From Streptomyces virus StarPlatinum (Duplodnaviria; Heunggongvirae; Uroviricota; Caudoviricetes): DNA of 60,304 bases. A program made the translations under genes and the position numbers. Below the pieces are notes generated by a model. The model was not told where the DNA came from and did no database searches. It saw nothing but the letters and a program-made list of their open reading frames with translations. Location of the stretch: positions 1-60,304 of IMG/VR virus record IMGVR_UViG_2974628900_000001; one strand, written 5' to 3'. Positions 1 through 60,304 of this stretch are shown here, piece after piece (the stretch's first letter is position 1; the number at the start of each line of letters is the position of its first letter).

Positions 1-228
1 GTGCAGGAAATCGAAGGCGAATCGTAAGCCACACATTAGATTCTAAAGTCAGAAGGGGGTTCCGGCCTTAGAATCACAGCCAACATAGCCAGCCAGCCTA
101 ATAAAGTATCGATTCAAGGGCTCAGACGGCCTCTAAAAACCAGCAAAAATAGCCCCAAAACCTGCAAAATCTGCCAATAATTGGCCCAAATCCTTTGAAA
201 ACACAGTATTTCCGGGAGTTTTTGCACT

Positions 229-690
229 CATTCGTAAAGGGCATGCCAGATAGACCTTAGAATCATAGGTCAGACTGACTATTTAGCCTTAGATTCCCAG
301 GAATTTAGCAGCCATTCGTAAAGCAGCCTACTATGACAGCCAAAGTATGCAGCCATGGCTATGCAGCCTGGATACTCAGCCAAGACAGATTGATTGTGCT
401 GTGTCTTATATGTAGAATTGACCCGGTGGAGTATTGGTTGTTGTTCTATGTCTTATATAGTACAAGGACACCCAATGCCACCGGCCAACAATCTCTCCTT
501 GTCCTATGTCTTATATCGGAAAACAGAAGAAGCCTGCCAATAAAGACGGCAGGCTTTGTTGCATGTCTTATATAAGACAGACCGAACTAACAATCAGAAT
601 CTTCCGCAGATTTTAGAGCCATTCATAAATGCGCTCCGATGATCTTTGTCAGATCTTCCGGGAATTTTAGGCCCATTCGTAAAGGGCGAA
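229..690. repeat. Non-coding terminal region with short iteron-like repeat arrays
   Basis: CATTCGTAAAG at 229, 313, 674 (variant ~619). CAGCC at 309, 324, 337, 350, 364, 377. TGTCTTATAT at 402, 449, 507, 564, the last within a perfect palindrome TGTCTTATATAAGACA. Hairpin 530-556. Confidence 0.8.
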
Positions 691-769
691 AACTCGGACA
701 TGTGGGACAAATCAAAATCTAGATGTATAGTCATCGTGTTAGTTAGGCTAAGCAATGAACCGGGGCGGC

Positions 770-892
770 TCACGCCTTTTCGGGCTTCATGCAGACAGAA
801 GAAGCCGTGTTCTCTCCGTCGAGAACGTGCACCCAGAATCCCAGCCAAATAACGGTGGTGCCACAGTGCTTGCAGTATCCGGTGTATTCCAC
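770..892 (-). CDS. Small hypothetical protein, 40 aa, CxxC (MEYTGYCKHCG...), not in ORF track
   Basis: GGGAGG RBS before a GTG start. Upstream promoter at 1011-1039. Stop directly followed by a GCCGCCCCGG box. Confidence 0.65.
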   Translation of the reverse strand: MEYTGYCKHCGTTVIWLGFWVHVLDGENTASSVCMKPEKA

Positions 893-1039
893 AATTCCTC
901 CAGATTGAATTGAAAGGTCCCTGGGTTGCAGCCGACCATCTGCTATTTAACCCCTCGCCCGAATGGACTGATAGGGGACCCAGGAACACACCTTATGACC
1001 TCACTACAATAGTGTAACAAGGTCATCGCTCAGTGTCAA

Positions 1040-1243
1040 TCACCACTGCAATTCGTCAGTGACGTTGTAGTGCGAGACGAACGGCACGACCCAGCGAGAA
1101 TTGAGAAGCTTTCCCTTCTCCTCCCACAGAGTGAGAGTGCCAGTCTTGGGATTGAACTCAACCCCATTGGACATGATGCCTGTGAACTCCAGCTCCCTTC
1201 GGACACCTTCTTCGAGAACGATCACGGTTACAGTCACAGTCAT
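1040..1243 (-). CDS. Hypothetical early protein, 67 aa
   Basis: Start moved to ATG 1243 because the promoter at 1266-1294 and a GAAGGGA RBS lie upstream of it. Confidence 0.75.
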   Translation of the reverse strand: MTVTVTVIVLEEGVRRELEFTGIMSNGVEFNPKTGTLTLWEEKGKLLNSRWVVPFVSHYNVTDELQW

Positions 1244-1353
1244 GTTCTGTCCCTTCGTTGATACTAGTCTAACAGAGTACAAGGGACATGTCTACCACCG
1301 GGCCAAAATAACCGGGGCGGCCAAAAGCCCCCGCCGAAGCGGGGGCCGTTGAC

Positions 1354-2355
1354 TCAGGCAGCCAGGGAGTAACCCAGGACAACCTTACGGATCTTGTTCT
1401 TCTCGGTGTTGGTGACCGGGTCGAATCCGGAAGCGGCGGCGAACAGGTTGTCCACCTCACCCTTACGCGGCATACGGTACCAGTCCTTGAACTCGGTGAA
1501 GGCATTCAGCGCACCGGCCATGGTACCGGCCAGAGACTGAGTGGTCTTGGGACCGTCGCCCGTGTCAGTGAAGATGCCCATGTGAAGATCGCGCTTGTTG
1601 TCCCACTTGACCTGGGACCCCTTGACGTTCTCCTTCGGACGCTCACCGTAGATCGCAGCGAACATCTCATCGAACTTGTCCTTCGTGCACTGCACGCGGA
1701 ACAGCTCGTTCATCTCACGCTCGAACTCGTCGGCGTAAGCGAAGGTGATGTTCAGTGCCTCACGCGCGGCAGCCATGCGACCCTCGATGGTCTGAGTGTG
1801 GCGCATCTTGAAACTCTGCTTCACACCGTTACGGAGTGCGAAGTTCAGGGTGTTCTGACACACGACACGGACCGGAGTGACGCTCGCCTGCACCGCGAGA
1901 GAACCGTCATGGGAGGTGTTCACGAGCAGATACATGTTCGTGACATCGTCGTCGCCCACCAGCACCTCACGACCGATGCGCAGAGATCCGAAGACCTGCG
2001 TACCGTCCTTGATAGAACCGGCAGTCTCCCACGTTCCACCACCCGCGAGGATGCCGTCACCGAAGGCGAACAGTTCCTCATTCTGGACGACCTTATACCG
2101 CTCCGCGACGATACCAAGGCTGTCAGCCTCACCATCGAACGGGTTGGTACGGATCACCTCGAAGGCACTCTTCTTGGTGCGACCCTTACGCTCCAGCAGC
2201 TCCAGCCGAACGTTCCAGTCGGAGAGGTGGGCGAGTCGCAGCATCTCAGAGGTGGTGAGTTCCCCGTCAAAGACGGTGCCAAGCTGGTGCCACGCGGGCT
2301 CCAGACGAGAGGCGAACGCGACCTGACCACGGGAACCGATTTCGAGACCGTGCAT
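1354..2355 (-). CDS. DUF932 family phage/plasmid-like protein
   Basis: WHQLG...LSDWNV, YKVVQNEELF, AGSIKDG, NSHDGS-like NTSHDGSLA and TPVRVVCQNTL motifs. ATG 2355 follows an AGGAG RBS. Confidence 0.85.
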   Translation of the reverse strand: MHGLEIGSRGQVAFASRLEPAWHQLGTVFDGELTTSEMLRLAHLSDWNVRLELLERKGRTKKSAFEVIRTNPFDGEADSLGIVAERYKVVQNEELFAFGDGILAGGGTWETAGSIKDGTQVFGSLRIGREVLVGDDDVTNMYLLVNTSHDGSLAVQASVTPVRVVCQNTLNFALRNGVKQSFKMRHTQTIEGRMAAAREALNITFAYADEFEREMNELFRVQCTKDKFDEMFAAIYGERPKENVKGSQVKWDNKRDLHMGIFTDTGDGPKTTQSLAGTMAGALNAFTEFKDWYRMPRKGEVDNLFAAASGFDPVTNTEKNKIRKVVLGYSLAA

Positions 2356-2590
2356 TTTTGCTCCTAGTGTAGGTGTTTCTTCTAGCTTACTTGCACGGGG
2401 ACTACTTGTCAAAGTAGTCAGAGAGCACACTGTTGAGTTGATCAAGAACAGATCATCCAAGGCTTCGGGCTTTCGCCTTCCCCCTTGCTGATAGCTCAAG
2501 TCTAACAGAGTCTAGGCGGATGTGTCCACATGATTCAAGGGAGATCATTTCGCCGGGGCGGCTTGTGGCCCCCGAAGGGGCCACCGCCAA

Positions 2591-2983
2591 TTAGGGAATC
2601 ATCCCCAGAGGCTCAAACGTTCCGATAATCTCGGAATCCGTCACCGCCGCCACAGACTGGTAGGTACCGGGCCTCACCTCAGACTGAGTGTCGTAGGCGA
2701 CAACCATGTAACCCGCGTCGTCCAGGTCATAGCCGAAGTCATCGAACCACTCGGCCACCTGCTCAGGAGACGTGAGCACACAGAACTCATTGGGCATGAT
2801 ACCACCCGGCACATCGGTCCACGGCGTGGGGTGCGTCTCGTCCACGTGCTCACGGCACAGACGGTTGGAAACGGACTTCACCTGCGGGTCGAAAGAGTCG
2901 AAACCCTCTCGATACGGACCGGCCCACTTACCCGTACGGTTGCCCTCATGCGTCGGGGGAAGGGCAACACGGTAAACGATCAC
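2591..2983 (-). CDS. Hypothetical early protein
   Basis: AGGAGG RBS, own promoter, host-like codons. Confidence 0.8.
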   Translation of the reverse strand: MIVYRVALPPTHEGNRTGKWAGPYREGFDSFDPQVKSVSNRLCREHVDETHPTPWTDVPGGIMPNEFCVLTSPEQVAEWFDDFGYDLDDAGYMVVAYDTQSEVRPGTYQSVAAVTDSEIIGTFEPLGMIP

Positions 2984-3094
2984 GTTTCCTCCTAGGTTTC
3001 CCTGGTTGGTAATCCTAGTCTAACGTAGTGTCAGCAGAGATCGCAACATGACTGACCATGATCTTTTGACCGGGGCGGCCCGAAGGCCGCTCTG

Positions 3095-3442
3095 TCAAGT
3101 GCCCATACGAATGATCATCTGTTCGATGATGAACCGGCACACAGAAGCTCGGTTGTATTCGTCGTCATTGCGCGTAGTGCCCGCAGCTTCCTTGGCAGCC
3201 ATTGCGTTAATGATTCCGATAGCCAGATCAAACAGAGGCTTTTGCAATTCCTCATGCTGGCTACACATCAAATACGCAAGGGTGTGGGCGTTGAATGTAC
3301 GCTTATCGAGTACAGAGAGAATCTTATCGGCATCCTTCTCCGCCGCGCTCCGCCGTGTAGACGTAGTGCGAGCACCCTGATAGACATCAGGAGCAATTAC
3401 CGAAACCTCTGCCTGCCGAAAGATGTCACCATTGCGTGCCAT
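3095..3442 (-). CDS. Hypothetical early protein
   Basis: GGAGG RBS; flanked by cassette hairpins. Confidence 0.8.
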   Translation of the reverse strand: MARNGDIFRQAEVSVIAPDVYQGARTTSTRRSAAEKDADKILSVLDKRTFNAHTLAYLMCSQHEELQKPLFDLAIGIINAMAAKEAAGTTRNDDEYNRASVCRFIIEQMIIRMGT

Positions 3443-3484
3443 TACGCCTCCAATGGAACGGCCCCCTTTCGGGGGCCGTAGCCT

Positions 3485-3646
3485 TTACTTGGGTTCGAAG
3501 TCTTGCGTATTCCCATATCCGTCAGTTACGCTGACAGACATACCGAGTACCGTTGCCAGGAAGGGGCCGAGAGCTTGGATCATGCTCCACGCCTGATCTT
3601 CCTGATCATCTCCATTGGGCTCGATTTCGAGCATCACGTTGGCCAT
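3485..3646 (-). CDS. Small acidic hypothetical protein, 53 aa (MANVMLEIEPNGDD...), not in ORF track
   Basis: AAGGTAG RBS just after the lsr2 stop; open frame ends before the hairpin at 3459-3478. Confidence 0.65.
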   Translation of the reverse strand: MANVMLEIEPNGDDQEDQAWSMIQALGPFLATVLGMSVSVTDGYGNTQDFEPK

Positions 3647-3655
3647 AGGTCTACC

Positions 3656-4168
3656 TTACTTGACCTTGACCTCTACGTCAAGACCCAGCACCACCGGGCT
3701 ACCGCAAGAGCAGTGGGACAGGCTGTAACCGCACTTGCACGCCTCACGCTCATTGAAGCGCCACACCTTGCCCTTACGGTCAACCGCGAGGTATTCGGTG
3801 TTGGGTCCGCGCGTCGCGGGCGCGGCCGGGCGAACGTCCTTACCGGTGGAAACCTTCACACCGGATACGGCCTCAGCCTTGACATCCGGATTGGCCTTTG
3901 CGTACGCCTCCAGGATCTCACCGGAGATACGGCCACGCGCGTTGACCTCGATACCGTTGGCCTTAGCCCACGCACGAACCTTCTTAGCGTCATAGGCACC
4001 GGCCTTGACAGCAGCGGGCTTTTTGGTACGGACCACGCCCGTGTCAGCGAAGACGGTACCCGCAGCCTCAGCAGCCTCGATGGCAGCGTAAGCCTCACGG
4101 CTCATACGGCCACGAACACCGAGCTTGGCAAGACCGAGAGTGGCGGCGTACTCACGACGAGTCTGCAT
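3656..4168 (-). CDS. lsr2: Lsr2-like DNA-binding protein
   Basis: DAKKVRAWAKANGIEVNARGRISGEILEAY matches the Lsr2 C-terminal AT-hook (RGR) domain. Confidence 0.85.
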   Translation of the reverse strand: MQTRREYAATLGLAKLGVRGRMSREAYAAIEAAEAAGTVFADTGVVRTKKPAAVKAGAYDAKKVRAWAKANGIEVNARGRISGEILEAYAKANPDVKAEAVSGVKVSTGKDVRPAAPATRGPNTEYLAVDRKGKVWRFNEREACKCGYSLSHCSCGSPVVLGLDVEVKVK

Positions 4169-4278
4169 TTGGTTCCTTCCGTTGTCCTTCGTTGTACCTT
4201 AAGCATAACAGAGCAAGGGCGCGAGGGCAACATAAAATTTGTCCGATTTGTCTCGCCGCCCCGGCCCGAAGGCCCGCA

Positions 4279-5001
4279 CTATTTCTTAGTGCGAGAGAAC
4301 CGGATATCGGCCTTACCGAAGATACAAAGGCCACACGTTACACACGCACCACCCTTTTCGGTAATCAGAGGAATCTGCTTAGCATTCTCGGGACACTTCC
4401 CACCGGGAACACCAGTCAGCATTTCGAAGATCTCTTTACCTTCGTTGAAGGTTTCTCCCAGATATGCCATTTTGACACCGGGATTGTCAGCCGCGCAAAG
4501 GAGCCCGGCGTTAAGGTTTTCCTTGTCTACACTAAGGTAGACAGACAGGTTAGGGATTGACGTGATGAATCCCACATACTCGAATGAACGAGTGTAGATC
4601 CAGAAATGCACGTCAGGGAATTCGAGGCAGACAGCCTCAATTGCTTCCGCATAAGTAGCGGAGAAAATGTCACCATCCGCATGCCAGCGGAAAAGCTTCG
4701 GGACATTGTGCTTTTCGCACTCACTCTTGAATTCAGAGATCATCTCACTCAGGAGATCGATCATCTTGTCAAGGGATGCATCCTTGAGCAATTCCCAGTT
4801 GTGCATGGCAACCGCGAGGAATGCCGGATACTGCTTTTCGATCCTACCCGCATAGCAGATAGTCTCACAGACCTTAGTAGCACCGGGGCAGGAAAACGCA
4901 GTGCCAGACGGCAGAGAGAATGCGTTTTTGATGAGCGACTGCTTACCCGCAGTGTTCGCTCGGACGGTGGTCTTACGGTCGTTGGTTCGCTTGAGTCCCA
5001 T
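4279..5001 (-). CDS. Gp88-like / radical-SAM-like Fe-S protein, leaderless
   Basis: CPGATKVCETICYA and FRWHADGD motifs, C-terminal CP...CVTCGLC. The -10 TAGGAT lies 6 nt before the ATG. Confidence 0.7.
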   Translation of the reverse strand: MGLKRTNDRKTTVRANTAGKQSLIKNAFSLPSGTAFSCPGATKVCETICYAGRIEKQYPAFLAVAMHNWELLKDASLDKMIDLLSEMISEFKSECEKHNVPKLFRWHADGDIFSATYAEAIEAVCLEFPDVHFWIYTRSFEYVGFITSIPNLSVYLSVDKENLNAGLLCAADNPGVKMAYLGETFNEGKEIFEMLTGVPGGKCPENAKQIPLITEKGGACVTCGLCIFGKADIRFSRTKK

Positions 5002-5103
5002 GGATTCATCCTAGCAGACGTAAGAGGGAGAATCAACATGCTTGGATCAAGATCTTTTGACCGCCCCGGCCGAACGGCCCCCGAAGGGGCCGTTGGCTTT
5101 AGA

Positions 5104-5268
5104 TCACTTGGGGGCAACCTCGAAGTCGTCCAGGCCGAGCGCGATGGTCTCGAACTCACTGGCCATGTTGTCGGTCATCTCAGCGGTGATGTTCCGGACG
5201 AGAGCGACACGCACGGTGGCGGTCATGGGGGTCTCGGCGATGACCTTGGCGATGGCGAGAGCCTTCAT
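5104..5268 (-). CDS. Small hypothetical protein, 54 aa (MKALAIAKVIAETP...), not in ORF track
   Basis: Own promoter at 5298-5326, AAAGG RBS, strongly host-like codons. Confidence 0.75.
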   Translation of the reverse strand: MKALAIAKVIAETPMTATVRVALVRNITAEMTDNMASEFETIALGLDDFEVAPK

Positions 5269-5323
5269 TTTGGAGCCTTTCGTCGTGGTGTGTTCTTAGT
5301 CTAGCGGATGGAACTTGGTTTGT

Positions 5324-5464
5324 CTACTCGCAGTCCACGAGAATTTCCATGTCGTCCAGGTGCTCGTCCGGAGACGTTTCGGGCATCGTCCAGATGTTCT
5401 CCAGCCAGCCCTTACGGATGACGCCGGTACGCTCGTCCGTGATCTTCTCCAGCTTAACGGTCAT
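5324..5464 (-). CDS. Small hypothetical protein, 46 aa (MTVKLEKITDERTG...), not in ORF track
   Basis: Promoter at 5510-5539 and GAGGT RBS. Confidence 0.7.
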   Translation of the reverse strand: MTVKLEKITDERTGVIRKGWLENIWTMPETSPDEHLDDMEILVDCE

Positions 5465-5596
5465 CAGAACCACCTCTCCGGGAGGTTTTCCCTCCCTTTC
5501 GATGTCTCTAGTCTAACAGACGTAAGCAACGATGTACAACAGGTTCTGACCATGATCTTTTGACCGGGGCGGCTTGCGCCCCGAAGGGCGCAGCTA

Positions 5597-6070
5597 TCAG
5601 CCGCAGATGGAACAGTCCATGCCACAACCGTAGTCGTAGTCGTCATCGTCGTAGTTGTAGGACTCCAGCGCGGTGAGACGGTTCAACTCCGTCTCGATGA
5701 TCTCCTTGCCCTCCTTGATGCTGAGGAACGGGAATTCCGTGCGGAGCTTCTGAATGCAGCGGATCTTGGAGTCTCGACCGACCTCGCTGACAACCCTCTC
5801 AGCGGCCTCACGCGCCCTGTCAAAGGCGAAGTCCTCGATGCCACGCAGACGGATGATCTCCGGACGGGAGAGGGTCAGACCCTCGTTCTGCGCCTTGATC
5901 TTGCCGTCCGCCACACCCTTCTTGTACGCCTCCGCGTAAACGTCGTTGGCGTTGGCCCGCATGGACACGTCGTGGTAACCCTTGATCCGGTCGGCAACCT
6001 CCATGGCCTGCGTGAAGCCCATCTCCACACCGTTGTCGAGGAAGATCTTCAAAACGTCCATGGCGTCCAT
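5597..6070 (-). CDS. Protein with ribosomal L7/L12 C-terminal-domain-like motif (paralogue 1)
   Basis: KIRCIQKLRTEFPFLSIKEGKEIIE aligns by eye with bL12 [24 protein letters not shown]. Confidence 0.65.
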   Translation of the reverse strand: MDAMDVLKIFLDNGVEMGFTQAMEVADRIKGYHDVSMRANANDVYAEAYKKGVADGKIKAQNEGLTLSRPEIIRLRGIEDFAFDRAREAAERVVSEVGRDSKIRCIQKLRTEFPFLSIKEGKEIIETELNRLTALESYNYDDDDYDYGCGMDCSICG

Positions 6071-6198
6071 GTTTTCCTCTCTTAGAGGGAGTGTCCCTCT
6101 TTGATGTCTCTACTATAGCAAGGAAAGGGGACCGGATGCAACACAGTCCGCGAAGATCTTTTCGCCGGGGCGGCTAGCGGGCTTTCGCCCGCCGCCTG

Positions 6199-6390
6199 TC
6201 AGAGTGCCCGAACAAGATGAATGTGATCGATGTTCTCGAAGTTGATCACATGAACACCGCCATGGAGATCTTCGATGAGGCTGAAATTAGTGCGAAGCTT
6301 GTCCTGCACCTCCTGCACAGTACCCTTGGCACGGAAGGTGACCATCTGCTCACGGTTCTTGAAGCGAACGATAACCTGAGTGTTTTCCAC
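6199..6390 (-). CDS. Hypothetical early protein
   Basis: Promoter at 6419-6447, GGGAGG RBS. Confidence 0.75.
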   Translation of the reverse strand: MENTQVIVRFKNREQMVTFRAKGTVQEVQDKLRTNFSLIEDLHGGVHVINFENIDHIHLVRAL

Positions 6391-6488
6391 TTTGCCTCCC
6401 GGCCTCGTTGATAGCTCTAGTCTACATGAACAGAGTCAGGATTACAACCCCGAACCGGGGCGGCTAGCGGGGCCGAAGCCCCGCCGCT

Positions 6489-6842
6489 CTACCGACGACC
6501 CATGGGAAGACCCTTGCGCGCTGCCTCCCTTTCCAACTCCCAACCGTTGTTGGTTTCGGTGGGGTGAATGTACTCGATTTCCTTGATCCCCAGCAGGTAC
6601 GCAACGAGCAGCCGGTGATGACCGTTGGTCACACGGTTACGCTCAGGGCTGTAAACGATGGGCGTCTGGATGCCATCCTTCTCGATGCTCTCGATGAAAG
6701 ATCGGGGAAGTTCATCGAACTTGGCGAGCATGCACGCTTCCTTGTCATCCATGTAACGGGAACCGTAGTTGCCCGTACGGGAATCGGAGGCGTCTCCGAA
6801 GATCGCGTCGTGCCACAGCTTTTCCACGTTGACCATGGGCAT
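6489..6842 (-). CDS. ParB/sulfiredoxin N-terminal-domain protein
   Basis: SIEKDGIQTPIVY...VTNGHHRLLVAYLLG matches the ParB-N G(H)HR motif; no HTH follows. Confidence 0.8.
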   Translation of the reverse strand: MPMVNVEKLWHDAIFGDASDSRTGNYGSRYMDDKEACMLAKFDELPRSFIESIEKDGIQTPIVYSPERNRVTNGHHRLLVAYLLGIKEIEYIHPTETNNGWELEREAARKGLPMGRR

Positions 6843-6969
6843 ATCTACTCCAAGGTTTCTCGCCCTGTTGGTAGTTATAGTCTAACGGATGATGTGATGG
6901 GGAGTCAACTCAACTCATCAAGATTTTTTGGCCGGGGCGGCTAGGCCGCCCGAAGGCGGCCCGGCGCGA

Positions 6970-7113
6970 TTAGATCCAGTTCCAGCCAATGTGAAGCAGA
7001 GCACCGAAGATCATGATGCCCAGCACGCCGAGACCGAGATTGACCAGCATGAGCAGCGCGGCGACGAAACCGGAGACACCCTCGACGCTGATGACACCCT
7101 TGACGTTGTACAT
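6970..7113 (-). CDS. Small membrane protein, 47 aa (MYNVKGVISVEGVSGFVAALLML...), not in ORF track
   Basis: GGAGT RBS; ~30-residue hydrophobic stretch. Confidence 0.7.
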   Translation of the reverse strand: MYNVKGVISVEGVSGFVAALLMLVNLGLGVLGIMIFGALLHIGWNWI

Positions 7114-7227
7114 GTCACTCCTAGAGAAAGGCGAAGAGCACGGTCTTTGCTGTCCACAAGCCTAGCATAAGTAGGCCGATCAGGAAAGGTATGAGAACTA
7201 GTAGTCCTGCACACCCGACGATCTTTA

Positions 7228-7386
7228 TCAGACCCACTCAAGGGGATCGTAGTCGAAGATGTCGCGGTGGTTGCGGTAGCGCTCTGCACGCTGCCTCTTG
7301 ATCTCACCGAGCTTCTTGATTTCCTTGACGCGCTTGTTCTGCGCCATGTACCGCTCGTTCCGCAGCCTACGAAGATCTTCTCGCAT
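7228..7386 (-). CDS. Small basic protein, 52 aa (MREDLRRLRNERY...), not in ORF track
   Basis: Promoter at 7410-7439, GAAGGGA RBS. Confidence 0.75.
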   Translation of the reverse strand: MREDLRRLRNERYMAQNKRVKEIKKLGEIKRQRAERYRNHRDIFDYDPLEWV

Positions 7387-7497
7387 TTCGTTCCCTTCGT
7401 TGTGTCTCTAGTATATACAGAGGTGGGAGGGAAGCGCAACATAGATCTTCAAGATCTTTTCGCCGGGGCGGCTTGCGCCCCGAAGGGCGCAGCCTTA

Positions 7498-7836
7498 TCA
7501 GTCTCGGATGTTCATGACCTCACGGTAGAACCGCACGTAAGCGTCGGCAGCGTCTTCGGCATTCTCCAGAGATTCGTAGTCACCGAATCCGTCAAGAGTG
7601 GAAACGGTGAACGCCCCATCTTCGTTGCGGGAAGCGTAGCGGAGGCTATACGCCTTGTCTTCCGGGTCCGAGCGGTACTCGGAGGTAACGAAGATCGCTC
7701 CTCGCTGGCCTACGGGGAAAACGTTCGGCTGGAGTTCCGTGTTGAAGAACTCCATCGATCCCTTCGTGAACCAGTGTCGGGCGGTGGAGTTGAACTCGCG
7801 GGACGCCTGAACGATCTGGTGCATCGTGGAGAACAT
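7498..7836 (-). CDS. Hypothetical early protein
   Basis: Own promoter and GAGGA RBS. Confidence 0.8.
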   Translation of the reverse strand: MFSTMHQIVQASREFNSTARHWFTKGSMEFFNTELQPNVFPVGQRGAIFVTSEYRSDPEDKAYSLRYASRNEDGAFTVSTLDGFGDYESLENAEDAADAYVRFYREVMNIRD

Positions 7837-7949
7837 TTACGTTCCTCTCGCTCGGTGTAAGACGAGTCTAACACATACAAGGGACGGAGCACAAGCCCTC
7901 TAGCAAATTAGCCGGGGCGGCCAAATGGCCCCCGAAGGGGCCAGATGAC

Positions 7950-8216
7950 TCACAGAACAGGCTTCTTGCCGAGACCCATGCTCTTGCCGAAGTCGTAGGA
8001 CTTGGCCTTGACCTCGTAGCCCGGCAGAACCTTGGTCACCCGGAACGGAGCGGCGCGGTGGAGAGCGGACAGCTTCTCAGCAGTACCCGCAGCCTCCACG
8101 TAGACCTTACCGGTACGCTCGTTGACACGGTACTCGAACTCGACTCCGTAGACGGTGGCCATCGTGATGACGACACCAGCGCGCTTGACGGAAACCTCGC
8201 CCATGAGAACGGCCAT
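7950..8216 (-). CDS. Hypothetical early protein
   Basis: Promoter at 8245-8273, AAAGG RBS. Confidence 0.8.
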   Translation of the reverse strand: MAVLMGEVSVKRAGVVITMATVYGVEFEYRVNERTGKVYVEAAGTAEKLSALHRAAPFRVTKVLPGYEVKAKSYDFGKSMGLGKKPVL

Positions 8217-8250
8217 TGTTTTGCCTTTCGTTCGGTGTTACTAGAGTCTA

Positions 8251-8529
8251 TCAGATGCGGTGAACGTTGTCACGCAGTTCATCGAACGTGTGCGGACTGC
8301 TGACGATCTCAGCGTTGCGGTAGAACCCGTGATCCACAAGGACCGTTACCGAGTTGTACACAACGTTCTGTACCGTTCCAGTGTACGCGATCTTGCCGTC
8401 AATCTCAAGGCCCTCGTTCAAGTAGAGCTGAGCCCAACTGTTGACGACTACGACCCTGTCACCCTTACGGAGCTTACCGAAGTTGCTTTGCAGATACTTG
8501 CGAATCCTGTAGCTGAGAGGCATCGTCAT
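8251..8529 (-). CDS. Hypothetical early protein (SH3/KOW-like beta content)
   Basis: Promoter at 8553-8581, GGGGAGA RBS. Confidence 0.75.
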   Translation of the reverse strand: MTMPLSYRIRKYLQSNFGKLRKGDRVVVVNSWAQLYLNEGLEIDGKIAYTGTVQNVVYNSVTVLVDHGFYRNAEIVSSPHTFDELRDNVHRI

Positions 8530-8639
8530 GATCTCTCCCCTTCGTTAAGACGAGTCTACATGACACCGGGCCAGATTGCAACACATTCTCAAAAGAGCCG
8601 GGGCGGCCAAACGGCCCCCGAAGGGGCCGTTGGTTTTGA

Positions 8640-9212
8640 TCAGCCGTTCATGCCACATCCGCACGGGCAAGATCCCTGGAAGGATTCTTCGGACGACTCG
8701 ATGGACTCGCGGGCCACGTCGTTCGTCGTCAGCTTCTCACGCAGCGCGGTGAGGGCGGACTGAGTGGCCAGCTCGGGTTCCGGCTTCGGGCTGTCCTTCT
8801 CGGCATCCTCGATCTTCGGCCAGTCAAGCTGGTCCGTGGTGCCGACCGGCTTGATCATGTCCATGATCGCCTTGGCCTCGATGAGACCCAGCGGACGGAA
8901 CTTGTCACGCAGAACCTTGATGCAGGTGATCTTGCGGGTGAGGTCACGCTCGGTGAAGTTCACGATGGCCCATGCCGTCGCCTCCACCACCTTCGGGTCG
9001 AAAGCGGCACGAACGGAGTTCTTGCCCGCCTCCACACCCGCGTCGTAGCGCTCCTGGCCGTAGGCGTACTTCTCGTCCTCGGCCTTGTACTTGGCGTCCT
9101 CCATCTGACGACGGAAGCCACGGTCGATGTCACCCGCGAAGCGGAGAGCGTCAGCGATCTTGGTGTCGGGGAAGTAGTTGCCGACCTGCTGAACGATCTC
9201 GATGCGCTCCAT
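8640..9212 (-). CDS. Protein with ribosomal L7/L12 C-terminal-domain-like motif (paralogue 2)
   Basis: KITCIKVLRDKFRPLGLIEAKAIMD resembles the bL12 CTD; shares a Y..GV..GK segment with 5597-6070. Confidence 0.7.
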   Translation of the reverse strand: MERIEIVQQVGNYFPDTKIADALRFAGDIDRGFRRQMEDAKYKAEDEKYAYGQERYDAGVEAGKNSVRAAFDPKVVEATAWAIVNFTERDLTRKITCIKVLRDKFRPLGLIEAKAIMDMIKPVGTTDQLDWPKIEDAEKDSPKPEPELATQSALTALREKLTTNDVARESIESSEESFQGSCPCGCGMNG

Positions 9213-9359
9213 GAGGTTTCCCTTCGTCTTAGGGGACTTCTTGCCCCCTTCGATGTACTAAGCTTAGCAGAGTCTAGCGGGCTGTGTCCAACTGTTCTGA
9301 GGGCCGATTTTCAAGATTTTTTGGCCGGGGCGGTTCGCGCCCCGAAGGGCGCTAGCCGG

Positions 9360-9656
9360 TTACTCCCAGGGAGAATAGTCAGACTCACGCTCGGCAGGCT
9401 TACGCTCGATACGGTCGAGGTAGCGGCCGGTGCTGTTGACGGACCAAATGGCCTTACGTCCGTTGTTGCTGTAACGCTTCTTGGTCAGTCGCTTGAGAAC
9501 AGTCTCAGCCTCACGACGAGAACGAACCTTGACGGACACACAGGGCTCACGGTAGTTGTAGTACCAACCACCCTCCTCCGGACCACCACACGCGAGATCT
9601 TCGAGGTAGATGTTGGCGTAGAACGGCTTGGGCTTGCGAACCTTCGGCGTCTTCAT
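9360..9656 (-). CDS. Basic hypothetical protein, leaderless (MKTPKVRK...)
   Basis: The -10 TAGACT at 9664-9669 lies 7 nt before ATG 9656. Confidence 0.75.
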   Translation of the reverse strand: MKTPKVRKPKPFYANIYLEDLACGGPEEGGWYYNYREPCVSVKVRSRREAETVLKRLTKKRYSNNGRKAIWSVNSTGRYLDRIERKPAERESDYSPWE

Positions 9657-9734
9657 AGGGATGAGTCTAGCAGAGTATCGGGCCGGTGGCAACAGATCTC
9701 CAATTTAGCCGGGGCGGCCCCGAAGGGCCTGACG

Positions 9735-9965
9735 TTACCGCCAGAGGAATTGACCTTGACATGCACAGTCGTTCGGCACTCGGTCTACCTTCTTGAATGC
9801 ACGCTGCATGGTAGAACGAGGGTAGACGGCGCGCAGGCATTCACGAGGATTGTGATGACCCACCTTGATCCACTCGTCTACGACTTCCACATAGAGGAAA
9901 GTCTCTTCGTGGCCGATCTGCTTTTCTCGCTGAACGTAGACTTCACCCTCAGAGATGAAGATCAT
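9735..9965 (-). CDS. Hypothetical early protein
   Basis: ATG 9965 with GGGAGG RBS overlaps the upstream stop (ATGA). Confidence 0.65.
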   Translation of the reverse strand: MIFISEGEVYVQREKQIGHEETFLYVEVVDEWIKVGHHNPRECLRAVYPRSTMQRAFKKVDRVPNDCACQGQFLWR

Positions 9966-10165
9966 CCGAACCTCCCACAAACGCAACGAATGGAGTCGCC
10001 CGGCTCCAAGAACAGATCGAGCATGTGCGGCGGAGTCATCATGGTGGTGCAGTGGTCGTTCATCAGGTGAATGACGACATACACCTCCTTTTCCATCACG
10101 TCGATGATCTCGATGCGACAGTTGGGGTCGGGCTTCTTCGCCTTGAGAATCTGTCCTCTTTGCAT
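9962..10165 (-). CDS. Hypothetical protein, leaderless
   Basis: The -10 TAGACT lies 6 nt before the ATG. Confidence 0.7.
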   Translation of the reverse strand: MQRGQILKAKKPDPNCRIEIIDVMEKEVYVVIHLMNDHCTTMMTPPHMLDLFLEPGDSIRCVCGRFG

Positions 10166-10364
10166 GTCTGTAGTCTAGCAGTCAGATTGCCAGTAGCGCA
10201 ACGCCTGAGCCGATTTTTTAGTCTCTAGATGTCTACACAGATTTTTAGTCATCTAGCCGGGGCGGCTAACTTTTTAGTCAGAAAATCACCCCTATGATTC
10301 GAAGGTTTTTCGTGCATATACCTAAGAAACACAGGGGTGAAAATCTAAGCGAATTTATTCAAGG

Positions 10365-10631
10365 TCACCAGAGTTCGTCCACTTTGGCCCAGAATCGGTG
10401 AATTCGCGGATCGTTGTTGTCGTTTGCGTAGAACGGATCATGGATTGTGCCCGTCAACGCACTTCCGATCTCGGGCCGGTGCAAGGCAACTCGATTGAAT
10501 ACGAATTGCCCATAACGCTGACCCTTGTTGTCACGCATCCATTCTGCGATGGTATCGAGAATGAATTGATTCAAGGAGAGTTGAGACACGAAATCACTTC
10601 CAATCGCCGGGAAGGTGACCGCTTTCGGCAA
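10365..10631 (-). CDS. Hypothetical protein
   Basis: ORF in a run of co-oriented genes; QRYGQFVFN...DPFY motif typical of small phage proteins. Confidence 0.7.
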   Translation of the reverse strand: MPKAVTFPAIGSDFVSQLSLNQFILDTIAEWMRDNKGQRYGQFVFNRVALHRPEIGSALTGTIHDPFYANDNNDPRIHRFWAKVDELW

Positions 10632-10794
10632 TCAGAAGGTCGAATTCCTCGAACTGCTCGGCCAAAGCCATTCCAGCAGCGAGAGTTTCGTTATTGATGG
10701 GCATCCTCTGAGCCTTTGCGGCCAGTTCACGCATTCCCTCAAGAAGGATTTGCATGCGCTCAGCAGACATATGTTTCACCCTTTCCTTTGCCAC
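10594..10794 (-). CDS. Hypothetical protein
   Basis: Co-oriented ORF; start uncertain. Confidence 0.6.
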   Translation of the reverse strand: MAKERVKHMSAERMQILLEGMRELAAKAQRMPINNETLAAGMALAEQFEEFDLLIAESGHLPGDWK

Positions 10795-10972
10795 AATGGC
10801 AATATACGGAATGTTTTGCTTCCACCGGGCGAAATCCGCCCTCGTTGTACTTTTTCAGAAGGATTTCGAGGTTTCCCGAAGAAATTACGCCCGTTTCGGA
10901 AAACAGGCCATTCTTTTCGAGCTTGAGGGTAAGCGAATGCGTACGAACGGCTTTTGCCTTATTCCTGAACAT
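10760..10972 (-). CDS. Hypothetical protein
   Basis: AAAGGGAAAG RBS before the ATG. Confidence 0.6.
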   Translation of the reverse strand: MFRNKAKAVRTHSLTLKLEKNGLFSETGVISSGNLEILLKKYNEGGFRPVEAKHSVYCHCGKGKGETYVC

Positions 10973-11029
10973 CGCTTTCCCTTTCTACCCCTAATGGGGG
11001 ATACCCTTTCGGATATCCCCCATATTGAG

Positions 11030-11173
11030 TTACGCCAGTTCGGAAACGTGCGGGTAGTCGGTCTCGTCCATGTCCACCGTACGCATGTCGTCCTGTACGG
11101 TAGATACGGGCAGGGTGTCCACAGAGACCCATCCCTCAGAGACGGCCCGCTCCAGAAGTTCGAGAGTGGTCAA
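11030..11173 (-). CDS. Small acidic hypothetical protein, 47 aa
   Basis: TTG start after a GAAGGGA RBS, downstream of promoter 11207-11235. Confidence 0.6.
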   Translation of the reverse strand: MTTLELLERAVSEGWVSVDTLPVSTVQDDMRTVDMDETDYPHVSELA

Positions 11174-11347
11174 GTTGATCAGTCCCTTCCGTCTTGGTGT
11201 AGTACCAGTATACACAGCCCCTACGCTACGCACAACCTAGATCCTCCGGGAAATTTTTGTACGCTTTCGTACACGCGCGGGGGATTTGTCCGGGAATTCC
11301 GTAATGCCCTCTTAAAGAGGAATGCCCCCTATGTGATGCATGCCCAC

Positions 11348-11422
11348 TGTGTACCCATATGGTATGGTATGTACCCTATGTACCATACGCCCTATATGTA
11401 CCCCTATGTACCGGTATGTCCG
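11348..11422 (+). repeat. TATGTACC tandem repeats
   Basis: Exact copies at 11368, 11377, 11395, 11405; variants at 11348 and 11415. Confidence 0.8.
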
Positions 11423-11550
11423 ATTTGTCCGGCCGCCCCGGTCGCGGATTCTTTACCAAGCCGTTACCTAAAAACCTCGGATTCAGGGGTTTTCCCGTGC
11501 GTGGTGGGGTAGTCTGTAGGTACAACGACAGAGACAAGGGAGACAGCGAC

Positions 11551-12012
11551 ATGATCACCACCACCGCCCCGGTTACCGCCCACGACAGCAACACTCACCA
11601 GTGCAGGGACAACGACCGCACTGCGGGTAGCGCGTACCGTCGTCAGTTGCTCGCTACGGTCCTGTACCTGGCTAGCCTTACGGGACACTCGGACGGTGAG
11701 ACCTACGCTGTGTGTGTGGGGTGTGGTGAGAATGCGTACGTGGGGGGTGCACCCCGGAACATGGACACGCTGAACCTGGGTCACTGTGAGGCAGACGCAA
11801 CGGGTGGCACGTACTGCGCTGCGAACATGCTTCCCCTTTGCAGGCAGTGCAACGAGGACATGGGTAAGGATGCCCTTACCGATGTGCTTGTTCCCCTGTA
11901 TGACAATCGTCACATGTGGGACGGTAAGCTGATCAAGGACAGTGGCAAGGTTAAGCAGGGTCCGCAGGCCAACCGTGGACGTGCCAACTGGACGCGCCCC
12001 ACGGGCGTCTGA
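11551..12012 (+). CDS. HNH endonuclease-like protein
   Basis: CVGC...LNLGHCEADATGG...NMLPLCRQCN; AAGGGAG RBS before ATG 11551. Confidence 0.7.
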   Translation: MITTTAPVTAHDSNTHQCRDNDRTAGSAYRRQLLATVLYLASLTGHSDGETYAVCVGCGENAYVGGAPRNMDTLNLGHCEADATGGTYCAANMLPLCRQCNEDMGKDALTDVLVPLYDNRHMWDGKLIKDSGKVKQGPQANRGRANWTRPTGV

Positions 12013-12027
12013 GACGCTTTGAGAGTA

Positions 12028-12060
12028 GCCCCTAGGTCTGAGTACCTAGGGGCACTTTCA
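12028..12060 (+). terminator. Hairpin terminator after the HNH gene
   Basis: GCCCCTAGGT-ctgagt-ACCTAGGGGC. Confidence 0.65.
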
Positions 12061-12263
12061 TGCCCTCACACGGGCGCACACGGCTTTTGAAAGCCGTTTT
12101 CAAATGGCCTGCCCTGCCTCGTGGAACCTTCCCCGGAGAGAATGTCAAGGGGTATGGGCGCACTAATTGGATTGTTACAAAGGTATGCGAAGCATGTATC
12201 GTACATGATAAAAAATTACTAACATTTCAGATTCGAAAATAGATGATCTTGAGCCGGGACGGT

Positions 12264-12491
12264 TCAGTCTCTCCACAATTCGAATCCGACTACATGCATG
12301 CATGGCTCGAAACGGGCATGAGCGTCGCACTCACAATTAAAACAATCCGGGGTGACCATTATAGTTGTAGGTTCATTTCCGCAATGCAGACAGCCTGGCA
12401 AACCTGCTTCCGCTAGCTGCAATCCTTCATAGCTTACGCAGAAGGCTCGGTACATTTGATAACCTACAACATTATCAATCTTGTGAGTCAT
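12264..12491 (-). CDS. Hypothetical Cys-rich protein
   Basis: CLHC...CFNCEC; overlaps the upstream gene as in an operon. Confidence 0.7.
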   Translation of the reverse strand: MTHKIDNVVGYQMYRAFCVSYEGLQLAEAGLPGCLHCGNEPTTIMVTPDCFNCECDAHARFEPCMHVVGFELWRD

Positions 12492-12696
12492 CGGTGTCGC
12501 TCATATCCCAGCTTGGAGGAGGCCCAGCAATTTTGCCTTGCTTATGCAGAGCGAGAAGCTTTACGGCTTCTTCTGGGTTTACTCCTCTTGCTACACACAT
12601 CATTACGTCATAGAGTCTCAGGAGCATAATGGTGCTTACTACTTCATATGAGTCTTGGTCAAAGACATCCTTCTCTTCGCCGGGCTCATTTTGCAT
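12475..12696 (-). CDS. Hypothetical protein
   Basis: Coupled to the thyX stop. Confidence 0.7.
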   Translation of the reverse strand: MQNEPGEEKDVFDQDSYEVVSTIMLLRLYDVMMCVARGVNPEEAVKLLALHKQGKIAGPPPSWDMSDTDDSQD

Positions 12697-13426
12697 TTAG
12701 CGCCTCCAATGTTCTTGGAAATACTGTCTTCGTCAGATCATTGACAGCTAGAGCATACTGCTGGATCTCATACTGCGCATCATGCTCTAGGCGTTCTGCA
12801 AGGAAATGAGCAACGGCAGCTAGAGAAGTTGTCCAGCGCCACCGGACAAACATTCCATATGCAGGAAGAAATAGTCTAGCCTGCTCTGGAGCAATGCCAG
12901 CCTTGAGTGCTTCGTTATAGATCTTTTCGCTATCTTCTACGTGAGCCTCTAGAACTGCCGTCCAGTAATCGCCATAAGCAGCGTCCAAATCTTCACCGGG
13001 GCTGTTTGCAGGGAAATTATCCCCACTTCCCTGCTTTGAATTAGCTGGCTTTGAGCGCCATTCGTATTCTTCTGGAACATGGAATTCCGGCTCCTCGGTA
13101 ATGTATCTGCGAGAAGACTCATTCCATCCAGTTTGATCTTCCAGGTGGCTAGATGCTACAGCATACTTCCACCACTGACGCGCCACGAATAGTGGCGCGT
13201 ATACCTCAAATGTCAATGCTGCATGCCTAAACGGGGAAAGATGACCCTCCCGGACAAGGAACTTTAGCAGTCTGTCGTCCTTGTCGGAAAAGTCATCTGA
13301 CTCCTTTGCATAGGATACACGCGCAGCATTGACGATAGACAAATCATTACCAAGACTATCAACCAGTCTTACATAACCCTTGTCAAGGCAACGAATCGTT
13401 GCACTAGCGTCGTCAATCTTCGTCAT
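12686..13426 (-). CDS. thyX: Flavin-dependent thymidylate synthase
   Basis: IVNAARVSY, GHLSPF, PLFVARQW, NESSRRY, PEQARLFLP and AQYEIQQYA motifs. Start moved to ATG 13426. Confidence 0.95.
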   Translation of the reverse strand: MTKIDDASATIRCLDKGYVRLVDSLGNDLSIVNAARVSYAKESDDFSDKDDRLLKFLVREGHLSPFRHAALTFEVYAPLFVARQWWKYAVASSHLEDQTGWNESSRRYITEEPEFHVPEEYEWRSKPANSKQGSGDNFPANSPGEDLDAAYGDYWTAVLEAHVEDSEKIYNEALKAGIAPEQARLFLPAYGMFVRWRWTTSLAAVAHFLAERLEHDAQYEIQQYALAVNDLTKTVFPRTLEALNAK

Positions 13427-13676
13427 TTTCCCATTCTCTGTTGATATACCAGTCCCATTCCTGATCTTCAAAGATCTGATTCCAGCTCTCTTCTGACAGG
13501 TCGGACTCCACGAATTGCATTTTGAACTTATGAACCTCGCCCGTTTCGGTATCAAGAACTGCGAAATGATCTCCAGTATAGGTGATCTTGCATCGTTCTT
13601 CATATGGGTTTCGGTTATTTATGATGTCTTCAAAGAGGAAGCAGTCGAGTATTTCTAGAGCTTCTTGTCTATCCAC
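13413..13676 (-). CDS. Acidic hypothetical protein
   Basis: Overlaps both neighbours. Confidence 0.7.
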   Translation of the reverse strand: MDRQEALEILDCFLFEDIINNRNPYEERCKITYTGDHFAVLDTETGEVHKFKMQFVESDLSEESWNQIFEDQEWDWYINREWENDED

Positions 13677-13836
13677 TTAGATTCGCAATCTCTGCATCTA
13701 GTCGTCTTACTTCTCTTTCGGCGCGCTTAGCGCCTACCTGATCACCGGCCCGCTTTGCCTTATCCATTGCTCGGGCCGCATCTCTGCGCTGCTCTCTAAG
13801 ACTATTCAGCGCACGTCTCATGCCTAGCTCAGCCAT
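13669..13836 (-). CDS. Small coiled-coil protein, 55 aa (MAELGMRRALNSLREQRR...), not in ORF track
   Basis: Open frame fills the gap; start overlaps the upstream stop. Confidence 0.7.
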   Translation of the reverse strand: MAELGMRRALNSLREQRRDAARAMDKAKRAGDQVGAKRAEREVRRLDAEIANLSG

Positions 13837-13990
13837 TTTCTACCAACCAATCATGCATTGCCTTGATTATGTCTGACTGCTTAGTAGCCTCTGCGTGGTT
13901 CTTTTCCTTACGAGCACGCATGTAAGACTTCTGAGCAGCCTCAAGTATTCGATTAGCTTCGCGTGCATTCTTTGGTCTAGGTACCGCCAT
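13829..13990 (-). CDS. Small basic protein, 53 aa (MAVPRPKNAREANR...), not in ORF track
   Basis: GGAGGA RBS before the ATG. Confidence 0.75.
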   Translation of the reverse strand: MAVPRPKNAREANRILEAAQKSYMRARKEKNHAEATKQSDIIKAMHDWLVENG

Positions 13991-14000
13991 TATTCCTCCA

Positions 14001-14423
14001 GTGTGACACTCTAGTTCGTCATCTCGTATGTCACTAGAGTGTCACACCTTCTGTCACGTGTCAAGGTGACATTCGTGACAGAGCAACCGTGATCGTATTG
14101 GCCGGAATGTCACGACCCTTGATGTCACTGATGATCTTTCTTAGCTCAGCTTTGTCACGAGTTCCGTCATCCCATAGCTCCTTGACCAGGCGTGACACGC
14201 TCTTTTGCTTGTCATCTGTCACGTCACGGCGTGGAATTTCTGTCATCTTTGTCACGATAGGCGTGACAGATACTTCTTCCTTGACAGCCGTGTCACCCTT
14301 TGTCATGACAGGCTTTGTCACGATTTTGTCATCTGTTTTGTCACGCTTATTTTGTGACATCTTCTTAGGTGTCACCGGCTTGTCACGCTTGCGTGACAGA
14401 CTTTCACCTGTCACGTTTGTCAC
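14001..14423. repeat. Dense TGTCAC/GTGACA hexamer array plus a 14-bp inverted repeat
   Basis: 22 exact copies counted between 14003 and 14423, in both orientations. GTGTGACACTCTAG (14001-14014) pairs with CTAGAGTGTCACAC (14034-14047). Confidence 0.95.
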
Positions 14424-14945
14424 GACTTCATTGAGCCGGAAGAACACGACGTTCTTGAATCCCTTGAATGTCTTCCCAGGGAAGATCATCCAGCTTACCT
14501 TTCCGAAGACTGGCATTCGCTTGGCGACCAGTCCGTTGGCTCGCATCTCTGAACGGTGCACAAAGCGCAGGTACAATTCGAACAATACGCCTGCGATAAC
14601 TGGAGGGGCACCGAAAAGAACTTTTCCAGGAGTCCCATAGTTAAGCAGCGCTGCGTGCTCTACGTTCAGGTATACAGAGGTTCCAACAAAGGCGTATGTG
14701 GCCAGCTTCGGAGCTAGACCACTATCTTCTGTTCGAGCGTACTTGGATGCAAGGTCAGCGACAAACAAAGCAGCACCGTCGAATGCAATACTCACTCCGA
14801 AAGCCAGTTCCTTGGGAACTCCGTAGAATTCCACAGCCATTGAATATAGGCTCCACCAACTCAAAGCGAGAGCAACGATCAGCACTGATCCGAATGAAAC
14901 TGCGCCACGCCAATCCATAAGACGCTGGAAGTCGGGCTTTTTCAT
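14061..14945 (-). CDS. DUF2637-type multi-pass membrane protein with a putative C-terminal helical DNA-binding domain
   Basis: Four hydrophobic helices with S..SL, FDG, NVEHA, APPV..G.LFE and PVFG..W..FP motifs. AAGGAG RBS before ATG 14945. Family assignment is by recognition, not HMM. Confidence 0.75.
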   Translation of the reverse strand: MKKPDFQRLMDWRGAVSFGSVLIVALALSWWSLYSMAVEFYGVPKELAFGVSIAFDGAALFVADLASKYARTEDSGLAPKLATYAFVGTSVYLNVEHAALLNYGTPGKVLFGAPPVIAGVLFELYLRFVHRSEMRANGLVAKRMPVFGKVSWMIFPGKTFKGFKNVVFFRLNEVVTNVTGESLSRKRDKPVTPKKMSQNKRDKTDDKIVTKPVMTKGDTAVKEEVSVTPIVTKMTEIPRRDVTDDKQKSVSRLVKELWDDGTRDKAELRKIISDIKGRDIPANTITVALSRMSP

Positions 14946-14960
14946 TGGTCTCCTTATAGA

Positions 14961-14992
14961 CAAAAGGCAGGGCACCCTTTTGGGTGCCCTGC
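14961..14992 (-). terminator. Intrinsic terminator after dps
   Basis: GCAGGGCACCC-AAAA-GGGTGCCCTGC followed by CTTTTG on the minus strand. Confidence 0.75.
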
Positions 14993-15003
14993 TATTCAGT
15001 TGT

Positions 15004-15405
15004 TTATCTTGATGACTCTGTAAACATCCAAAGCCACTTATCGACGCCGCGCTTAATTTCGATGAGTACATCTTGCGTAGCGAGGTCGTCGGTAATATTA
15101 AAGATAGCACCTGAGAGAACCATTGTCAAGCTCTCAAGAGAAGACTTGACTCCGTTTACTGCTTGCAGATATGAGACTGATTCGCCTGAGAATTCATAGG
15201 CGACCTTCGGTGCAAGATACATCTCTCTTGCACGCGCTCTCTCTGCGAGAGTATCGGCGTATTCTGTAATATCGTTGTGAAGTTCATCTAGCTCCTTGTG
15301 AAGATAGAAAAACTCCTTACCTCGGAGATTCCAATGGTTCTCCTTGACTGCCAAGGAGAGAGTTAGCAACCATTCCAGAATCTCTTCCAGCTTCTGCTCT
15401 AGCAC
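15004..15405 (-). CDS. dps: Dps / ferritin-like DNA-protection protein
   Basis: HWNLRG..FFYLHKELD...YADTLAER carries the Dps ferroxidase signature; AAGGAGG RBS. Confidence 0.85.
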   Translation of the reverse strand: MLEQKLEEILEWLLTLSLAVKENHWNLRGKEFFYLHKELDELHNDITEYADTLAERARAREMYLAPKVAYEFSGESVSYLQAVNGVKSSLESLTMVLSGAIFNITDDLATQDVLIEIKRGVDKWLWMFTESSR

Positions 15406-15616
15406 GCTCCACCTCCTTGATCGCAGATTTGATTTGATGATGCATCTCTAATCCTGGTTTGATGTACTTGTCATCAACTGCACACCAGAGATATAGGTCG
15501 GAAGATGCATCAAACTTAGTGCGAACTATTAAGTTGTTCTGACAGTCTGGACATTCTAGCGCCGGGACGACTCCCTCTCTCGCCAGCCGACTGTATTTAT
15601 GAAAATCTGACCACAT
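15317..15616 (-). CDS. Zn-ribbon-like hypothetical protein
   Basis: CPDC...WCAVD; overlaps the dps 5' end by 89 nt. Confidence 0.6.
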   Translation of the reverse strand: MWSDFHKYSRLAREGVVPALECPDCQNNLIVRTKFDASSDLYLWCAVDDKYIKPGLEMHHQIKSAIKEVERARAEAGRDSGMVANSLLGSQGEPLESPR

Positions 15617-15628
15617 GAATCTAGTCTA

Positions 15629-15835
15629 TCACGCATTTCTCAAATTGTAGAGAGTGGTGTGTAGGGCTTCTACTGCATCATCTATCGCGCTGTGTAGATT
15701 CTGGGTTTCTTGCTGCCATGCCTGATCTGACTCGATTGCCTCTCGCTTGAGGTCTTCAATTGCTGTGTCAGCTTCATGGGCTTGCCATCCGCAAGCGATC
15801 ATACACTCTCGGATGATTTGTTCGCATCGTGTCAT
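15629..15835 (-). CDS. Hypothetical protein
   Basis: Start moved to ATG 15835, which overlaps the upstream stop. Confidence 0.65.
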   Translation of the reverse strand: MTRCEQIIRECMIACGWQAHEADTAIEDLKREAIESDQAWQQETQNLHSAIDDAVEALHTTLYNLRNA

Positions 15836-15993
15836 AGTGGTTTCCCGTAGTGAAGTATGAATAGGAAAGAAATCATGCTCATCATCAAAGCAAGAAGACC
15901 TGTCAACGGAGTCATCCACACAATAAAGATGATCAATGACAGGATCGTCAGGATGAAGAATGAAAGCACAAGTATTCGCTCTCTGAGAGTCAC
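15832..15993 (-). CDS. Small two-TM membrane protein, 53 aa (MTLRERILVLSFFIL...), not in ORF track
   Basis: GTG start overlaps the upstream TGA; two hydrophobic helices. Confidence 0.65.
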   Translation of the reverse strand: MTLRERILVLSFFILTILSLIIFIVWMTPLTGLLALMMSMISFLFILHYGKPL

Positions 15994-16145
15994 TTCATAT
16001 ACTTCTTAGCTTCCTTGCATTGCGGACAGAACAGAACCTTCTTGCCACAGAAGATGGCTTCACTGAGATTCTTCCTATCGCAATACTTTGTGTAACAGAG
16101 TCCTCGTGCGTTGCGCTCATTCCCGCTTTTACCAGTCGCAGGCAT
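15990..16145 (-). CDS. Small Cys-rich protein, 51 aa (MPATGKSGNERNARGLC...), not in ORF track
   Basis: GGAGGA RBS right after the tRNA; CxxxxC...C...CPQC. Confidence 0.7.
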   Translation of the reverse strand: MPATGKSGNERNARGLCYTKYCDRKNLSEAIFCGKKVLFCPQCKEAKKYMK

Positions 16146-16165
16146 AGATCCTCCAAAATAGACAG

Positions 16166-16238
16166 ATCCCCGTGCCGGAATCGAACCGGCATTTCTTCTT
16201 TACGAGAGAAGTGTGTTTGCCATTGCCACTAACGGGGA
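16166..16238 (-). tRNA. tRNA-Thr, anticodon CGU
   Basis: Full cloverleaf: acceptor TCCCCGT/ACGGGGA, anticodon stem CTTCT/AGAAG with loop CTCGTAA, T arm GCCGG-TTCGATT-CCGGC. CCA not encoded. Confidence 0.9.
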
Positions 16239-16249
16239 AAGTGGTGAAA

Positions 16250-16729
16250 TCAGAGCTTCCACCAGGCTCGTCTACGACGACGACGGACTTTTCTTTGCGG
16301 TACTACTGACAGTATACACACTAGTGCAGACATCGTCAATATAACCGCTGGAGCACTGAAATAATACAAGAGCCCAGCGATTGCAAATGCAGTCAGTCGG
16401 AACTTCCATAGCGGAGTTACAGTGACAAGACCTGGCCTTCGTGGGGCTGGCTTTGTGCTACCTGCAAATCTTGCACCTTTGCTTTGGTTGCAGCGAAGGT
16501 GGGCAAGTGCCACATTTCCCCAAACATGACCCGGTGAATCCTTCCTCCAGCTAAGAGGAACAATATGATCAAGAGACGGTGACTTAGGATGTGGATACTT
16601 CAATGACCTGCGCACGCGCTTGCCACAAAGATGACACTTCCAGCCAGACTGTTGATATACTGCTGGTCGGGTAATGGTTGGATCATATGGAACGCCATAC
16701 TCCCTACAACGATCCTCATCTGTTTTCAT
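16250..16729 (-). CDS. HNH endonuclease with C-terminal transmembrane helices and a basic tail
   Basis: CHLCG...SLDHIVPLS...HVWGNVALAHLRCNQSKG, then two hydrophobic segments and RKVRRRRRR. Confidence 0.85.
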   Translation of the reverse strand: MKTDEDRCREYGVPYDPTITRPAVYQQSGWKCHLCGKRVRRSLKYPHPKSPSLDHIVPLSWRKDSPGHVWGNVALAHLRCNQSKGARFAGSTKPAPRRPGLVTVTPLWKFRLTAFAIAGLLYYFSAPAVILTMSALVCILSVVPQRKVRRRRRRAWWKL

Positions 16730-16741
16730 ATGAGAATCATA

Positions 16742-16906
16742 TCATGTATCTAGGGAATCTTGCCTAAATTGATGATATGCGGACATAACTAGATCATTTA
16801 CCAGTTCGGTAAACAACTCTGGCTCGACGCCATTGTCATATCCTCGATCTTCCAGAATCTTTGAAAACTTCCTGAAAAGATCAGCGAGAATGTATTCATC
16901 TCGCAT
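16742..16906 (-). CDS. Hypothetical protein, 54 aa
   Basis: ATG 16906 overlaps the upstream TGA. Confidence 0.65.
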   Translation of the reverse strand: MRDEYILADLFRKFSKILEDRGYDNGVEPELFTELVNDLVMSAYHQFRQDSLDT

Positions 16907-17451
16907 CAGTACCAGCCCTTCTTCTTGAAATGACTCCAAGCGGTGCAAGGAGTGCCGTAGCGCTTGTAAATGTAGTGATCTAGTCCCCAGCGTACCTGAG
17001 TACGTGGATTAGTCTTCCAGTCCTTACCCGCCGCCTTCATCTTTGAAGCAGGCAGTGACTGAGGAATTCCATACGCACCAGAATAAGGATTCTTAGCCTT
17101 GTAGTTCCAAGAAGACTCCTTGATCCAAAGAGGGTTCAGACAGTTCCACTGCTTCTTCCAGGACTTAGGATACTTCTTCTTGAGCTTGGACTTTGCGTAA
17201 TCCTTTGTACTGCTGATGGACTTTGAATATGCCACCGGCTCGATCTTGATTGTAGACAAGGACGGTGACGGAGTAACGCTGTTGACCACCGCGCTTGGTG
17301 TAGCCTTTGGTGAGACTGATTGGGTAACCTTCGGCTTTTCAGCCTCAAGCGGACTGACTCCCATGTCTGATGCTGCCTGTGCAGTAACTGCGACGACAAC
17401 ACCCATGCAAAGAGCCATGGCCGCTATGTTGCCCCTCGTCTTCTGATCCAT
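16906..17451 (-). CDS. Exported lysozyme-like / lytic transglycosylase (actinobacterial SLT-type)
   Basis: Signal or TM segment, S/T/P linker, then CLNPLWIKESSWN...SGAYGIPQSLP...TQVRWGLDHYIYKRYGTPC. GGAGG RBS before ATG 17451. Confidence 0.85.
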   Translation of the reverse strand: MDQKTRGNIAAMALCMGVVVAVTAQAASDMGVSPLEAEKPKVTQSVSPKATPSAVVNSVTPSPSLSTIKIEPVAYSKSISSTKDYAKSKLKKKYPKSWKKQWNCLNPLWIKESSWNYKAKNPYSGAYGIPQSLPASKMKAAGKDWKTNPRTQVRWGLDHYIYKRYGTPCTAWSHFKKKGWY

Positions 17452-17501
17452 TAGTAACCTCCAAGTAGTGGGCGGCAGTTGCCGCCCGGTCATGTTGTAT
17501 G

Positions 17502-17530
17502 ACTCTACTAGAGTTACAGTTTGGTGTCAA
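17502..17530 (-). promoter_or_regulatory. Promoter of the transglycosylase gene
   Basis: TTGACA-17 bp-TAGAGT; the leader holds the hairpin GGGCGGC-AACT-GCCGCCC. Confidence 0.75.
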
Positions 17531-17549
17531 CCTTGTAACTGTTGTGTAA

Positions 17550-17714
17550 TCAGTCAAGCACAGAAACGTACTTAACGATTTGCACGTTCTTTGCACCATC
17601 GTCTTCAAGGATGGACTTTTCAACACGAGCCTGACGCATTGGATAAAGAGCATCGGTCTCGTACATCTTGCCATCTAGTTCGTACTTGAGGTAGTAGCGA
17701 TCTACGTTGATCAT
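17550..17714 (-). CDS. Small protein, 54 aa (MINVDRYYLKYELDG...), not in ORF track
   Basis: GAAAGGA RBS; start overlaps the upstream stop. Confidence 0.7.
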   Translation of the reverse strand: MINVDRYYLKYELDGKMYETDALYPMRQARVEKSILEDDGAKNVQIVKYVSVLD

Positions 17715-17875
17715 CACTTTTCCTTTCGGTGATTGACTTTGAAATCTGTGATTCCGACCTTCTTTAGATGAACAGATAGTTCATCTAGCTCTTTCAGAGA
17801 ATTGACAGTCTTTAGCTGCTTCTTCCCCTTATTGTCAGTGTAAGTGACTATCCAGTAACCCTTTTCTTTACCCAT
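17714..17875 (-). CDS. Small basic protein, 53 aa (MGKEKGYWIVTYTDNKG...), not in ORF track
   Basis: TAAGGA RBS. Confidence 0.7.
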   Translation of the reverse strand: MGKEKGYWIVTYTDNKGKKQLKTVNSLKELDELSVHLKKVGITDFKVNHRKEK

Positions 17876-18234
17876 TAGGTTCCTTATCAATAGACAAATC
17901 TATATCCCCCCCCCAGCGTGCCCTAAGTGATAATCACTTGCTGCTGAGTCATCTCACTGTTACTTCAAGGGCCTCGCAGTCACACGCACCTTGAACTCTG
18001 GTTCCGGTCAACACCGGTTCTTTTCTTTAAGCCTTACAGGTAGTGGAGTGTAGAAAAGAGGGTAGAAAAGGACACATGTCTTCCCAGAAACAGTGACATC
18101 TGAAAGGATTCCACTACCCCGGCTCTCTTGGCATTAGTCTGAGCCGTACCTCCTGCTTCGCGCCTTTTCCCTTGGGGCTAGTTTCGGTATTTTTTCAACC
18201 GCAGACACGAGAGTTTCCTAAACTCTTGGAGGAC

Positions 18235-18316
18235 AAAAAAGACCCTCCGGAAGGCTGGGACCAATCCGGAGGGTCTAGTGAAATTGACCACGATGTTGGT
18301 CCCAGCAACATCTTGT
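18235..18316 (-). ncRNA. Candidate ~82-nt small RNA with two hairpins whose loops are complementary
   Basis: TTGACA-17-TATCTT promoter (18323-18351). Hairpin GAUGUUG-CUGGGAC-CAACAUC. Terminator GACCCUCCGGA-UUGGUCCCAGCCU-UCCGGAGGGUC-U6. Confidence 0.65.
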
Positions 18317-18437
18317 ATCAACAAGATATCACGTCCGCCAACATGTGTCAAGCTAGGGTTGATGTTGAGCAATAGCCCAACCAACTGATATAATCGTAAC
18401 ACAGCTCAAAGAGCATGTCAACGACGAAAGGACAGCA

Positions 18438-19406
18438 GTGGACATCAGTTTTTCCACTATCCCTGGCAATCTTAACACAACCATCGGTTATGGAGTCGCC
18501 GGGTTCAACATGGTTAGAAGTCTGCAAAAGCTAGGACACAGAGTCCCATTCGCAGACAAGAATTGCAAGATCGAGATCTTCTTCTCACAGCCAGATTACT
18601 GGGAGTGGTCTAACCAACTAGGTTATCATATCGGATACACTCCATGGGAGTCAACCCAATTGCCACCGGGCTGGCTTGAGCAGATGAACTGTGCAGATGA
18701 GGTCTGGACCACTAGTGATCTTATTCAGCGATGGTACACACGGGCCGGTGTGAAGAATGTTAAAGTTTATCCACATGGCATTGATCCACAGTGGACTCCG
18801 AAGAAGCGCAAGGTCTATACAAAGATGAAGTTCCTTCACATGGGAGAGCCTGCACCTCGAAAGGGTGGACAGATGGCTCTTGACGCATTCCGTGCTGCAT
18901 TCGGAGACAGAGACGATGTAGAACTAACGATCAAGGCGCACCGCATCAATTCAGTACGCCGGATAAACTCTGGAAGGATCGTAGGGTCCCCCGATGAGTA
19001 CAGCAATGTCAAGCTAGTCACCAAGGAGCTTCCAGAAGACCTTCTTGTGGGCTTTGTACAGCAGCACCACGTAATGGTTTATCCAAGTTGGGGAGAAGGC
19101 TTCGGTCTTATTCCTTTTCAGGCTATCGCCACTGGAATGCCAACTATCTGCACAGCCAAGTGGGCTCAGTACAAGGATTATCTTGGTCCTCTCGGCCTGT
19201 CATCAACATTGACAGATTCACCATGGCCCGGTGTTCATCCAGGAAAGATGCTCAAGCCTGACTTCGATGAACTTGTAGATCTGTACAGATATGCATACGA
19301 CAACTTCTCTGATTTGAGCAACAGATTCTACGCTCAGGCACCTCTTTTGCACGCTGAGTACAACTGGGAAAGCCTCACTAAGCAAGCGTTTAGTCACTTG
19401 ATTTAA
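18438..19406 (+). CDS. Glycosyltransferase (GT-B / GT4-like)
   Basis: GYTPWE, KVYPHGID, RKGG, EGFGLIPFQAIATGMPTI motifs. Upstream TTGAGC-18-TATAAT promoter. Confidence 0.9.
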   Translation: MDISFSTIPGNLNTTIGYGVAGFNMVRSLQKLGHRVPFADKNCKIEIFFSQPDYWEWSNQLGYHIGYTPWESTQLPPGWLEQMNCADEVWTTSDLIQRWYTRAGVKNVKVYPHGIDPQWTPKKRKVYTKMKFLHMGEPAPRKGGQMALDAFRAAFGDRDDVELTIKAHRINSVRRINSGRIVGSPDEYSNVKLVTKELPEDLLVGFVQQHHVMVYPSWGEGFGLIPFQAIATGMPTICTAKWAQYKDYLGPLGLSSTLTDSPWPGVHPGKMLKPDFDELVDLYRYAYDNFSDLSNRFYAQAPLLHAEYNWESLTKQAFSHLI

Positions 19407-19483
19407 GCCCAACAATCAGGTAGTATAGTATAACTACGCGATGGATTAGCCGTACGACGACTACGGCTGGAAAGGTATTTTCT

Positions 19484-21424
19484 TTGTATGACGACAAGGG
19501 TTTTCTAGAAGACCCATATCAGAACTTTATTCATACCAGTAGGTATGCGCGGTGGCTAGAGGATAAGGGCCGCCGCGAAACTTTTGTAGAAACAACTGAG
19601 CGCTATCTCAATTACATGGTGAATAGCCTCAAGAAGAATCACAATTACGATGTTCCACAAGACCACCTTGATCTAGTACGAGAGCAGATGCTGAATCAAG
19701 GTGTTGTTTCTTCTATGCGTGCTCTCATGACTGCTGGGCCTGCACTAGATCGAGACAATGTGGCTGCATACAACTGCTCTTATGTTCCTATTGATGATGT
19801 TAGAGCTTTTGACGAGACTCTATACATTCTCATGAATGGAACCGGTGTAGGATTCTCCGTCGAAGAGAAGTATGTACGTAAGCTTCCTGTGATTGCAGAA
19901 GAGTTTGAAGCCACAGAGACAGTGATCAAGGTTGCTGACTCAAAGGAAGGTTGGGCACGAGCATATCGTGAACTTCTAAGCCTTCTATGGGGAGGACGAG
20001 TTCCGCGCTGGGATACCTCAAAGATTCGCCCGGCAGGAGCAAGGCTAAAGACTTTTGGTGGACGTGCAAGCGGTCCTGGTCCACTAGAGCAGCTATTCCA
20101 GTTCACTATTGACGTGTTCACAAAGGCTGCGGGTCGTCAGCTCACTTCCCTTGAGGCTCATGACCTTGTATGTAAGATTGCAGAAGTAGTTGTTGTTGGT
20201 GGAGTTCGCAGAAGCGCTCTGATCTCACTTAGCGATCTAAGCGATCTGAGAATGGCTACAGCAAAAGCAGGAAACTGGTGGGAGAACAACCCTCAGCGTG
20301 CTTTGGCTAATAACTCAGTGGCCTACACGAGCAAGCCTGACATGACTGCTTTCATGGCCGAATGGAAGAACCTCTACGACTCCAAGTCTGGAGAGCGTGG
20401 AATCTTCAATAGGCAGGCTGCAATCAATCAGGTACGTAAGAATGGAAGGCGAGATGGCAATTTCGACTTCGGAACTAATCCGTGCAGCGAGATTATCCTT
20501 CGACCTAACCAGTTCTGCAACCTGACCGAAGTGATCATTCGTCCAGATGACACTGTAGAAACTCTGATGCTCAAGGTCAAGGCCGCAACGATCATCGGAA
20601 CATGGCAGTCAACTCTAACGAACTTCAAGTATCTCCGTAAGATCTGGAAGAAGAACACCGAAGAAGAAAGACTACTTGGTGTTTCTCTGACTGGTCAGTT
20701 CGGAAATAGGCTCATGAGTGGCCAGGAAGGAATCAAGGAGCTAAAGGATACTCTTGAGGCTCTGAGATACAAGGCTATTGCGACAAACGCTGAGGTTGCC
20801 GAGGCAATCGGAATTCCTCAGTCCGCTGCAATTACCTGTGTAAAGCCTTCTGGAACGGTTTCACAGCGAGCCGGTGTTCCAAGTGGTATGCACACGGAAC
20901 ACGATGAGTTTTACATCAGAACTGTGCGAGGCGACAACAAGGACGCTCTTACTCAGTTCCTCAAGGACTCAGGGATTCCAAACGAGCCTGACGTGATGAA
21001 GCCTAACGACACGACCGTCTTTAGCTTCCCAAAGAAGGCTGCGCCAGGAGCACTTACCAGAAATGACCTCACAGCGATTGAACACCTTGAAATTTGGCTC
21101 GCCTATCAGCGTTCATGGTGTGAGCACAAGCCAAGCATTACAGTTTCTGTTAAGGAACATGAATGGATGGAAGTTGGAGCGTGGGTTTACAAGAACTTCG
21201 ATGAAGTTTCTGGAATCTCATTCCTACCATTCTCTGAGCACACGTACAAGCAGGCACCTTATCAGTCCATTTCTGAGGCTGAATACAAGGAATGGCTTGA
21301 GCGTATGCCAGAAAAGATTGAATGGGATCTTCTCCCCACATACGAGTTTGAGGACAATACGACTGGCTCTCAGGAGCTTGCTTGCTCCGCCGCTGGTGGA
21401 TGTGAAGTAGTCGATATTAGCTGA
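19484..21424 (+). CDS. nrdJ: Class II (adenosylcobalamin-dependent) ribonucleotide reductase
   Basis: YNCSY, GTGVGFS, VVGGVRRSALI, GTNPCSEI, TCVKPSGTVS and C-terminal ELACSAAGGCEV motifs. No small subunit gene nearby. Confidence 0.92.
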   Translation: MYDDKGFLEDPYQNFIHTSRYARWLEDKGRRETFVETTERYLNYMVNSLKKNHNYDVPQDHLDLVREQMLNQGVVSSMRALMTAGPALDRDNVAAYNCSYVPIDDVRAFDETLYILMNGTGVGFSVEEKYVRKLPVIAEEFEATETVIKVADSKEGWARAYRELLSLLWGGRVPRWDTSKIRPAGARLKTFGGRASGPGPLEQLFQFTIDVFTKAAGRQLTSLEAHDLVCKIAEVVVVGGVRRSALISLSDLSDLRMATAKAGNWWENNPQRALANNSVAYTSKPDMTAFMAEWKNLYDSKSGERGIFNRQAAINQVRKNGRRDGNFDFGTNPCSEIILRPNQFCNLTEVIIRPDDTVETLMLKVKAATIIGTWQSTLTNFKYLRKIWKKNTEEERLLGVSLTGQFGNRLMSGQEGIKELKDTLEALRYKAIATNAEVAEAIGIPQSAAITCVKPSGTVSQRAGVPSGMHTEHDEFYIRTVRGDNKDALTQFLKDSGIPNEPDVMKPNDTTVFSFPKKAAPGALTRNDLTAIEHLEIWLAYQRSWCEHKPSITVSVKEHEWMEVGAWVYKNFDEVSGISFLPFSEHTYKQAPYQSISEAEYKEWLERMPEKIEWDLLPTYEFEDNTTGSQELACSAAGGCEVVDIS

Positions 21425-21431
21425 TGTAATT

Positions 21432-21486
21432 GGCCGGTGCTTTCGGGCACCGGCCTTTTGCTTTTTAATTCCAGCGGGCATAGACT
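21432..21486 (+). terminator. Terminator fused to the endolysin promoter
   Basis: GGCCGGTGC-TTTCGG-GCACCGGCC-TTTTG; TTGCTT (21458)-17-TAGACT. Confidence 0.8.
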
Positions 21487-21510
21487 ATAGGCTGAGGAGG
21501 TGAATGATAT

Positions 21511-22506
21511 ATGGCAACACCAATGACAGCATCACAAATTGTTTCCCAGCTAAAGAAGTGGGGAATTAAGTACGCAGAATACAAGAGCTGGGAAACTCAC
21601 AACCGTAATCACATGGGCAAGTGGGGTCCTGTTCATGGATTCATGGTTCATCACACTGGTAGCGATTCAAAGGACCAGCGAGAACTTCTTTACAGTGGAA
21701 TTAGCGGACTTCCAGGCCCTCTCTGCCACTTTGGTCTAGCTCAGGATGGAACTGTCCACCTTGTTGGATGGGGACGAGCAAACCACGCTGGTAGCGGAGA
21801 TCCTGACGTTCTGAACGCAGTTGTCAATGAAAACTATGGGGCAAATCCTCCAGTAGACAACGAGTCTTCTGTTGACGGAAACGCTCGATTCTACGGAGTC
21901 GAGATTTGGTACTCAGGTTCTCATGCAATGACCAGCGCTCAGTACGCCACTCTAAGAAAGCTTGCTGCTGCTATCTGTGATTTCCACGGATGGTCAGAAA
22001 AGAGCGTTATCGGTCACGGTGAATGGGGAAGCCCAGGAAAGTGGGACCCAGGTATTTCATCTGGAAAGATGATGAATATGGCTGAGGTTCGAGCAGACAT
22101 CAAGGCAACACTTGGTGGAAGTAAGGAGCCTGATCCAGTTCCATCTAAGCCATCTGGTTCAGAAAGCACGCACACTGTAGTAAAGGGCGAGACTCTATGG
22201 TCTATCGCTGAAAAGTACAAGGTGAGTGTGGACAACCTTAAGAAGTGGAACAATCTTAAGTCTGATGTTCTTGACATCGGTCAGAAGCTACAGGTTAAGG
22301 CTCCAAGTACAGGAGGTGGAACAGTGGCAACCAAGACTGCCGGATATAAGGAAGTTTGGGACCTAGACGTGGCAACTCCACCAAAGGGTCATGAGACAAA
22401 GGAGAATCCAACATGGGCTCCAATGTCTATTCTCCGAGGCATCTATGAAAAGCTGGACGATGTTCAGAAGCGTCTAGACGCAATTGAAAAGAAGCTCGGA
22501 GTCTGA
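21511..22506 (+). CDS. Endolysin: N-acetylmuramoyl-L-alanine amidase plus LysM
   Basis: FMVHHTGS, GWGRANHAG, YGVEI, IGHGEW..GKWDP; LysM HTVVKGETLWSIAEKYKVSVDNLKKWNNL. Confidence 0.92.
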   Translation: MATPMTASQIVSQLKKWGIKYAEYKSWETHNRNHMGKWGPVHGFMVHHTGSDSKDQRELLYSGISGLPGPLCHFGLAQDGTVHLVGWGRANHAGSGDPDVLNAVVNENYGANPPVDNESSVDGNARFYGVEIWYSGSHAMTSAQYATLRKLAAAICDFHGWSEKSVIGHGEWGSPGKWDPGISSGKMMNMAEVRADIKATLGGSKEPDPVPSKPSGSESTHTVVKGETLWSIAEKYKVSVDNLKKWNNLKSDVLDIGQKLQVKAPSTGGGTVATKTAGYKEVWDLDVATPPKGHETKENPTWAPMSILRGIYEKLDDVQKRLDAIEKKLGV

Positions 22507-22518
22507 TACAATCTAAGT

Positions 22519-22624
22519 ACAGCCTATGGAAATGAGTCCGGGTTGTCTAGGGCGCTGCGTGCAGCGCTACTTAGGATGGATTATATTACCGTGATTGGCC
22601 AGGTCTTCGGACCTGGCCTTTTGC
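22519..22624 (+). ncRNA. Candidate ~100-nt sRNA or micro-ORF transcript
   Basis: TTGAAA-17-TACAAT promoter (22484-22512), a long irregular hairpin, and terminator GGCCAGGTC-TTCG-GACCTGGCC-TTTT. Confidence 0.5.
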
Positions 22625-22655
22625 GTTGTCATGAATATGGGGCTATAATAGCCCC

Positions 22656-23042
22656 ATGAGACATAAGATTATAGATTTCAACGAAGAAGATAAGACCGGC
22701 ACATGTCAGAAGTGTGGTCCCGTTAAGATTAGAGTTTACACGCTAAAGAGTGGTCCCAATGCAGGCTATGTTGCAAGAAGGTGCAACGTTGCTTATCGAG
22801 AGCACAAGATGGGAAATACATACGACTTCAGTAGGGCTGAAAGAGATAAGCTAATCGAAGGCGCAACCAATTGTGCCATTTGTGACTATGAATTCTCAGA
22901 CGCAACGGAGATGAGACTTGATCATTGTCATAGTACAGATAAGATCAGAGGAGTGCTGTGCAACAAGTGCAATACTGGAATCGGCATGTTTAGGGATGAT
23001 GTAAATTTGCTTAGAAAGGCTATTGAATACTTGTCCGCCTGA
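22656..23042 (+). CDS. Recombination endonuclease VII-domain protein, leaderless
   Basis: CAIC...LDHCHSTDKIRGVLCNKCNTGIG; TATAAT lies 6 nt before the ATG. Confidence 0.9.
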   Translation: MRHKIIDFNEEDKTGTCQKCGPVKIRVYTLKSGPNAGYVARRCNVAYREHKMGNTYDFSRAERDKLIEGATNCAICDYEFSDATEMRLDHCHSTDKIRGVLCNKCNTGIGMFRDDVNLLRKAIEYLSA

Positions 23043-23084
23043 GTGGCTTTTGGCGTTTAGTGGTTGTTGCCTTATAATAACTGT

Positions 23085-24821
23085 ATGTCCTATCAACTAC
23101 AGGTTCTAGCAGATTCCCCATTCTCTTATTGGAAGCTAGACGGAAATGGCCCGGTGTACGATGACTCCGCAGGAAGTCTCAGACAAGCTGAACTGACTTC
23201 TACTGCGGTCCAGCACCCTGCCCTTGTAACAGGCTCAGGCAATGCTCTCGTATTGCAGAATACCAACCAACTCCAGATGGACGACCCTGTTTTCAACAAA
23301 GGCTACGAGTCCCGTCAGTTCTCTCTAGAGGCATGGGTTAAGCCTCTCGCCATCACAGGCGAAGTCAGCATCATGAGTCACAACTCAAATTATGATGGAT
23401 TGACGATCACACAGAACAGAATCTATTTCAGAACAAAGTATCTTACTGCCCCAGCGTCAGAGATCAGCTACAAGTACGACACTGCTAAGTCTTTCCATGT
23501 AGTCGGAGTTCACACAGACGGAAAGAATTCCCTGTATATTGACGGACAGCTAGTCGCAGAGATCGATATGACTGACGAGCAGAATGCAGACGCATATAAC
23601 TTTGTCAGCTCTGATTTGATAGCAGGCCAATCATCAACTTCATCAACCATTGCTCTTGATGCTCCAGCTATTTATGCATTCGCACTCAGTGGAGAGACCA
23701 TTGCAAAGCATTACTCAAACGGTATCTCAGTAGACACAAGCGAGGCAATTGCTGGATACAATGACGCAAGTCACTGGAACTTCGCAGACTCAGCAAGAAA
23801 CATTGCCGTTTCAAAGCTGTGGGATGACACAGAATGGTCAGATGGATCAATGACGGATATTGTCATTGCCAATGATGTGATTGTTCCTTCTTACACTCAG
23901 ACCGAGACAGAAGAGGTTGTTGACGGAATCATCGTTCCAGTTTACGAGAACACATCTTTGCCCGGTGTCTGGATTGGCTCAATGGAGCTAGGAATGACAA
24001 TTGCTGGTATCACAGATGCAGTAATCAGATACAGAGGCGAAGGATCATTCACCATTGATTGTTCTGTAGACGGAGGAACTAACTGGCAGCCGGTGACAAA
24101 TGCTGCAACATTCTCCTTGACAGTAACAGACTCTATTGCTGTGCGAGTGACTTTTGCCGGTGGAATTGTAGATGACCAAAGCTATGTTGACTGGATTGAG
24201 ATTGTAGGCTATGCAGATAAGGTGTTCCTAGGAACAAGAAATGACCGAGTTGCTACCTTGAGTGGTACAGCAGTAATGGCCAGAGAGTTCTACGAGCCTA
24301 TCGAATATGCAGACGACAATGGTATCAAGATCCTTACTGGAAACATCGCGGTAGCGATTGATGAATCATACAGCGGTGAAGAAGATCCAGGAGATTTGAA
24401 CATCAATGGAATCGATATGTGGATCAAGCCGGTGGCAGGAAACATCATCACTGCTGGATCTGCAACTATCTCCCGAGTAGGCAATACAATTACCTTCTCT
24501 GGATTCTCAGCAGTAACTGTAAATGGAGTATCTGTTACCAGCGGTTCTACTGTATTCACCTCAGATAGCTGGTATCACATTGGAGGAGTCTTCACCACAC
24601 CGGGCAATTACGCATTGACCATGGGCGTGGCAAATGCTCAGATCGCTCAGGCGTCAGCCATTTATGGAGATATCTCCCTTGCTGGTCTACAGCAGATGTA
24701 TTCCGCATATCTAGGTCTTCCAGGTCTTTCAATCGATGACAGCACAGTCGTAGAAATTACGACTCCAGACCCAGAAGCGCTTCTATATGCGCATGTCTGG
24801 TCAATTTCTCCTGCTGGATAA
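23085..24821 (+). CDS. LamG/concanavalin-like domain virion protein, leaderless
   Basis: DSPFSYWKLDG, FSLEAWVKP, HVVGVH...LYIDGQLV, two lectin-like modules. TTGGCG-17-TATAAT, then 6 nt to ATG 23085. Confidence 0.75.
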   Translation: MSYQLQVLADSPFSYWKLDGNGPVYDDSAGSLRQAELTSTAVQHPALVTGSGNALVLQNTNQLQMDDPVFNKGYESRQFSLEAWVKPLAITGEVSIMSHNSNYDGLTITQNRIYFRTKYLTAPASEISYKYDTAKSFHVVGVHTDGKNSLYIDGQLVAEIDMTDEQNADAYNFVSSDLIAGQSSTSSTIALDAPAIYAFALSGETIAKHYSNGISVDTSEAIAGYNDASHWNFADSARNIAVSKLWDDTEWSDGSMTDIVIANDVIVPSYTQTETEEVVDGIIVPVYENTSLPGVWIGSMELGMTIAGITDAVIRYRGEGSFTIDCSVDGGTNWQPVTNAATFSLTVTDSIAVRVTFAGGIVDDQSYVDWIEIVGYADKVFLGTRNDRVATLSGTAVMAREFYEPIEYADDNGIKILTGNIAVAIDESYSGEEDPGDLNINGIDMWIKPVAGNIITAGSATISRVGNTITFSGFSAVTVNGVSVTSGSTVFTSDSWYHIGGVFTTPGNYALTMGVANAQIAQASAIYGDISLAGLQQMYSAYLGLPGLSIDDSTVVEITTPDPEALLYAHVWSISPAG

Positions 24822-24884
24822 GCATGTGGTCCCGATGTCGGGGCCACTTTTGCTTTTTAACACCAATGTCCTTATGATATGTCC

Positions 24885-25220
24885 ATGAAGAAGCAAAGAA
24901 TGCAGGTAGTAGACGAGGCCGCTTACGGCGTTTACGTCTGGGAAATGCCTAATGGACAGTGGGTCGGAGACGATGATGGTAACTGGCTCTCCATTGCATC
25001 CATGAAGGATGATCAGAAGCGTATCAACGAGCTTACTCAGGCCGTTCGTCACTACGGAATTATGGTTGGAAAGCCTGTGTTTCTTTCCGGTCATCGCAAG
25101 ATCGATGACGAGGAATTTGAATATCAGAAGCAGCGTCAGGCATTCGGACTTATTCCAGATGAAAACGATATCCCTGCTCTAGTAAGCGAGCAGATTTTTA
25201 AGGAGAACAATGACAGATAA
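24885..25220 (+). CDS. Hypothetical protein upstream of the portal, leaderless
   Basis: TTGCTT-17-TATGAT, then 6 nt to ATG 24885; its end overlaps the portal start. Confidence 0.75.
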   Translation: MKKQRMQVVDEAAYGVYVWEMPNGQWVGDDDGNWLSIASMKDDQKRINELTQAVRHYGIMVGKPVFLSGHRKIDDEEFEYQKQRQAFGLIPDENDIPALVSEQIFKENNDR

Positions 25221-26781
25221 TCGAGTCGTAGAGGCAGAAGAGGACCAGTTCATTGAAGTCTCCCTAGGTAACGAAGTCTCAAGAACAATTGATCACGATC
25301 CTGATCCATTTTTGAGAAAGGCTTCTGAGATCAAGGAGATGGACGGACTTTCACGTTCCTTCAAGATCAGTACCACGAAGCAGATCAATAAGTTCCACCG
25401 TGGTACAGACGGTGCTGCCTCAAAGAAGATTGAAACAGAGGAGATCACCGGATACAACACCTTCAAGGTTCTTCTTCCGCCATACAACCTCGATTATCTT
25501 GCAAAGCTTTACGAAGTCTCTCCTCCGCACTATTCAGCGGTAAAGGCCAAGGTAGCCAACATTGTTGGTCTCGGCTACGATCTTGTAGAAAGCCCGGCGA
25601 CAAAGCAGGCTCTAGATAAGATTGATGGAGACGAAAAGACTAAGAAGGCCAGAGCAAAGCTAGAAAGAGAAAAGCAGCGTCTAATGGATTGGATCGCTAG
25701 CTGCAATGAAGAAGATGACTTCATTGAAACTCTTATAAAGGTTTGGACGGACTACGAGGTAACTGGAAACGGCTATCTTGAAATCGGTAGAAAGAACACT
25801 GGAGAAATTGGCTACATTGGTCATGTTCCAAGCACCAGCATGCGAATCCGACAGGCGAGAGATGGCTTTGTTCAGATCATTTCAAACAAGGCTGTGTTCT
25901 TCCGTAACTTCGGAGACGACAAGACAACTGATCCTATCGGTGGAGACAGCAGGCCGAATGAAGTAATTCACATCAAGAAGTATGCGCCAAGCAATGGATT
26001 CTATGGAATTCCTGACATTGTTGCTGCAAAGGCGGCGGTAGCAGGTAACGAATTCGCCACGCGCTTCAACCTTGACTACTTCGAGAACAAGGCCGTTCCA
26101 CGCTATGTCATCATTATTAAGGGCGGAAAGCTTTCTCCAGCAGCAGAGCGAAGAATTACTGAGTTCTTCCAGACTTCCCTAAAGGGTAAGAATCACAGGA
26201 CTCTTTATGTTCCTCTGCCAGCGGACGAGCAGGACCGAAAGACATCATTTGAAATGAAGCCGGTGGAAGCTGGAACCCAGGATTCATCATTCAACAATTA
26301 CCGTAAGGGAAACCTGAATGACATCCTCATGGCTCACCGAGTTCCTATCTCAAAGGTCGGTCTTGCAGAAGGTGTCAGTCTAGCAGTTGCACGAGACGCA
26401 GACAAGACTTTTAAGGAGCAGGTCTGCCGTCCAGAACAGACAATCTTCGAAAACAAGCTAAACAAGATCATGAGAGAAGTCACTGACGTATTCCTCATTC
26501 ATCTAAATGAGCTATCTCTTACTGACGAAGATACTCAGAGCAAGATTGATGAGCGTGCTATTAGAAACCAGTGGATGACTCCAAACGAGATCCGTTCTCG
26601 TAAGGGTATGCCTGGTCTCGATGGCGGTGACAAGGTGGTCGAGCAGAAGCCACAGCAGCAGGCCGAGGCAAGGGCTCAGACAAATCAAACAAGGCAGCGT
26701 GACGCGGAACGCTCTGCCAATTCTCCAGATAATTCAGGAGAGGGAAGAAACGCAAAGGGTGACGGAAGGCAAGTTCAGTGA
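25210..26781 (+). CDS. Portal protein
   Basis: 523 aa; GNGYLEI, EVIHIK...FYGIP, DILMAHRVP, MTPNEIR motifs; position before protease and capsid. Confidence 0.9.
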   Translation: MTDNRVVEAEEDQFIEVSLGNEVSRTIDHDPDPFLRKASEIKEMDGLSRSFKISTTKQINKFHRGTDGAASKKIETEEITGYNTFKVLLPPYNLDYLAKLYEVSPPHYSAVKAKVANIVGLGYDLVESPATKQALDKIDGDEKTKKARAKLEREKQRLMDWIASCNEEDDFIETLIKVWTDYEVTGNGYLEIGRKNTGEIGYIGHVPSTSMRIRQARDGFVQIISNKAVFFRNFGDDKTTDPIGGDSRPNEVIHIKKYAPSNGFYGIPDIVAAKAAVAGNEFATRFNLDYFENKAVPRYVIIIKGGKLSPAAERRITEFFQTSLKGKNHRTLYVPLPADEQDRKTSFEMKPVEAGTQDSSFNNYRKGNLNDILMAHRVPISKVGLAEGVSLAVARDADKTFKEQVCRPEQTIFENKLNKIMREVTDVFLIHLNELSLTDEDTQSKIDERAIRNQWMTPNEIRSRKGMPGLDGGDKVVEQKPQQQAEARAQTNQTRQRDAERSANSPDNSGEGRNAKGDGRQVQ

Positions 26782-27236
26782 CAAGTAAGATCTGGCACAA
26801 GACAGATGAAATTGCTCGTGGACTAAGGAAGCCGATCAACACAGCCGCAATCTCCATTATGGGAGCATACACTTTCGTGTGGGGATTGTGGCTAACCCTT
26901 CCTTGGTCAACATTTAACAGAAGTGTTATATACGAATACATGGAAAGACTGGCTCCAGAAGTTGCCTGGGGTTCAGTTGCAATGCTCATCGGATTGTTTA
27001 TGCTTCGAGGAGTTTGGAAGCAGAGCTATCGAGCATTGCACACAGGCGCGGCGGCAGGATTCTATTATTGGCTTGTCATTGCAGTATTCTACATTCTAGG
27101 ATCATGGCACTCAGTAGGCTGGATTAACTCATTCATGGTGAGCATCTACTGCGCCTTTGTAGCTATCAATTTGAGGGTTAACAAGCAGTTTATTGATCCT
27201 AAGTTGCATGATAATAACAAAGTCAATACCATATGA
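26778..27236 (+). CDS. Four-TM membrane protein
   Basis: Four hydrophobic helices; start overlaps the portal stop. Confidence 0.75.
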   Translation: MTSKIWHKTDEIARGLRKPINTAAISIMGAYTFVWGLWLTLPWSTFNRSVIYEYMERLAPEVAWGSVAMLIGLFMLRGVWKQSYRALHTGAAAGFYYWLVIAVFYILGSWHSVGWINSFMVSIYCAFVAINLRVNKQFIDPKLHDNNKVNTI

Positions 27237-27238
27237 CT

Positions 27239-28525
27239 ATGAAGATTGAAAAGGCATCCTGGCATTCTGACGGTGACAATCTCCGTCTGACTATGCCGAT
27301 TGCGAAGTATGATGTGGAGAAGCGTCAGGTAAGTGGTTTTGCCACTCTTGATAACTTTGACTCTCATGGCGACATTGTGCTAGCTGAGGCTAGCCAAAAG
27401 GCGTTTTCACGATTCCGTGGAAACATCCGTGAGATGCATCAGCCAATCGCGGTGGGAAAGATGGTCGATTTCAGGGAAGAAGAATTCTATGACCCAACGA
27501 CCGAGAAGTTCTATCGTGGCATCTTCGCAACTGTCTATGTTTCAAAGGGTGCTCAGGACACATGGGAAAAGGTACTTGACGGTACTCTTACGGGATTCAG
27601 CATCGGTGGAAACATCGTTGACTCAGAAACCCAGTGGAATAAGGATGCCGAGACTAACGTAAGATTCATCAAGGACTACGAGCTTATTGAGCTTTCTCTT
27701 GTAGACAATCCAGCTAATCAGCTAGCAAATGTATTCAGCATTCAGAAGACTGCTGATGGCCAGGTGATGAAGGGAATGGTCACAGAAACTTCCGTAGAGA
27801 ATGTCTTTTGGTGTCCAAAGGATGAAATTGCAAAGACAACCGCTGACGAATCCTATTCTTGTCCAGTATGTGACAAGTCAATGCAGAACGTCGGCTGGTT
27901 TGAAACCGATTCCACTTCTCGTTCTGAGAAGATGGCCAAGGTAATCAACGAATTTAGAAATTCTTCTGACACAGAGGACACTCACGAAGGAGGTGCAGAA
28001 CAAGTGACTAAGGGAAATGAAGGCGATGCTGTTGCAGAGCAGGGTCGCGCCGAATCAGAGACTCCAGTTGAGGAATCAACAACTGAGAATGCTCCAGAGG
28101 TTGAGGCCGATGGAACTGTTGAGTCCGGTGAGGAAACAGCAGCAGAGGTAGACGAAGGTGGCGCAGAGGAGCCAAACTTCGAGAAGATGCTAGAGCAGGT
28201 CCAGGAAACAATTAAGAAGGGCCTAGAGCAGACTCGTGAGGCCACTGCTGAGGAAATTAAGGCTATCGAAGGCAAGGTTGAGGAAATCAACAAGGCATTC
28301 GACTCAAAGTTTACTGAGCTAGTCGAAAAGCACGGCGAGCTTAGCGAAAAGTTTGACAGCCTTTCCAAGCAGGCTGATGACGTTACAAAGCGTCTAGACA
28401 GCGTAGAAAAGGAAACGGCTATTAAGAAGTCCGGCGACGTTGGCGCGTCAAAGGAAGAGACCATTACCAAGGGTAACGGCTCAAAGTGGGGCGGACACTT
28501 CCTCAGTGTATCCGACATTCGATAA
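27239..28525 (+). CDS. Prohead protease with C-terminal scaffold-like coiled coil, leaderless
   Basis: DSHGD, NIREMH, GFSIGG, ELSLVDNPAN motifs; acidic and coiled-coil tail. TTGCAT-17-TACCAT, then 6 nt to ATG 27239. Confidence 0.85.
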   Translation: MKIEKASWHSDGDNLRLTMPIAKYDVEKRQVSGFATLDNFDSHGDIVLAEASQKAFSRFRGNIREMHQPIAVGKMVDFREEEFYDPTTEKFYRGIFATVYVSKGAQDTWEKVLDGTLTGFSIGGNIVDSETQWNKDAETNVRFIKDYELIELSLVDNPANQLANVFSIQKTADGQVMKGMVTETSVENVFWCPKDEIAKTTADESYSCPVCDKSMQNVGWFETDSTSRSEKMAKVINEFRNSSDTEDTHEGGAEQVTKGNEGDAVAEQGRAESETPVEESTTENAPEVEADGTVESGEETAAEVDEGGAEEPNFEKMLEQVQETIKKGLEQTREATAEEIKAIEGKVEEINKAFDSKFTELVEKHGELSEKFDSLSKQADDVTKRLDSVEKETAIKKSGDVGASKEETITKGNGSKWGGHFLSVSDIR

Positions 28526-28557
28526 ATCTTTGAAAGGAAAAGAGGTGAACAACAACT

Positions 28558-29553
28558 ATGAGCGATGAGCTAATTGAAAAGGTCATTCGTACTACTGAGG
28601 TAGCATCTGGTGGCGGTGGTCTGCTAAACGCAGAACAGTCCAACCGATTCATCGATTACATGTGGGAAGCCACTGTTCTCGGTACCCAGGTTCGTACCAT
28701 CCGTATGAGAGCCGATACAGTTGACATCGACAAGCTCGGAATTGGTGAGCGTCTGATGAGAGTAGCTACAGAGGCCGTTGACGACGGTGTAAACGCTGGA
28801 GCGACCTTCTCTAAGATTTCTCTTACCACCAAGAAGCTTCGTCTAGACTGGGAAATCTCCACGGAGTCCCTTGAGGACAACATTGAGGGTGAAGCCCTTG
28901 AAGACCACATTGCACGTCTAATGGCTACTCAGGCCGGTAACGACCTTGAGGATCTAGCTATTAATGGTGACACTGCCCTAACCGGTAATCCACTACTAAA
29001 GGCGTTCGATGGATGGCGTAAGCGTGCTCTTGCTGGCGGTCATGTAATTGACCACGGAGGTAACGGTGTAGACCGTTCTGTCTTCAACAAGGCCCTAAAG
29101 GCTATGCCACGTAAGTACATGCAGCGTCGTAACGGTCTTAAGTTCTTCACTGGTTCCAATGTAATTCAGGACTACCTATTCAGCCTACAGAACACTTCTG
29201 CTGACTACGTTACTCCAGAGGCCCTAGCGGCTGCGGGTATCAACAGCAGTGTACGTACTGACGGTCCTGCCGGTTTCACCACCGGTAACGCATTCGGTAT
29301 TCCAGTGCAGGAGGTTCCTCTATTCGAGGAGACCCTTGATGGTGACTACTCAGGTGCTTCTGGTGACCACGCAGATGTATGGCTAACATTCCCACAGAAC
29401 ATGCTATGGGGTGTAAAGCGTGAGGTCCAGATCTTCACTGAGTTCAAGCCTAAGAAGGACACCACGGAGTACACAATGTACTGCCGTGTAGGTACTCAGA
29501 TTGAGAACGCCGACGCATTCGTTGTCGTCAAGAACGTCAAGATTGCAGCCTAA
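28558..29553 (+). CDS. Major capsid protein
   Basis: 331 aa, GAGGTGA RBS, strongly biased codons, follows the protease and ends at a strong hairpin. Confidence 0.9.
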   Translation: MSDELIEKVIRTTEVASGGGGLLNAEQSNRFIDYMWEATVLGTQVRTIRMRADTVDIDKLGIGERLMRVATEAVDDGVNAGATFSKISLTTKKLRLDWEISTESLEDNIEGEALEDHIARLMATQAGNDLEDLAINGDTALTGNPLLKAFDGWRKRALAGGHVIDHGGNGVDRSVFNKALKAMPRKYMQRRNGLKFFTGSNVIQDYLFSLQNTSADYVTPEALAAAGINSSVRTDGPAGFTTGNAFGIPVQEVPLFEETLDGDYSGASGDHADVWLTFPQNMLWGVKREVQIFTEFKPKKDTTEYTMYCRVGTQIENADAFVVVKNVKIAA

Positions 29554-29570
29554 TTCGTTAGGTGGCAAAA

Positions 29571-29600
29571 TAGAAGGGAGGGCTTCGGCCCTCCTTTCTG
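29571..29600 (+). terminator. Terminator after the capsid gene
   Basis: AGAAGGGAGGGC-TTCG-GCCCTCCTTTCT. Confidence 0.8.
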
Positions 29601-29626
29601 TGTTATAATCGTCCTATGGAGGAAAT

Positions 29627-30022
29627 ATGAGTTACAACAAGATGAAGGTGGACGAGCTTCGTGAACTGGCAGATGCCTATGCGATTGATGTTGACCCTTC
29701 CGACAATAAGTCAGTAATTATAAACAAGCTGATCGAGAGTGGTGTCACATTTGAATACCATCAGGCTCAGGTAAAGGCGGCCGAAGGTGCCGATAAGGTT
29801 CAGGCAGCCCCGGTGTTTGATGAGCCAGCGGAAGACGACGGATCTAGTAAGATTCTACTAAGAATGACCAGAGCTAATGGAACATTCGAAGTGCGAGGAG
29901 CACGATTCACCCAGACCAATCCTTACGCCCTTGTAGCTGAAAGAGATGCAGATTACATTATCGAATCCTACGAGGGATTCCGCATCGCTTCACCAAGAGA
30001 AGTCAAGGAATTTTATAGCTGA
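29627..30022 (+). CDS. Hypothetical virion-module protein with N-terminal HEH/Rho-N-like motif
   Basis: MKVDELRELADAYAIDV...KSVIINKL. Confidence 0.7.
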   Translation: MSYNKMKVDELRELADAYAIDVDPSDNKSVIINKLIESGVTFEYHQAQVKAAEGADKVQAAPVFDEPAEDDGSSKILLRMTRANGTFEVRGARFTQTNPYALVAERDADYIIESYEGFRIASPREVKEFYS

Positions 30023-30023
30023 T

Positions 30024-30073
30024 AAGAGGCCCTTCGGGGCCTCTTTGCTATTTAAGCTTCGAGGATCTATAAT
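30024..30073 (+). terminator. Terminator fused to the adaptor-gene promoter
   Basis: AAGAGGCCC-TTCG-GGGCCTCTT; TTGCTA (30045)-17-TATAAT. Confidence 0.8.
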
Positions 30074-30079
30074 TCATTC

Positions 30080-30952
30080 ATGGAAATTTACAGAGACACT
30101 TCCGGCGAAGCTACGCTGGAGCATCCAGTTACAGGGCCGCTAACCGCTGATATTTATCGCGGTGACGAAGTGCTTTCTACAAACCTACCAGTCACGTCAT
30201 CCAATGGTATTCACACAGTGCAAATCGATTGGCACTTTACCGAATACGATGACACATTGAAGATTGTGTGGAAGAAGACAGATTTTCAAAGAGTGACTTG
30301 GGTTGATGTAGTCACCCCAATTATTCCTCTTTCTGCTCTCGACACTCTTCTTGATGGCGTATCCACAGAAGATCAGTACGACGCGGAAAGGATCGTACGA
30401 AGGATCATTGAGGTTTACACTGGGCAGACTTTCGGCAAGTTCCGAGGAACCAAGGAAGTCACGGGTAACGACAGCACTCAGCTAGCCCTTCCAACGCCTC
30501 TCCTGTCATTTACAGATATGTCAGATGACATGTTCATCTACGAGCCTTCTGCATTTGTTATCAGAGGCGATGGCTGGTTCCTAGGCGGTAAGCCTGGAGC
30601 CTATTGGACGATCAAGGACGCACCACCAGAGGATGTTCTTGATGAATTCACCAGTGGTGTGATCTACGCCCCAGGTGTTGTGCCAAAGCGAGACTTCAAG
30701 TACACATCAGTTTACACAATCACTGGAGACTGGGGATATGAATCAGTTCCAGTCGCGGTGGTCGAGGCTGCCAAGATGCTTATTTCAGATTACGCATGCC
30801 AGGACAGCTCATACCGAGACAAGTATCTCAACTCAATGAAGGCTGCTGACTGGAGAATTGAATATACTCAGGCTGCATATGATGGAACTGGAAACCTAAA
30901 GGCAGACCAGCTTCTTAATCCATATAAGCTAAGTAACTTGGTGGTAATATGA
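30080..30952 (+). CDS. Head-to-tail adaptor, leaderless
   Basis: IIEVYTGQTF and WGYESVPVAVVEAAKML motifs; position after capsid. Confidence 0.75.
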   Translation: MEIYRDTSGEATLEHPVTGPLTADIYRGDEVLSTNLPVTSSNGIHTVQIDWHFTEYDDTLKIVWKKTDFQRVTWVDVVTPIIPLSALDTLLDGVSTEDQYDAERIVRRIIEVYTGQTFGKFRGTKEVTGNDSTQLALPTPLLSFTDMSDDMFIYEPSAFVIRGDGWFLGGKPGAYWTIKDAPPEDVLDEFTSGVIYAPGVVPKRDFKYTSVYTITGDWGYESVPVAVVEAAKMLISDYACQDSSYRDKYLNSMKAADWRIEYTQAAYDGTGNLKADQLLNPYKLSNLVVI

Positions 30953-31443
30953 GTTGCCTCATTTCATCAAGATTCAATATGCGAGCCACAGTGCTTCGCC
31001 AGTCTGGAACCAATCCGCAGGAAAATCCCGGTGGACATTGGGAGACAATTCAAGATCCTGATTCTGGTGCCATTGAAAGAGTATGGGTACCAGACGAAGA
31101 CAGCGATACACCAGGCAATCAGACCCTTGTCATCAAGTGCATGGTAAGAGGTGTAACAAACGGAGGTATTCGTGCAGCGGGAACAACTCAGAGATTTTCT
31201 GACATTTATGAGAACGTTGACTGGGCGATCATTCAGTTCCCCGCGTCAGTTGTTCTCAGCAAGTACGACAGAGTCACGAACATTTCAAATTCAAAGGGAC
31301 AACTCATCTGGCGAGAAGAAGAAATCAATCAAGCGCCAGCTACTGTATTCCAAGTTATGGGATCTACTCCCGTAGTTGATCCATTCGGAAATCACATCGA
31401 GAATACAGCGCTATTGCAGAGAGCACAGGTTCAGAGTGGCTAA
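30949..31443 (+). CDS. Head-to-tail stopper-like protein
   Basis: Position and size in the neck module. Confidence 0.65.
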   Translation: MSCLISSRFNMRATVLRQSGTNPQENPGGHWETIQDPDSGAIERVWVPDEDSDTPGNQTLVIKCMVRGVTNGGIRAAGTTQRFSDIYENVDWAIIQFPASVVLSKYDRVTNISNSKGQLIWREEEINQAPATVFQVMGSTPVVDPFGNHIENTALLQRAQVQSG

Positions 31444-32224
31444 GGGTAAGGCATTCGTTGGTGTGACAGCGGACACGACAGAAGTCAGTGCACTCACTGG
31501 CTTCTTGTCCACTCTGTCTACTCAGATTAAGTCTGATGTCAACATGGCCCCGGTGCTGGATTATGCCCACTCCGTAATGTCAGACAAGTTCGACGCGTAC
31601 ATGTCTGTCCTTGCACCAACTGCACCTAATCAGTTCCATCACGTATATGACTGGGGAAGACTCGGTGTACCGCAGCACCAGCTTTGGAAGAATGTTCTCC
31701 GAGGTCGTGGAGCCAACAAGTATGCTTCATTTGAATTCAGGGCCTCTGTGCTCCCTGTGCCAGTACCAGAGGGAGCCAAGAAGCCGTTCATGCGCAAGCA
31801 CAGGTTCATCTATAAGGCCATGATTATGGAATACAATATCGGTGTGACCATTAAGCCTAAGCGAGCAAAGATGCTTGCTTTCCCTAACGAACGAGGAGAC
31901 ATCATCTTCACGAAGGGTCCTGTATTCGTACAAAATCCCGGTGGTATGGGAACCACTGGAGCATTCACATCAGCATGGTCTAACTGGTGGGGTGGAGCAG
32001 GAGCTAATCAGGTATTCAATACCGAGATCAAGAGAGTTCTGGAAAAGGATCTCGGAGGAAGTGCACTATCAAGATTCATGAGAAAGTTCAAGAAGGCCAA
32101 GTTCAGAACAGGTCGAATTGCCGTTGCAGATTCTCGCGCGGCGATGTCAGATGGTTCTCGCCTTGCCCTTGAATTCCTACAAGAGAGAAACAGAAAGAAC
32201 GAGGCAAGGAGGAAGACGCAATGA
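31436..32224 (+). CDS. Neck / tail-completion protein
   Basis: GTG 31436 overlaps the upstream stop; basic protein in the neck module. Confidence 0.6.
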   Translation: MAKGKAFVGVTADTTEVSALTGFLSTLSTQIKSDVNMAPVLDYAHSVMSDKFDAYMSVLAPTAPNQFHHVYDWGRLGVPQHQLWKNVLRGRGANKYASFEFRASVLPVPVPEGAKKPFMRKHRFIYKAMIMEYNIGVTIKPKRAKMLAFPNERGDIIFTKGPVFVQNPGGMGTTGAFTSAWSNWWGGAGANQVFNTEIKRVLEKDLGGSALSRFMRKFKKAKFRTGRIAVADSRAAMSDGSRLALEFLQERNRKNEARRKTQ

Positions 32225-32724
32225 CATATGACATTACAGCAACACACGCACTGAACAAGTTTCTCATTGATCAGCTCAGTGGAGAAGGATTCATTGATCT
32301 GACAAAGTATAATGGCCTGTCACCATTCATTCCGGCACAGCAGCAGCCGGAACTAACAAACCTGCCTTCTGGCGTTCCGTTCTTTGTGTACAATTACGCA
32401 TCCAATGGCGAATATGAAGACTGGTGGCTTGAGCACGAGCAGGCTGCATACATTGTCTATTCTGATAATGAGAAGCAGATCAGACAGATCACTAACTATC
32501 TGAATCAACTACTCAAGCGATACGACTGGGCCGCCGACGACATCAACGATTACTTGAGAGAATTCGGAACAACCGAGCAGAAAAAGTTCGAATTCAAGTA
32601 CACACGAGTGATCAGCATGGCATCAATCGAACCGGCGACAGATCAGGGTGGTAGATACTCTGGATCTATCATCGTCAACCTATGTTTCACCTCTCAGCTA
32701 AACCAGGAAGGCATGCGAGTCTAA
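32221..32724 (+). CDS. Tail terminator-like protein
   Basis: Position immediately before the major tail protein. Confidence 0.65.
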   Translation: MTYDITATHALNKFLIDQLSGEGFIDLTKYNGLSPFIPAQQQPELTNLPSGVPFFVYNYASNGEYEDWWLEHEQAAYIVYSDNEKQIRQITNYLNQLLKRYDWAADDINDYLREFGTTEQKKFEFKYTRVISMASIEPATDQGGRYSGSIIVNLCFTSQLNQEGMRV

Positions 32725-32826
32725 CGAATTCGCATGATAATCAATCTTCATATACTATGAAGGCAATTGAGGAAGTGTGTCTAGCCAACACGATATACTT
32801 TTTCAGAAAAGAGGTGAAAAGCAAAA

Positions 32827-33450
32827 ATGACGTACAAGGTTAAGAACATTATCATCGGTGCCGCTGCCGTTTACCTTTCAGCAGAAGACTCTACTGAATG
32901 GACCAGTGCACCCGCCCTTCCATCCGTAACCGGAACTGCGAGTTATGTGCCTGCGCTAGACGGCTCCGCTGACTGGCGTCACACAGGATTTACCAGTGAA
33001 GGTGTTGAGGTTTCTTACGAGCCAGACTACGGTGAGGTAGAGGTTGACCAGCTCCTTGACTCCGCGAAGCTATTCAAGCAGTCCATGCGAGTTATGGTAA
33101 ACACCACCTTCTCTGAGGCAACTCTTGAGAATCTTCTAGTCGTTTGGGGACAGCAGAATGATACCTACGATTCCACTGCAACTGAGGAAACTCTAGCTAT
33201 TGCAGCCGGTTCTCTAGGAGACGAGCCAACTGAGCGTTCCGTCGCATTCGTTGGTCCTGCACCACGAGCTGATGCAGGTACGAAGAGAGAGCGTATTTAC
33301 CACGTAAGACGTGCTCTATCAATCGAGTCTTCTTCTCATTCACTGAGGAGAAATGAGGCTACGGTATTCCCAGTCTCATTCCGTCTACTTCCAGATCCAA
33401 GCTTCTCAGGACAGGAATACGGTGTGATCAAGGACAGGAACATCGCCTAA
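32827..33450 (+). CDS. Major tail protein
   Basis: NIIIGAA, GFTSEGVEVSYEP, EVDQLLD, ATLENL motifs; GAGGTGA RBS; followed by a hairpin. Confidence 0.85.
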   Translation: MTYKVKNIIIGAAAVYLSAEDSTEWTSAPALPSVTGTASYVPALDGSADWRHTGFTSEGVEVSYEPDYGEVEVDQLLDSAKLFKQSMRVMVNTTFSEATLENLLVVWGQQNDTYDSTATEETLAIAAGSLGDEPTERSVAFVGPAPRADAGTKRERIYHVRRALSIESSSHSLRRNEATVFPVSFRLLPDPSFSGQEYGVIKDRNIA

Positions 33451-33464
33451 TACAACGACTTTCA

Positions 33465-33493
33465 GCGACTGCCCCCGAAAGGGGGCTTTCGCA
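33465..33493 (+). terminator. Terminator after the major tail gene
   Basis: GCCCCC-GAAA-GGGGGC, then TTTCGCATTTT. Confidence 0.7.
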
Positions 33494-33546
33494 TTTTGGA
33501 TTGTGACAATCCGTTGATATAATGATGTCAAACACTAGGAGGAAAA

Positions 33547-33897
33547 TTGGCAACAAGCGTATACACCACAGAGGAGATCCTTCTCCAGGATGGTGAAGAA
33601 GTAACTCTTAAGCCTCTGAACATTAAGAACCTTCGCAAGTTCATGAAGAAGTGGAAGGAACTTGGAGAGGTCAAGGAAGAGGACGACGTAGTAGATTTCA
33701 TCATCGATGCTGGAAAGATCTGCCTGGCAAGTCTTTACCCAGAATACGATGATGATGAAAAGTACGAAGAAGCGGTGGACATTCCGACTGTTCACAAGAT
33801 CATTGAAATCTGCGCAGGAATCAAGCTGAACGACCCGGAACTGGAAGCCGCAGCGAGGGCGGCGATGATGACGGCGACGGCGGCTGGGACAAGCTAG
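33547..33897 (+). CDS. Tail assembly chaperone (short form)
   Basis: TTG start after an AGGAGGA RBS; lies between major tail and tape measure. Confidence 0.85.
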   Translation: MATSVYTTEEILLQDGEEVTLKPLNIKNLRKFMKKWKELGEVKEEDDVVDFIIDAGKICLASLYPEYDDDEKYEEAVDIPTVHKIIEICAGIKLNDPELEAAARAAMMTATAAGTS

Positions 33898-34199
33898 ACC
33901 TAGCCAAGCTTGAAGCTGAGCTATTTTTGCTCGGTATTTGGAAGAACTTCGAAGAAATGGAAGAGAATCTAACACTGGCCGAACTTCAATCACTTCTAGA
34001 ATCTAAAAGAGATCAGGATTTTCAGAAGAACAAGTTCATGGCGGCCCTAAAGGGAATCGATCTCGAAGACCCTACTGATAGTAAGGCTCCGACGTTTGAG
34101 GATATCAAGCGTCGTGCAGAAGCCAAGAATCAGGGGGTCTCTCCAGAGACCCTTGAATTTGCCGAAATTGGCATTGGAATTGTGGAAGAAGGTGACTGA
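33807..34199 (+). CDS. Tail assembly chaperone C-terminal extension in the -1 frame (programmed frameshift product)
   Basis: The -1 frame is open from 33807 and reads WDKLDLAKLEAELFLLGIWKNFEEMEE without its own RBS. Confidence 0.75.
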   Translation, partial: NLRRNQAERPGTGSRSEGGDDDGDGGWDKLDLAKLEAELFLLGIWKNFEEMEENLTLAELQSLLESKRDQDFQKNKFMAALKGIDLEDPTDSKAPTFEDIKRRAEAKNQGVSPETLEFAEIGIGIVEEGD

Positions 34200-37100
34200 C
34201 AATAGAGAACATTAACATCCGCTTTACTGGTACTGCGGACTTTAGACAGGCCACAGCTCAGGTTGAGGCACTGAATGCTCAGCTTGCTGCTATGCAGGCT
34301 CAGCTATCTAGAGCTGCCGTTCCAGCAATTGCGGCTGGATTTAGAAACAACGTTCGTAGTCTTGGCAACATGTCTGTCGAGACCATGCGCGTTACCTCCG
34401 CATCTGAAATGTACACTAAGGCATTGCAGAAGCAGGATGTTACTCTTCGTCAGGCACTCAGAAATCGACAGACTTTCAATCAGGTTCTCCGTGAGCAGTA
34501 TGCATTGAGCAGAGCTGCCGCTGTACAGTGGACAACTAATTCACGCGGCGGCAGCACTCTCGATCTTATCGTGCCTAGGGACGCTCCATCACGACTAGGT
34601 AATTTCAGACAAACACTAGCGCAGGTAAGGGCCGGAACAGTTGCCGCAAACGTAGCGCTAGGCGAGATGGCTATCAAGATGGGACTTGTCAGCCAGGTTG
34701 CCAACTCTGCATCAGCCAACATGATCAAGTGGGGTAAGAACACCCAGTGGGCTGGTAGACAGCTTATGGTTGGTCTAACCATGCCTGTCCTCGCGGCCGG
34801 TGCTGCAATGGGTAAGCTTGCATATGACGTTGAAAAGCAGATGACTCGTATTAACAAGGTTTACGACTTCTCTGCCACCAAGGACGAGAATGCAGCAAAG
34901 AACATGCAGGAGACTGCATCCCTAAGAGCTAATTCAATGAGAGCCGCAAGAACTGCCGCTGAGCAGTTTGGTGCGTCAATGAAGGACACCCTTTCCGTAG
35001 AGGCTAACCTAGCTGCGACCGGTGAAAAGGGTAATGAGCTAATTGGTAAGACGACAGAGGTTATGCGTCTTGCAACTCTTGGTGAAATGGATTACCAGAA
35101 GGCTCTGGACACAACCATCACCTTGCAGTCCGTTTATGGACAGAACACCAGCGAGCTAGCTGAATCCTTCAACTACATGAACGCGGTGGAGAATGCAACC
35201 TCTCTATCCATTGAAGACTTCTCAAAGGCTATTCCAAAGGTAGCCGCTCCAATGAAGACTCTAGAAGGTGACCTACAGGACGTAGGTACACTTCTAGTTG
35301 CCATGCGTGCGCGTGGTATTAATGCCGTCGAAGGTGCTAACGCTATTAAGGCGTCCTTCACCCGAGTCCTAAAGCCTACAAAGCAGGCCAAGGACATGTT
35401 CGAGCTTCTTACAAAGCAGTCACTAACAGAGCTTACTGACAAGACGAACGGTGAAGTAATTCCAACCTTCGTGGCTCTTAACAAGGCAACTGAAAATCTA
35501 AAGGGAAAGAATCGTCAGGCTCTCTTCGCAGCCCTATTCGGAACCCAGCAGACCACACGACTACAGGCCATTGTTGAGGAGATGGGTAATCTTGAGGATG
35601 AGACCACTCAGGTTGGTAAGGCTTACAAGATTGCTAGTCAGGAACAGCAGGAGTGGGCAGACAGCGCCGGACGAGAGATGGAAGCGCTACAGAAGTCTGC
35701 ATCCGGACGACTAAAGATCGCAGTTGAAACTCTTAAGGTTCAGCTTGCCGAAGCAGGAAAGCCATTCCTTGAGGTAGCAGGTTACATTGTCGGCGCAATT
35801 ACTCAGATCGTAAAGGCGTTCAATGATCTTCCTGGTCCTGTAAAGACCTTCGCATCTATCGCAATTATCACTGGTGCTATCGCCGGTCCAATCATTATGC
35901 TTGCCGGTCTATTCGGTAACCTTCTTGGACAGGCGCTAAAGCTCGGTGCCGGAATGCTTGGCCTTGTATTTAGATTCAGAGCCCTTATGCCTGAACAGGT
36001 TGCTGCACGTCTTGCGTCTATGCAAGCGGGAATGGCAGCACAAACTCAGGCGGGACAGGTCGCAGCTCTAACAGCCGTCATTAACGAATTGACTATTGCC
36101 CTTACCAGAGCTACTGGTGCTCAGGTTGGATTGAATAATGCTCAGGCCAGAGGTGGACTTGGAGCACGCCCTGGTGTTGTTGCAGGAGCACCTATCCCAA
36201 CAGCTACTCCAACTCCAGCCGCTCCAGGAGTTCAGGGTCCAATTGTTGCAACTGGTGCTGGATACCGTGACGCAACCGGTAGAACACTAAGCGCAGCCGA
36301 AGTTAGAAATTGGCAGGCAGCTCAGGCATCAGCAGCGAGCATTAACCAGAATTCTGCTAGAACCAGAAGAAACTGGCAGCAGATGGGAAGCAGCTTCCAG
36401 AATGTAGCTATCGCAGCAGGATTCATGGGAGTTATGGCTTCCGACGCTGACAGCATGATGTACACTGTTTCCCAGATTGCAATTGGTGCCGCTCTAATTG
36501 GTCCAATGCTTCTAGGTCCAATCATGAAGTTCGGTGGAGCACTAAAGGCAGCCGCAATGCCTGCAATCGCAGCCGTAGGTTCAGCAGCAAGCTCAATGTT
36601 TGGTGGAGTTGCTTCACGTGGTGTGACGGCATTCCGATCCATTGGAGCTTCAATGGCAGGTCCAATTGCGGCAATGGGTGGCATGTCAGCGATCATGGGA
36701 ACAATGCTGGCAGCAGCCCTTGCTATTGGTGCAGCTTGGTACATCATCAATAAGAACATTGCAGCTTCTCGTAAGGAGCAGGAGAACATTGCTAAGTCTT
36801 CTGAGGCATGGGCAAAGACTCTAGGATTCACCTACACTGAGCAGCAGAAGATTGTTGCCACGAATTCTGAGAATCTAAAGTCAATGAATGACCGAATGAA
36901 CGAATTCAAGAAGAACAGCAAGGATGCCTACAATGACATGCAGAAGTATTACGACTCATCCAAGGCTGAGAAGTGGGCTCGTGCTATTGAAGAGGGAACA
37001 AAGGTTCGTCTTCACGGTGGTACCGTAAGCGCGGCGCAGGAAGCTACCAGAGTAGCCCTTGCCATTATGGGTGAGAAGTTCTCCAATGCTGAATTCGAAT

Positions 37101-40100
37101 CACAGCTAAAGGTCAAGATCGACTTCGAAGATGTTGAAGACGTTGTAAAGAAGCGTCTACAGGATGCTGCGACAGACTTCTCTGATGCTGCAAACTTGAA
37201 GTTTGATCAGTCAGGTTCTGAGAGCTTCGCAAGATTCTTTGCTAACCCTTCTACTATTCAGCAAAAGGCCGGTGAGCAGGTAAGGCAGAATGCTAAGGAT
37301 CTATGGGACATCTACGACAATACTCAGGATGCCGAGAAGAAGAAGGTCTTCGACAAGATCAATGAGACAGTAAACAGTGAGTCACTAAGCCTATTCAAGA
37401 AGTACAAGGAAAAGTATTCCAAGGACTTCAAGAAGATGGGAATTGAGACATTCGCTGACTGGACCGAGTACCTACAGAAGAACGCAAAGGATGGAATTGC
37501 GGACTACGAGATGGGTAAGCTTGGTATGTCCGAAGCCGAGATTCATCGTACCCAGCGAGCCCTTGATGCAATGAGAGGATTCAACAAGGAATTCGCAGAC
37601 ATGCAGGGTATTCCAAAGGGCAAGGCAACTGATCAGTTTGGTGATCTTGCCAAGTACATGCCAGAATTGCAGAAGATGGAAAAGCAGCTTTGGTCTGTAA
37701 AGCAGGCTGAGGATGGATACTACTCTTCTCTACGTGAGCGTAGTTTGGCCGGTGCCAAGACAAGCGATGCTGAAAAGCTTAACATCATGAACATGTACCG
37801 AAGAATGGCAGGTCTAGAAGACGCAACCAGACTGGAAGACGGATTCAAGAAGTCTCTGGATAAGTCAACTGTCTCCCTCGAAGAGAACATGAATGCCTGG
37901 GAAGCAAACGCTGACAACGTTGATCAGTTTGTCAGTGCTTACAAGGATGTCTTCTCTAACACCCAGGATGAGATGCTAGGCCAGGCTGAGGAATTGATGA
38001 ATCAGCAGATGGAGAATGAGATCGATGGCATTAACCGTAATGCTGAGGCACGCTCCAAGGCCCTTGATGACGCACAGGAGAGAGCAGACGACAGGTTCGA
38101 CGCACGTCAGGAAAGAACTGAAAAGCGATTCGAAGCCAAGCAGGAAGCCCTTGACAAGAAGTACGAGAAGAAGCAGAAGACGTTTGACAACAGGTGGGAA
38201 TCCATCATGGAGAACCACGACAAGAAGTGGGACAAGCGTACTGACCAGACCAACAAGTATTATGACGCACGAATCAAGAAGATTCAGGATGCTATCAAGG
38301 CTGAGGAAGAGGCCGAAGCAACTCGTCAGAAGATCTTCGAGGCTGAGAAGACTCGTATTCAGCGTGCTGCTGAAATGGCGAACATGGGAATTGACTTCAA
38401 CGTCGCCATCAATTCTGGTAATCTAGATGAGGCTGCAAAGATTGGTAACAACATGCAGGCCAATCTCGACAGTTGGGCAACAGAGGATGCCGCAGCAGCA
38501 AGCCAGTCTGCCTCCGATAAGAAGGTAGAGGGACTTAACAAGCAGGTTACCTCTCTTGAGGCTGAAAGAGATCGTCGTCTCAAGGTTATCGAGCAGATGG
38601 AAGAGGCTGAAAAGAAGCAGCTAGAAAAGCGTAAGGAGCGTGAGCAGGAAGCTCTTAACGCTCAGCGCGAGGCTGCCAACAAGTCATTGCAGATTGCCCG
38701 TGAGCGTGCAAACAAGCAGATCCAGATTGAGCGTGAAGCATACAACAAGATGATTCAGGCTCAGCGTGAAGCATTGCAGAAGGAGACGCAGGACAAGATC
38801 AAGGCAACGCAGAGAAAGTACGAAGCTGCAAAGCGTGCTATTGAACTTGAGCTTGCAACCCTAAAGGCATTTGTTCCACGTAACAAGAAGGAGCTGGACG
38901 AGCATATCAAGAAGGTTGAAGCCGCATACAAGAAGTATGGAGTAAACCTAAAGGATAAGGGTGACGACTGGAGCAAGTACATCAAGGACAGTCTAAACAA
39001 GAACATCAAGACTGCCGCTTCCAATCTAAAGAACACAATTGCGTGGGACAAGATTGGTAAGTCTGTCGCCAACGAAATCACTGAGGGTGCATTCGGTCTG
39101 ACCATTGGACAGTTCTCCACATGGGTATCTAAGGGTACCCTTCCTAAGTCTGGCCTTAACGAGAAGTCTGGAAAGAACAAGTCTCTAGACTCTCACCACG
39201 AGGGTGGTCTTATTGGAGGAAAGGCCGGTGGATCTGGTAGAACTGGTTACTCCGGTGGACGTGCACATTCTGAGGTTGATATTCGCGCCAAGAGGGGTGA
39301 ATTCATGATGAAGGATAAGGCTGTACGTAAGTACGGTACCGACTTCATGGAAAACCTTAACAATGGAAACCTAGAGCCAGGAATCGGTGGAGCTGGTGAA
39401 GGAATGGGTCTTGCAGGTGTCCTTGGTGCTGGTATGGCAGGAATGATGCAGGCTATTATCCAGGAAGGTATTCAGACTGGTGCAGAACAGGCTTTGATGC
39501 TCGGAATGGATGGAACTGCTATTGCAGGTGCAGCCGGTACATATGGTGGAGTTGGACTTAGTGCAACTCAGATGCAGAATGCAGCTACCATTATCGGTAC
39601 TGGTAAGGGTCTAGGAGCTAGCCAGCGAGACCTTATCATTGCAATCATGACTGCTATGCAGGAGTCCACCCTTCGTAATCTAAATTACGGTGACCGTGAC
39701 TCTCTTGGTCTATTCCAGCAGCGTGCTGCATGGGGCTCTGCTAAGGCTCGTACAACTCCATCAGAAGCAACAAGAATGTTCTTCCATGGTGGTGCTCAGG
39801 GACAGAGAGGTCTATTCGACTTCCCTAACAGAGACAAGATGTCATTGGGTCAGGCTGCACAGGCCGTTCAGGTTTCTGCGTTCCCTCACGCTTACGCAAA
39901 GTGGGAAGACATGGCCCGAGCTGTTGTTGCTGCGACAACGTTCCAGGCATTGGCAGGAAATTCTGGATTCAGACGACCAATTAATGCTCCGGTTTCACGT
40001 CCATATTCACAGCACACCAACCTTCCACGAGCAACTGACTTTGCTACCCCAACAGGAACACCAGTTGTTTCCGCAATGGGCGGTACTGTAACAACGTCTT

Positions 40101-40600
40101 CCGATCTTCACGGAAATGGAAACGGCGGATACCGTTCATACGGTAGATACATTGTCGTTGGAAACGGAATGGACAGAACCCTTTATGCTCACCTTAGCAG
40201 AAGAAGCGCAAGCGTAGGTCAGCAGGTTCGTCCAGGGCAGCTAATTGGTTACTCCGGTAACACTGGTAATTCAACTGGTCCTCACCTTCACTTCGAGACA
40301 TGGAGAAATGGCCAGACAATTCCACCTGGCGCATTCGGTATTCCAGGTCTGCTAACCGGTGGAAAGGTAAAGTACGACAATACGATTGCCAACCTTCACA
40401 AGAATGAAGCAGTTCTAACAGCTCCACTAACAGCTAAGCTGGAGAATGGAATCGACAGAATTGACTCAGGAGGCGGTAACACTTACAATTTCAATATCAA
40501 TGCCGAAGCAATCAACACTGAGATTGATTTTGAAAAGGTTATCACAAAGGCACTTAACAAGATCGAGAGCAATAGAGGAAGGAGCAGAGTAGTCAAGTGA
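34196..40600 (+). CDS. Tape measure protein with C-terminal lysozyme-like and M23 peptidase domains
   Basis: Over 2100 aa, Ala-rich helical. TAMQES...DRDSLGLFQQR (lysozyme-like) and YGRYIVV...YAHLS...GNTGNSTGPHLHFE (M23). The frame opens at CTG 34196. Confidence 0.92.
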   Translation: MTIENINIRFTGTADFRQATAQVEALNAQLAAMQAQLSRAAVPAIAAGFRNNVRSLGNMSVETMRVTSASEMYTKALQKQDVTLRQALRNRQTFNQVLREQYALSRAAAVQWTTNSRGGSTLDLIVPRDAPSRLGNFRQTLAQVRAGTVAANVALGEMAIKMGLVSQVANSASANMIKWGKNTQWAGRQLMVGLTMPVLAAGAAMGKLAYDVEKQMTRINKVYDFSATKDENAAKNMQETASLRANSMRAARTAAEQFGASMKDTLSVEANLAATGEKGNELIGKTTEVMRLATLGEMDYQKALDTTITLQSVYGQNTSELAESFNYMNAVENATSLSIEDFSKAIPKVAAPMKTLEGDLQDVGTLLVAMRARGINAVEGANAIKASFTRVLKPTKQAKDMFELLTKQSLTELTDKTNGEVIPTFVALNKATENLKGKNRQALFAALFGTQQTTRLQAIVEEMGNLEDETTQVGKAYKIASQEQQEWADSAGREMEALQKSASGRLKIAVETLKVQLAEAGKPFLEVAGYIVGAITQIVKAFNDLPGPVKTFASIAIITGAIAGPIIMLAGLFGNLLGQALKLGAGMLGLVFRFRALMPEQVAARLASMQAGMAAQTQAGQVAALTAVINELTIALTRATGAQVGLNNAQARGGLGARPGVVAGAPIPTATPTPAAPGVQGPIVATGAGYRDATGRTLSAAEVRNWQAAQASAASINQNSARTRRNWQQMGSSFQNVAIAAGFMGVMASDADSMMYTVSQIAIGAALIGPMLLGPIMKFGGALKAAAMPAIAAVGSAASSMFGGVASRGVTAFRSIGASMAGPIAAMGGMSAIMGTMLAAALAIGAAWYIINKNIAASRKEQENIAKSSEAWAKTLGFTYTEQQKIVATNSENLKSMNDRMNEFKKNSKDAYNDMQKYYDSSKAEKWARAIEEGTKVRLHGGTVSAAQEATRVALAIMGEKFSNAEFESQLKVKIDFEDVEDVVKKRLQDAATDFSDAANLKFDQSGSESFARFFANPSTIQQKAGEQVRQNAKDLWDIYDNTQDAEKKKVFDKINETVNSESLSLFKKYKEKYSKDFKKMGIETFADWTEYLQKNAKDGIADYEMGKLGMSEAEIHRTQRALDAMRGFNKEFADMQGIPKGKATDQFGDLAKYMPELQKMEKQLWSVKQAEDGYYSSLRERSLAGAKTSDAEKLNIMNMYRRMAGLEDATRLEDGFKKSLDKSTVSLEENMNAWEANADNVDQFVSAYKDVFSNTQDEMLGQAEELMNQQMENEIDGINRNAEARSKALDDAQERADDRFDARQERTEKRFEAKQEALDKKYEKKQKTFDNRWESIMENHDKKWDKRTDQTNKYYDARIKKIQDAIKAEEEAEATRQKIFEAEKTRIQRAAEMANMGIDFNVAINSGNLDEAAKIGNNMQANLDSWATEDAAAASQSASDKKVEGLNKQVTSLEAERDRRLKVIEQMEEAEKKQLEKRKEREQEALNAQREAANKSLQIARERANKQIQIEREAYNKMIQAQREALQKETQDKIKATQRKYEAAKRAIELELATLKAFVPRNKKELDEHIKKVEAAYKKYGVNLKDKGDDWSKYIKDSLNKNIKTAASNLKNTIAWDKIGKSVANEITEGAFGLTIGQFSTWVSKGTLPKSGLNEKSGKNKSLDSHHEGGLIGGKAGGSGRTGYSGGRAHSEVDIRAKRGEFMMKDKAVRKYGTDFMENLNNGNLEPGIGGAGEGMGLAGVLGAGMAGMMQAIIQEGIQTGAEQALMLGMDGTAIAGAAGTYGGVGLSATQMQNAATIIGTGKGLGASQRDLIIAIMTAMQESTLRNLNYGDRDSLGLFQQRAAWGSAKARTTPSEATRMFFHGGAQGQRGLFDFPNRDKMSLGQAAQAVQVSAFPHAYAKWEDMARAVVAATTFQALAGNSGFRRPINAPVSRPYSQHTNLPRATDFATPTGTPVVSAMGGTVTTSSDLHGNGNGGYRSYGRYIVVGNGMDRTLYAHLSRRSASVGQQVRPGQLIGYSGNTGNSTGPHLHFETWRNGQTIPPGAFGIPGLLTGGKVKYDNTIANLHKNEAVLTAPLTAKLENGIDRIDSGGGNTYNFNINAEAINTEIDFEKVITKALNKIESNRGRSRVVK

Positions 40601-40992
40601 TTCTACCAAAGCCAAGACTGATGAGATGGGCTAACAATGCCATCACAGACCACAACCGTGGCGAACTGTCAGTTGACGTTGAACGAATTGAGAAGAAGCA
40701 GCGCATGGTCAACGGTACGCTACGAAAGTACATTGTCGCAGACAAGCGCACATTCAGCGTGTCATGGCAGAATCTCCCACACTCTGCTGCCTTCACAGTC
40801 GATGGCTACTGGGGAGCTAATGAAATTGAAAGCTTCTACGACAGCAACCCAGGAGCCTTCAACCTTGAATTGAGTTATGGAGACGGAACAGTGGAAACAT
40901 ATTCAGTTATGTTCTCCGACTTCAATGCCTCACTTGTAAAAAGAGGATCTTACGACATGTGGGAAGTATCAGTAACGATGGAGCAAGTCTAA
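40597..40992 (+). CDS. Distal tail (Dit-like) / minor tail protein
   Basis: Directly after the tape measure; RMVNGTLRKY motif. Confidence 0.7.
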   Translation: MILPKPRLMRWANNAITDHNRGELSVDVERIEKKQRMVNGTLRKYIVADKRTFSVSWQNLPHSAAFTVDGYWGANEIESFYDSNPGAFNLELSYGDGTVETYSVMFSDFNASLVKRGSYDMWEVSVTMEQV

Positions 40993-40993
40993 T

Positions 40994-43900
40994 ATGCAAA
41001 CAACAACATTCTATGTAAACAAGCTACTAAAGGAAGGGCTTGCCGTAACGGCCAAGCCTCTACTTATTGCTGAGTGGAATCATAATCGATACGCTGGCAT
41101 TCAGACGATTGACAATACTCCCGCAGAATACGATGAAGGTAATGACACTGAATACTACCCAATCGAATCCATTGTTGATCCTCTTCGTCCTTCTAAGAAG
41201 GGAATTGCCAAGGCGCGTGCAAGTGTCGAGGGATTTGTCACTGAGTACACAGACCGACCAGCGGACAAGCGATTCTACATTGCTGACTATGATGACATTT
41301 ACAAGTATTGGTCAAGCCCGGTGGCGAGTAGTCTCATCGGTGGCCTTAATGGGTTCACCAAGACAGTACGTCCATATGTAATCTACAAGACTTCATCATG
41401 GACTAACAAGCTGTACTTCCTCTTTGAGACTTCCGCAGGATGCTGGCCAGTAGACTACGATATTCAAATTACAACAAATGGAACCACGTGGACAACTGTC
41501 GCCAGTGACATTATCGCTAATTCAGATGGCCAGGTAACCATTTATCGCCAGGCTAATGGAACATGGGGAACGACTGTTTACCGAGAGAACCCTATTCAGA
41601 TTAAGGGTGTTCGTCTCATGGTCAACACTGTTTCCGCGCTAAAGAAGTACCTTGAAATCATCGAGATGTCTGCCAGACTTGAAGTTGATCTAACCGACAC
41701 TCTTATGAGTGCCGATTACAATTTCACTATGTCTGACACCAGCTTCTTGACTCCGCTAGGAAATGCATCTTCAAATACGGCATCAATCGAGCTGTCAAAC
41801 ATTGATGGTAGATACAACAATACGAATACAGATTCAATGTTCTACGGTCTGATCGACAAGAATGTCAAGATGACGTATAGCTTGGGAATTGATCAGACAC
41901 CGGCCGGTGGAAGTGGATTCAGCTACATTAGACAATTCACTATGTACGTAGACAACTGGCAGGGTCAAGGACAGGAGAGCTGCAACGTGCAGCTTAAGGA
42001 CGCATCAAAGTTTATGCAGGAGATCAAGCCTCCAAAGATGTTCTTTGAGCAGATGACCCTTGGTCGAATTGTATGGCAGCTTTGTGATGTTATTGGATTC
42101 ACCGATTACAAGTACGAAAAGATCGATGACGACAAGGCAACGCTGGTTCCTTACTTCTGGACCGATGGAGAAAAGAGCATTTGGGAAATCTTTTCCAGTC
42201 TTGCTGTGACAACTCAGAGTGCAATCTACTTTGATGAATTCGGAATTTTGCAGATCCTCACCAGAGATCGTGCCTACAACATTGGAAACCCAATTGCGTG
42301 GCAGCTTGATGGTGTAAAGAATGGAACAAAGGAGCCTGATCTTGTTGATCTTTCTCAGTCATATGACTACGAGGCGAACAACGTAACGGTGCGCTATAGC
42401 AAGACCAGCATTTCCGATATGGTTCGCAGAATTCCTAAGATGGATGTCGTGTGGCAGCCAGAGGGCGACGTTGTTCTTAGAAGCAGTCAGCTACGAGAGA
42501 GCATGAATTCTACGCAGGACTTCATCCGCATGACGGGGTCTGAGGCAGCCGTGTGGCCGTATCAGGGAATTGTGGAAATTGAAGGTGAGCTGATGCGCTA
42601 CGGAACAAAGGGCTATTGGTACTACAACAAGTCTGGCGTTCTGACATTCAAGGCTCTCAAGAATGCTGATGAAAAGAAGCAGGTCGATGAGGAACTAAGC
42701 TCTCCATATCTCTCCTACAAGAACTACTTCTCTGGATGGTATGGAGATGTTGAGCGAGGTCTATGGAACACCTACCCAGCGGCTCACAGAAATGACGCGG
42801 CGGGGTATAGGGTCCGAGTAGCCAGTTACAATGGAAGCTATAAGTCATGGACTGGAGGATTCGTTCACAATAAGGATCAGTCAACCATCAGCTTGAAGGC
42901 AACGACAAAGACAAATGTCAATACCTGTTACGTAGCCTCTCGTGGTAGCGAAGCAGATAAGAGCATTTGGTATGTCGGAACCAGAGTTCGATTCCGTGAT
43001 TCAGGATACAAGCACGGAATGGCAGGAATTGCTTTCAATCTCGGAACAGAGGACAAGGGTTACTACCTTGAGCTTTGCCGAACTGACAGACTTCCTGGTG
43101 GACGAAAGTATCAGAATGAATGCAACTTCTACATCAGAAGGACTTCTGGAAAGCTAGAGCGATTTGGCCCAAATAAGGGAAAGGGAGTGGCCATGGCTAT
43201 TTCCAAGAATGTGTGGTACGACATTGATATTGCCATCCGAATGGAGAACGGTGTCTATGGAGATCCAGGTGCCTTTGTTGGTCACGTAATTCAGGTGAGC
43301 ATCAATGGTATTCCAACCATGACATTTACCATTCCTGTATCAAAGAAGGAGCCTCTGACTGGACGATTTGGTGTATTCACTCGTGGCAGCACTCACGCTG
43401 ATTTCGAATACCTCTATGGAAACGGAACAACTGAGGATCTTCACATCGACACCACTGCAATGTTTGACAGAATTCGCGGTGGAATCGTAAGCAGCCAGGC
43501 TGACTCCGAATGGCTTTACAAGTGGCACTACACAAGCCACATCGTGAAGAAAAAGAAGAAGTGGCTGTGGGCAAGATATGCTCAGAGATTCTTTGATGAC
43601 TTTGGTCCTATTGGACACGAGGTCAGGGAATTCGATGTTCAGTTTGACAAGTTCCCTGCGGTTCACTCAAACCTGTATTTCTCAAATACAAGTCAGGTGA
43701 TCAATCCAGAATACACTGCTGACCCGTTCGGAGCCAAGTTCATTCTTTCAAATGCTTACAGATCAAACGCGGTGATCAATGGTGAGGACACACTCACCTT
43801 CGGTGCCGACAACCCTGTAACACAGCAGATGATGATCTATGGAAGAACTGTCAACAAGGAAGAAGAGAAGACGATTGTCTCAAAGAATGAGGATGCAATT

Positions 43901-44191
43901 CGTCGTCGTGGACTTGTCGAGACAGAGGTTCAGTCAGATTGGATTCAGACAGAGGCGGCGGCAAAGGCGCTAGCCGACTGGATTACCTACCATTGGGCTA
44001 ATGGATGCGATGAGGTAGAAGCTACGATCTTTGGTAACCCATTGATCCAGCTTGGAGACATCGTATCAATCAATTACCCACAAAAGGATTTCGATCCTGT
44101 GACACACAGGTACTTTGTTGTCGGAATTCGAAGAGGCTTTAACGGCGGATTCGATGACACAGAGCTTACCTTGCGACGTGTCAAGGCTTAA
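40994..44191 (+). CDS. Minor tail / baseplate hub protein
   Basis: 1065 aa; C-terminal GNPLIQLGDIV motif typical of tail-tip hubs. Confidence 0.8.
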   Translation: MQTTTFYVNKLLKEGLAVTAKPLLIAEWNHNRYAGIQTIDNTPAEYDEGNDTEYYPIESIVDPLRPSKKGIAKARASVEGFVTEYTDRPADKRFYIADYDDIYKYWSSPVASSLIGGLNGFTKTVRPYVIYKTSSWTNKLYFLFETSAGCWPVDYDIQITTNGTTWTTVASDIIANSDGQVTIYRQANGTWGTTVYRENPIQIKGVRLMVNTVSALKKYLEIIEMSARLEVDLTDTLMSADYNFTMSDTSFLTPLGNASSNTASIELSNIDGRYNNTNTDSMFYGLIDKNVKMTYSLGIDQTPAGGSGFSYIRQFTMYVDNWQGQGQESCNVQLKDASKFMQEIKPPKMFFEQMTLGRIVWQLCDVIGFTDYKYEKIDDDKATLVPYFWTDGEKSIWEIFSSLAVTTQSAIYFDEFGILQILTRDRAYNIGNPIAWQLDGVKNGTKEPDLVDLSQSYDYEANNVTVRYSKTSISDMVRRIPKMDVVWQPEGDVVLRSSQLRESMNSTQDFIRMTGSEAAVWPYQGIVEIEGELMRYGTKGYWYYNKSGVLTFKALKNADEKKQVDEELSSPYLSYKNYFSGWYGDVERGLWNTYPAAHRNDAAGYRVRVASYNGSYKSWTGGFVHNKDQSTISLKATTKTNVNTCYVASRGSEADKSIWYVGTRVRFRDSGYKHGMAGIAFNLGTEDKGYYLELCRTDRLPGGRKYQNECNFYIRRTSGKLERFGPNKGKGVAMAISKNVWYDIDIAIRMENGVYGDPGAFVGHVIQVSINGIPTMTFTIPVSKKEPLTGRFGVFTRGSTHADFEYLYGNGTTEDLHIDTTAMFDRIRGGIVSSQADSEWLYKWHYTSHIVKKKKKWLWARYAQRFFDDFGPIGHEVREFDVQFDKFPAVHSNLYFSNTSQVINPEYTADPFGAKFILSNAYRSNAVINGEDTLTFGADNPVTQQMMIYGRTVNKEEEKTIVSKNEDAIRRRGLVETEVQSDWIQTEAAAKALADWITYHWANGCDEVEATIFGNPLIQLGDIVSINYPQKDFDPVTHRYFVVGIRRGFNGGFDDTELTLRRVKA

Positions 44192-44227
44192 TTTTGCTTT
44201 GAGTAACAGCTCAGATATAATTGCTTC

Positions 44228-44596
44228 ATGAGCATTAACAGCAATCAAGTCATCAAGAAGCCAGATGTCATCATCAACCCCAACTTCTTTCTACCACCTG
44301 GGGTTGTTGATGCACGCTATCCTGATGAAATCGAGGTCGATCAAGAAGAGACCACTGATGTAATCGATACCGACGATGTCATTGATGTTGACAGTGAATC
44401 ACTAGCAGAAATTGATGAACCAGAGGAAACCGGAGAAGACAATGAAACTTCTATCCTGCTTCCACCTGACACAGTGATTGTTGTTAGCCAGACAATTCGA
44501 GTCGGTGAGAATGGTCAGCAGGTTGTTGATGTTGTTCTGGAAGTTCCAGATGTAGACGAATCAATTCAGATCGACGTTAGGATGACAAAGGTATGA
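44228..44596 (+). CDS. Acidic hypothetical tail-module protein, leaderless
   Basis: TATAAT lies 6 nt before the ATG. Confidence 0.75.
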   Translation: MSINSNQVIKKPDVIINPNFFLPPGVVDARYPDEIEVDQEETTDVIDTDDVIDVDSESLAEIDEPEETGEDNETSILLPPDTVIVVSQTIRVGENGQQVVDVVLEVPDVDESIQIDVRMTKV

Positions 44597-45390
44597 TAAC
44601 TACTCAAGGCAAGTCAATCATTTTCCGTTACCTGGCCGGGTACGTCCCACGCATTGCAGAATCAATTGCAATTGGCGTGGGTAATAGTGCTGCCTCCGTA
44701 AACGACACTGTTCTTGATTTCGAAACGAATCGAGTTCTGATTAACATCACTGCTGCTGATATCGTAAATGACAAGGTCGTATTCAAGGGCGTCATCCCGC
44801 AAGAATTCGTTGGAAAGATCTATGAGGTGGGATTGTGGTTTGGAAGCCCGGCGCAGAATGCTGGAGCTAGCTCAATCATTGTAGACTTTGACTCAACAGC
44901 AGAAGCATGGGACACCGGCACATGGGAGACAACCATTGCCAGAATTGGAACCGATGCTTTGCAGCTCGCAGGAGGACAGAGCAGCACCCTTGCAGAAATT
45001 GCACTTGACCTATCTGGATACTCAGACGCTGACTTCCTTTCCCTTGCCTATTCAGCAGATGCCACAATCAATGACGTAACTGTTCAGTTTAAGACTGACG
45101 ATACGAACTACTATTCATACACATTTGCTGCGGCCACTGGGTATGACGTAAAGTCATTCGGAAAGACAGCCACAACAGCAACAGGAACTCCTGACTGGGA
45201 AAACATCACAAAGATCACTGTCTCATCTACAGGAACTGGAAACATCGTATTCGATGGAATTCGAGCAGAAGACAGTGACACAATCAGCAACGACTATGCT
45301 TTGGTAGCTAGAACAGTCCTTTCTACTCCAAAGACAAAGACCAACGATAGCGAAATGGACATCGAGTACGCATTGGAAATCAACATATGA
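44593..45390 (+). CDS. Minor tail protein
   Basis: MITTQGK...IAIGVG...YEVGLW motifs; tail module position. Confidence 0.7.
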   Translation: MITTQGKSIIFRYLAGYVPRIAESIAIGVGNSAASVNDTVLDFETNRVLINITAADIVNDKVVFKGVIPQEFVGKIYEVGLWFGSPAQNAGASSIIVDFDSTAEAWDTGTWETTIARIGTDALQLAGGQSSTLAEIALDLSGYSDADFLSLAYSADATINDVTVQFKTDDTNYYSYTFAAATGYDVKSFGKTATTATGTPDWENITKITVSSTGTGNIVFDGIRAEDSDTISNDYALVARTVLSTPKTKTNDSEMDIEYALEINI

Positions 45391-48300
45391 GAATTCTTCT
45401 AAGAGATCTTACACCGGGTACCGACTACAACATTCAGCTTCGTTCCAATGATGGAACGAATGTTTCTGAGTGGAGCCGAGTGTTCCCTATGACAACGGTT
45501 ACTGACACTCTTGCTCCAGCTCCAGTGCAGAATGTCACATGGGTTGTCAATAGAAGTGCCTTCTCTGGTAAGTGGGATGCCGTTACTCAGAATGAAGATG
45601 CAACTCCTCTCATGGACTTCTCTCACTACATTGTGAGAATTCAGAGTGGTGTTACCTACCGAGATGTAAAGACTACCAACACTTTCTATGATCTTCCATT
45701 CGAAACAAATAAGGCATTCTTCGGCACTCCACAGGCTACGCTATCTATTACCGTATTTGCTGTGGACACGACAGGCAACTTCTCAGACGCATCTGCGACT
45801 GTGTCCGCCACCAATCCGCCACCACCTGACCCAACAGGTGTAGTTGCTGCTGGAATCGTTGGTGGAATTAGCATGCGTTGGGACGTTCAGTCTATCGATG
45901 ATCTTGCTGCCTATGATGTTTACATGAGCACGACCGGTGCAGGATTTACCCCAAGCAATGCTAATCGTGTATACAGCGGAACTGGAAACACTCTCGTATA
46001 TGATTCCAGCTCTCTTGGTGTAGTGCATTACTTCAAGATCAGATCTCGTGACGTATTCGATAGCATTTCAAACTACGTCACTGTTTCAGCGACCCCAATT
46101 TCACCAACTGATGTTGATACGACTGCGCCAGGTGTTCCTACTGGACTAACGGCAACAATGGCAGTTGACACAAATGATTCCGCCTTTGCTACTGCGGCAG
46201 TTTCTTGGACCGCCCCATCTGACACTGATCTTGCTGGATATGTTGTTCGATACAAGCAGAATTCATCAACAACTTATGACTACGTAAACGTTCCTGTAGG
46301 CACGACCTCAATTACAATTGGAGGTCTAGTTGTTGGTGTCCAGTACAACTTCTCAGTTCAGGCATTCGACAGAAGTACAAATAGATCAGCGTTCTCTTCT
46401 GCTGTAAATGCGACGGCGGCAAATACTGCCCCTTCTACTCCAGCGGCTCCAGTAGCAGTAGCCAACATCATGAGTGTGCAGGTCAGCCATTCCTTGCAGA
46501 AGTCAACCTCTGGAAGACTAGAAGCTGACGTTGCCTACTTTGAAGTTCACCTTGGAACCACTTCAACATTCACCGCAGATGACACCACGCTAATTGGTCA
46601 ATTGCAGGTTGAGCCTGGTAGCACATTCGTTTCAGAGATTTTCTCTGCACCTGCTCCAGACAGCTCTCTGGCCCGTTGGGTACGAGTCATTGCCGTTGAC
46701 CGAGGTGGATTGAAGTCTTCTGCTTCTGCCGTTGCCGCAGTTACTGTTGGTCTTATCAGCAACGCCTACATCGCAAATGCCACGATTACTTCTGCCAAGA
46801 TCGCCTCTCTTGAGGCTAACAAGATCACGGCTGGTACTGGTATCATCAATGCTTTGCTGATCAAGAACTCACTAACGGTTGATACTGGTGGTACGATCAA
46901 GAGCACGAACTACGTTGCTGGATCTACTGGATATCAGCTATCAAACAACACTCTAGAAATTAATGGTGGAACAATTCGAGCGGCTGCACTTCTATTGCAG
47001 GATGCTCCAAACATTATTCTCCCTCAATATTCTGATTTCGAATTCCAGTCAACTTGGTACACAGGAAAGACTGTCACATTCAATGACGGAGGAACAACCT
47101 CTTGGGCAATTGCTACTGCTCCGGAAGTTACTCCAAAGTTTGGTACTCAATGCCTTAAGCACACCTGGACCGGTGGAGGAACGTTCTCCCGAGTTTATCA
47201 GGGATCAAGCTTTACTGATTACAATGTCATCGTAGAGCCAAATACGGATTATATTGCATCCGTATGGGTATTCAATCCAACAGGTTCTGGTGACAAGACA
47301 GTCGGATTCGGCGTCAAGATGGGAGACGGAGCAACTTATCCACAGCCTGGTGGAACTCCAATTGTTGTTGCCAATGGAACGTGGACTAGAATTTCCGGTA
47401 CATTCAATACTGGTGCAAACAGCACACTCATGACCTACATGAGCCTTTACACTGCTGGATCTGTTTACTTTGATGGGCTACAGATTGAGCGAAAGCTTAC
47501 TGGCTCAACAACTCCTTCCCCATGGAGAGCACCAAGCACAACTTCCATTGATGGTGGAATTATCCGTACTGGTGAAATCCGTTCCACCGCTTTGGCAAAT
47601 GGTCTTTCAGGGCAGCCAGCATGGTCAATCAATATGACTGGTGGTGCCCAGTTTGGTGATGCCACAGTTCGAGGACGCATTGTAGTTGGTGACCCAAGCA
47701 ATCCAACTGCTGACGGAGTAAACAGCCGAATTCATTCAGCTAACTACGTGGCTGGAACCAGTGGATGGATTATCCGCAACGATGGATACGCTGAATTCCG
47801 TAACCTTGCTGTCAACTCAATCAAGGTAACGGCCCTTGACGCTCCAATGCAGAACAACACCTACGCAAAGCTATTTGACTACATGCAGGACGGTAGCCTA
47901 TGGCTTTCTCATGGTGCAGTTGTTCAGAAGACTGATCCCGGTGCTTATTCCGCTGAATCTCTATTCGAATTCACTGGTTCAGGACTAGTTCTTCGTAATG
48001 CTGTCGGTGTCACGAAGGTTGCTTATGACCCAACCATTCTATACCGTATCTCAGCTCGTATCCGTGCGTACTCCGTAGCGACCCTGAACTCCAATCCTGG
48101 CTTTGAAACAAACACGACTGGATGGTTTGCCTATGGAACAAACACCATTACGAGAGACACCACCAAGAAGTTTAGCGGTGTGGCGTCCGTGCGATGGGAT
48201 CAGGCTGGAACTTCCAACGGTTCATACGGAATGGGAACGGTCGTTCCTGTAAAGGCTGGCTACACCTACACATTCTCTGCACGAATGCTTCCAAATAGCA

Positions 48301-51300
48301 CTGTCATTCGAGACAATCTAAAGATGAACATCGTATGGAAGGACGCTGCTAATGCGACGATTAGCACAACCTTCAATGATATGCCACCTCCAGTGGATGC
48401 CAATGGTGTAGTAATTCCTATTGATGGAACAACATGGTCTCAGTTTTCTTCAACTGGAACTGCCCCAACGGGAGCCGTAAGTGCTAGCTTCGAAATTCAG
48501 GCTGGTATTTCTGGAAGCCCGGTGGCAGGAATTCAGGGATGGTTTGACGACGTAACAGTAACTACTCCACCACGTATCAAGGTGGGTCTATTCGGATTCG
48601 ACAATGCCAATAATATCATCGACTGGGATTATGTCGATGACGCAACTACGCCTACAAAGAAGCATGCAATGCCAACCGATTACAGTCTTCTTTCTGGATA
48701 TGCAGCGAACCAGTACATGATGGTTCAGAACAATTCAGAAGTTCAGATTGCAACTGGTAGCTCTGGCACGACTGCTGACTGGATCACCGTAACTGGATAT
48801 GTTCGTGGTCGAGGTGGAGCCGGTGCAACAGGTGTCCTAGGTACTCAAGGAGAGCACCAGGACCCATATAGCCCAGCGTCTTTGAATCAGTCTGTCCGAT
48901 ACCTCGTTCCTTATGTTGAATGGGATATCGCAACTGGTTCTGTAGCTCAGCTTGACCAGTTCTCCATTGAAGCCTATGAAAATGGTGCTCCTGCTAAGGT
49001 TGCCACGACTGATGTAAATGGTCAGAAGGCTGTATCTGTTGAGAACATTCAGGGTTCCATCTTTGACCACGCAATCAGATTCTACACTGGTGAGCCTGAC
49101 GAGCAACTTCCTGGAATGGTTGGTCACGTTATGGACGGAGACTGGAATGATGCATCACACATCAGAATCTCTCCACCATTGATCAACAAGGATTCTGACT
49201 ATGGTGGTGTATTCATCGGAATCTACGACCGTAATCCAAACTACATTTACGATGCAACATTCGAAGATGGAATTACTGGTTGGTCTGGAATGGCAAATAC
49301 TACGCTATCTCACGAGACAACGATTGGTAGAGAGGACACAAATTCACTAAAGATCACTGCAACCGGTACAATTTCAAGCCCGGCGACCACAGAGCTTCTT
49401 GGTAAGTATTCTGTATCAACTCTTACAAATCAGGAGCTTATTGGTCAGAAGGTAACTGTAACTGGTTATGCAATGATGGGAACAGCGACCGGTAGAAACG
49501 TGCGCCTTGTTGTCAAGTTTATGGACGAAGCTGGAGCAATGATCAATGGATATTTCATTGAGAAGGCTGTAACAAATACAGCTTGGGTCAACTTCTCATT
49601 TATTTCTCCAATCGTCATCCCTGACACTTGTTACTCCGTAGAATTCTCATTCTCATGGTTTAATGGAGCAACCGGTGACATTGTTTACATTGACGATGTT
49701 CAGCTTGAAATGGGTACAAGGACTGATTTCCGTACTGCTTCTGCAAGTAAGATCATGCTACAGTCTGACTATGTAAAGAGCAATGGTGGAATCATCATTT
49801 CCAGGTCTGAGCTTGATCTTCCAGACAACGTATGGGGATCAACGGTTGGTGGACGTAGAGACACACCATTTTATCCTGGTGTAATTCTACAGTCAGAAGG
49901 TGGAACTGGTGCAGTTAGATATGTAAACTACACAGACTCTGCTGGTAACCGAGCATCTACTCAGTTGACAAACTTCTCTCCATCTGGAGTTGAAGAACAC
50001 GGAATTCGATTCTATGGAATGAATGACGCAACCTATCCTGGACGATGGGTTCTTACGAACGCCACTGGTCAGTTTGTTATGGCTAGCTATGCAAATGCTG
50101 ATGAGGACATGACGACTGCTCGAAATGTTCGAGTGTACGGACATCTTGACGTTGATGGAGATCCACCTTGGGAAGCTGCGACATTGCAGACTGGTTCAGC
50201 AGTGGCGGGTGCCTACACTCCTTCTTATTTCACTAGCAACGGAACTACGTACCTTCGTGGTGCTGCTTCTGGATGGACTAAGGGTTCAGGTACACCAATT
50301 TTCACTCTTCCATCTGGATATAGGCCAACAAAGACGGTTTATCTTTCAACAGTGTCCTATACCACAACTTCTGACGCCCAGGCAACGGTTCTTGTTGTTG
50401 ATACTGCTGGAAAGGTATATGTATATTCTGCTGTAGCCGCAAAGACGAATGTCATGCTGGACGGATTGTCATTCTCTAATGCTCCAGATACATACGTAAC
50501 TCCACCAACAGGAGATACTACGGCTCCAGGAACTCCTTCTGGATTCAAGATTACCGCACTTTCATCAAGTACCACAACTGGTACTTATCGTCTGAACTGG
50601 ACCAACCCATCAGCATCAGACACGGCCGGTGTCAAGATTATCTGGAGAAGCGACAGATACCCTACTGTAACCATTGCAGCTTCTGGTACTAAGACTCTGA
50701 CCACAGATGGAAAAATCATTACCGTAACGGGCGCTGCAAGCGCTGCAAAGCAGTACGACCACTCAGGTCTACCAGTGAACAAGACGATCTACTACCGAGT
50801 TGTTTCTTACGATTCAAGCGGAAACCATTCAACATATGTCTCTGCTTCACGATACTTGCTTGCTTCACCAGTAACGGTTACTGCCAGCTCCTCTGACTCC
50901 TACCGTCTTGGATATGGTGGTATGTGGAGAAACGACGGTGACGAAGTTTATCAGGGTGACTGGACTGGAAATGACAACCACAGAGGAATGTATTTCTATG
51001 GAACCAAGATCTATGATGCTCTTGCGGCCGGTGGTGTAGTAAGAACTCCTACAAAGGCTACTATCTACCTTAAGAGACTAAGCACAGCTCATGGTAATAA
51101 CACTGGAGTAGGAATTAACCTAAGAGGTCATGTCTACCAGACTAAGCCATCTGGTGACCCTGTTGGTGGTATGACTAATGAAGGTTCAGATGGAGATGAC
51201 ATTGTATTCCTATCAAGAGGAGAAGCAGCTACTGTAACAATTCCATCAAGTTGGTACAACAATATTGTTGATGCAACCGCTGCAAATAGAATTGAAGGAT

Positions 51301-51398
51301 TCGGTGTATACGGAAGCGGAACCGGTGACTATGCAGTAATGTACGGTGTATCATCTGGATCTTCCTACGGAAAGATCACTCTGTACCACAAGGGATGA
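45387..51398 (+). CDS. Large tail fibre / receptor-binding protein with FN3 repeats and carbohydrate-binding-like modules
   Basis: Repeated DTTAPGxP...SWTAPS FN3 motifs; NPGFE...GW and YFDGLQIE / YIDDVQLE modules; 2003 aa. Confidence 0.8.
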   Translation: MRILLRDLTPGTDYNIQLRSNDGTNVSEWSRVFPMTTVTDTLAPAPVQNVTWVVNRSAFSGKWDAVTQNEDATPLMDFSHYIVRIQSGVTYRDVKTTNTFYDLPFETNKAFFGTPQATLSITVFAVDTTGNFSDASATVSATNPPPPDPTGVVAAGIVGGISMRWDVQSIDDLAAYDVYMSTTGAGFTPSNANRVYSGTGNTLVYDSSSLGVVHYFKIRSRDVFDSISNYVTVSATPISPTDVDTTAPGVPTGLTATMAVDTNDSAFATAAVSWTAPSDTDLAGYVVRYKQNSSTTYDYVNVPVGTTSITIGGLVVGVQYNFSVQAFDRSTNRSAFSSAVNATAANTAPSTPAAPVAVANIMSVQVSHSLQKSTSGRLEADVAYFEVHLGTTSTFTADDTTLIGQLQVEPGSTFVSEIFSAPAPDSSLARWVRVIAVDRGGLKSSASAVAAVTVGLISNAYIANATITSAKIASLEANKITAGTGIINALLIKNSLTVDTGGTIKSTNYVAGSTGYQLSNNTLEINGGTIRAAALLLQDAPNIILPQYSDFEFQSTWYTGKTVTFNDGGTTSWAIATAPEVTPKFGTQCLKHTWTGGGTFSRVYQGSSFTDYNVIVEPNTDYIASVWVFNPTGSGDKTVGFGVKMGDGATYPQPGGTPIVVANGTWTRISGTFNTGANSTLMTYMSLYTAGSVYFDGLQIERKLTGSTTPSPWRAPSTTSIDGGIIRTGEIRSTALANGLSGQPAWSINMTGGAQFGDATVRGRIVVGDPSNPTADGVNSRIHSANYVAGTSGWIIRNDGYAEFRNLAVNSIKVTALDAPMQNNTYAKLFDYMQDGSLWLSHGAVVQKTDPGAYSAESLFEFTGSGLVLRNAVGVTKVAYDPTILYRISARIRAYSVATLNSNPGFETNTTGWFAYGTNTITRDTTKKFSGVASVRWDQAGTSNGSYGMGTVVPVKAGYTYTFSARMLPNSTVIRDNLKMNIVWKDAANATISTTFNDMPPPVDANGVVIPIDGTTWSQFSSTGTAPTGAVSASFEIQAGISGSPVAGIQGWFDDVTVTTPPRIKVGLFGFDNANNIIDWDYVDDATTPTKKHAMPTDYSLLSGYAANQYMMVQNNSEVQIATGSSGTTADWITVTGYVRGRGGAGATGVLGTQGEHQDPYSPASLNQSVRYLVPYVEWDIATGSVAQLDQFSIEAYENGAPAKVATTDVNGQKAVSVENIQGSIFDHAIRFYTGEPDEQLPGMVGHVMDGDWNDASHIRISPPLINKDSDYGGVFIGIYDRNPNYIYDATFEDGITGWSGMANTTLSHETTIGREDTNSLKITATGTISSPATTELLGKYSVSTLTNQELIGQKVTVTGYAMMGTATGRNVRLVVKFMDEAGAMINGYFIEKAVTNTAWVNFSFISPIVIPDTCYSVEFSFSWFNGATGDIVYIDDVQLEMGTRTDFRTASASKIMLQSDYVKSNGGIIISRSELDLPDNVWGSTVGGRRDTPFYPGVILQSEGGTGAVRYVNYTDSAGNRASTQLTNFSPSGVEEHGIRFYGMNDATYPGRWVLTNATGQFVMASYANADEDMTTARNVRVYGHLDVDGDPPWEAATLQTGSAVAGAYTPSYFTSNGTTYLRGAASGWTKGSGTPIFTLPSGYRPTKTVYLSTVSYTTTSDAQATVLVVDTAGKVYVYSAVAAKTNVMLDGLSFSNAPDTYVTPPTGDTTAPGTPSGFKITALSSSTTTGTYRLNWTNPSASDTAGVKIIWRSDRYPTVTIAASGTKTLTTDGKIITVTGAASAAKQYDHSGLPVNKTIYYRVVSYDSSGNHSTYVSASRYLLASPVTVTASSSDSYRLGYGGMWRNDGDEVYQGDWTGNDNHRGMYFYGTKIYDALAAGGVVRTPTKATIYLKRLSTAHGNNTGVGINLRGHVYQTKPSGDPVGGMTNEGSDGDDIVFLSRGEAATVTIPSSWYNNIVDATAANRIEGFGVYGSGTGDYAVMYGVSSGSSYGKITLYHKG

Positions 51399-51442
51399 TC
51401 CGGACTTGACAGCTCGGACGACTTGAGTTACAGTGATTATAC

Positions 51443-51673
51443 TTGGAGAAGAAAGAGGAAAATAATAAATTGATGAATAAGGAAACACTTAAGTTTCTAG
51501 CTATTAAGGAGCGCATCGCTCAGATTACTGCCGAGTATGAAGAGAAGATCGCAGACCTGAGAGCCGACTTCACGATTGCCGTGCAAGAGATGAACGATCA
51601 GCAGGAAAGTCTCCGCAAGGAGAACGAGGAACTAAGGGCCAAGCTCAATGAGACTGTGGCGAAGGAAGACTAA
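51443..51673 (+). CDS. Coiled-coil hypothetical protein
   Basis: TTGACA-17-TACAGT promoter at 51406-51434; alternative start ATG ~51472. Confidence 0.7.
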   Translation: MEKKEENNKLMNKETLKFLAIKERIAQITAEYEEKIADLRADFTIAVQEMNDQQESLRKENEELRAKLNETVAKED

Positions 51674-52091
51674 GGCCCAAGTTGCCCCGACAGTACCCGT
51701 AGATTATCCTACGGGTACTTGTGTTCAGACTGAGAATGGTCTATTCTACATCAAGGGCAAGTTCCGATATCGCATTACCAGCATGCGCATTCTCGATAGC
51801 TGGAGATTTCCATACATCTTGAAGTCAAGCGAAGCTGCCTTGTCTCGTCACAAGATCGGTGGTAAGCTAGGATTCCGACAGGGAACTTTGGTTAAGGATA
51901 TGTCCAATGGTAAAATATATCTGATATCAGAGAACCTTAGAAGACTTATCGATTCTCCTGACTTCTTTGATGTCATGCTGTTTCCGAGGAATAAAGTAAT
52001 TGAAGTTCCTTCTACGGAAATCGCACTACATAAGGAAGGAGAGAAGATAACTTGGCAACTACCCCCTACAAGCCTACAAGCTGGAGTCTAG
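51648..52091 (+). CDS. Hypothetical protein
   Basis: Co-oriented overlapping ORF with two internally similar halves. Confidence 0.7.
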   Translation: MRLWRRKTKAQVAPTVPVDYPTGTCVQTENGLFYIKGKFRYRITSMRILDSWRFPYILKSSEAALSRHKIGGKLGFRQGTLVKDMSNGKIYLISENLRRLIDSPDFFDVMLFPRNKVIEVPSTEIALHKEGEKITWQLPPTSLQAGV

Positions 52092-52492
52092 GCGAACAGA
52101 TTACCCGTGAGAAGCTTAATCAGATGTGCAGCAACGATCAGTACATCTTCGAGAATCAGCCTGTAGCATTCTACAATGCTCACGGAATCAAGAAGACTTC
52201 TGGCTTGAAGATCATGGGAGGCTATGTTTACATCAAGGGTGGAAAGGGTCGTCACTATGAGAAGGAAGTCTATTTTGGAAACTTCTTTTCAGTGGGGTGC
52301 AAGCCTATCGTTGTGACGAGTCAGGTAATTCAGAAGCAGTCCAGAATTCACTGCATCATTCGTGGTGTTCGAGGGGAATACTGGCCAGACCATCGTGGAT
52401 TTACAGCGGTGGTTGACTCTGATGAACTTAGCTCAAAGAGCAACTATTTCCATTACGGTGTCAACGTTCACTTCCTTGCTCTTGGATACTGA
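52052..52492 (+). CDS. Hypothetical protein (possible minor tail component)
   Basis: EQITREKLNQM...NDQY motif resembles fibre N-termini. Confidence 0.65.
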   Translation: MATTPYKPTSWSLGEQITREKLNQMCSNDQYIFENQPVAFYNAHGIKKTSGLKIMGGYVYIKGGKGRHYEKEVYFGNFFSVGCKPIVVTSQVIQKQSRIHCIIRGVRGEYWPDHRGFTAVVDSDELSSKSNYFHYGVNVHFLALGY

Positions 52493-52776
52493 TGTACGTA
52501 CCTATCAGAAATTGGCATAATCGAAAGAGAATGCTATCAGAAGATGGGTACGTACTCATTTGGGCTCCAGAGCATCCAAAGAGTTTCAACGGAGGCTGGT
52601 ATTACGAACATCGAATGGTGTTCGAGGCCCGGCTCAAGAGGATGCTCAAGTCTGATGAAACAGTACATCACATAGGCATCAAGACTGACAACACCTGGAA
52701 GAACTTGTTCCTGTGCACATGGGAAGAACACAATCGACTCAATCGTGCAGAACATCTTGCCTTGACAAGACGCTAA
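52492..52776 (+). CDS. HNH endonuclease
   Basis: DGYVLIWAPEHP...YEHRMV...ETVHH...DN..NL.L....H. Confidence 0.85.
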   Translation: MYVPIRNWHNRKRMLSEDGYVLIWAPEHPKSFNGGWYYEHRMVFEARLKRMLKSDETVHHIGIKTDNTWKNLFLCTWEEHNRLNRAEHLALTRR

Positions 52777-52816
52777 CGACCTGTTAGTGTTGATCAAAAC
52801 AACGAAAGGAACAAGT

Positions 52817-53578
52817 ATGTCTAAAGACATGACATGGCTGTTCGCATCAGACATTCATTTTCCTCACCATGATCAGCGTATGGTGTCTCTCTGGTTCGAT
52901 GTGCTAAGGTACCTCAAGCCGGGCGCTGTTGATCTCCCTGGTGACATTGATGATGCTGAGGAAACGAGCCGGTGGGTAGAAGGAACAACTAAGGAAGGTT
53001 TTAGTCTCAACTATCCTGGCATTCAGCTAACACGCTCCTTCCTTGCGGACATTCATGAACTAGCTCCAAAGGCTGATAAGCATTTCCACGATGGAAATCA
53101 CGGCTGGTATCGTCACGTCAAGTGGCTAGACAAGAATGCTCCATATACTGTTACTGATGGAGTGTACAGCCCAGAAGTTCTTTACGAGTACCAGAAGTCT
53201 GGATTCGTATGGCACAACTATGGCGATCAAGCTGTCAAGCGCTATGGCGACATCTACGTTCACCACGGAGAAAGCATTTCAAAGCATGCTGGAGAATCCG
53301 TGCGAAATGACGTAGAAGCCTGGGGCGTTTCTCTGGTTCGTGGTCACTCACATCGAATGGGTGTCTACAACAGGACTTTTGATCTTACTGGAGAAACCCG
53401 GCGTGGATTTGAGATCGGTCACATGTGCGATGTCACTCAAATGGACTATGACCGTACAAGGAACTGGCAGCCAGGATTCGCATATGGCGTAGTTGCCTCA
53501 ACCGGCGAAGTCTTCATTGACCTAGTGCCCATTATCAACTACACTTGTAAGATCGGAACCAAGATCTTCCGAGGTTGA
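52817..53578 (+). CDS. Calcineurin-like metallophosphoesterase
   Basis: SDIHFP, GDIDD, GNH, HG and GHSH motifs. TTGACA-17-TAGTGT promoter; AAAGGA RBS. Confidence 0.88.
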   Translation: MSKDMTWLFASDIHFPHHDQRMVSLWFDVLRYLKPGAVDLPGDIDDAEETSRWVEGTTKEGFSLNYPGIQLTRSFLADIHELAPKADKHFHDGNHGWYRHVKWLDKNAPYTVTDGVYSPEVLYEYQKSGFVWHNYGDQAVKRYGDIYVHHGESISKHAGESVRNDVEAWGVSLVRGHSHRMGVYNRTFDLTGETRRGFEIGHMCDVTQMDYDRTRNWQPGFAYGVVASTGEVFIDLVPIINYTCKIGTKIFRG

Positions 53579-53628
53579 CATAAAATCTCCCGTGCTATAA
53601 TGAAAGAAAAAGCAAGGGAGGTTAAATC

Positions 53629-53880
53629 TTGAAGACGAGTAAGTTCTGGAAGGACGCTTTTGAGCGTGCAGTTAAGACTTTTGCTCAGTCCGCAGTTGCC
53701 ATTATGGCAGTATCCACTTCTCTATTTGATGTAAGCTGGGTACAGGCTGCTGGTACAGCGGGTCTTGCTGCTCTAGTCTCACTGCTAACTTCTATCGGTT
53801 CTGCTGGTGTCGGTAGCTCTGAGAGCCCATCCCTTGTGGTTGACACAAAGGATAAGGTACCAGGCGTTGAATCATACTAA
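53629..53880 (+). CDS. Holin (actinophage r1t-like)
   Basis: KFWKDAFERAVKTFAQ...AALVSLLTSI motif. Confidence 0.85.
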   Translation: MKTSKFWKDAFERAVKTFAQSAVAIMAVSTSLFDVSWVQAAGTAGLAALVSLLTSIGSAGVGSSESPSLVVDTKDKVPGVESY

Positions 53881-54046
53881 GTGTGGTGGCAGGGTATTCA
53901 TCGACAGAGTGTATTCTGAGAAGAATCACCTGGAACTAGCATGTATTGAGTGTGGTTCTAGATGGATGCTTGATAAGACCAAGAATAAGCTTGCGGCATG
54001 GCTGATCGCTAGAGAGCGTAACTACTCTACTCAGTTTGCCCGGTGA
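53867..54046 (+). CDS. Small Zn-ribbon protein
   Basis: KCGGRVFID...LACIECG; TTG start overlaps the holin end. Confidence 0.65.
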   Translation: MNHTKCGGRVFIDRVYSEKNHLELACIECGSRWMLDKTKNKLAAWLIARERNYSTQFAR

Positions 54047-54085
54047 GAGTGAAGGATGCTATACTCTACATAGCACTTCCCCTGC

Positions 54086-54643
54086 GTGGAATGCGCAGGG
54101 GATTTTAATTTGGAGGACATATTGGGAGACAAACCAGGCAGCAGAAGGGGACAAAAGAACCCTAGCCTGTATTTCTTTCTCGATGGTCAAGCTCACAAGA
54201 AACTCCAAGTCAATCACGCGGCTGACATTCTCGTGGCATGGAATTATCCTGAGAAGAAGCGAGTGGCCTATGTGCTGACTGTCGCAAGAAAGAATATGGA
54301 AAAGGCATTCTTTACCAAGCAGGTGGAAGAAATGGTCGGAAGAACAAGAGAGTCCATGATCGGATATATTCGAAAGGGACTCATCAGGCGACCATACCTA
54401 ACCTACTCTCTTGACGGACAGGGCAAGCCTGGTCTATACTTGTGGACTGAGCAGGATGTTCTTGACTTGCACGACATGATGTTGAATCATGGACCGGGCA
54501 GACCAAGAAACGATGGCCAGCCAGTGAGAACGAATCTACCATCAAAGGCAGAATTGCTAGCAATGATGCGCAATGAGGTAGTTCTATACACGAAGACCAG
54601 TGGCGGTGGATTCACACCAGTGTGGCAGGCAAAAGATTGGTAA
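54086..54643 (+). CDS. Helix-turn-helix (MerR-like) DNA-binding protein
   Basis: FFTKQVEEMVGRTRESMIGYIRKGLI...LWTEQDV; TTGCCC-18-TATACT promoter; start uncertain. Confidence 0.65.
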   Translation: MECAGDFNLEDILGDKPGSRRGQKNPSLYFFLDGQAHKKLQVNHAADILVAWNYPEKKRVAYVLTVARKNMEKAFFTKQVEEMVGRTRESMIGYIRKGLIRRPYLTYSLDGQGKPGLYLWTEQDVLDLHDMMLNHGPGRPRNDGQPVRTNLPSKAELLAMMRNEVVLYTKTSGGGFTPVWQAKDW

Positions 54644-54646
54644 GCA

Positions 54647-54931
54647 ATGGCAACTACTAAGGCCAAGTACACACCTTTTGGTGACCGAGTAAATCCCGGT
54701 GTAGCGATCATCCAAGCTGCTAACGCTCTTGACGTAGCGGCTGCACTTGCGGTAGAGTCTAGAGACTCAGACGCACTTCTTAAGGTAGCGGCCATGTGGG
54801 TTGATATCAGCGGCCGACTGGTGTACGATGATGACGAGGACGGCGAAGACGTACTAGAAGGCGAACGTCGTCCATTTGGGTTTTCAACGACGAGCGACAT
54901 CGGAGAGGAGGACGACGAACAAAATGAGTGA
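54647..54931 (+). CDS. Hypothetical protein
   Basis: Operon member. Confidence 0.7.
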   Translation: MATTKAKYTPFGDRVNPGVAIIQAANALDVAAALAVESRDSDALLKVAAMWVDISGRLVYDDDEDGEDVLEGERRPFGFSTTSDIGEEDDEQNE

Positions 54932-55124
54932 AAAGGTAAGCTGGGGAATTACGTATAAGCACAACCTTGGCAATTTCCAGAACGTTGACATTACGGCTGG
55001 CGCAGAAACTGATCTTCTACCGGGAGAAACGGTGGACGAAGGTCTCAAGCGAGTTTCAGACGATGTTCTTGGAAGCTTCTTCTCAAGGCTAACAGAGATT
55101 GTTGATACTCTGGAGGATAAGTGA
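54924..55124 (+). CDS. Hypothetical protein
   Basis: ATG 54924 overlaps the upstream stop. Confidence 0.7.
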   Translation: MSEKVSWGITYKHNLGNFQNVDITAGAETDLLPGETVDEGLKRVSDDVLGSFFSRLTEIVDTLEDK

Positions 55125-55474
55125 ATCAGAGAGAGCAGTCATGGGCGCTGATCACTCTATACAAGAGGCTGTATAAGAAGAGGTATGGAATTGATTCAAC
55201 AATGAATTCATACTCAGCCCAATGGAATTTTCAGGCCATTCTAAAGCTGAAAGATCTTTCTTATCAGCAATTGAGAGATGTTATCGAATACTATTTCACC
55301 TGTGATGCAAACGGGCACAGTATCGATACATTTTTCAACAAGTACATGGAGCTTAACAGAATGCGTCTGGATTTGATCAGAGACGCAGAGAAGCGCAAGC
55401 AAATTATGGCTGAGACAGCCGAGCGAGTTCGAAGGATGGAGGAACGTGCCAACAACAGCGGAGAAGCTAATTAA
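55121..55474 (+). CDS. Hypothetical protein upstream of the helicase
   Basis: GGAGGA RBS; overlaps dnaB. Confidence 0.7.
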   Translation: MNQREQSWALITLYKRLYKKRYGIDSTMNSYSAQWNFQAILKLKDLSYQQLRDVIEYYFTCDANGHSIDTFFNKYMELNRMRLDLIRDAEKRKQIMAETAERVRRMEERANNSGEAN

Positions 55475-56666
55475 TTCAGTCTGCGCGACAAAGCAGATTG
55501 CTCCACTAATGGCGGACAACGTTGATGATCTATTCGGTCCTTTCCGGGACGTGTGGATCTCAATGCGTCAGTATTACATGCAGTACAAGTCCATCCCGGA
55601 CATCACCGTTCTGACTGATAAGTTCAAGCAGCTAGAGGCAGTGCAGGCTGACGCCGAACCTGCCTTCTATCTGGAGGAGCTAAAGTCAGAATTCCTGTAC
55701 TCTCGCATGGATGAGATCATGCAGAAGGGTATGGGAGCGCTAGACAAGTACGCACCTGCTCAGGTTCTTGATAAGCTGATGCAGGAGCTAGGCAATCTTG
55801 GTCGATTCACAAACAACGTCCGCGACCTTGATATCACTGACTACGAGCAGGCCGAAAGACACCTTCTAACCGTCAAGGAAAAGGCGGCGGTAACGGGTGC
55901 AGTCGGTATCAAGACGAACGTTAAAGCAATTGATGCAGCCTATCCTACGGGCATGGCTGGTGGTCACTTCATCGTAGCTATTGGTTGGCCTGGCCGTGGT
56001 AAGACATGGTTCACTGCCTATCTAGCTATTCAGGCGTGGCTACAGGGCTACAAGCCCATGATCGTCTCTCTTGAGATGAGTCCTGAGAACATGCGAGACC
56101 GAATCTATACGATGATGGCCTCTGGTCTGTTCTCTGCCACTGACTTTGCTCGTGGGCAAATCAATATCGACAACTTCCGCGAATGGGGAAAGAAGTCTCT
56201 TACTGACAAGCCAGCATTCACTATCGTTTCTAACGAGGGTGTTGGTGACGTAACTCCTAACGTCGTACAGGGCAAGATTGAGCAGCACAGGCCAGACATT
56301 GTGATCTGTGACTATCACCAGCTCTTTACCGACAATGCAAAGTCAGCTAACCCTACTCAGCGAAACATGATGCTTTCAAAGGAATTCAAGCGTCTAGCCA
56401 TGACGAACAACATTCCTCTGATCGACATCACTGCTGCTACTAACAACGATGGTATCTCAGGTCAGGACAACCCTCCGATGCTGAGCCAGGTTGCATGGTC
56501 CAAGCAGATCGAGTATGATGCTGATATGGCCTTCGCGGTCCACCGTGACAACGACAGCGGCCTGATTGAAGTTATTTCCAGAAAGAACCGTCATGGTTCA
56601 GACTTCGGGTTCTTCCTTGAGGCTGATCTTGATCGCGGTATCTGGAAGGAAAGTTACGGCGTGTAA
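55446..56666 (+). CDS. dnaB: DnaB-like replicative helicase
   Basis: Walker A GWPGRGKT, SLEM, DIVICDYHQL, QIEYDAD and KNRHG motifs. Confidence 0.93.
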   Translation: MPTTAEKLINSVCATKQIAPLMADNVDDLFGPFRDVWISMRQYYMQYKSIPDITVLTDKFKQLEAVQADAEPAFYLEELKSEFLYSRMDEIMQKGMGALDKYAPAQVLDKLMQELGNLGRFTNNVRDLDITDYEQAERHLLTVKEKAAVTGAVGIKTNVKAIDAAYPTGMAGGHFIVAIGWPGRGKTWFTAYLAIQAWLQGYKPMIVSLEMSPENMRDRIYTMMASGLFSATDFARGQINIDNFREWGKKSLTDKPAFTIVSNEGVGDVTPNVVQGKIEQHRPDIVICDYHQLFTDNAKSANPTQRNMMLSKEFKRLAMTNNIPLIDITAATNNDGISGQDNPPMLSQVAWSKQIEYDADMAFAVHRDNDSGLIEVISRKNRHGSDFGFFLEADLDRGIWKESYGV

Positions 56667-56972
56667 ATGATGCATAGTCATGTCAAAAGGTTTCAGGTGG
56701 ACGGAATCATCAGAGATGATTCCGACTTTCCACGGCTGAGAGCACAATTTGAAGACATGCTGCTGACTGAAATGCGCGACCGTGGATGGGCTCCAATCCT
56801 CGATTTGGGGCCTTACTTTTCAACTGAATATAGAGAAGACGGATCATATAACTTTCTGATCACAGCATATGGGATATTTCTAGGGAGGCGAAAGGCTTGG
56901 GAGATCTCAGGGATATGCAATGGACAGGCAATACCAATGTCTACTCAGAGGAACAGATCGAAGCGGTCTTGA
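56667..56972 (+). CDS. Hypothetical protein
   Basis: Lies between helicase and primase. Confidence 0.7.
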   Translation: MMHSHVKRFQVDGIIRDDSDFPRLRAQFEDMLLTEMRDRGWAPILDLGPYFSTEYREDGSYNFLITAYGIFLGRRKAWEISGICNGQAIPMSTQRNRSKRS

Positions 56973-57973
56973 ATGACCTCGGTCTTGAGATCGACTCTGA
57001 AACCAGTAGGGATTTCATTTGCTTTTGTCCTTTTCACAACAACACGGAGACTCCAAGCTTTTCAGTTTCAAAGGCGACAGGAGTCTTCCTGTGCTTTAAC
57101 GCCATGTGTTCCGAGCGTGGTAACCTAGTTGAACTAGTCAAGAGAAAGTCAGCTTTTCCTCTCAAGGAGTTTGAAGCAATGCGCTTCATTCTCAAGAGGA
57201 AGACCGGCGCGAAGTTGACAGCTCAGCAGAAGATTGAGAAGATCAAGAAGCAGCGAGTTGATTTCGATATCATGCCTGCTGCGCCGTTTGATCGCATGTA
57301 CGAATCATTCTGGTCTTATCCGGATGCAGTTCGCTACATGGTTGAAGAACGAGGATTCGATGAAGATGTTCTCCGTGAATTCTACATTGGATACTCTGCT
57401 AGAAACGACATGATCACTGTTCCGATGCATGACCCGGAGGGGAATTACATTGGTCTGATCGGTCGTGCGCTTGAGTCTAAGCGTTTTAAGAATTCCACAG
57501 CACTTCCGGTTAGCCGGACAATGTGGAATTTGCACAGAGCAAAAAAGGCCGGTGACACAGTAATCATCTGTGAAGCTAGCTTTGATGCCATGAGAATCCA
57601 TCAAGCCGGTTATCCAAATGTAGTAGCATTGCTAGGTGGAAACCTAAGCAATCTGCACATCGACTTGCTTGAACGGTACTTCTCAGGTATCGTGATCATG
57701 ACGGACTTCGATGACAAGTCAAAGTACGTTCAGAAGAATTGCCGAAAGTGCGAAGACCCTAATGACTGCCAGGGTCACAATCCTGGTCGTGAGCTTGGAA
57801 ATCTAATTGCCAGTCGAGTTCGTGGAAAGCGAATTCGATGGGCTGCAACAGATTACAAGCTTGTGTATCCTCATGGAGCTAAGGACGCGGGCGACATGAC
57901 GGACAGTGAAATTGTTCATTGCATCAAGAACAGCGTGTCCAACTTTGAGTATCAGCAGTGGAGATTGACCTGA
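56897..57973 (+). CDS. dnaG: DNA primase (Zn finger + TOPRIM)
   Basis: CPFHNNTETPSF...FLCFNAMC; IICEASFDA; MTDFD; KDAGD. Start uncertain. Confidence 0.92.
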   Translation: MGDLRDMQWTGNTNVYSEEQIEAVLNDLGLEIDSETSRDFICFCPFHNNTETPSFSVSKATGVFLCFNAMCSERGNLVELVKRKSAFPLKEFEAMRFILKRKTGAKLTAQQKIEKIKKQRVDFDIMPAAPFDRMYESFWSYPDAVRYMVEERGFDEDVLREFYIGYSARNDMITVPMHDPEGNYIGLIGRALESKRFKNSTALPVSRTMWNLHRAKKAGDTVIICEASFDAMRIHQAGYPNVVALLGGNLSNLHIDLLERYFSGIVIMTDFDDKSKYVQKNCRKCEDPNDCQGHNPGRELGNLIASRVRGKRIRWAATDYKLVYPHGAKDAGDMTDSEIVHCIKNSVSNFEYQQWRLT

Positions 57974-58050
57974 TCAGCGACCTCTGCTATACTCTTTATA
58001 GTAGGTTCGTTAGAAGCCTCAATAAATCACACTAGGAGCAAATAAACTAA

Positions 58051-58860
58051 ATGTCAGAACTAAAGGGTCTCGATGCAATCCGCGCTTACAAGAAGAAGAT
58101 GGCCGAACAGGCGGCTGAGCGCGAGGAGCGAGCAAAGAATGCTGATCGTCCAAAGCCTAAGTATCTTCGTCTAGGAGTTGACGAGTCTGTAAAGGTTCGT
58201 TTCCTACAGGAGATGGACACTGAGGCAAGGAATTACGATCCCAACAAGGGTGTCGGTGTTGGTGCAGTTGAGCACCAGGGCCTAGATGGAAACTTCAAGT
58301 TCCGTGCAAACTGCACGATTGAAACCGACAGGGATAATCGCTGCTGGCCTTGTGAGAAGGCTCGTGTAGCAAAGCAGGGAAGCAAGGAGAAGGGTTACGG
58401 TCAGCGTCGTAACTACTACATCAACGTTCTCGTTGATCGTGGTGACGGCAATGAGCCAGAGGTTTACGTTCTAAGCCGTGGTCTAAACTCTTCATTCGTA
58501 GCTGACCTGATGGAGGAGACCGACGAAGAGGGCTCCATCACTGAGAAGACGTACAAGCTAACCCGTCGTGGTTCTGGTACTGACTCAACCTATTCTCTTC
58601 GTGAGGTAAAGAACGATACGACCTTTGACAATTTCGACTTCGATAGCCTAGAGCTATTCGATATCGAGTCTCAGGTTCTTCGTAACATTCCTTACGAGAC
58701 CGACTATGAAAAGAGAGTATTCAGTCAGGAGCAGTTCTACACTCAGTCTCCTGGTGACTGGAAGCGAATCTTCGCTAACGACGACGATGATGCTCAACCT
58801 GCAACTGCTTCAACGCAGAAGGCTGACGATGCCGCTACCTCAATTGAGGTTGGTTGGTAA
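58051..58860 (+). CDS. ssb: Single-stranded DNA-binding protein (gp32-like)
   Basis: VKVRFL, C..C..C Zn motif, YYINVLV, YKLTRRGSGTDSTY, acidic tail. TTGACC-17-TATACT promoter. Confidence 0.75.
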   Translation: MSELKGLDAIRAYKKKMAEQAAEREERAKNADRPKPKYLRLGVDESVKVRFLQEMDTEARNYDPNKGVGVGAVEHQGLDGNFKFRANCTIETDRDNRCWPCEKARVAKQGSKEKGYGQRRNYYINVLVDRGDGNEPEVYVLSRGLNSSFVADLMEETDEEGSITEKTYKLTRRGSGTDSTYSLREVKNDTTFDNFDFDSLELFDIESQVLRNIPYETDYEKRVFSQEQFYTQSPGDWKRIFANDDDDAQPATASTQKADDAATSIEVGW

Positions 58861-58872
58861 TAGATTTGCGAG

Positions 58873-58927
58873 TGGCCCCCGAAAGGGGGCCTTCTTGCTT
58901 GACAGCTCTGATCAGGGCTGATAGTGT
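58873..58927 (+). terminator. Terminator followed by the dnaE promoter
   Basis: GGCCCCC-GAAA-GGGGGCC-TTCTT; TTGACA (58899)-17-TAGTGT. Confidence 0.8.
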
Positions 58928-58953
58928 AGACCTACACAACAAGAAAGGTAACC

Positions 58954-60304
58954 ATGAACATTACTGAGCTTCACCTTCATGATTACTACTCAGCTCTTGA
59001 TGGATTGAATTCCCCCGATGAGTATATGGCTCGGGCCAAGGAGCTGGGGATGACACATCTTTCTCAGACTAACCACGGAACACTGGCAGGGCATCGAGAC
59101 TTTCAGCGAGCGGCCAAGGATGCAGGCATTGTGCCTATTCTCGGCGTTGAGGCTTATATCTCCGAGACTGGTCGTTTCGATAAGACTGCCAAGAACAAGC
59201 GGACAGACGGTACCAGCGTCTACAATCACCTCATCATCCTTTCTCAGAATGAGACTGGACTCAAGACCCTACAGACCATTAACGAAATTGCGTGGCGCGA
59301 AGGCTACTACTACAAGCCACGTATCGACATGGAGGTTCTTGAGGAGCACAATGACGGGCTGATCGTTCTGTCTGGATGTCTCAATGGGCTCATCTGTAAG
59401 GCTCTTGAAGCTGGCAATGCCGAAAAGGCAATCAAGATCGCTCAGCGATTCAAGAGCATCTTCGGTGAGAGATTCTTCATTGAGGTGCAGGCTCACAATC
59501 CACTGGAAATGAATCAGGGTCTTCTGCACATTGCAGACTCTCTCGATATTCGCCCGGTGGTGACGAGTGACTGTCACTATGCTCGTAAGGAAGACCTGTG
59601 GATTGAAGAGGCAATGCTGATTCTCTCTACGAATCCTAAGAGCATTAAAGACGGCGAGTTCAACATGGCCAAGTCTCAGAAGATGGAAATCATGGAGAGG
59701 TTTAATTACCTCTATCCTAACCGAACGATGACGTTCCAGGAAATTGAGATCTATCTGCGATCTGCCGAGGAGCAGCGCAACGCATTCCTTGAGCAGGGTA
59801 TTGATCGAACCGATATCATCACCAATACGAATCTCGTGGCGGACATGATCGGTGACTATCCTTACCACGCTGGTCTTGATCTTCTTCCTAAGCCGAAGAA
59901 CGAAGACCCACAGGCTTTGCTTGAAAAGAAGGCCCGTGCTGGTCTAAAGAATCTTGGGCTTGATGGAGATGAGAAGTACGTCGCTCGTCTCGAAGAGGAA
60001 CTGAGCATCATCAAGCAGAAGGACTTCTCTGTCTACTTCATCATTGTAGGCAACATGATCAAGTGGGCTAAGGATCAGGGCATCCGTGTCGGTCCTGGCC
60101 GTGGTTCTGCCGCTGGAAGCCTTGTGTGCTACACACTGGGAATTACAGAAGTAGATCCGATCAAGTGGGGCCTGCTGTTTTTCCGATTTATCGACATCGG
60201 CCGTGATGACTGGCCTGACATCGACGTTGACTTCGCTGACCGTGATCGTGATAAGGTCAAGCAGTATCTTCGTCGTCAGTACAAGCACGTGGCTGAGATT
60301 GCTA
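58954..60304 (+). CDS. dnaE: DNA polymerase III alpha subunit (5' part, runs off the window)
   Basis: PHP domain HLHDYYSALDG...TNHG...GVEAY...HLIIL...KPRID; catalytic VGPGRGSAAGS and PDIDVDF. Confidence 0.95.
   Translation, partial: MNITELHLHDYYSALDGLNSPDEYMARAKELGMTHLSQTNHGTLAGHRDFQRAAKDAGIVPILGVEAYISETGRFDKTAKNKRTDGTSVYNHLIILSQNETGLKTLQTINEIAWREGYYYKPRIDMEVLEEHNDGLIVLSGCLNGLICKALEAGNAEKAIKIAQRFKSIFGERFFIEVQAHNPLEMNQGLLHIADSLDIRPVVTSDCHYARKEDLWIEEAMLILSTNPKSIKDGEFNMAKSQKMEIMERFNYLYPNRTMTFQEIEIYLRSAEEQRNAFLEQGIDRTDIITNTNLVADMIGDYPYHAGLDLLPKPKNEDPQALLEKKARAGLKNLGLDGDEKYVARLEEELSIIKQKDFSVYFIIVGNMIKWAKDQGIRVGPGRGSAAGSLVCYTLGITEVDPIKWGLLFFRFIDIGRDDWPDIDVDFADRDRDKVKQYLRRQYKHVAEIA

What the first reader, a model, noticed from the sequence alone, without database searches (positions are those of the whole stretch)
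760..11441. Early region assembled from standard cassettes punctuated by an invariant GCCGCCCCGG box
Seen on the minus strand: stop codon, then a variable GC hairpin usually with a C(UUCG)G loop and no U-tract, then GCCGCCCCGG, often AAAAGATC, then -35/-10 of the next gene. There are 17 boxes here and I saw none past 18.4 kb. Hairpin stems vary freely while the box does not, and two boxes (4255, 5061) are flipped relative to transcription. That favours a DNA-binding site over an RNA element. Inference: a phage or host protein site acting as activator, insulator or roadblock (compare L5 stoperators), or a recombination hotspot for cassette shuffling.
Basis: partly seen in the sequence, partly recalled or inferred. 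Interest (0 to 1): 0.78.

Follow-up and report, generated by a model that had tools for sequence, protein, structure and literature searches.

The report
Nuclease-read operator boxes in phage repeat
A short mirror-symmetric DNA box sits between the early genes in the 12-kb terminal repeat of a large Streptomyces phage; across 25 related phages its sequence changes in step with an HNH nuclease gene in the same repeat, so that nuclease is probably its reader, acting as a switch for the early genes and perhaps as a cutter at which gene cassettes are swapped.

Summary
Confirmed, with corrections. The window is the left half of a 133,886-bp cluster BE2 Streptomyces siphovirus. The box is a dyad, RCCG-(CCC/GGG)-CGGY: 18 copies per 12,199-bp terminal repeat, none exact in the 109.5-kb unique region; 'flipped' copies differ only in the 3-bp spacer. 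It behaves as a duplex protein site, not an RNA element: relatives tolerate unpairable arms, and it lies whole helical turns upstream of the -10 box. Related phages carry five versions in this slot. The version maps onto the tree of the repeat's own HNH protein (11551-12012) with the minimum 4 changes, against 7-9 on five neighbouring genes. That includes two BE1 phages that carry a BE2-type HNH and a BE2-type box. The HNH gene has a second box in its own promoter spacer or first codons in 17 of 25 genomes. Six cassette gains or losses break at the box, but it is also the longest shared word there. Best reading: operator of the HNH protein. Binding, cutting and the sign of regulation are untested. 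Closest known: T4-type PeSL cassettes and cluster O dyads; not a stoperator. This scan noted the box and the HNH link before on related phages; I found no paper.

The parts
1..12199 (.). Left direct terminal repeat (exact copy at the right genome end); 55-57% GC against 47-49% elsewhere
759..769 (-). Box 1 (CCC spacer); closes the array, no promoter downstream
1311..1321 (-). Box 2 (CCC); -35 at 1289-1294, -10 at 1266-1271; three different cassettes are inserted here in Karimac, Yaboi and Wofford
1354..2370 (-). DUF932 gene cassette (deleted box-to-box, with the next cassette, in Birchlyn)
2552..2562 (-). Box 3 (CCC); -10 at 2499-2504
3069..3079 (-). Box 4 (CCC) followed by AAAAGATCAT; -10 at 3017-3022
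3656..4168 (-). Lsr2-like gene, first of a three-gene cassette
4255..4265 (+). Box 5, spacer inverted (GGG on the transcribed strand); followed by a BldC-like repeat at 4241; -10 at 4202-4207
4279..5001 (-). GP88-family gene cassette between the two inverted boxes
5060..5070 (+). Box 6, spacer inverted; followed by AAAAGATCTT; -10 at 5008-5013
5563..5573 (-). Box 7 (CCC) + AAAAGATCAT; -10 at 5510-5515
6164..6174 (-). Box 8 (CCC) after a GAAA-loop hairpin, + AAAAGATCTT; -10 at 6112-6117
6454..6464 (-). Box 9 (CCC), shortest spacing class; -10 at 6419-6424; cassette lost box-to-box in Enygma and Yaboi
6931..6941 (-). Box 10 (CCC); -10 at 6879-6884
7462..7472 (-). Box 11 (CCC) + AAAAGATCTT; -10 at 7410-7415
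7911..7921 (-). Box 12 (CCC; GGG at the same junction in Yaboi, Wofford, Elmer); -10 at 7865-7870
8597..8607 (-). Box 13 (CCC); -10 at 8553-8558
9324..9334 (-). Box 14 (starts with A); -10 at 9261-9266
9708..9718 (-). Box 15 (CCC); -10 at 9664-9669
10256..10266 (-). Box 16 (CCC), no hairpin, flanked by GACTAAAAA repeats; -10 at 10172-10177
11432..11442 (+). Box 17, upstream of the rightward HNH promoter (73 bp from a candidate -10 at 11510-11515)
11551..12012 (+). HNH-fold gene (153 aa, P0001; H78/N92/N101 intact), the only annotated-type rightward gene of the repeat; candidate reader of the box
11563..11573 (+). Box 18, inside the first codons of the HNH gene; kept in all 8 genomes with this box type, even where the amino acid changes
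12253..12263 (-). Degenerate box 54 bp outside the inner end of the repeat; positionally conserved, perfect in Yaboi and Wofford

Best explanation
The terminal repeat is the phage's first-expressed region: a row of small cassettes, each with a strong host-sigma (HrdB-type) promoter, 1-3 genes and a 3' RNA hairpin. The box at each joint is a duplex operator for a two-fold symmetric protein. It is made early from its own divergent promoter, binds the box at or just after that promoter and limits its own synthesis, and binds one box a whole number of helical turns upstream of each early promoter, where it tunes or switches the whole early set together. An upstream, phased position fits activation or counter-silencing slightly better than repression. 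Cassettes are gained and lost at the box because it is the one word every joint shares. Shown: dyad, confinement, phasing, co-variation with the HNH gene, second box at the HNH gene, breakpoints. Inferred: binding, dimer, transcriptional effect and its sign.
For: Duplex site: arms form G.G or C.C mismatches in 46/58 Samisti-type and 35/117 Mildred-type boxes; A.C flanks in 8/70 BE2 junction variants; arm pairing probability at most 0.28 in 17/18 window boxes. The spacer is CCC 180 times and GGG 66 times with no mixed G/C spacer, and inverts in place at orthologous joints, while adjacent hairpin loops are UUCG 205 times and never the reverse. Phasing: centre-to--10 distances peak at 33-35, 44-46, 52-56, 64-67, 75-77 and 84-85; 1 of 317 falls in 47-50 and none in 38-39 or 70-74; on a collapsed set (n=56) R=0.50 at period 10-10.5, reached by none of 5000 draws of either null. 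Reader: five box types need 4 changes (the minimum) on the HNH tree and 7-9 on DUF932, Lsr2, GP88 and two other repeat genes. Anedea and Bmoc have a BE1 backbone but a BE2-type HNH (support 100/98; AU p=0.039 against grouping with BE1) and a BE2-type box; their HNH residues 16-33 are 72-83% identical to BE2 and 32-47% to others. Of 147 Anedea genes tested, 6 lean to BE2; the HNH, scored separately, is a seventh, and of those followed up only it also passes the second contrast, Jay2Jay closer to Mildred21 than to Samisti12. Two HTH proteins are 98% and 86% identical between Anedea and Mildred21 despite different boxes. Box types predicted from the HNH alignment held for five metagenomic phages. 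Coruscant and L031 share an HNH clade and a GCGC-N3-GCGC box. A roughly 40%-identical HNH has its own CCG-N3-CGG variant nearby. The HNH is found in 87 Streptomyces phage records, all BE-like among the rows shown, and the BK phage read lacks the box. A second box lies in the -35/-10 spacer or first codons of the HNH gene in 17/25 genomes, like the I-TevI autorepressor operator (PMC2988022).
Against: No binding, cutting or expression data; public reads gave nothing usable. The catalytic His and Asn are invariant in 67 homologues, which a pure regulator would not need. The promoters look strong on their own, and several in the repeat have no box (1039, 5326, 8273). Phasing could also mean that a bound protein is only tolerated on one face, or reflect 9-10-bp host-factor repeats inserted between box and promoter. 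The two TGTC box types form a gradient rather than two classes (NootNoot 6:6). The genomes are related, so the independent switches number about four and only one clearly crosses the backbone tree. HNH and control trees used different settings. The second box is missing in Tomas, Coruscant and L031.
Confidence: 0.47

Rival explanations
1. Same reader, different main job: the HNH protein nicks or cuts the boxes (as the HNH enzyme DraIII cuts an arm-N3-arm site) to start recombination between the two terminal repeats, to help duplicate the repeat at packaging, or to disable the early templates. Cassette swapping at the box is then enzyme-driven.
For: H78, N92 and N101 and four Cys are conserved and the model has the beta-beta-alpha-metal fold. 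DraIII is an HNH enzyme on CAC-N3-GTG (PMC3996161). Boxes are confined to the repeat. All six resolved indels break at the box, the 1.76-kb Birchlyn deletion within 14 bp. Site-specific nicks of unknown function exist in T5, phiKMV-like phages and tf (PMC3517423).
Against: Cutting gives no direct reason for helical phasing to the promoter or for a box in the HNH promoter spacer. Double-strand cuts at 36 sites should be lethal unless tightly limited (inference). BE1-type spacers are heterogeneous, so sticky ends would not be compatible. The box is the longest shared word in all six event pairs, so passive recombination suffices. Fold hits to DraIII, PacI and Hpy99I are weak and generic.
Confidence: 0.28
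2. The reader is another protein (an unidentified phage factor, or a host nucleoid or transcription protein that reads a GC-rich CSG-N3-CSG core), and the link to the HNH gene is shared ancestry plus one co-transfer.
For: Only one switch clearly crosses the backbone tree. Six other Anedea genes also lean to BE2. Host-type motifs sit beside the box: GATC followed by AT or TT in 99 of 103 cases, matching Gbn (PMC9239103), and BldC-like repeats (PMC5859096). Distant relatives have CRP-like boxes upstream of early promoters.
Against: Five versions occur among phages of the same hosts. The other Anedea candidates followed up fail the second contrast or are absent from TGTC-type phages, and the HTH proteins do not vary with the box. 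The composite motif has 38 scattered single hits and none in Streptomyces among 185,579 genomes. Blind predictions from the HNH held.
Confidence: 0.15
3. No reader: the box is microhomology homogenised by repeated cassette recombination and kept only as a safe crossover point.
For: It is the longest shared word in each indel pair. PeSL shuffling may need no dedicated enzyme (PMC2839356).
Against: This does not explain dyad symmetry, the strict CCC/GGG spacer in both orientations, phasing, the copy held inside HNH codons across an amino-acid change, or tracking of the HNH gene.
Confidence: 0.05
4. An RNA element: a second small hairpin or tail that turns the U-less hairpin into a terminator or processing signal.
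For: The box abuts or overlaps the hairpin's 3' strand, and its left arm often extends the stem across a bulge in folding predictions.
Against: Unpairable arms are common, predicted arm pairing is low, the spacer inverts while hairpin loops never do, and three boxes have no hairpin.
Confidence: 0.05

Closest known systems
PeSL (promoter-early stem-loop) cassettes of T4-type phages (Arbiol 2010, PMC2839356; Comeau 2014, PMC4122927)
   Same: Repeated stem-loop plus host-sigma early promoter between small variable genes; genes are gained and lost at these units.
   Different: PeSLs have no invariant dyad and no known reader; their stem-loops were shown to terminate; crossovers fall in several parts of the unit. 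Here there is no U-tract, a lineage-specific dyad, and the host is a Streptomyces siphovirus.
17-bp dyad repeats of cluster O mycobacteriophages (Cresawn 2015, PMC4351075)
   Same: Inverted arms around a 3-bp spacer that is mostly a homopolymer in either orientation; many copies; predicted dimeric reader.
   Different: Cluster O sites are spread through the genome, a third lie in genes, most are not linked to promoters and few mark indels. Here they are confined to the terminal repeat, phased to promoters and mark indels.
I-TevI, homing endonuclease and autorepressor of phage T4 (PMC2988022)
   Same: A phage nuclease with a target-like site over its own promoter.
   Different: I-TevI is a GIY-YIG enzyme in an intron with one operator and one homing site; here an HNH-fold protein would read 18 sites per repeat, and binding is untested.
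DraIII and related small HNH restriction enzymes (PMC3996161)
   Same: HNH active site; dyad site with a 3-bp spacer.
   Different: Only weak, generic structural likeness (Foldseek E 0.54; VIA Z 3.5); no partner methylase in the repeat; the sites are in the phage's own DNA.
Stoperators of L5 and other cluster A mycobacteriophages (own knowledge; contrast also drawn in PMC4351075)
   Same: Many copies of a short word between genes.
   Different: Stoperators are asymmetric, oriented with transcription and bound by the immunity repressor of a temperate phage; none of this holds here.
Pre-early or host-takeover terminal repeats of T5 and SPO1 (size comparison in PMC5764925; function from own knowledge)
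   Same: 10-13-kb terminal repeat of small early genes behind strong host promoters.
   Different: No dyad box at each joint is known to me in those phages.

Membership tests
PeSL cassettes | Repeated stem-loop next to a strong host-sigma early promoter between variable small genes | tested here: met
   14 of 17 intergenic boxes have hairpin and promoter
PeSL cassettes | Gene insertions and deletions map to the unit | tested here: met
   Six events resolve to the box
PeSL cassettes | Stem-loops are effective terminators | not testable with these tools
   No U-tract; no 3'-end data
PeSL cassettes | Excised mini-circles | tested here: inconclusive
   Only assembled contigs of relatives could be laid; no reads of this phage
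PeSL cassettes | Occurs in T4-type myoviruses | tested here: not met
   Stanwilliamsviridae siphovirus; works like a PeSL array but is an analogue
Cluster A stoperators | Asymmetric site in one orientation relative to transcription | tested here: not met
   Dyad; spacer CCC 180, GGG 66
Cluster A stoperators | Spread through the genome of a temperate phage | tested here: not met
   18 per repeat, 0 exact in the unique 109.5 kb
Cluster O 17-bp repeats | Inverted arms with a 3-bp spacer, homopolymer in both orientations | tested here: met
Cluster O 17-bp repeats | Genome-wide, mostly not promoter-linked, not at indels | tested here: not met
Cluster O 17-bp repeats | Same arm sequence (TGTTCGG) | tested here: not met
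   Arms are RCCG here and TGTCSG in BE1
Autorepressing phage endonuclease (I-TevI type) | Target-like site over or just after the gene's own promoter | tested here: met
   17 of 25 genomes; promoter elements assigned by eye
Autorepressing phage endonuclease (I-TevI type) | Protein binds that site and lowers its own transcription | not testable with these tools
   needs EMSA and reporters
HNH (beta-beta-alpha-metal) nuclease, for P0001 | His general base, structural Asn and metal-binding Asn in the HNH fold | tested here: met
   H78, N92, N101; model pLDDT 86; best fold hits are HNH domains, Z 6.9 at 2.4 A over 82 residues
Dimeric HNH restriction enzyme (DraIII type) | Homodimer that cleaves a dyad site | not testable with these tools
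Localised virion nicks (T5, phiKMV, tf) | Asymmetric consensus on one strand only | tested here: not met
   dyad in both orientations; the nicks themselves cannot be tested here

The most novel reading that the evidence does not exclude
A stand-alone HNH nuclease is the dedicated, specificity-switching reader of a phage early region: one small protein marks every cassette joint, regulates the promoters and its own gene, and by nicking the same sites drives an integrase-free cassette-exchange system. Exchange of its 18-residue N-terminal arm re-writes all 15-18 boxes of the repeat.
Probability: 0.3. Interest if true: 0.86.

Novelty: new variant of a known kind. Interest (0 to 1): 0.62.

Why it matters
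How lytic phages with very long terminal repeats (T5, SPO1, cluster BE) coordinate their first-expressed genes and renew them is poorly understood, and repeated dyads such as those of cluster O have no known reader. Here a named 153-residue protein, five natural site variants and a natural arm swap make the question testable with one gel shift. If it holds, an HNH nuclease acting as a multi-site regulator or cassette cutter would be unusual, and the family would be a set of small site-specific DNA readers with a swappable recognition arm. It would also matter to people who use these strong promoters or these phages in Streptomyces.

Tried and rejected
HTH_17/BldC-like protein at genome 67291 and HTH protein at window 54086 as readers: nearly the same in Anedea and Mildred21 despite different boxes. 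Lsr2, DUF932, GP88, the ParB-like gene and the 3095 gene as readers: 7-9 changes on their trees. Host regulon: composite motif not found in Streptomyces genomes. RNA hairpin reading of the box: rejected. Rfam: no real match in 1-12600. Public reads: only contigs of 80-95% relatives from metagenome-type runs and one run with no reads; no evidence on 3' ends, circles or habitat. First AlphaFold run on 21 close rows was poor (pLDDT 52); PDB sequence search gave nothing significant. No DraIII-, PacI- or Hpy99I-specific fold match stood out. More distant HNH homologues lay on contigs of 0.6-3 kb. Avoidance of the site in the unique region is uninformative (about 2 loose matches expected by my estimate). 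Phosphorothioate and SfiI/BglI site readings (own knowledge) were dropped because the needed flanks are not conserved. Three literature searches found no description of the box; papers outside the library were not searched.

Full report
Identity. The first 12 kb match 85 Streptomyces phage records, best the cluster BE2 (Karimacvirus) phages at about 88%. The genome is one 133,886-bp contig with an exact 12,199-bp direct terminal repeat; by length it may be StarPlatinum (memory, unchecked). The finding covers almost the whole left repeat. The repeat is 55-57% GC against 47-49% elsewhere and holds about 25 small leftward genes (DUF932, Lsr2, GP88, ParB-like and unknowns) and one rightward HNH gene. 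The papers on these phages that I read describe the repeat but no motif in it (PMC5764925, PMC8612146, PMC13191466).

The observation. There are 15 exact 10-mers against 0.02 expected and 18 copies of the 9-mer CCGCCCCGG, 17 intergenic and one in the HNH gene. All 36 genomic copies lie in the two repeats. The word is a dyad, R-CCG-N3-CGG-Y, so a flipped copy differs only in its spacer. Fourteen boxes have the full layout: stop codon, hairpin without U-tract, box, then a -35 (TTG or TAG type), a 17-18-bp spacer and a -10 of the TAGACT type. Promoter calls are consensus matches only.

DNA or RNA. In 14 BE2 repeats the spacer is CCC 180 times and GGG 66 times, never a mixed G/C triplet, and it inverts at orthologous joints while the flanks stay put. 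The hairpin loops beside boxes are UUCG 205 times and never its reverse: the hairpin is an RNA feature with a direction, the box is not. In BE1 relatives the arms often cannot pair (G.G or C.C in 46/58 and 35/117 boxes). The distance from box centre to -10 clusters at 33-35, 44-46, 52-56, 64-67, 75-77 and 84-85 bp. After collapsing to 56 values from six genomes the best period is 10-10.5 bp (R=0.50; not reached in 5000 draws of a uniform or a unimodal null). Orthologous joints are not independent, so the p-value is optimistic, but the pattern is what a protein needing one helix face relative to polymerase would leave.

Five versions, one slot. BE2: RCCG-CCC-CGGY. Tomas: GACCG-GCC-CGGTC. Most BE1: TGTCCG-N3-CGGACA. 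Samisti12 group: the same with the left arm mostly TGTCGG. Coruscant and L031: GCGC-N3-GCGC. Information content stays near 22-26 bits while moving between core and flanks. BE2, most-BE1 and Samisti-type phages were all isolated on S. griseus, which argues for a phage-encoded reader. The sister-group BK phage Beuffert lacks the box in the homologous region, and the composite motif does not occur in Streptomyces genomes.

The candidate reader. Earlier notes of this scan suggested the HNH gene; I tested it. On 25 genomes the five box types need 4 changes on the HNH tree, the least possible (shuffled mean 13.2), and 7-9 on five other repeat genes with the same taxa (quicker tree settings). The key case is Anedea and Bmoc (L039; 132,885 bp with a Bmoc-like HNH). 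They group with BE1 on DUF932, Lsr2 and three more genes, but their HNH groups with BE2 (100/98; AU p=0.039) and their boxes are BE2-type. Genome-wide, 6 of 147 Anedea genes lean to the window's genome (where my ORF picker took the antisense frame over the HNH); the HNH does so by 235 against 189 bits. Of those followed up, only the HNH also shows the second expected pattern, Jay2Jay closer to Mildred21 (89%) than to Samisti12 (80%) against the genome trend; the HTH proteins do not vary with the box. The protein varies mainly in residues 16-33 and 127-146; the first segment of Anedea is 72-83% identical to BE2 and 32-47% to others. From that segment I predicted the box type of five metagenomic phages before reading their DNA, and all five fit, though the two TGTC types grade into each other. 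A much more distant homologue has its own variant, ACCCG-N3-CGGG, four times in the adjacent DNA.

The HNH gene's own control region. 23 of 25 genomes have a box within about 170 bp upstream of the gene (Coruscant has one further up; L031 was not resolved), and 17 have a second one: between the likely -35 and -10 in BE1 types, or inside the first codons in BE2, Anedea and Bmoc. The coding copy survives a Thr-to-Ala change in a region that is otherwise variable and poorly predicted, so the constraint is on the DNA. This resembles the operator of I-TevI, a nuclease that represses its own promoter (PMC2988022). The protein has the HNH fold (pLDDT 86; best hits are Cas9 HNH domains, Z 6.9) with H78 and N101 invariant in 67 homologues. 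DraIII shows that an HNH enzyme can read an arm-N3-arm site (PMC3996161), but the structural likeness to it is weak.

Cassette traffic. Six gains or losses among BE2 phages switch from one parent joint to the other at the box: the 1.76-kb Birchlyn deletion (window of 14 bp), three different insertions at box 2, loss of the cassette after box 9, and an insertion at box 6 in Yaboi. In each pair the box is also the longest shared word (11-14 bp against 10 or fewer elsewhere), so ordinary short-homology recombination is not excluded.

Mechanism. Most likely the HNH protein binds the boxes as a dimer, limits its own gene, and acts on the early promoters from a phased upstream position. Activation or counter-silencing against host proteins that bind this AT-rich DNA fits the position a little better than repression; Gbn-type GATCWT words and BldC-like repeats lie between many boxes and the -35 (PMC9239103, PMC5859096). 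The main rival is that it nicks the boxes to start recombination between the repeats, with shuffling as a by-product; both may be true, as for I-TevI. A roadblock that completes termination is unlikely, because the box starts 1-14 nt after the hairpin loop in nearly all cases. A bound protein could instead stop polymerase before the protective hairpin is made and so destabilise early messages (speculation).

Verdict. A real, conserved and apparently unpublished element. It works like a PeSL array and looks like a cluster O dyad but is a member of neither, and it is not a stoperator. The scan has reported the box and the HNH link before on related phages. New variant of a known kind; interest 0.62.

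Noticed in passing
window 3058-3066, 5043-5056, 5550-5560, 6152-6160, 7450-7458 (just downstream of boxes, minus strand): GATC after the box is followed by AT or TT in 99 of 103 BE2 cases, the consensus of the host nucleoid protein Gbn (GATCWT, PMC9239103); 10 of 33 distinct downstream types carry it.
   Followed up: partly
window 4241-4249 and 11418-11426; many more in L002, L003, L016-L019: AT-rich-CGGAC words resembling the BldC repeat of the whiI promoter (PMC5859096), in BE1 often as 8-9-bp-spaced arrays running from the box toward the -35.
   Followed up: partly
window about 10205-10280 (minus strand): Three GACTAAAAA words around box 16, conserved at the same joint in BE1, BE2, Tomas and Coruscant: probably a site for a second factor.
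   Followed up: no
window about 905-995 (minus strand): Conserved non-coding, probably structured RNA behind the promoter at 1039-1011, also recognisable in the BK phage Beuffert (L015 near 14250-14330); no Rfam match.
   Followed up: partly
window 12253-12263: Degenerate box 54 bp outside the inner repeat boundary, kept in position across BE2; near the physical genome end.
   Followed up: partly
L047, L066, L077 and similar loci (35-40% GC IMG/VR contigs with a DUF932 relative): Early promoters of distant relatives carry CRP-like TGTGA-N6-TCACA boxes upstream and a TGTCRG-N10-TAnnnT core that resembles the PafBC-dependent promoter motif (from memory).
   Followed up: no
L015 (Beuffert) 12500-20000: BK phage has a different repeated unit between small genes: a hairpin followed by CAAGCTT, possibly a promoter with a hairpin in its spacer.
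   Followed up: no
L031 2300-9900; L136 (Coruscant) 1000-10000: A second dyad (AGATG...CATCT type) lies between box and -35, and the box-to--10 distance is almost fixed at 53-54 bp in L031.
   Followed up: no
window 5597-6070 and 8640-9212: Two paralogous genes (phrog_5819); the second has a weak ribosomal L7/L12 C-terminal-like match.
   Followed up: no
window hairpins at 2563-2590, 5574-5596, 6175-6197, 6465-6488, 7473-7497: The hairpin stem often extends across a single bulged A into the left arm of the box, so RNA hairpin and DNA box overlap by 2-4 bases.
   Followed up: partly
L018 (Anedea) HNH 9750-10217: The Anedea/Bmoc HNH looks mosaic: BE2-like N-terminal arm, some Samisti-like core residues, Tomas-like C-terminal segment.
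   Followed up: partly
window 5298-5326 and 8245-8273 (minus strand): Internal promoters without a box or hairpin inside two-gene cassettes.
   Followed up: no

Follow-up and report, generated by a model that had tools for sequence, protein, structure and literature searches.

Binding sites that lie within the gene of the protein that reads them are known from phages: the origin of phage lambda consists of iterons inside gene O, in the part coding for the inter-domain linker, and the pac sites of P22 and SPP1 lie inside terS. Attachment of phage DNA to the membrane is known from Bacillus phage phi29, in which the early phage membrane protein p16.7 acts through a cytoplasmic DNA-binding domain. 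In the TraB/TraA-clt systems of the plasmids pSVH1, pJV1, pIJ101 and pWTY27, a membrane-anchored reader with a C-terminal (winged) HTH recognizes a cis-acting cluster of short repeats (5-9 bp) at or inside the 3' end of its own gene, and the words read by these TraB-type pumps, such as TGACACC in pWTY27 and CCGCACA[C/G][C/G] in pJV1, are similar in type to those described here (PMC3583192). The nearest studied protein type to the one encoded at our locus is SpdB2 of pSVH1, which is reported to bind dsDNA non-specifically (PMC4447253) and for which a site array in its gene has not been described.

The gene of interest occupies 14061-14945 on the minus strand of the window (the whole 60,304-nt stretch that was analyzed), which is the left end of the 133.9-kb genome of a virulent cluster-BE Streptomyces phage. 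The open reading frame runs from an ATG at 14945 to a stop codon at 14061-14063 and encodes a 294-aa protein, which matches Pfam PF10935 (DUF2637) over residues 23-165 with 30 bits against a curated gathering cut-off of 22.8, in agreement with the family assignment of the initial annotation, and phrog_10376 with an E-value of 3e-117. The gene is annotated in relatives as "membrane protein" or "DUF2637 domain-containing protein," and the AlphaFold-DB clusters that match the protein in full-length alignment are nearly all DUF2637; the whole model also matches a cluster automatically named "Protein spdB" (E 2e-4), and a whole-protein Foldseek search against the PDB returned nothing meaningful. 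Whereas SpdB and SpdB2 are encoded in a tra/spd operon beside TraB, the DUF2637 gene lies outside such an operon, with an FtsK-like gene 61 kb away, and its neighbors are a ferritin/Dps-like gene (15004-15405; Pfam Ferritin, E 1.8e-9) and small unknown genes, the next minus-strand gene downstream starting at 13990. A terminator-like hairpin on the minus strand (14967-14992; 11 pairs followed by a T-run) stands after the ferritin/Dps-like gene, 22 nt upstream of the ATG. Alignment of pIJ101 SpdB with the DUF2637 family by hhalign detected no relation (probability 0.9%), and pIJ101 SpdB had no match in Pfam. Similarly, phiC31 gp23 and gp25, the published "SpdB2-like" phage proteins, were set aside when no relation to the 294-aa protein was detected. 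We also considered, but did not adopt, a role in second-step DNA entry as in T5: with the gene 1.9 kb inside the boundary of the 12,199-bp terminal repeat, no expression from first-step DNA would be expected under a T5-style stop at that point.

The AlphaFold2 model divides the protein into three parts. Residues 1-180 (14406-14945, minus strand; pLDDT 70-86) form the predicted membrane part, with four long helices (6-40, 45-70, 77-100, and 105-136) and juxtamembrane helices (146-179), and alignment shows them to be the most conserved part of the family. The strict hydropathy threshold is exceeded by the first two of the four N-terminal helices only. The N-terminus and loops 66-80 and 127-180 are rich in K+R and loops 38-47 and 98-108 are poor in them, a charge distribution which, together with the modeled helices, fits a predicted N-in/C-in topology and the four-transmembrane-helix layout of SpdB2 (pSVH1) and SpdB (pIJ101). 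In contrast, p16.7 of phi29 has a single transmembrane helix, binds without sequence specificity, shows no homology to the present protein and has no dedicated site array. Residues 181-243 (14217-14405, minus strand) form a linker with no secondary structure (pLDDT 31-46) that is dense in copies of the motif described below; among relatives its length and sequence are highly variable, with indels and free change, and the motif count is kept. Residues 244-294 (14064-14216, minus strand), which contain six motif copies, form a domain of three helices (250-259, 265-276, and 282-292) modeled with a pLDDT of about 86 within the full-length protein and of 79 by itself, so that the four N-terminal helices and the C-terminal helical domain proposed from the sequence both have a counterpart in the model. 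Its best fold match is the small-terminase HTH of phage G20c (Z 6.2, rmsd 2.4 over 48 residues), followed by ArgR, the DNA-binding domain of KorB and transposase HTHs, and in helix 3 residues T284, S290, and R291 are invariant or nearly so among 29 relatives. The proposal that this domain looks DNA-binding thus gains HTH folds as its nearest matches, but these are weak (Foldseek E > 1; best Z 6.2), as they generally are for helical domains of 45 residues, and sequence searches of the C-terminal domain against Pfam and the PDB found no matching family or relative; an HTH is therefore a plausible, not a proven, reading of the domain.

The array of TGTCAC/GTGACA words extends over 14003-14423, with irregular spacing of 9-39 bp, from a first site at 14418 (residues 175-176), the single exact copy that starts within the membrane part, to 60 bp past the stop codon. 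The 22 exact copies counted in the initial annotation in about 420 bp, against about 0.2 expected, were recovered exactly, with 0.18 expected per 421 bp from base composition, and a further 36 occur in the remaining ~59.9 kb of the window. About nine one-mismatch variants (TGTCAT, TGTCAA, and others) are interspersed, and the core is followed by G in 14 of the 22 copies, giving TGTCACG. Both orientations occur, as had been noted, with 16 copies as TGTCAC on the plus strand and six as GTGACA. Eighteen copies lie inside the coding sequence (nt 523-880, residues 175-294, the 3' 40% of the gene), where they fall into four strand/frame classes read as VT, [RGS]D[KTI], [LMV]S[RQP], and xVT, and four lie beyond the stop codon. 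The continuation past the stop into an inverted repeat likewise held up, although the perfect arms measure 15 nt and not 14: they lie at 14001-14015 and 14033-14047 around a 17-nt spacer, with one motif copy per arm, and the whole (14001-14047) falls in the gap that separates the DUF2637 stop codon from the next gene on the minus strand. Beyond the window, at genome positions 79678-79812, stands a second, non-coding array with 12-13 copies of this word, so that the DUF2637 gene is not alone in having one; this second array is strong in the BE2 lineage only, whereas the intragenic array is present in every BE relative examined. The description of the array as centromere-like was not upheld: the phage is virulent, and a search of the whole 133.9-kb genome for ParB_N (E <= 0.01) gave no match. 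In addition, we considered TGTCACGTGACA, which we take to resemble the actinobacterial parS palindrome, and GACAC-containing words, which presumably resemble the WhiA motif; both likenesses were dropped, as the sites are for the most part isolated half-sites, and lineages that share hosts differ in their word.

Several lines of evidence show that the array is under selection as DNA, as the initial annotation had argued. The 18 copies in the coding sequence compare with 5.4 +/- 1.8 in synonymous shuffles (1000 trials, maximum 11) and with 2.4 +/- 1.4 under genome codon usage, where 18 was never reached in 1000 trials. Motif-forming codons are used at all seven Val-Thr and all six [RGSC]-Asp-x peptides of the gene, compared to 24-25% elsewhere in the genome, and third-codon positions are 94% identical to Yaboi within motifs vs. 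77% outside. Because the excess over shuffles, the codon choice at these two peptide types and the higher conservation of motif positions than of their neighbors all point the same way, selection at the DNA level follows. A linker rich in V, T, K, D, and R could in principle yield repeated DNA words as a by-product of a low-complexity, repetitive peptide, or the repeats could be due to chance, but this explanation, which denies any DNA-level function and has next to no probability in our estimate, is already refuted: the shuffles never reach the observed count, the copies span four strand/frame classes and run beyond the stop codon, and the second array has the same word in non-coding DNA. Furthermore, in relatives the word persists even though the peptide differs and sites have moved (e.g., from 724 to 719), and the same VT residues at nt 523/532 are coded on opposite strands in the window phage and in Jay2Jay.

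The intragenic array recurs in homologues, which was the outcome predicted for a test proposed in the initial annotation. All BE-cluster homologues examined (63-97% amino acid identity) have 14-26 copies of GTGACA in the gene, and whole-genome scans of Jay2Jay, Coruscant, and Tomas found close pairs of the word almost exclusively in the DUF2637 gene. More distant elements carry other words in their own DUF2637 genes: phage Kromp has CGGACA (20-22 copies), the satellite MulchRoom ACGACA (17 copies), and the satellite MiniFlayer TGCGAA (16 copies, with zero GTGACA). The occurrence of DUF2637 genes on actinomycete plasmids, stated in the initial annotation, is borne out by 72 Streptomyces/Kitasatospora plasmid records; six plasmids carry six other words in these genes, with CGGCACA in pNO33, GCGCTCA (21 copies) in the NBC_01353 plasmid, CGGCCCG (35 copies) in pFRL6, and CGAACC(G) (22 copies) in a Kitasatospora plasmid. 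The alternative-word arrays all lie in the post-membrane part of the gene, each above its own synonymous shuffles. A clear array was not found in the homologues of Wakanda, Circinus, and one plasmid, and Wakanda is without an ACGACA cluster though its helix 3 resembles that of MulchRoom. Pattern-based searches for the locus returned nothing beyond close relatives among viral contigs and no match among genome contigs. Comparison of these sequences suggests that a change of word goes with divergence of the C-terminal domain, a relation that is confounded in that every new-word lineage has a generally diverged protein. Both satellites have words that differ from those of their helpers: ACGACA is unclustered anywhere in MulchMansion, the helper of MulchRoom, and MindFlayer, the helper of MiniFlayer, is 92% identical to the window across the DUF2637 locus. 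The private words in these two satellite-helper pairs suggest a self/non-self addressing system.

We propose, at even odds, that phage DNA is tethered to the membrane through binding of the array by the C-terminal domain. The combination of a membrane domain, a disordered 60-residue linker and a three-helix domain fits such a tether, as far as the model goes, and the finding that related genes each have a word of their own indicates that these proteins probably keep the DNA that encodes them at the cell membrane. The cytoplasmic HTH-like domain of the membrane-integral protein would recognize TGTCAC(G), about 30 copies of which sit in the codons of the linker and C-terminal domain and in the 60 bp past the stop. 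Several such heads, on ~60-residue linkers from a membrane core presumed to be oligomeric, would engage the irregularly spaced sites through avidity, which would keep the phage DNA at the cytoplasmic membrane. With site and reader in one gene, recombination could not part them and each lineage would be free to evolve a private word. The tether would most likely position the genome at a membrane complex, where it might be handed over to the phage FtsK-like ATPase for movement between hyphal compartments, or might serve membrane-associated replication. We infer the role of the C-terminal domain as reader, the oligomerization and the use of the tether; movement through hyphal cross-walls is speculation of a kind already voiced in print for SpdB2-like phage proteins (PMC4447253). 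A search of the DUF2637 literature returned two passing mentions only and no binding experiment for any member of the family. Among the observations that count against a tether are the non-specific binding reported for SpdB2, the likeness of the array to the clt repeats of pWTY27 and pJV1, and the clustering of the same word at a second, promoter-proximal place in both the window phage and Kromp, as could equally be expected of a conventional regulator or of the FtsK-like ATPase.

The arrays might alternatively be clt-like sites for an FtsK/TraB-like ATPase that pumps DNA across septa, with the DUF2637 gene as their host or its product as an accessory, Spd-like partner. The phage does encode a membrane-anchored P-loop ATPase filed under FtsK/SpoIIIE-like PHROGs (603 aa, genome 75392-77203), with the second array 2.5 kb downstream of its gene; however, the protein is below the Pfam FtsK_SpoIIIE threshold, its gene is 61 kb from the main array, and the array near it lacks the conservation across BE relatives of the intragenic one. 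Published clt sites are clusters of 7-9-bp repeats partly inside the tra 3' end with similar words (PMC3583192), and the main array is likewise a cluster of short repeated words (22 exact plus about 9 near copies in 421 bp) in which, as in several of the other arrays, one orientation dominates; it lies inside the DUF2637 gene, which encodes no ATPase, rather than adjoining the 3' end of a gene for a hexameric FtsK-like motor, and arrays of this kind are much larger than clt (20-35 sites), run in both orientations and are written through a coding linker. The clt-like reading is also favored by the interaction of SpdB2 and TraB of pSVH1 (PMC4447253) and by the Kitasatospora plasmid, in which the DUF2637 gene directly follows an FtsK/SpoIIIE gene. 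Against this, Kromp, MulchRoom, and MiniFlayer have strong arrays but no detectable FtsK-like gene, and a counterpart of the 603-aa protein, sought in the array-bearing Kromp, MulchRoom, and pNO33, was not detectable in any of them. The DUF2637 gene is thus the only gene always linked to the array, and as the satellites' words differ from those of their helpers, a helper's pump should not read them. We regard a clt-like function, the main rival of the tether, as unlikely.

We consider it quite improbable that the word is an operator, either for the DUF2637 protein, which would then be a membrane-bound regulator like ToxR or CadC, or for another small phage protein, with the intragenic cluster acting as a sink or autoregulatory site and having no role in DNA positioning. 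The last sites do form the inverted repeat directly before the ribosome-binding site of the next gene, the second array lies ~70 bp upstream of a promoter-like site (TTGACA-17-TAAGGT), and in Kromp a second CGGACA cluster takes up the region of divergent promoters that separates an HTH gene from the annotated immunity repressor; yet 20-35 sites across 400-1000 bp of coding DNA far exceed the needs of an operator, the arrangement is shared by plasmids, satellites, and virulent phages whose regulatory circuits are unrelated, and BE1 and BE2 have the array in common but not the small downstream genes. We rate as very unlikely an origin of replication like that of lambda inside gene O, at which the DUF2637 protein would organize membrane-attached initiation. 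Here too a cis site linked to its putative reader lies in a linker-coding part of the gene, and an origin would explain why both satellites, which reportedly have no genes for primase or other replication functions, retain this "membrane protein" (PMC10690885), each with its private array. The second array is, moreover, followed by an AT-rich stretch. The initiator lambda O, however, is soluble, and its four ordered iterons lie next to an AT-rich region, whereas the present protein is predicted to be membrane-integral, its sites are numerous and irregular, and the main array is without an AT-rich unwinding element (GC 48.5% vs. 49.5% for the genome). We know of no precedent for an integral membrane replication initiator, and Pfam and PDB sequence searches found no similarity of the 294-aa protein to initiator families. 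Additionally, plasmids with Rep/iteron systems of their own have DUF2637 genes with arrays, and the second Kromp cluster lies at immunity-region promoters and not at a replication module.

Extending the tether reading beyond this phage, we suggest tentatively, and at somewhat less than even chance, that DUF2637 is a widespread, unrecognized class of membrane-integral, sequence-specific DNA anchors with their own intragenic docking array, the private word being an address label. If so, a phage, satellite or plasmid could, through its word, deliver its own DNA and no other to a membrane machine that they share, and satellites would plug their genomes into the helper apparatus through the conserved membrane domain. 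This would be the first function for DUF2637, which is common on Streptomyces phages, satellites, and plasmids, and it would offer a concrete, testable way into two questions: by which means the mobile DNA of Streptomyces comes to lie at membranes and septa for spreading, and which part the recently described satellites of Streptomyces phages play in propagating themselves. The locus would also be a clear case of dual coding, in which an array of DNA sites dictates amino acid choice in a protein; for example, Ser, Cys, Arg, and Gly alternate at one position because all four can be NGT-coded.

Exact TGTCAC/GTGACA hexamers occur 58 times in the window, and 22 of these lie between positions 14003 and 14423, against an expectation from base composition of 0.18 in a 421-bp stretch. 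Eighteen of the 22 fall within the coding sequence of a DUF2637 gene (14061-14945, minus strand, 294 aa), from nt 523 to its end, and four lie in the 60 bp past the stop codon. Our recount confirmed the copy number given by the initial annotation, as well as the occurrence of the word in both orientations (16 TGTCAC and 6 GTGACA on the plus strand), in several frames and past the stop. The inverted repeat it had noted there, formed by two of the four post-stop copies (14001-14015 and 14033-14047), is present and perfect, but measures 15 nt rather than 14. Spacing between sites is irregular (9-39 bp), a G stands directly 3' of the core in 14 of the 22 copies (TGTCACG), and approximately nine one-mismatch variants, chiefly TGTCAT and TGTCAA, are interspersed. 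On the protein, the array corresponds to the final turn of the juxtamembrane helix together with the entire linker and the entire C-terminal domain.

The proposal that selection acts on the DNA was backed by shuffles, codon choice, comparison with a related phage and frame classes. Synonymous codon shuffling inside the gene yielded 5.4 ± 1.8 copies (maximum of 11 in 1000 shuffles) and resampling by genome codon usage yielded 2.4 ± 1.4, compared with the 18 observed. Motif-forming codons are used at every one of the gene's seven Val-Thr dipeptides and six [RGSC]-Asp-x tripeptides, versus 24% and 25%, respectively, in the rest of the genome. Relative to phage Yaboi (86% nucleotide identity), third-codon identity is 94% inside motifs and 77% outside, with lost sites being made good close by (e.g., 724 to 719). 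The copies in the coding sequence fall into four strand/frame classes, and identical Val-Thr residues are encoded with GTGACA in the window and with TGTCAC on the opposite strand in Jay2Jay. Furthermore, one aligned position alternates among Ser, Cys, Arg, and Gly, all of which can be encoded as NGT, the base pattern that the DNA word demands.

All homologues examined from Streptomyces phage cluster BE (63-97% amino-acid identity) retain 14-26 GTGACA copies in the gene. Distant homologues carry another word in the equivalent part of the gene, in each case above synonymous shuffles and using more than one frame or strand: ACGACA in satellite MulchRoom (17 copies versus a shuffle mean of 7.4), CGGACA in temperate phage Kromp (20 versus 5.1), TGCGAA in satellite MiniFlayer (16 versus 3.1), GGCACA in plasmid pNO33 (12 versus 1.9; CGGCACA, 9 versus 0.9), GCGCTCA in the NBC_01353 plasmid (21 versus 4.1), GAGACC in an S. 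pseudovenezuelae plasmid (28 versus 16.1), CGGAACG in pMDJK44.1 (10 versus 1.9), CGGCCCG in pFRL6 (35 versus 12), and CGAACC in a Kitasatospora plasmid (22 versus 4.8). Satellite-like elements integrated in Streptomyces chromosomes are more weakly enriched for (A/G)GGACA, and the DUF2637 genes of Wakanda, Circinus and one plasmid, among 16 family members sampled, lack array enrichment. Taken together, a private intragenic array was found in approximately 12 of the 16 genes of this small survey, which is without phylogenetic correction; the homologue check suggested by the initial annotation thus gave a positive answer, with words differing by lineage.

The pNO33 array runs approximately 800 bp beyond the stop into the next gene, whose function is unannotated, with 16 more copies (locus L018, 2224-3010). 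The integrated elements are approximately 13 kb long with a MulchRoom-type layout (integrase, Lsr2-like, DUF2637, terminase, portal, scaffold, capsid), as in GCA_029893855.1 (L014, 5324-18089) and in loci L015, L035, and L036, and their DUF2637 protein has approximately 50% identity to the helper-phage type. In the metagenomic BE-like proteins P0059, P0060, and P0062 (family alignment A1), the membrane domain is divergent in its first half, and the linker and C-terminal domain almost match their counterparts elsewhere in cluster BE (Coruscant in the case of P0062, P0054 in that of P0059), a pattern that points to intragenic recombination keeping the array with the C-terminal domain.

The window makes up the first 60.3 kb of a genome of 133,886 bp, bounded by direct terminal repeats of 12,199 bp, from a virulent cluster BE phage (Boydwoodruffvirinae, Karimacvirus-like) that is 95% identical to LukeCage at the DUF2637 locus; the gene sits 1.9 kb in from the boundary of the left repeat, amid minus-strand genes. 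Genome-wide the hexamer occurs 111 times, 35 of them within two clusters. The second cluster, outside the window, is a non-coding array of 12-13 copies in 135 bp (genome 79678-79812; locus L013, 2679-2813) containing two 12-bp palindromes, GTGACATGTCAC and TGTCACGTGACA. It is flanked by a DUF3307 gene and, past a GC-rich and then an AT-rich stretch, by a promoter-like TTGACA-17-TAAGGT, and it lies 2.5 kb downstream of the gene for a 603-aa membrane-anchored P-loop protein, labeled FtsK/SpoIIIE-like by PHROGs and SEA-PHAGES annotators and below threshold for Pfam FtsK_SpoIIIE. LukeCage carries this array in identical form. In BE1 phages it is weak or missing, as it is in MulchMansion, Jay2Jay, Coruscant, and Tomas, whereas the intragenic array is always there and is therefore the conserved feature, the 79.7-kb array being an addition of the BE2 lineage.

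The DUF2637 assignment was borne out by a Pfam match at residues 23-165 (30 bits against a cut-off of 22.8), and PHROGs places the protein in phrog_10376, function unknown. An AlphaFold2 model resting on 40 relatives agrees with the four transmembrane helices originally proposed, with four long helices (6-136) and juxtamembrane helices (146-179; pLDDT 70-86), followed by a disordered stretch (181-243; pLDDT 31-46) and a three-helix C-terminal domain (250-292; pLDDT ~86, or 79 when modeled separately). The N-terminus, loop 66-80 and the segment following helix 4 are enriched in basic residues, which fits a predicted N-in/C-in arrangement that would place the C-terminal domain in the cytoplasm. 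Pfam and PDB sequence searches returned no relative of this domain; its best structural match is the N-terminal HTH of the phage G20c small terminase (Z 6.2), with further HTH matches to ArgR, the KorB DNA-binding domain, transposase HTHs, Rok and PadR/MarR types. The initial impression of a DNA-binding helical domain agrees with the modeled three helices and the HTH-fold matches, but the scores are weak, as usual for 45 residues, and we regard the domain as a probable HTH.

Two proteins of the phage are candidate readers of the array, this C-terminal domain and the FtsK-like ATPase, and three results favor the former. On the side of the ATPase, the literature describes clt repeats of similar type for TraB-type pumps (TGACACC, CCGCACA[C/G][C/G]; PMC3583192), and SpdB2 and TraB of pSVH1 interact physically (PMC4447253). 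A counterpart of the ATPase with 77% identity occurs in MulchMansion; however, none was found in Kromp, MulchRoom, or pNO33, nor does the MiniFlayer gene list include an FtsK-like protein, and all four carry arrays. A pump supplied by the helper should not read the satellite arrays either, since their words differ from those of the helpers: ACGACA is clustered nowhere in MulchMansion, the helper of MulchRoom, and the MiniFlayer gene has zero GTGACA copies, its helper MindFlayer being 92% identical to the window across the DUF2637 locus. Additionally, word and protein diverge jointly, with T284, S290, and R291 of helix 3 invariant or nearly so in the group with GTGACA-type words and helix 3 different in MulchRoom, MiniFlayer, and Kromp. 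The covariation of word and recognition helix sought by the initial annotation is thus seen insofar as both differ across lineages, but shared ancestry alone could yield it.

If the C-terminal domain is the reader, a lone HTH recognizing six or seven bp would bind weakly, and many such heads on long flexible linkers around a membrane core, presumed oligomeric as SpdB2 is reported to be, could bind an irregular array with high avidity in either orientation. Avidity of this kind would leave spacing and orientation unconstrained while site number is retained. Because the protein would insert into the membrane during translation, its gene may be near the membrane once the C-terminal domain emerges, and the intragenic sites would then be the first DNA that the domain meets.

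The closest systems in function are SpdB2, a four-helix DNA-binding membrane protein whose binding is reportedly non-specific, and the TraB-clt pair, whose reader is instead an ATPase with the repeats placed at the 3' end of its gene; lambda ori within gene O is closest in layout. Homology searches against pIJ101 SpdB and against phiC31 gp23 and gp25 detected no relation, and the protein matches one structural cluster that bears the automatic name 'Protein spdB'. The label 'centromere-like' was not upheld, as a genome search found no ParB-type gene. Full-text literature searches returned DUF2637 in two papers, each time in passing, and no published description of site arrays within DUF2637 genes; the satellite paper lists the gene as a shared 'predicted membrane protein', with no more said, and describes satellites as lacking replication genes (PMC10690885).

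The purpose of the proposed tether is the least certain element. It may dock DNA at the FtsK-like pump, which would spread it from one hyphal compartment to the next, a role already speculated for SpdB2-like phage proteins (PMC4447253), or it may serve membrane-attached replication or transcription control nearby, the last suggested by how close the inverted repeat, the second array and a cluster in the Kromp immunity region lie to promoters. That cluster has nine CGGACA copies (MH744420.1, locus L017, 30228-30738). They occupy the divergent promoter region that separates gp37, an HTH gene, from gp38, annotated as the immunity repressor, as well as the end of gp38, which suggests that the reader of Kromp's word also makes contact with the lysis-lysogeny switch. 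The immediate upstream neighbor of the DUF2637 gene is a ferritin-like (Dps-type) gene (15004-15405, minus strand), a pairing kept in most BE phages and absent from Angela and MulchMansion. Its 3' end holds a near-consensus promoter, TTGACA-17-TATCTT with an extended TG (15101-15129, minus strand), and approximately 110 nt further on, 22 nt ahead of the DUF2637 start codon, is a strong terminator-like hairpin (14967-14992, minus strand); together they could mark a short RNA or form an attenuator that gates the DUF2637 gene. The same promoter hexamers had been pointed out by the initial annotation at 18235-18351.

What the first reader, a model, noticed from the sequence alone, without database searches (positions are those of the whole stretch)
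18235..18351. 82-nt RNA with two hairpins whose loops are exact complements
Seen: a consensus promoter (TTGACA-17-TATCTT) and a U6 terminator enclose hairpin 1 (loop CUGGGAC) and the terminator hairpin (13-nt loop containing GUCCCAG). Complementarity extends to 11 nt (GCUGGGACCAA/UUGGUCCCAGC). There is no ORF inside. Inference, three options: an intramolecular kissing-loop or pseudoknot acting as a protein decoy; hand-in-hand oligomers reminiscent of phi29 pRNA; or an attenuator controlling read-through into 17.5-18.2 kb.
Basis: partly seen in the sequence, partly recalled or inferred. Interest (0 to 1): 0.8.

Follow-up and report, generated by a model that had tools for sequence, protein, structure and literature searches.

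The report
Phage small RNA with self-pairing loops
Large Streptomyces phages make a roughly 82-base early RNA whose first hairpin loop base-pairs with the loop of its own terminator hairpin. Relatives keep this pairing with at least 13 different letter combinations, so it is a real, undescribed folded RNA that most likely gates transcription into the next genes.

Summary
TTGACA-17-TATCTT (18351-18323) is followed by hairpin 1 (18312-18292, loop CUGGGAC) and then a 12-bp terminator (18276-18240, 13-nt loop holding GUCCCAG, then U6). The two loops are complementary over 11 nt.

The window is a cluster-BE Streptomyces phage (134 kb, direct terminal repeats). All 27 relatives examined keep a perfect complement of at least 7 nt between the two sites, in 13 different sequence versions. 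Cognate pairs average 8.5 nt; non-cognate pairs average 3.8 nt. The spacing between the sites varies from 32 to 50 nt, and G-U pairs occur only in the minus-strand sense. The pairing is therefore in RNA, not DNA.

No Rfam family matches and I found no paper describing it. The 'tRNA-Arg' annotated at this spot in phage EGole is a false call.

The function is inferred. The linker is about as long as, or shorter than, the stacked helices, and no promoter follows the terminator. [quoted passage not shown] A free-standing or dimeric small RNA remains a serious rival. A phi29 pRNA-like role is not supported.

This scan had already found the same family on other phage genomes.

The parts
18393..18421 (-). 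P1, the upstream leftward promoter: TTGACA (18421-18416), 17-bp spacer, TACGAT (18398-18393). Predicted start near 18386.
   Evidence: Found by the promoter scan. Nearly invariant in the relatives.
18365..18394 (+). Rightward promoter-like site TTGAGC-18-TATAAT for the glycosyltransferase/RNR operon. Its -10 box overlaps the -10 box of P1 on the other strand.
   Evidence: The same arrangement is present in NootNoot.
18364..18381 (-). H0, a 7-bp hairpin at the 5' end of P1 transcripts.
   Evidence: Pair 12-17 of the alignment shows GC in 5 sequences and CG in 4, a compensated change.
18323..18351 (-). P2, the promoter of the small RNA: TTGACA, 17-bp spacer with an extended TGn, then TATCTT.
   Evidence: A -35 of TTGAC-type and a -10 of TAnnnT preceded by TGn are kept in all 27 relatives.
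18310..18327 (-). H0b, a hairpin whose 5' arm is the P2 -10 box. It can therefore exist only in P1-derived RNA. It overlaps the base of hairpin 1 by 3 nt.
   Evidence: 89% of cells are paired, and loop length varies from 2 to 9 nt between phages.
18235..18316 (-). Predicted P2 transcript of about 82 nt. The start is inferred to lie about 7 nt after the -10 box; the end is in the U-tract.
   Evidence: Inferred. No RNA data could be obtained.
18292..18312 (-). Hairpin 1: a 7-bp stem with the 7-nt loop X = CUGGGAC (18305-18299).
   Evidence: The stem is 100% paired in 11 sequences, with G-U and double changes.
18277..18291 (-). A 15-nt linker between the two hairpins.
   Evidence: Its length is 7-24 nt in relatives, and the long linkers fold into a middle hairpin.
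18240..18276 (-). Terminator hairpin: a 12-bp G+C-rich stem with a 13-nt loop (18264-18252) that carries X' = GUCCCAG (18261-18255).
18235..18240 (-). U6 tract of the terminator. The first U pairs with A18276.
   Evidence: The run of T is on the minus strand only.
17867..18234 (-). ORF-free stretch between the terminator and the first leftward gene. It has no sigma-70-like promoter, holds a G9 run at 17907-17915, and is alignable only with one soil viral contig (L012).
17550..17890 (-). Two small conserved genes, homologues of LukeCage gp42 (about 50 aa) and gp41 (55 aa). They are the first cargo downstream of the terminator. The next promoter-like site is at 17530-17502.
   Evidence: 88% and 87% identity to LukeCage.

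Best explanation
This is a conserved, unannotated RNA module in the divergent control region of cluster-BE Streptomyces phages.

Shown:
- A host-type promoter (P2), lying inside the leader of a second invariant promoter (P1), drives about 82 nt made of hairpin 1, a short linker and an intrinsic terminator hairpin.
- The loop of hairpin 1 (X) and the loop of the terminator hairpin (X') pair by 7-11 G+C-rich Watson-Crick pairs.

Inferred mechanism:
- The linker is only about as long as the stacked helices it would have to span. The kiss and a fully zipped terminator (with hairpin 1 also closed) therefore strain each other, as proposed and measured for the guanidine-IV riboswitch.
- X' emerges before the 3' arm of the terminator, so the kiss forms first. 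It then biases whether the basal terminator pairs close.
- This divides transcripts between an ~82-nt terminated RNA and read-through into the ~370-nt leader and the two small genes behind it, which have no promoter of their own.
- There is no conserved ligand pocket. The variable input is therefore most likely the availability of X: an alternative long hairpin in P1-derived RNA, or competition from finished copies of the RNA.

The direction of the effect (more or less termination) is not known.
For: The pairing is real.
- 27 of 27 relatives keep a perfect complement of at least 7 nt, in 13 distinct versions.
- Cognate pairs average 8.5 nt and -17.5 kcal/mol; non-cognate pairs average 3.8 nt and -8.7 kcal/mol.
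- In the kissing helix, 4 of 7 pairs show changes on both sides, and 0 of 500 shuffles reach the observed whole-structure covariation measures.

It is RNA on the minus strand.
- G-U pairs occur in the stems, and the run of T is on one strand only.
- Spacing between X and X' is 32-50 nt, not phased with the DNA helix.

Promoter and terminator are conserved in all relatives.

Cis context.
- No sigma-70-like promoter lies between the terminator and the next genes in the window, NootNoot or Jay2Jay.
- Those genes are conserved.

Geometry.
- A fully stretched linker divided by the stacked length is 0.7-1.25 in 11 of 14 variants examined. One parse (Samisti12) failed.
- The two longest linkers (23-24 nt) fold into a middle hairpin.

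Precedent.
- In guanidine-IV riboswitches a kiss between the first hairpin loop and the terminator-hairpin loop gives antitermination, by steric competition with stem closure (PMC7736828 discussion; PMC11611296).

In the Wofford-type variants the X-X' pairing extends into a nested helix that excludes the X' hairpin.

No third site of 9 nt or more for X or X' exists in the phage genome.
Against: - There is no transcript evidence. Public runs hold only relatives' contigs over the neighbouring gene.
- The terminator looks strong (12 bp, U6). Strain could be relieved by opening the A-U-rich base of hairpin 1 instead, leaving termination unaffected.
- In the Wofford, Daubenski and Naboo types the X' hairpin is followed by a separate strong terminator, so the kiss is not always on the terminating hairpin.
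- The module is combined with at least three unrelated downstream leaders, as expected for an autonomous small-RNA gene.
- Phage-specific promoters that the scan cannot recognise may serve the downstream genes.
- The alternative fold of P1 RNA has only weak covariation, and RNAalifold keeps hairpin 1.
- The distance estimate is crude.
Confidence: 0.45

Rival explanations
1. It is a free-standing early small RNA. The terminator simply ends it, and the loop-loop pairing builds the mature particle. That particle would be a compact self-kissed monomer or, because the linker is short, a closed antiparallel homodimer held by two kisses ('hand in hand'). It would act in trans as a protein-binding RNA or scaffold.
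For: - It has its own consensus promoter and a strong terminator, conserved in 27 of 27 relatives.
- The module is shuffled independently of its neighbours. The glycosyltransferase gene next door is 98-99% identical in LukeCage and Wofford, yet the loop version or even the architecture differs.
- In Naboo and the Wofford type the X' hairpin is not the final terminator.
- A dimer satisfies all helices and both kisses without strain in every variant, including Jay2Jay with its 7-nt linker.
- X and X' have no other partner of 9 nt or more in the phage genome.
Against: - No conserved single-stranded sequence or shape is apparent that a protein could read. Only the complementarity and the hairpin 1 stem are conserved.
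- The genes behind the terminator lack a recognisable promoter.
- No partner protein is known, and Streptomyces lacks Hfq (my own knowledge).
Confidence: 0.3
2. It is a self-addressed antisense feedback loop of the P4 CI or P1 c4 kind. Finished RNAs use their free X' (or X) loop to kiss the matching loop of nascent leaders before the cis partner is transcribed. This flips the terminator decision, and the loop sequence acts as an address that keeps related co-infecting phages orthogonal.
For: - Regulator and target lie in one transcript and covary between relatives, as in P4 (seqB with seqA/seqC; summarised in PMC4825925).
- Thirteen largely orthogonal versions exist.
- Near-identical phages carry different versions.
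- Steric exclusion of the cis kiss in the finished RNA would leave its loops free.
Against: - BE phages are described as lytic (PMC12509530), and no immunity function is known for them.
- The loops vary no faster than the linker, so drift with compensation is enough to explain the variation.
- A proposed third covarying site in the P2 spacer was tested and rejected.
- All kinetics are assumed.
Confidence: 0.15
3. It is a phi29-type packaging RNA (pRNA) analogue that rings the prohead.
For: - The two loops are complementary and covary between phages.
- It is transcribed from an early-type promoter, as pRNA is (PMC4201828 for pRNA kissing loops).
Against: - No match to Rfam Phage_pRNA or any other family.
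- There is no three-way junction; the two hairpins sit on a flexible linker.
- The phage is a 134-kb siphovirus with direct terminal repeats, a portal and a terminase-large-subunit-like ORF.
- The kiss is 7-11 bp, against 2-5 bp in pRNAs.
Confidence: 0.03
4. It is a DNA-level feature. The inverted repeat would be a pair of half-sites for a dimeric DNA-binding protein or a cruciform at an origin, or it would be kept perfect by template-switch repair without any RNA function.
For: - It lies at the point where transcription and GC skew diverge.
- The hairpin 1 stem sequence is conserved and has a third, direct copy in the P2 spacer.
Against: - Centre-to-centre spacing varies from 32 to 50 bp.
- Each arm sits exactly in the loop of its own hairpin.
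- G-U pairs work only in the minus-strand RNA sense.
- The half-site sequence itself is free to change, which no operator model predicts.
- The phage has its own helicase, primase and polymerase.
Confidence: 0.03

Closest known systems
Guanidine-IV (mepA / GGAM-1) riboswitch
   Same: Same layout: a 5' hairpin, a short linker and an intrinsic terminator hairpin, with a kiss between the two loops. In that riboswitch the kiss sterically competes with full closure of the terminator stem and gives read-through (PMC7736828, PMC11611296).
   Different: [quoted passage not shown] Here the loops are free to vary (13 versions) and form 7-11 Watson-Crick pairs with no sign of a ligand site.
- There is no Rfam match here.
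- This element is phage-borne, has its own promoter inside another leader, and its cargo genes are unrelated.
Satellite phage P4 CI RNA (seqB with seqA/seqC) and the P1/P7 c4 RNA
   Same: A short untranslated leader RNA carries both a pairing loop and its complementary target in one transcript. Pairing controls transcription termination, and the pairing sequences differ between relatives while staying complementary (PMC4825925 summarises P4).
   Different: - Those RNAs are cut out of a longer transcript and act in trans in lysogens as immunity factors.
- Here the phages are lytic, the RNA is bounded by a promoter and a terminator, only two sites exist, and both are hairpin loops.
- There is no match to the Rfam C4 family.
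phi29-family packaging RNA (pRNA)
   Same: A phage-encoded small RNA with two loops that are complementary to each other and differ between related phages.
   Different: - pRNA is 120-174 nt, is built on a three-way junction that forbids the cis kiss, pairs by 2-5 bp, and serves a terminase-less packaging motor.
- None of these features holds here.
OxyS-fhlA and ColE1 RNA I-RNA II kissing complexes
   Same: Fully paired 6-7-nt hairpin loops closed by G-C pairs, including use of a terminator loop as a pairing surface (OxyS; discussed in PMC11979758).
   Different: Those are contacts between two different RNAs. Here both partners are in one 82-nt transcript.

Membership tests
phi29-type pRNA (Rfam RF00044) | Sequence and structure match to the curated covariance model | tested here: not met
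   No match in the whole window at gathering score, nor at E up to 10 in 17700-18480. The own-genome search also found nothing, but its controls did not ring.
phi29-type pRNA (Rfam RF00044) | Two mutually complementary loops that covary between phages | tested here: met
   Whether the pairing is between molecules cannot be told from sequence.
phi29-type pRNA (Rfam RF00044) | Three-way-junction scaffold that holds the loops apart | tested here: not met
   Two hairpins are joined by a 7-24-nt linker, with no junction.
phi29-type pRNA (Rfam RF00044) | Host phage packages with a pRNA-dependent motor and lacks a terminase large subunit with nuclease | tested here: not met
   The genome has direct terminal repeats and a 607-aa ORF matching PHROG terminase large subunit families. 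That ORF is negative for three Pfam terminase families.
Guanidine-IV riboswitch | Loop of the first hairpin pairs with the loop of the terminator hairpin | tested here: met
Guanidine-IV riboswitch | Highly conserved loop nucleotides forming the guanidine pocket | tested here: not met
   The loops occur in 13 versions. No Rfam riboswitch family matches.
Guanidine-IV riboswitch | The kiss changes termination efficiency | not testable with these tools
   Only a geometric estimate was possible. It needs in vitro transcription.
P4 CI / P1 c4 leader antisense RNAs (Rfam C4) | Regulator and complementary target in one transcript, covarying between relatives | tested here: met
P4 CI / P1 c4 leader antisense RNAs (Rfam C4) | Match to the curated model; tRNA-like fold processed by RNase P | tested here: not met
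   No Rfam match. ARAGORN finds no tRNA-like gene here in the window. Processing cannot be tested.
P4 CI / P1 c4 leader antisense RNAs (Rfam C4) | Acts in trans as an immunity factor of a temperate element | not testable with these tools
   BE phages are reported as lytic (PMC12509530). Trans action is untested.
Intrinsic (Rho-independent) terminator | G+C-rich stem followed directly by a U-tract on the transcribed strand | tested here: met
   A 12-bp stem and U6. The tool's scan missed it only because the loop exceeds 8 nt. The Jay2Jay homologue is called by the scan.
tRNA (as annotated in phage EGole at the homologous place) | Cloverleaf recognised by tRNA models | tested here: not met
   Rfam tRNA and ARAGORN find nothing at 18235-18351. 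ARAGORN calls a 95-nt 'tRNA-Arg(gcg)' only in EGole, out of 7 loci. Its 'anticodon' is the loop that covaries with the terminator loop, and the call overlaps the P2 -10 region.

The most novel reading that the evidence does not exclude
The loops work as an address. Finished copies of the RNA cannot kiss themselves because the linker is too short, so they kiss each other (forming closed dimers) and kiss nascent leaders of the same address. This flips those leaders' terminator. The result would be an RNA-only, sequence-addressable timer or incompatibility switch in lytic phages, with at least 13 natural, largely orthogonal addresses. [quoted passage not shown]
Probability: 0.15. Interest if true: 0.85.

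Novelty: new variant of a known kind. Interest (0 to 1): 0.62.

Why it matters
- **An unannotated RNA family.** It adds a well-supported structured RNA family to a group of more than 100 sequenced, cultured actinophages in which it is unannotated or mis-annotated. EGole calls it a tRNA, and Bmoc and Elmer annotate hypothetical proteins over or beside it.
- **A general version of a rare layout.** Kissing a terminator's own loop is so far established only for one ligand-dependent riboswitch class. Here it appears ligand-free, strongly paired and freely re-addressable, which points to a more general way of gating terminators.
- **Ready-made controls.** The 13 natural loop versions are compensatory-mutation controls already in hand, and a set of orthogonal kissing pairs for RNA engineering.
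- **Testable now.** The phages and hosts are in teaching-lab collections, so the question can be tested directly.

Tried and rejected
- **Third covarying site (X'') in the P2 spacer that would bury X in P1 transcripts: rejected.** Cognate spacer-X duplexes (-6.4 kcal/mol) are no better than non-cognate ones (-6.2).
- **Long alternative hairpin of P1 RNA: not established.** It pairs the P2 spacer copy of the hairpin 1 5' arm with the hairpin 1 3' arm and is the predicted minimum-energy fold in nearly all of the 27 sequences. However, covariation is weak and it is not the RNAalifold consensus. I keep it only as a possibility.
- **Trans target in the phage genome: none found.** No other match of 9 nt or more to X or X' exists in 134 kb.
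- **RNA evidence: none usable.** Public runs hold only contigs of relatives, covering the glycosyltransferase gene and P1 and not this RNA. That says nothing about expression.
- **Rfam at permissive thresholds: chance-level hits only**.
- **Leader peptide from the AUG in hairpin 1: not conserved** (14, 20 or 38 codons; ribosome-binding site in only some phages).
- **Hammerhead-like CUGAUGA in NootNoot: not conserved.**
- **Y RNA for the phage Ro60 orthologue: unlikely.** There is no terminal stem and no Rfam hit.
- **A first IMG/VR scan with a 14-nt pattern was unspecific and wasted**.
- **Pfam terminase families found nothing in the genome**; PHROGs did find a candidate.

Full report
**What is there.**
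The window is a cluster-BE Streptomyces siphovirus (Stanwilliamsviridae, Boydwoodruffvirinae). The nearest GenBank record is LukeCage, at 96% identity over the flanks. The whole record is 133,886 bp with direct terminal repeats.

The finding lies on the minus strand, in the ~570-bp gene-free region where leftward and rightward transcription diverge.
- Promoter: TTGACA (18351-18346), a 17-bp spacer with an extended TGn, and TATCTT (18328-18323).
- Hairpin 1: 7-bp stem at 18312-18306 with 18298-18292, loop CUGGGAC.
- A 15-nt linker.
- Terminator hairpin: 12-bp stem at 18276-18265 with 18251-18240, a 13-nt loop holding GUCCCAG, then U6.

The 11-nt complement between the two loop regions is exact and unique in the genome. 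The fold is much more stable than shuffles (z = -4.3). A genome-wide scan for hairpin pairs with complementary loops gives 33 candidates of 7 nt or more, against about 6 in shuffles. Only this pair combines 9 nt or more with strong stems and a terminator.

**Is the pairing real?**
In one sequence, a complement of at least 7 nt turns up in about 4% of shuffles, so comparison with relatives decides the matter. I collected the homologous region from 27 sources: GenBank BE1 and BE2 phages, the more distant Naboo (Tomasvirus), IMG/VR isolate records and two soil viral contigs. All 27 keep a perfect Watson-Crick complement of 7-11 nt between the same two places, and the sequence comes in 13 versions:

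| X | X' | Found in |
|---|---|---|
| CUGGGAC | GUCCCAG | window, Samisti12, Tribute |
| CUCCACC | GGUGGAG | LukeCage, Jollison |
| AUGCGAC | GUCGCAU | NootNoot |
| UUGCGAC | GUCGCAA | Braelyn, EGole, Evy |
| CUGCGAC | GUCGCAG | two soil contigs |
| CCGCAAC | GUUGCGG | Bmoc |
| CUGGCCC | GGGCCAG | Yaboi |
| UCGCAC | GUGCGA | Jay2Jay, Targaryen |
| CUGCAC | GUGCAG | Lululemon, Cursive, Pepperwood |
| CUCGCCC | GGGCGAG | L138 (IMG/VR isolate record) |
| CUGCCAC | GUGGCAG | CeilingFan |
| CUGGCGG | CCGCCAG | Wofford type, Naboo |
| CUGGCAG | CUGCCAG | L135 (IMG/VR isolate record) |

- Cognate pairs have a longest complement of 7-11 nt (mean 8.5) and a duplex energy of -17.5 kcal/mol. Non-cognate combinations average 3.8 nt and -8.7 kcal/mol. 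Only the three versions that differ at one position cross-react.
- On an 11-sequence alignment, the kissing helix has changes on both sides at 4 of its 7 pairs. None of 500 shuffles reaches the observed whole-structure covariation. The apparent mismatches in that helix are a one-column register shift in LukeCage and Jollison.

**RNA, not DNA.**
- The distance between the two sites varies from 32 to 50 nt, so it is not phased with the DNA helix.
- Each site sits in the loop of its own hairpin.
- The stems contain G-U pairs that would be A-C mismatches on the other strand.
- Only the minus strand has a promoter in front and a run of U behind.
- The P2 promoter features are kept in all relatives: a TTGAC-type -35, a 17-18-bp spacer and TGnTAnnnT.
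- Linker indels are not multiples of three, and the AUG-initiated frame that starts in hairpin 1 is 14, 20 or 38 codons long in three phages. The element is therefore not coding.

**What it is not.**
- No Rfam family matches, even at E up to 10.
- Full-text searches gave only genome announcements for these phages.
- The 95-nt 'tRNA-Arg' annotated here in EGole is an ARAGORN call made in one of seven loci. It takes hairpin 1 as an anticodon arm and overlaps the P2 -10 region, so it is false.
- The pRNA idea fails three of four defining features: no model match, no three-way junction, and a phage that has direct terminal repeats, a portal and a terminase-large-subunit-like ORF.
- The phage also has its own helicase, primase and polymerase, so a primer-RNA role is not needed.

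**Context.**
- A second, almost invariant promoter (P1: TTGACA-17-TACGAT, 18421-18393) lies 70 bp upstream. Its -10 box overlaps the -10 box of the rightward promoter-like site for the glycosyltransferase/RNR operon. P1 transcripts therefore run through P2 and the same two hairpins.
- In nearly all of the 27 sequences, the predicted minimum-energy fold of P1 RNA pairs a direct copy of the hairpin 1 5' arm (located in the P2 spacer) with the hairpin 1 3' arm. This buries X in a long hairpin.
- Comparative support for that alternative is weak. A putative third covarying site was tested and rejected.
- Downstream of the terminator come ~370 nt without an ORF or a sigma-70-like promoter. Then come two small conserved genes, homologues of LukeCage gp42 and gp41. 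The same lack of a promoter holds in NootNoot and Jay2Jay.
- The module is mosaic. The neighbouring glycosyltransferase is 99% identical in LukeCage and 98% in Wofford. Yet LukeCage has a different loop version and Wofford a different architecture, with X in a 5' single strand and the X' hairpin followed by a second terminator. At least three unrelated downstream leaders occur behind the module.

**How it most likely works.**
The pairing is shown; the rest is inference. I estimated, crudely, the length the linker must span if hairpin 1, the kissing helix and the terminator stem stack end to end, and compared it with the fully stretched linker.
- The ratio is 0.7-1.25 in 11 of 14 variants examined. 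One parse (Samisti12) failed.
- The two variants with 23-24-nt linkers fold them into a middle hairpin.
- Jay2Jay, with a 7-nt linker, cannot make the kiss within one molecule while both hairpins are intact.

So the kiss and the fully closed hairpins compete within one molecule. This is the situation proposed for the guanidine-IV riboswitch. There, a kiss between the first hairpin loop and the terminator-hairpin loop prevents the outer terminator pairs from forming and turns genes on (PMC7736828). Single-molecule work shows the growing terminator stem and the kiss competing through the shortening linker (PMC11611296).

Here the kiss is much stronger and has no conserved pocket, so no small ligand is indicated. 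X' is transcribed before the 3' arm of the terminator, so the kiss should form first. My best reading (about 0.45) is a kissing-loop-gated terminator that divides P1/P2 transcription between an ~82-nt RNA and read-through into gp42/gp41.

Three things remain undetermined:
- The direction of the effect.
- The input, which may be an alternative fold of P1 RNA or finished RNA acting in trans.
- Whether strain is simply absorbed by the A-U-rich base of hairpin 1.

**Rivals.**
- A free-standing small RNA whose mature form is a self-kissed monomer or, more comfortably, a closed antiparallel dimer (0.3). Its autonomy, its shuffling between phages, and the Naboo and Wofford types, where the X' hairpin is not the final terminator, all favour this.
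- A P4 CI / P1 c4-like self-addressed feedback (0.15). This would explain why near-identical phages carry different, orthogonal loop versions. However, the loops vary no faster than the linker, so drift with compensation is enough.
- pRNA-like and DNA-level explanations are each at about 0.03.

**Earlier work of this scan.**
I had established the covariation before looking the notes up. Other windows of this scan had already reported the same family in other BE phages:
- e1-5438994 reports 34 relatives and about 16 versions.
- e1-5435614.
- First-reader notes e1-5417960 and e1-5438654 describe versions that I also found.

Those notes also report an analogous hairpin-loop-to-terminator-loop design in unrelated phage groups (e1-3275132, e1-3398758, e1-3291353). 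I did not check those. Note e1-5435614 gave me the guanidine-IV lead, which I then read in the papers themselves.

**Verdict.**
The RNA loop-loop pairing is as well supported as sequence comparison allows. The family is undescribed in Rfam and in the literature I could search. Its function is still inferred.

Noticed in passing
L008:654-748 (phage EGole, MK494112.1 19296-19390): GenBank annotates a 95-nt 'tRNA-Arg' exactly over the homologous small RNA. ARAGORN reproduces the call only in this one of seven loci. Bmoc gene 39 (a hypothetical protein) overlaps the RNA, and Elmer gene 45 (a hypothetical protein) lies in the same intergenic region. These are probably mis-annotations.
   Followed up: partly
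window 18389-18398: The -10 boxes of the leftward promoter P1 (TACGAT) and the rightward promoter-like site (TATAAT) overlap on opposite strands and are invariant in the relatives. RNA polymerase can probably occupy only one at a time, which would make this a possible left/right switch.
   Followed up: no
L081:1960-2030 (Daubenski); also L135, L015, L146, L148: In the Wofford, Daubenski and Naboo types, the loop of the second terminator is complementary to a conserved element about 35-60 nt further downstream. The complement is 10 nt in Daubenski (UAAGACCCUU with AAGGGUCUUA) and 7 nt in Wofford and Naboo. In LukeCage the X' loop is also complementary over 9 nt to that downstream element. This looks like a second terminator-loop pairing in the same leader.
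   Followed up: partly
window 17867-18234: The stretch behind the terminator has no ORF and no promoter. It has a G9 run (17907-17915) and is alignable only with one soil viral contig (L012). Other relatives carry two other, unrelated leaders here. It may be a further structured RNA (see note e1-5431020).
   Followed up: partly
L152:2943-4571 (G000 81943-83571, outside the window): The phage encodes a Ro60 orthologue (TROVE plus Ro60 vWA domains, E = 4e-61 and 6e-35) next to its tRNA array. No Y RNA reaches the Rfam gathering score anywhere in the genome. A 117-nt 'tRNA' hit at L152:9090-9206 might be worth checking as a YrlA-like partner.
   Followed up: partly
L151:9766-11589 (G000 69766-71589, outside the window): The only terminase-large-subunit candidate lies 45 kb from the portal gene. 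It matches PHROG families only weakly (E = 2e-15) and matches no Pfam family. A separate 603-aa FtsK/SpoIIIE-like protein lies at L151:15392-17203.
   Followed up: partly
window 1371-1461 (repeated at 123058-123148 in the terminal repeat): This is the only other pair of neighbouring hairpins in the genome whose loops share a complement of 9 nt or more (GGACAACCU). The stems are weak and the pair may lie inside an ORF.
   Followed up: no
window 18310-18345: A direct copy of the 5' arm of hairpin 1 lies in the P2 spacer, and a hairpin (H0b) uses the P2 -10 box as one arm. P1-derived and P2-derived RNAs are therefore predicted to fold differently around X.
   Followed up: yes
window 17901-18312: A contig in public run X3 carries this same small-RNA body with no difference between 18233 and 18312. 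Upstream it switches to the LukeCage-type H0b and -10 region, so a recombination joint lies inside the module.
   Followed up: no
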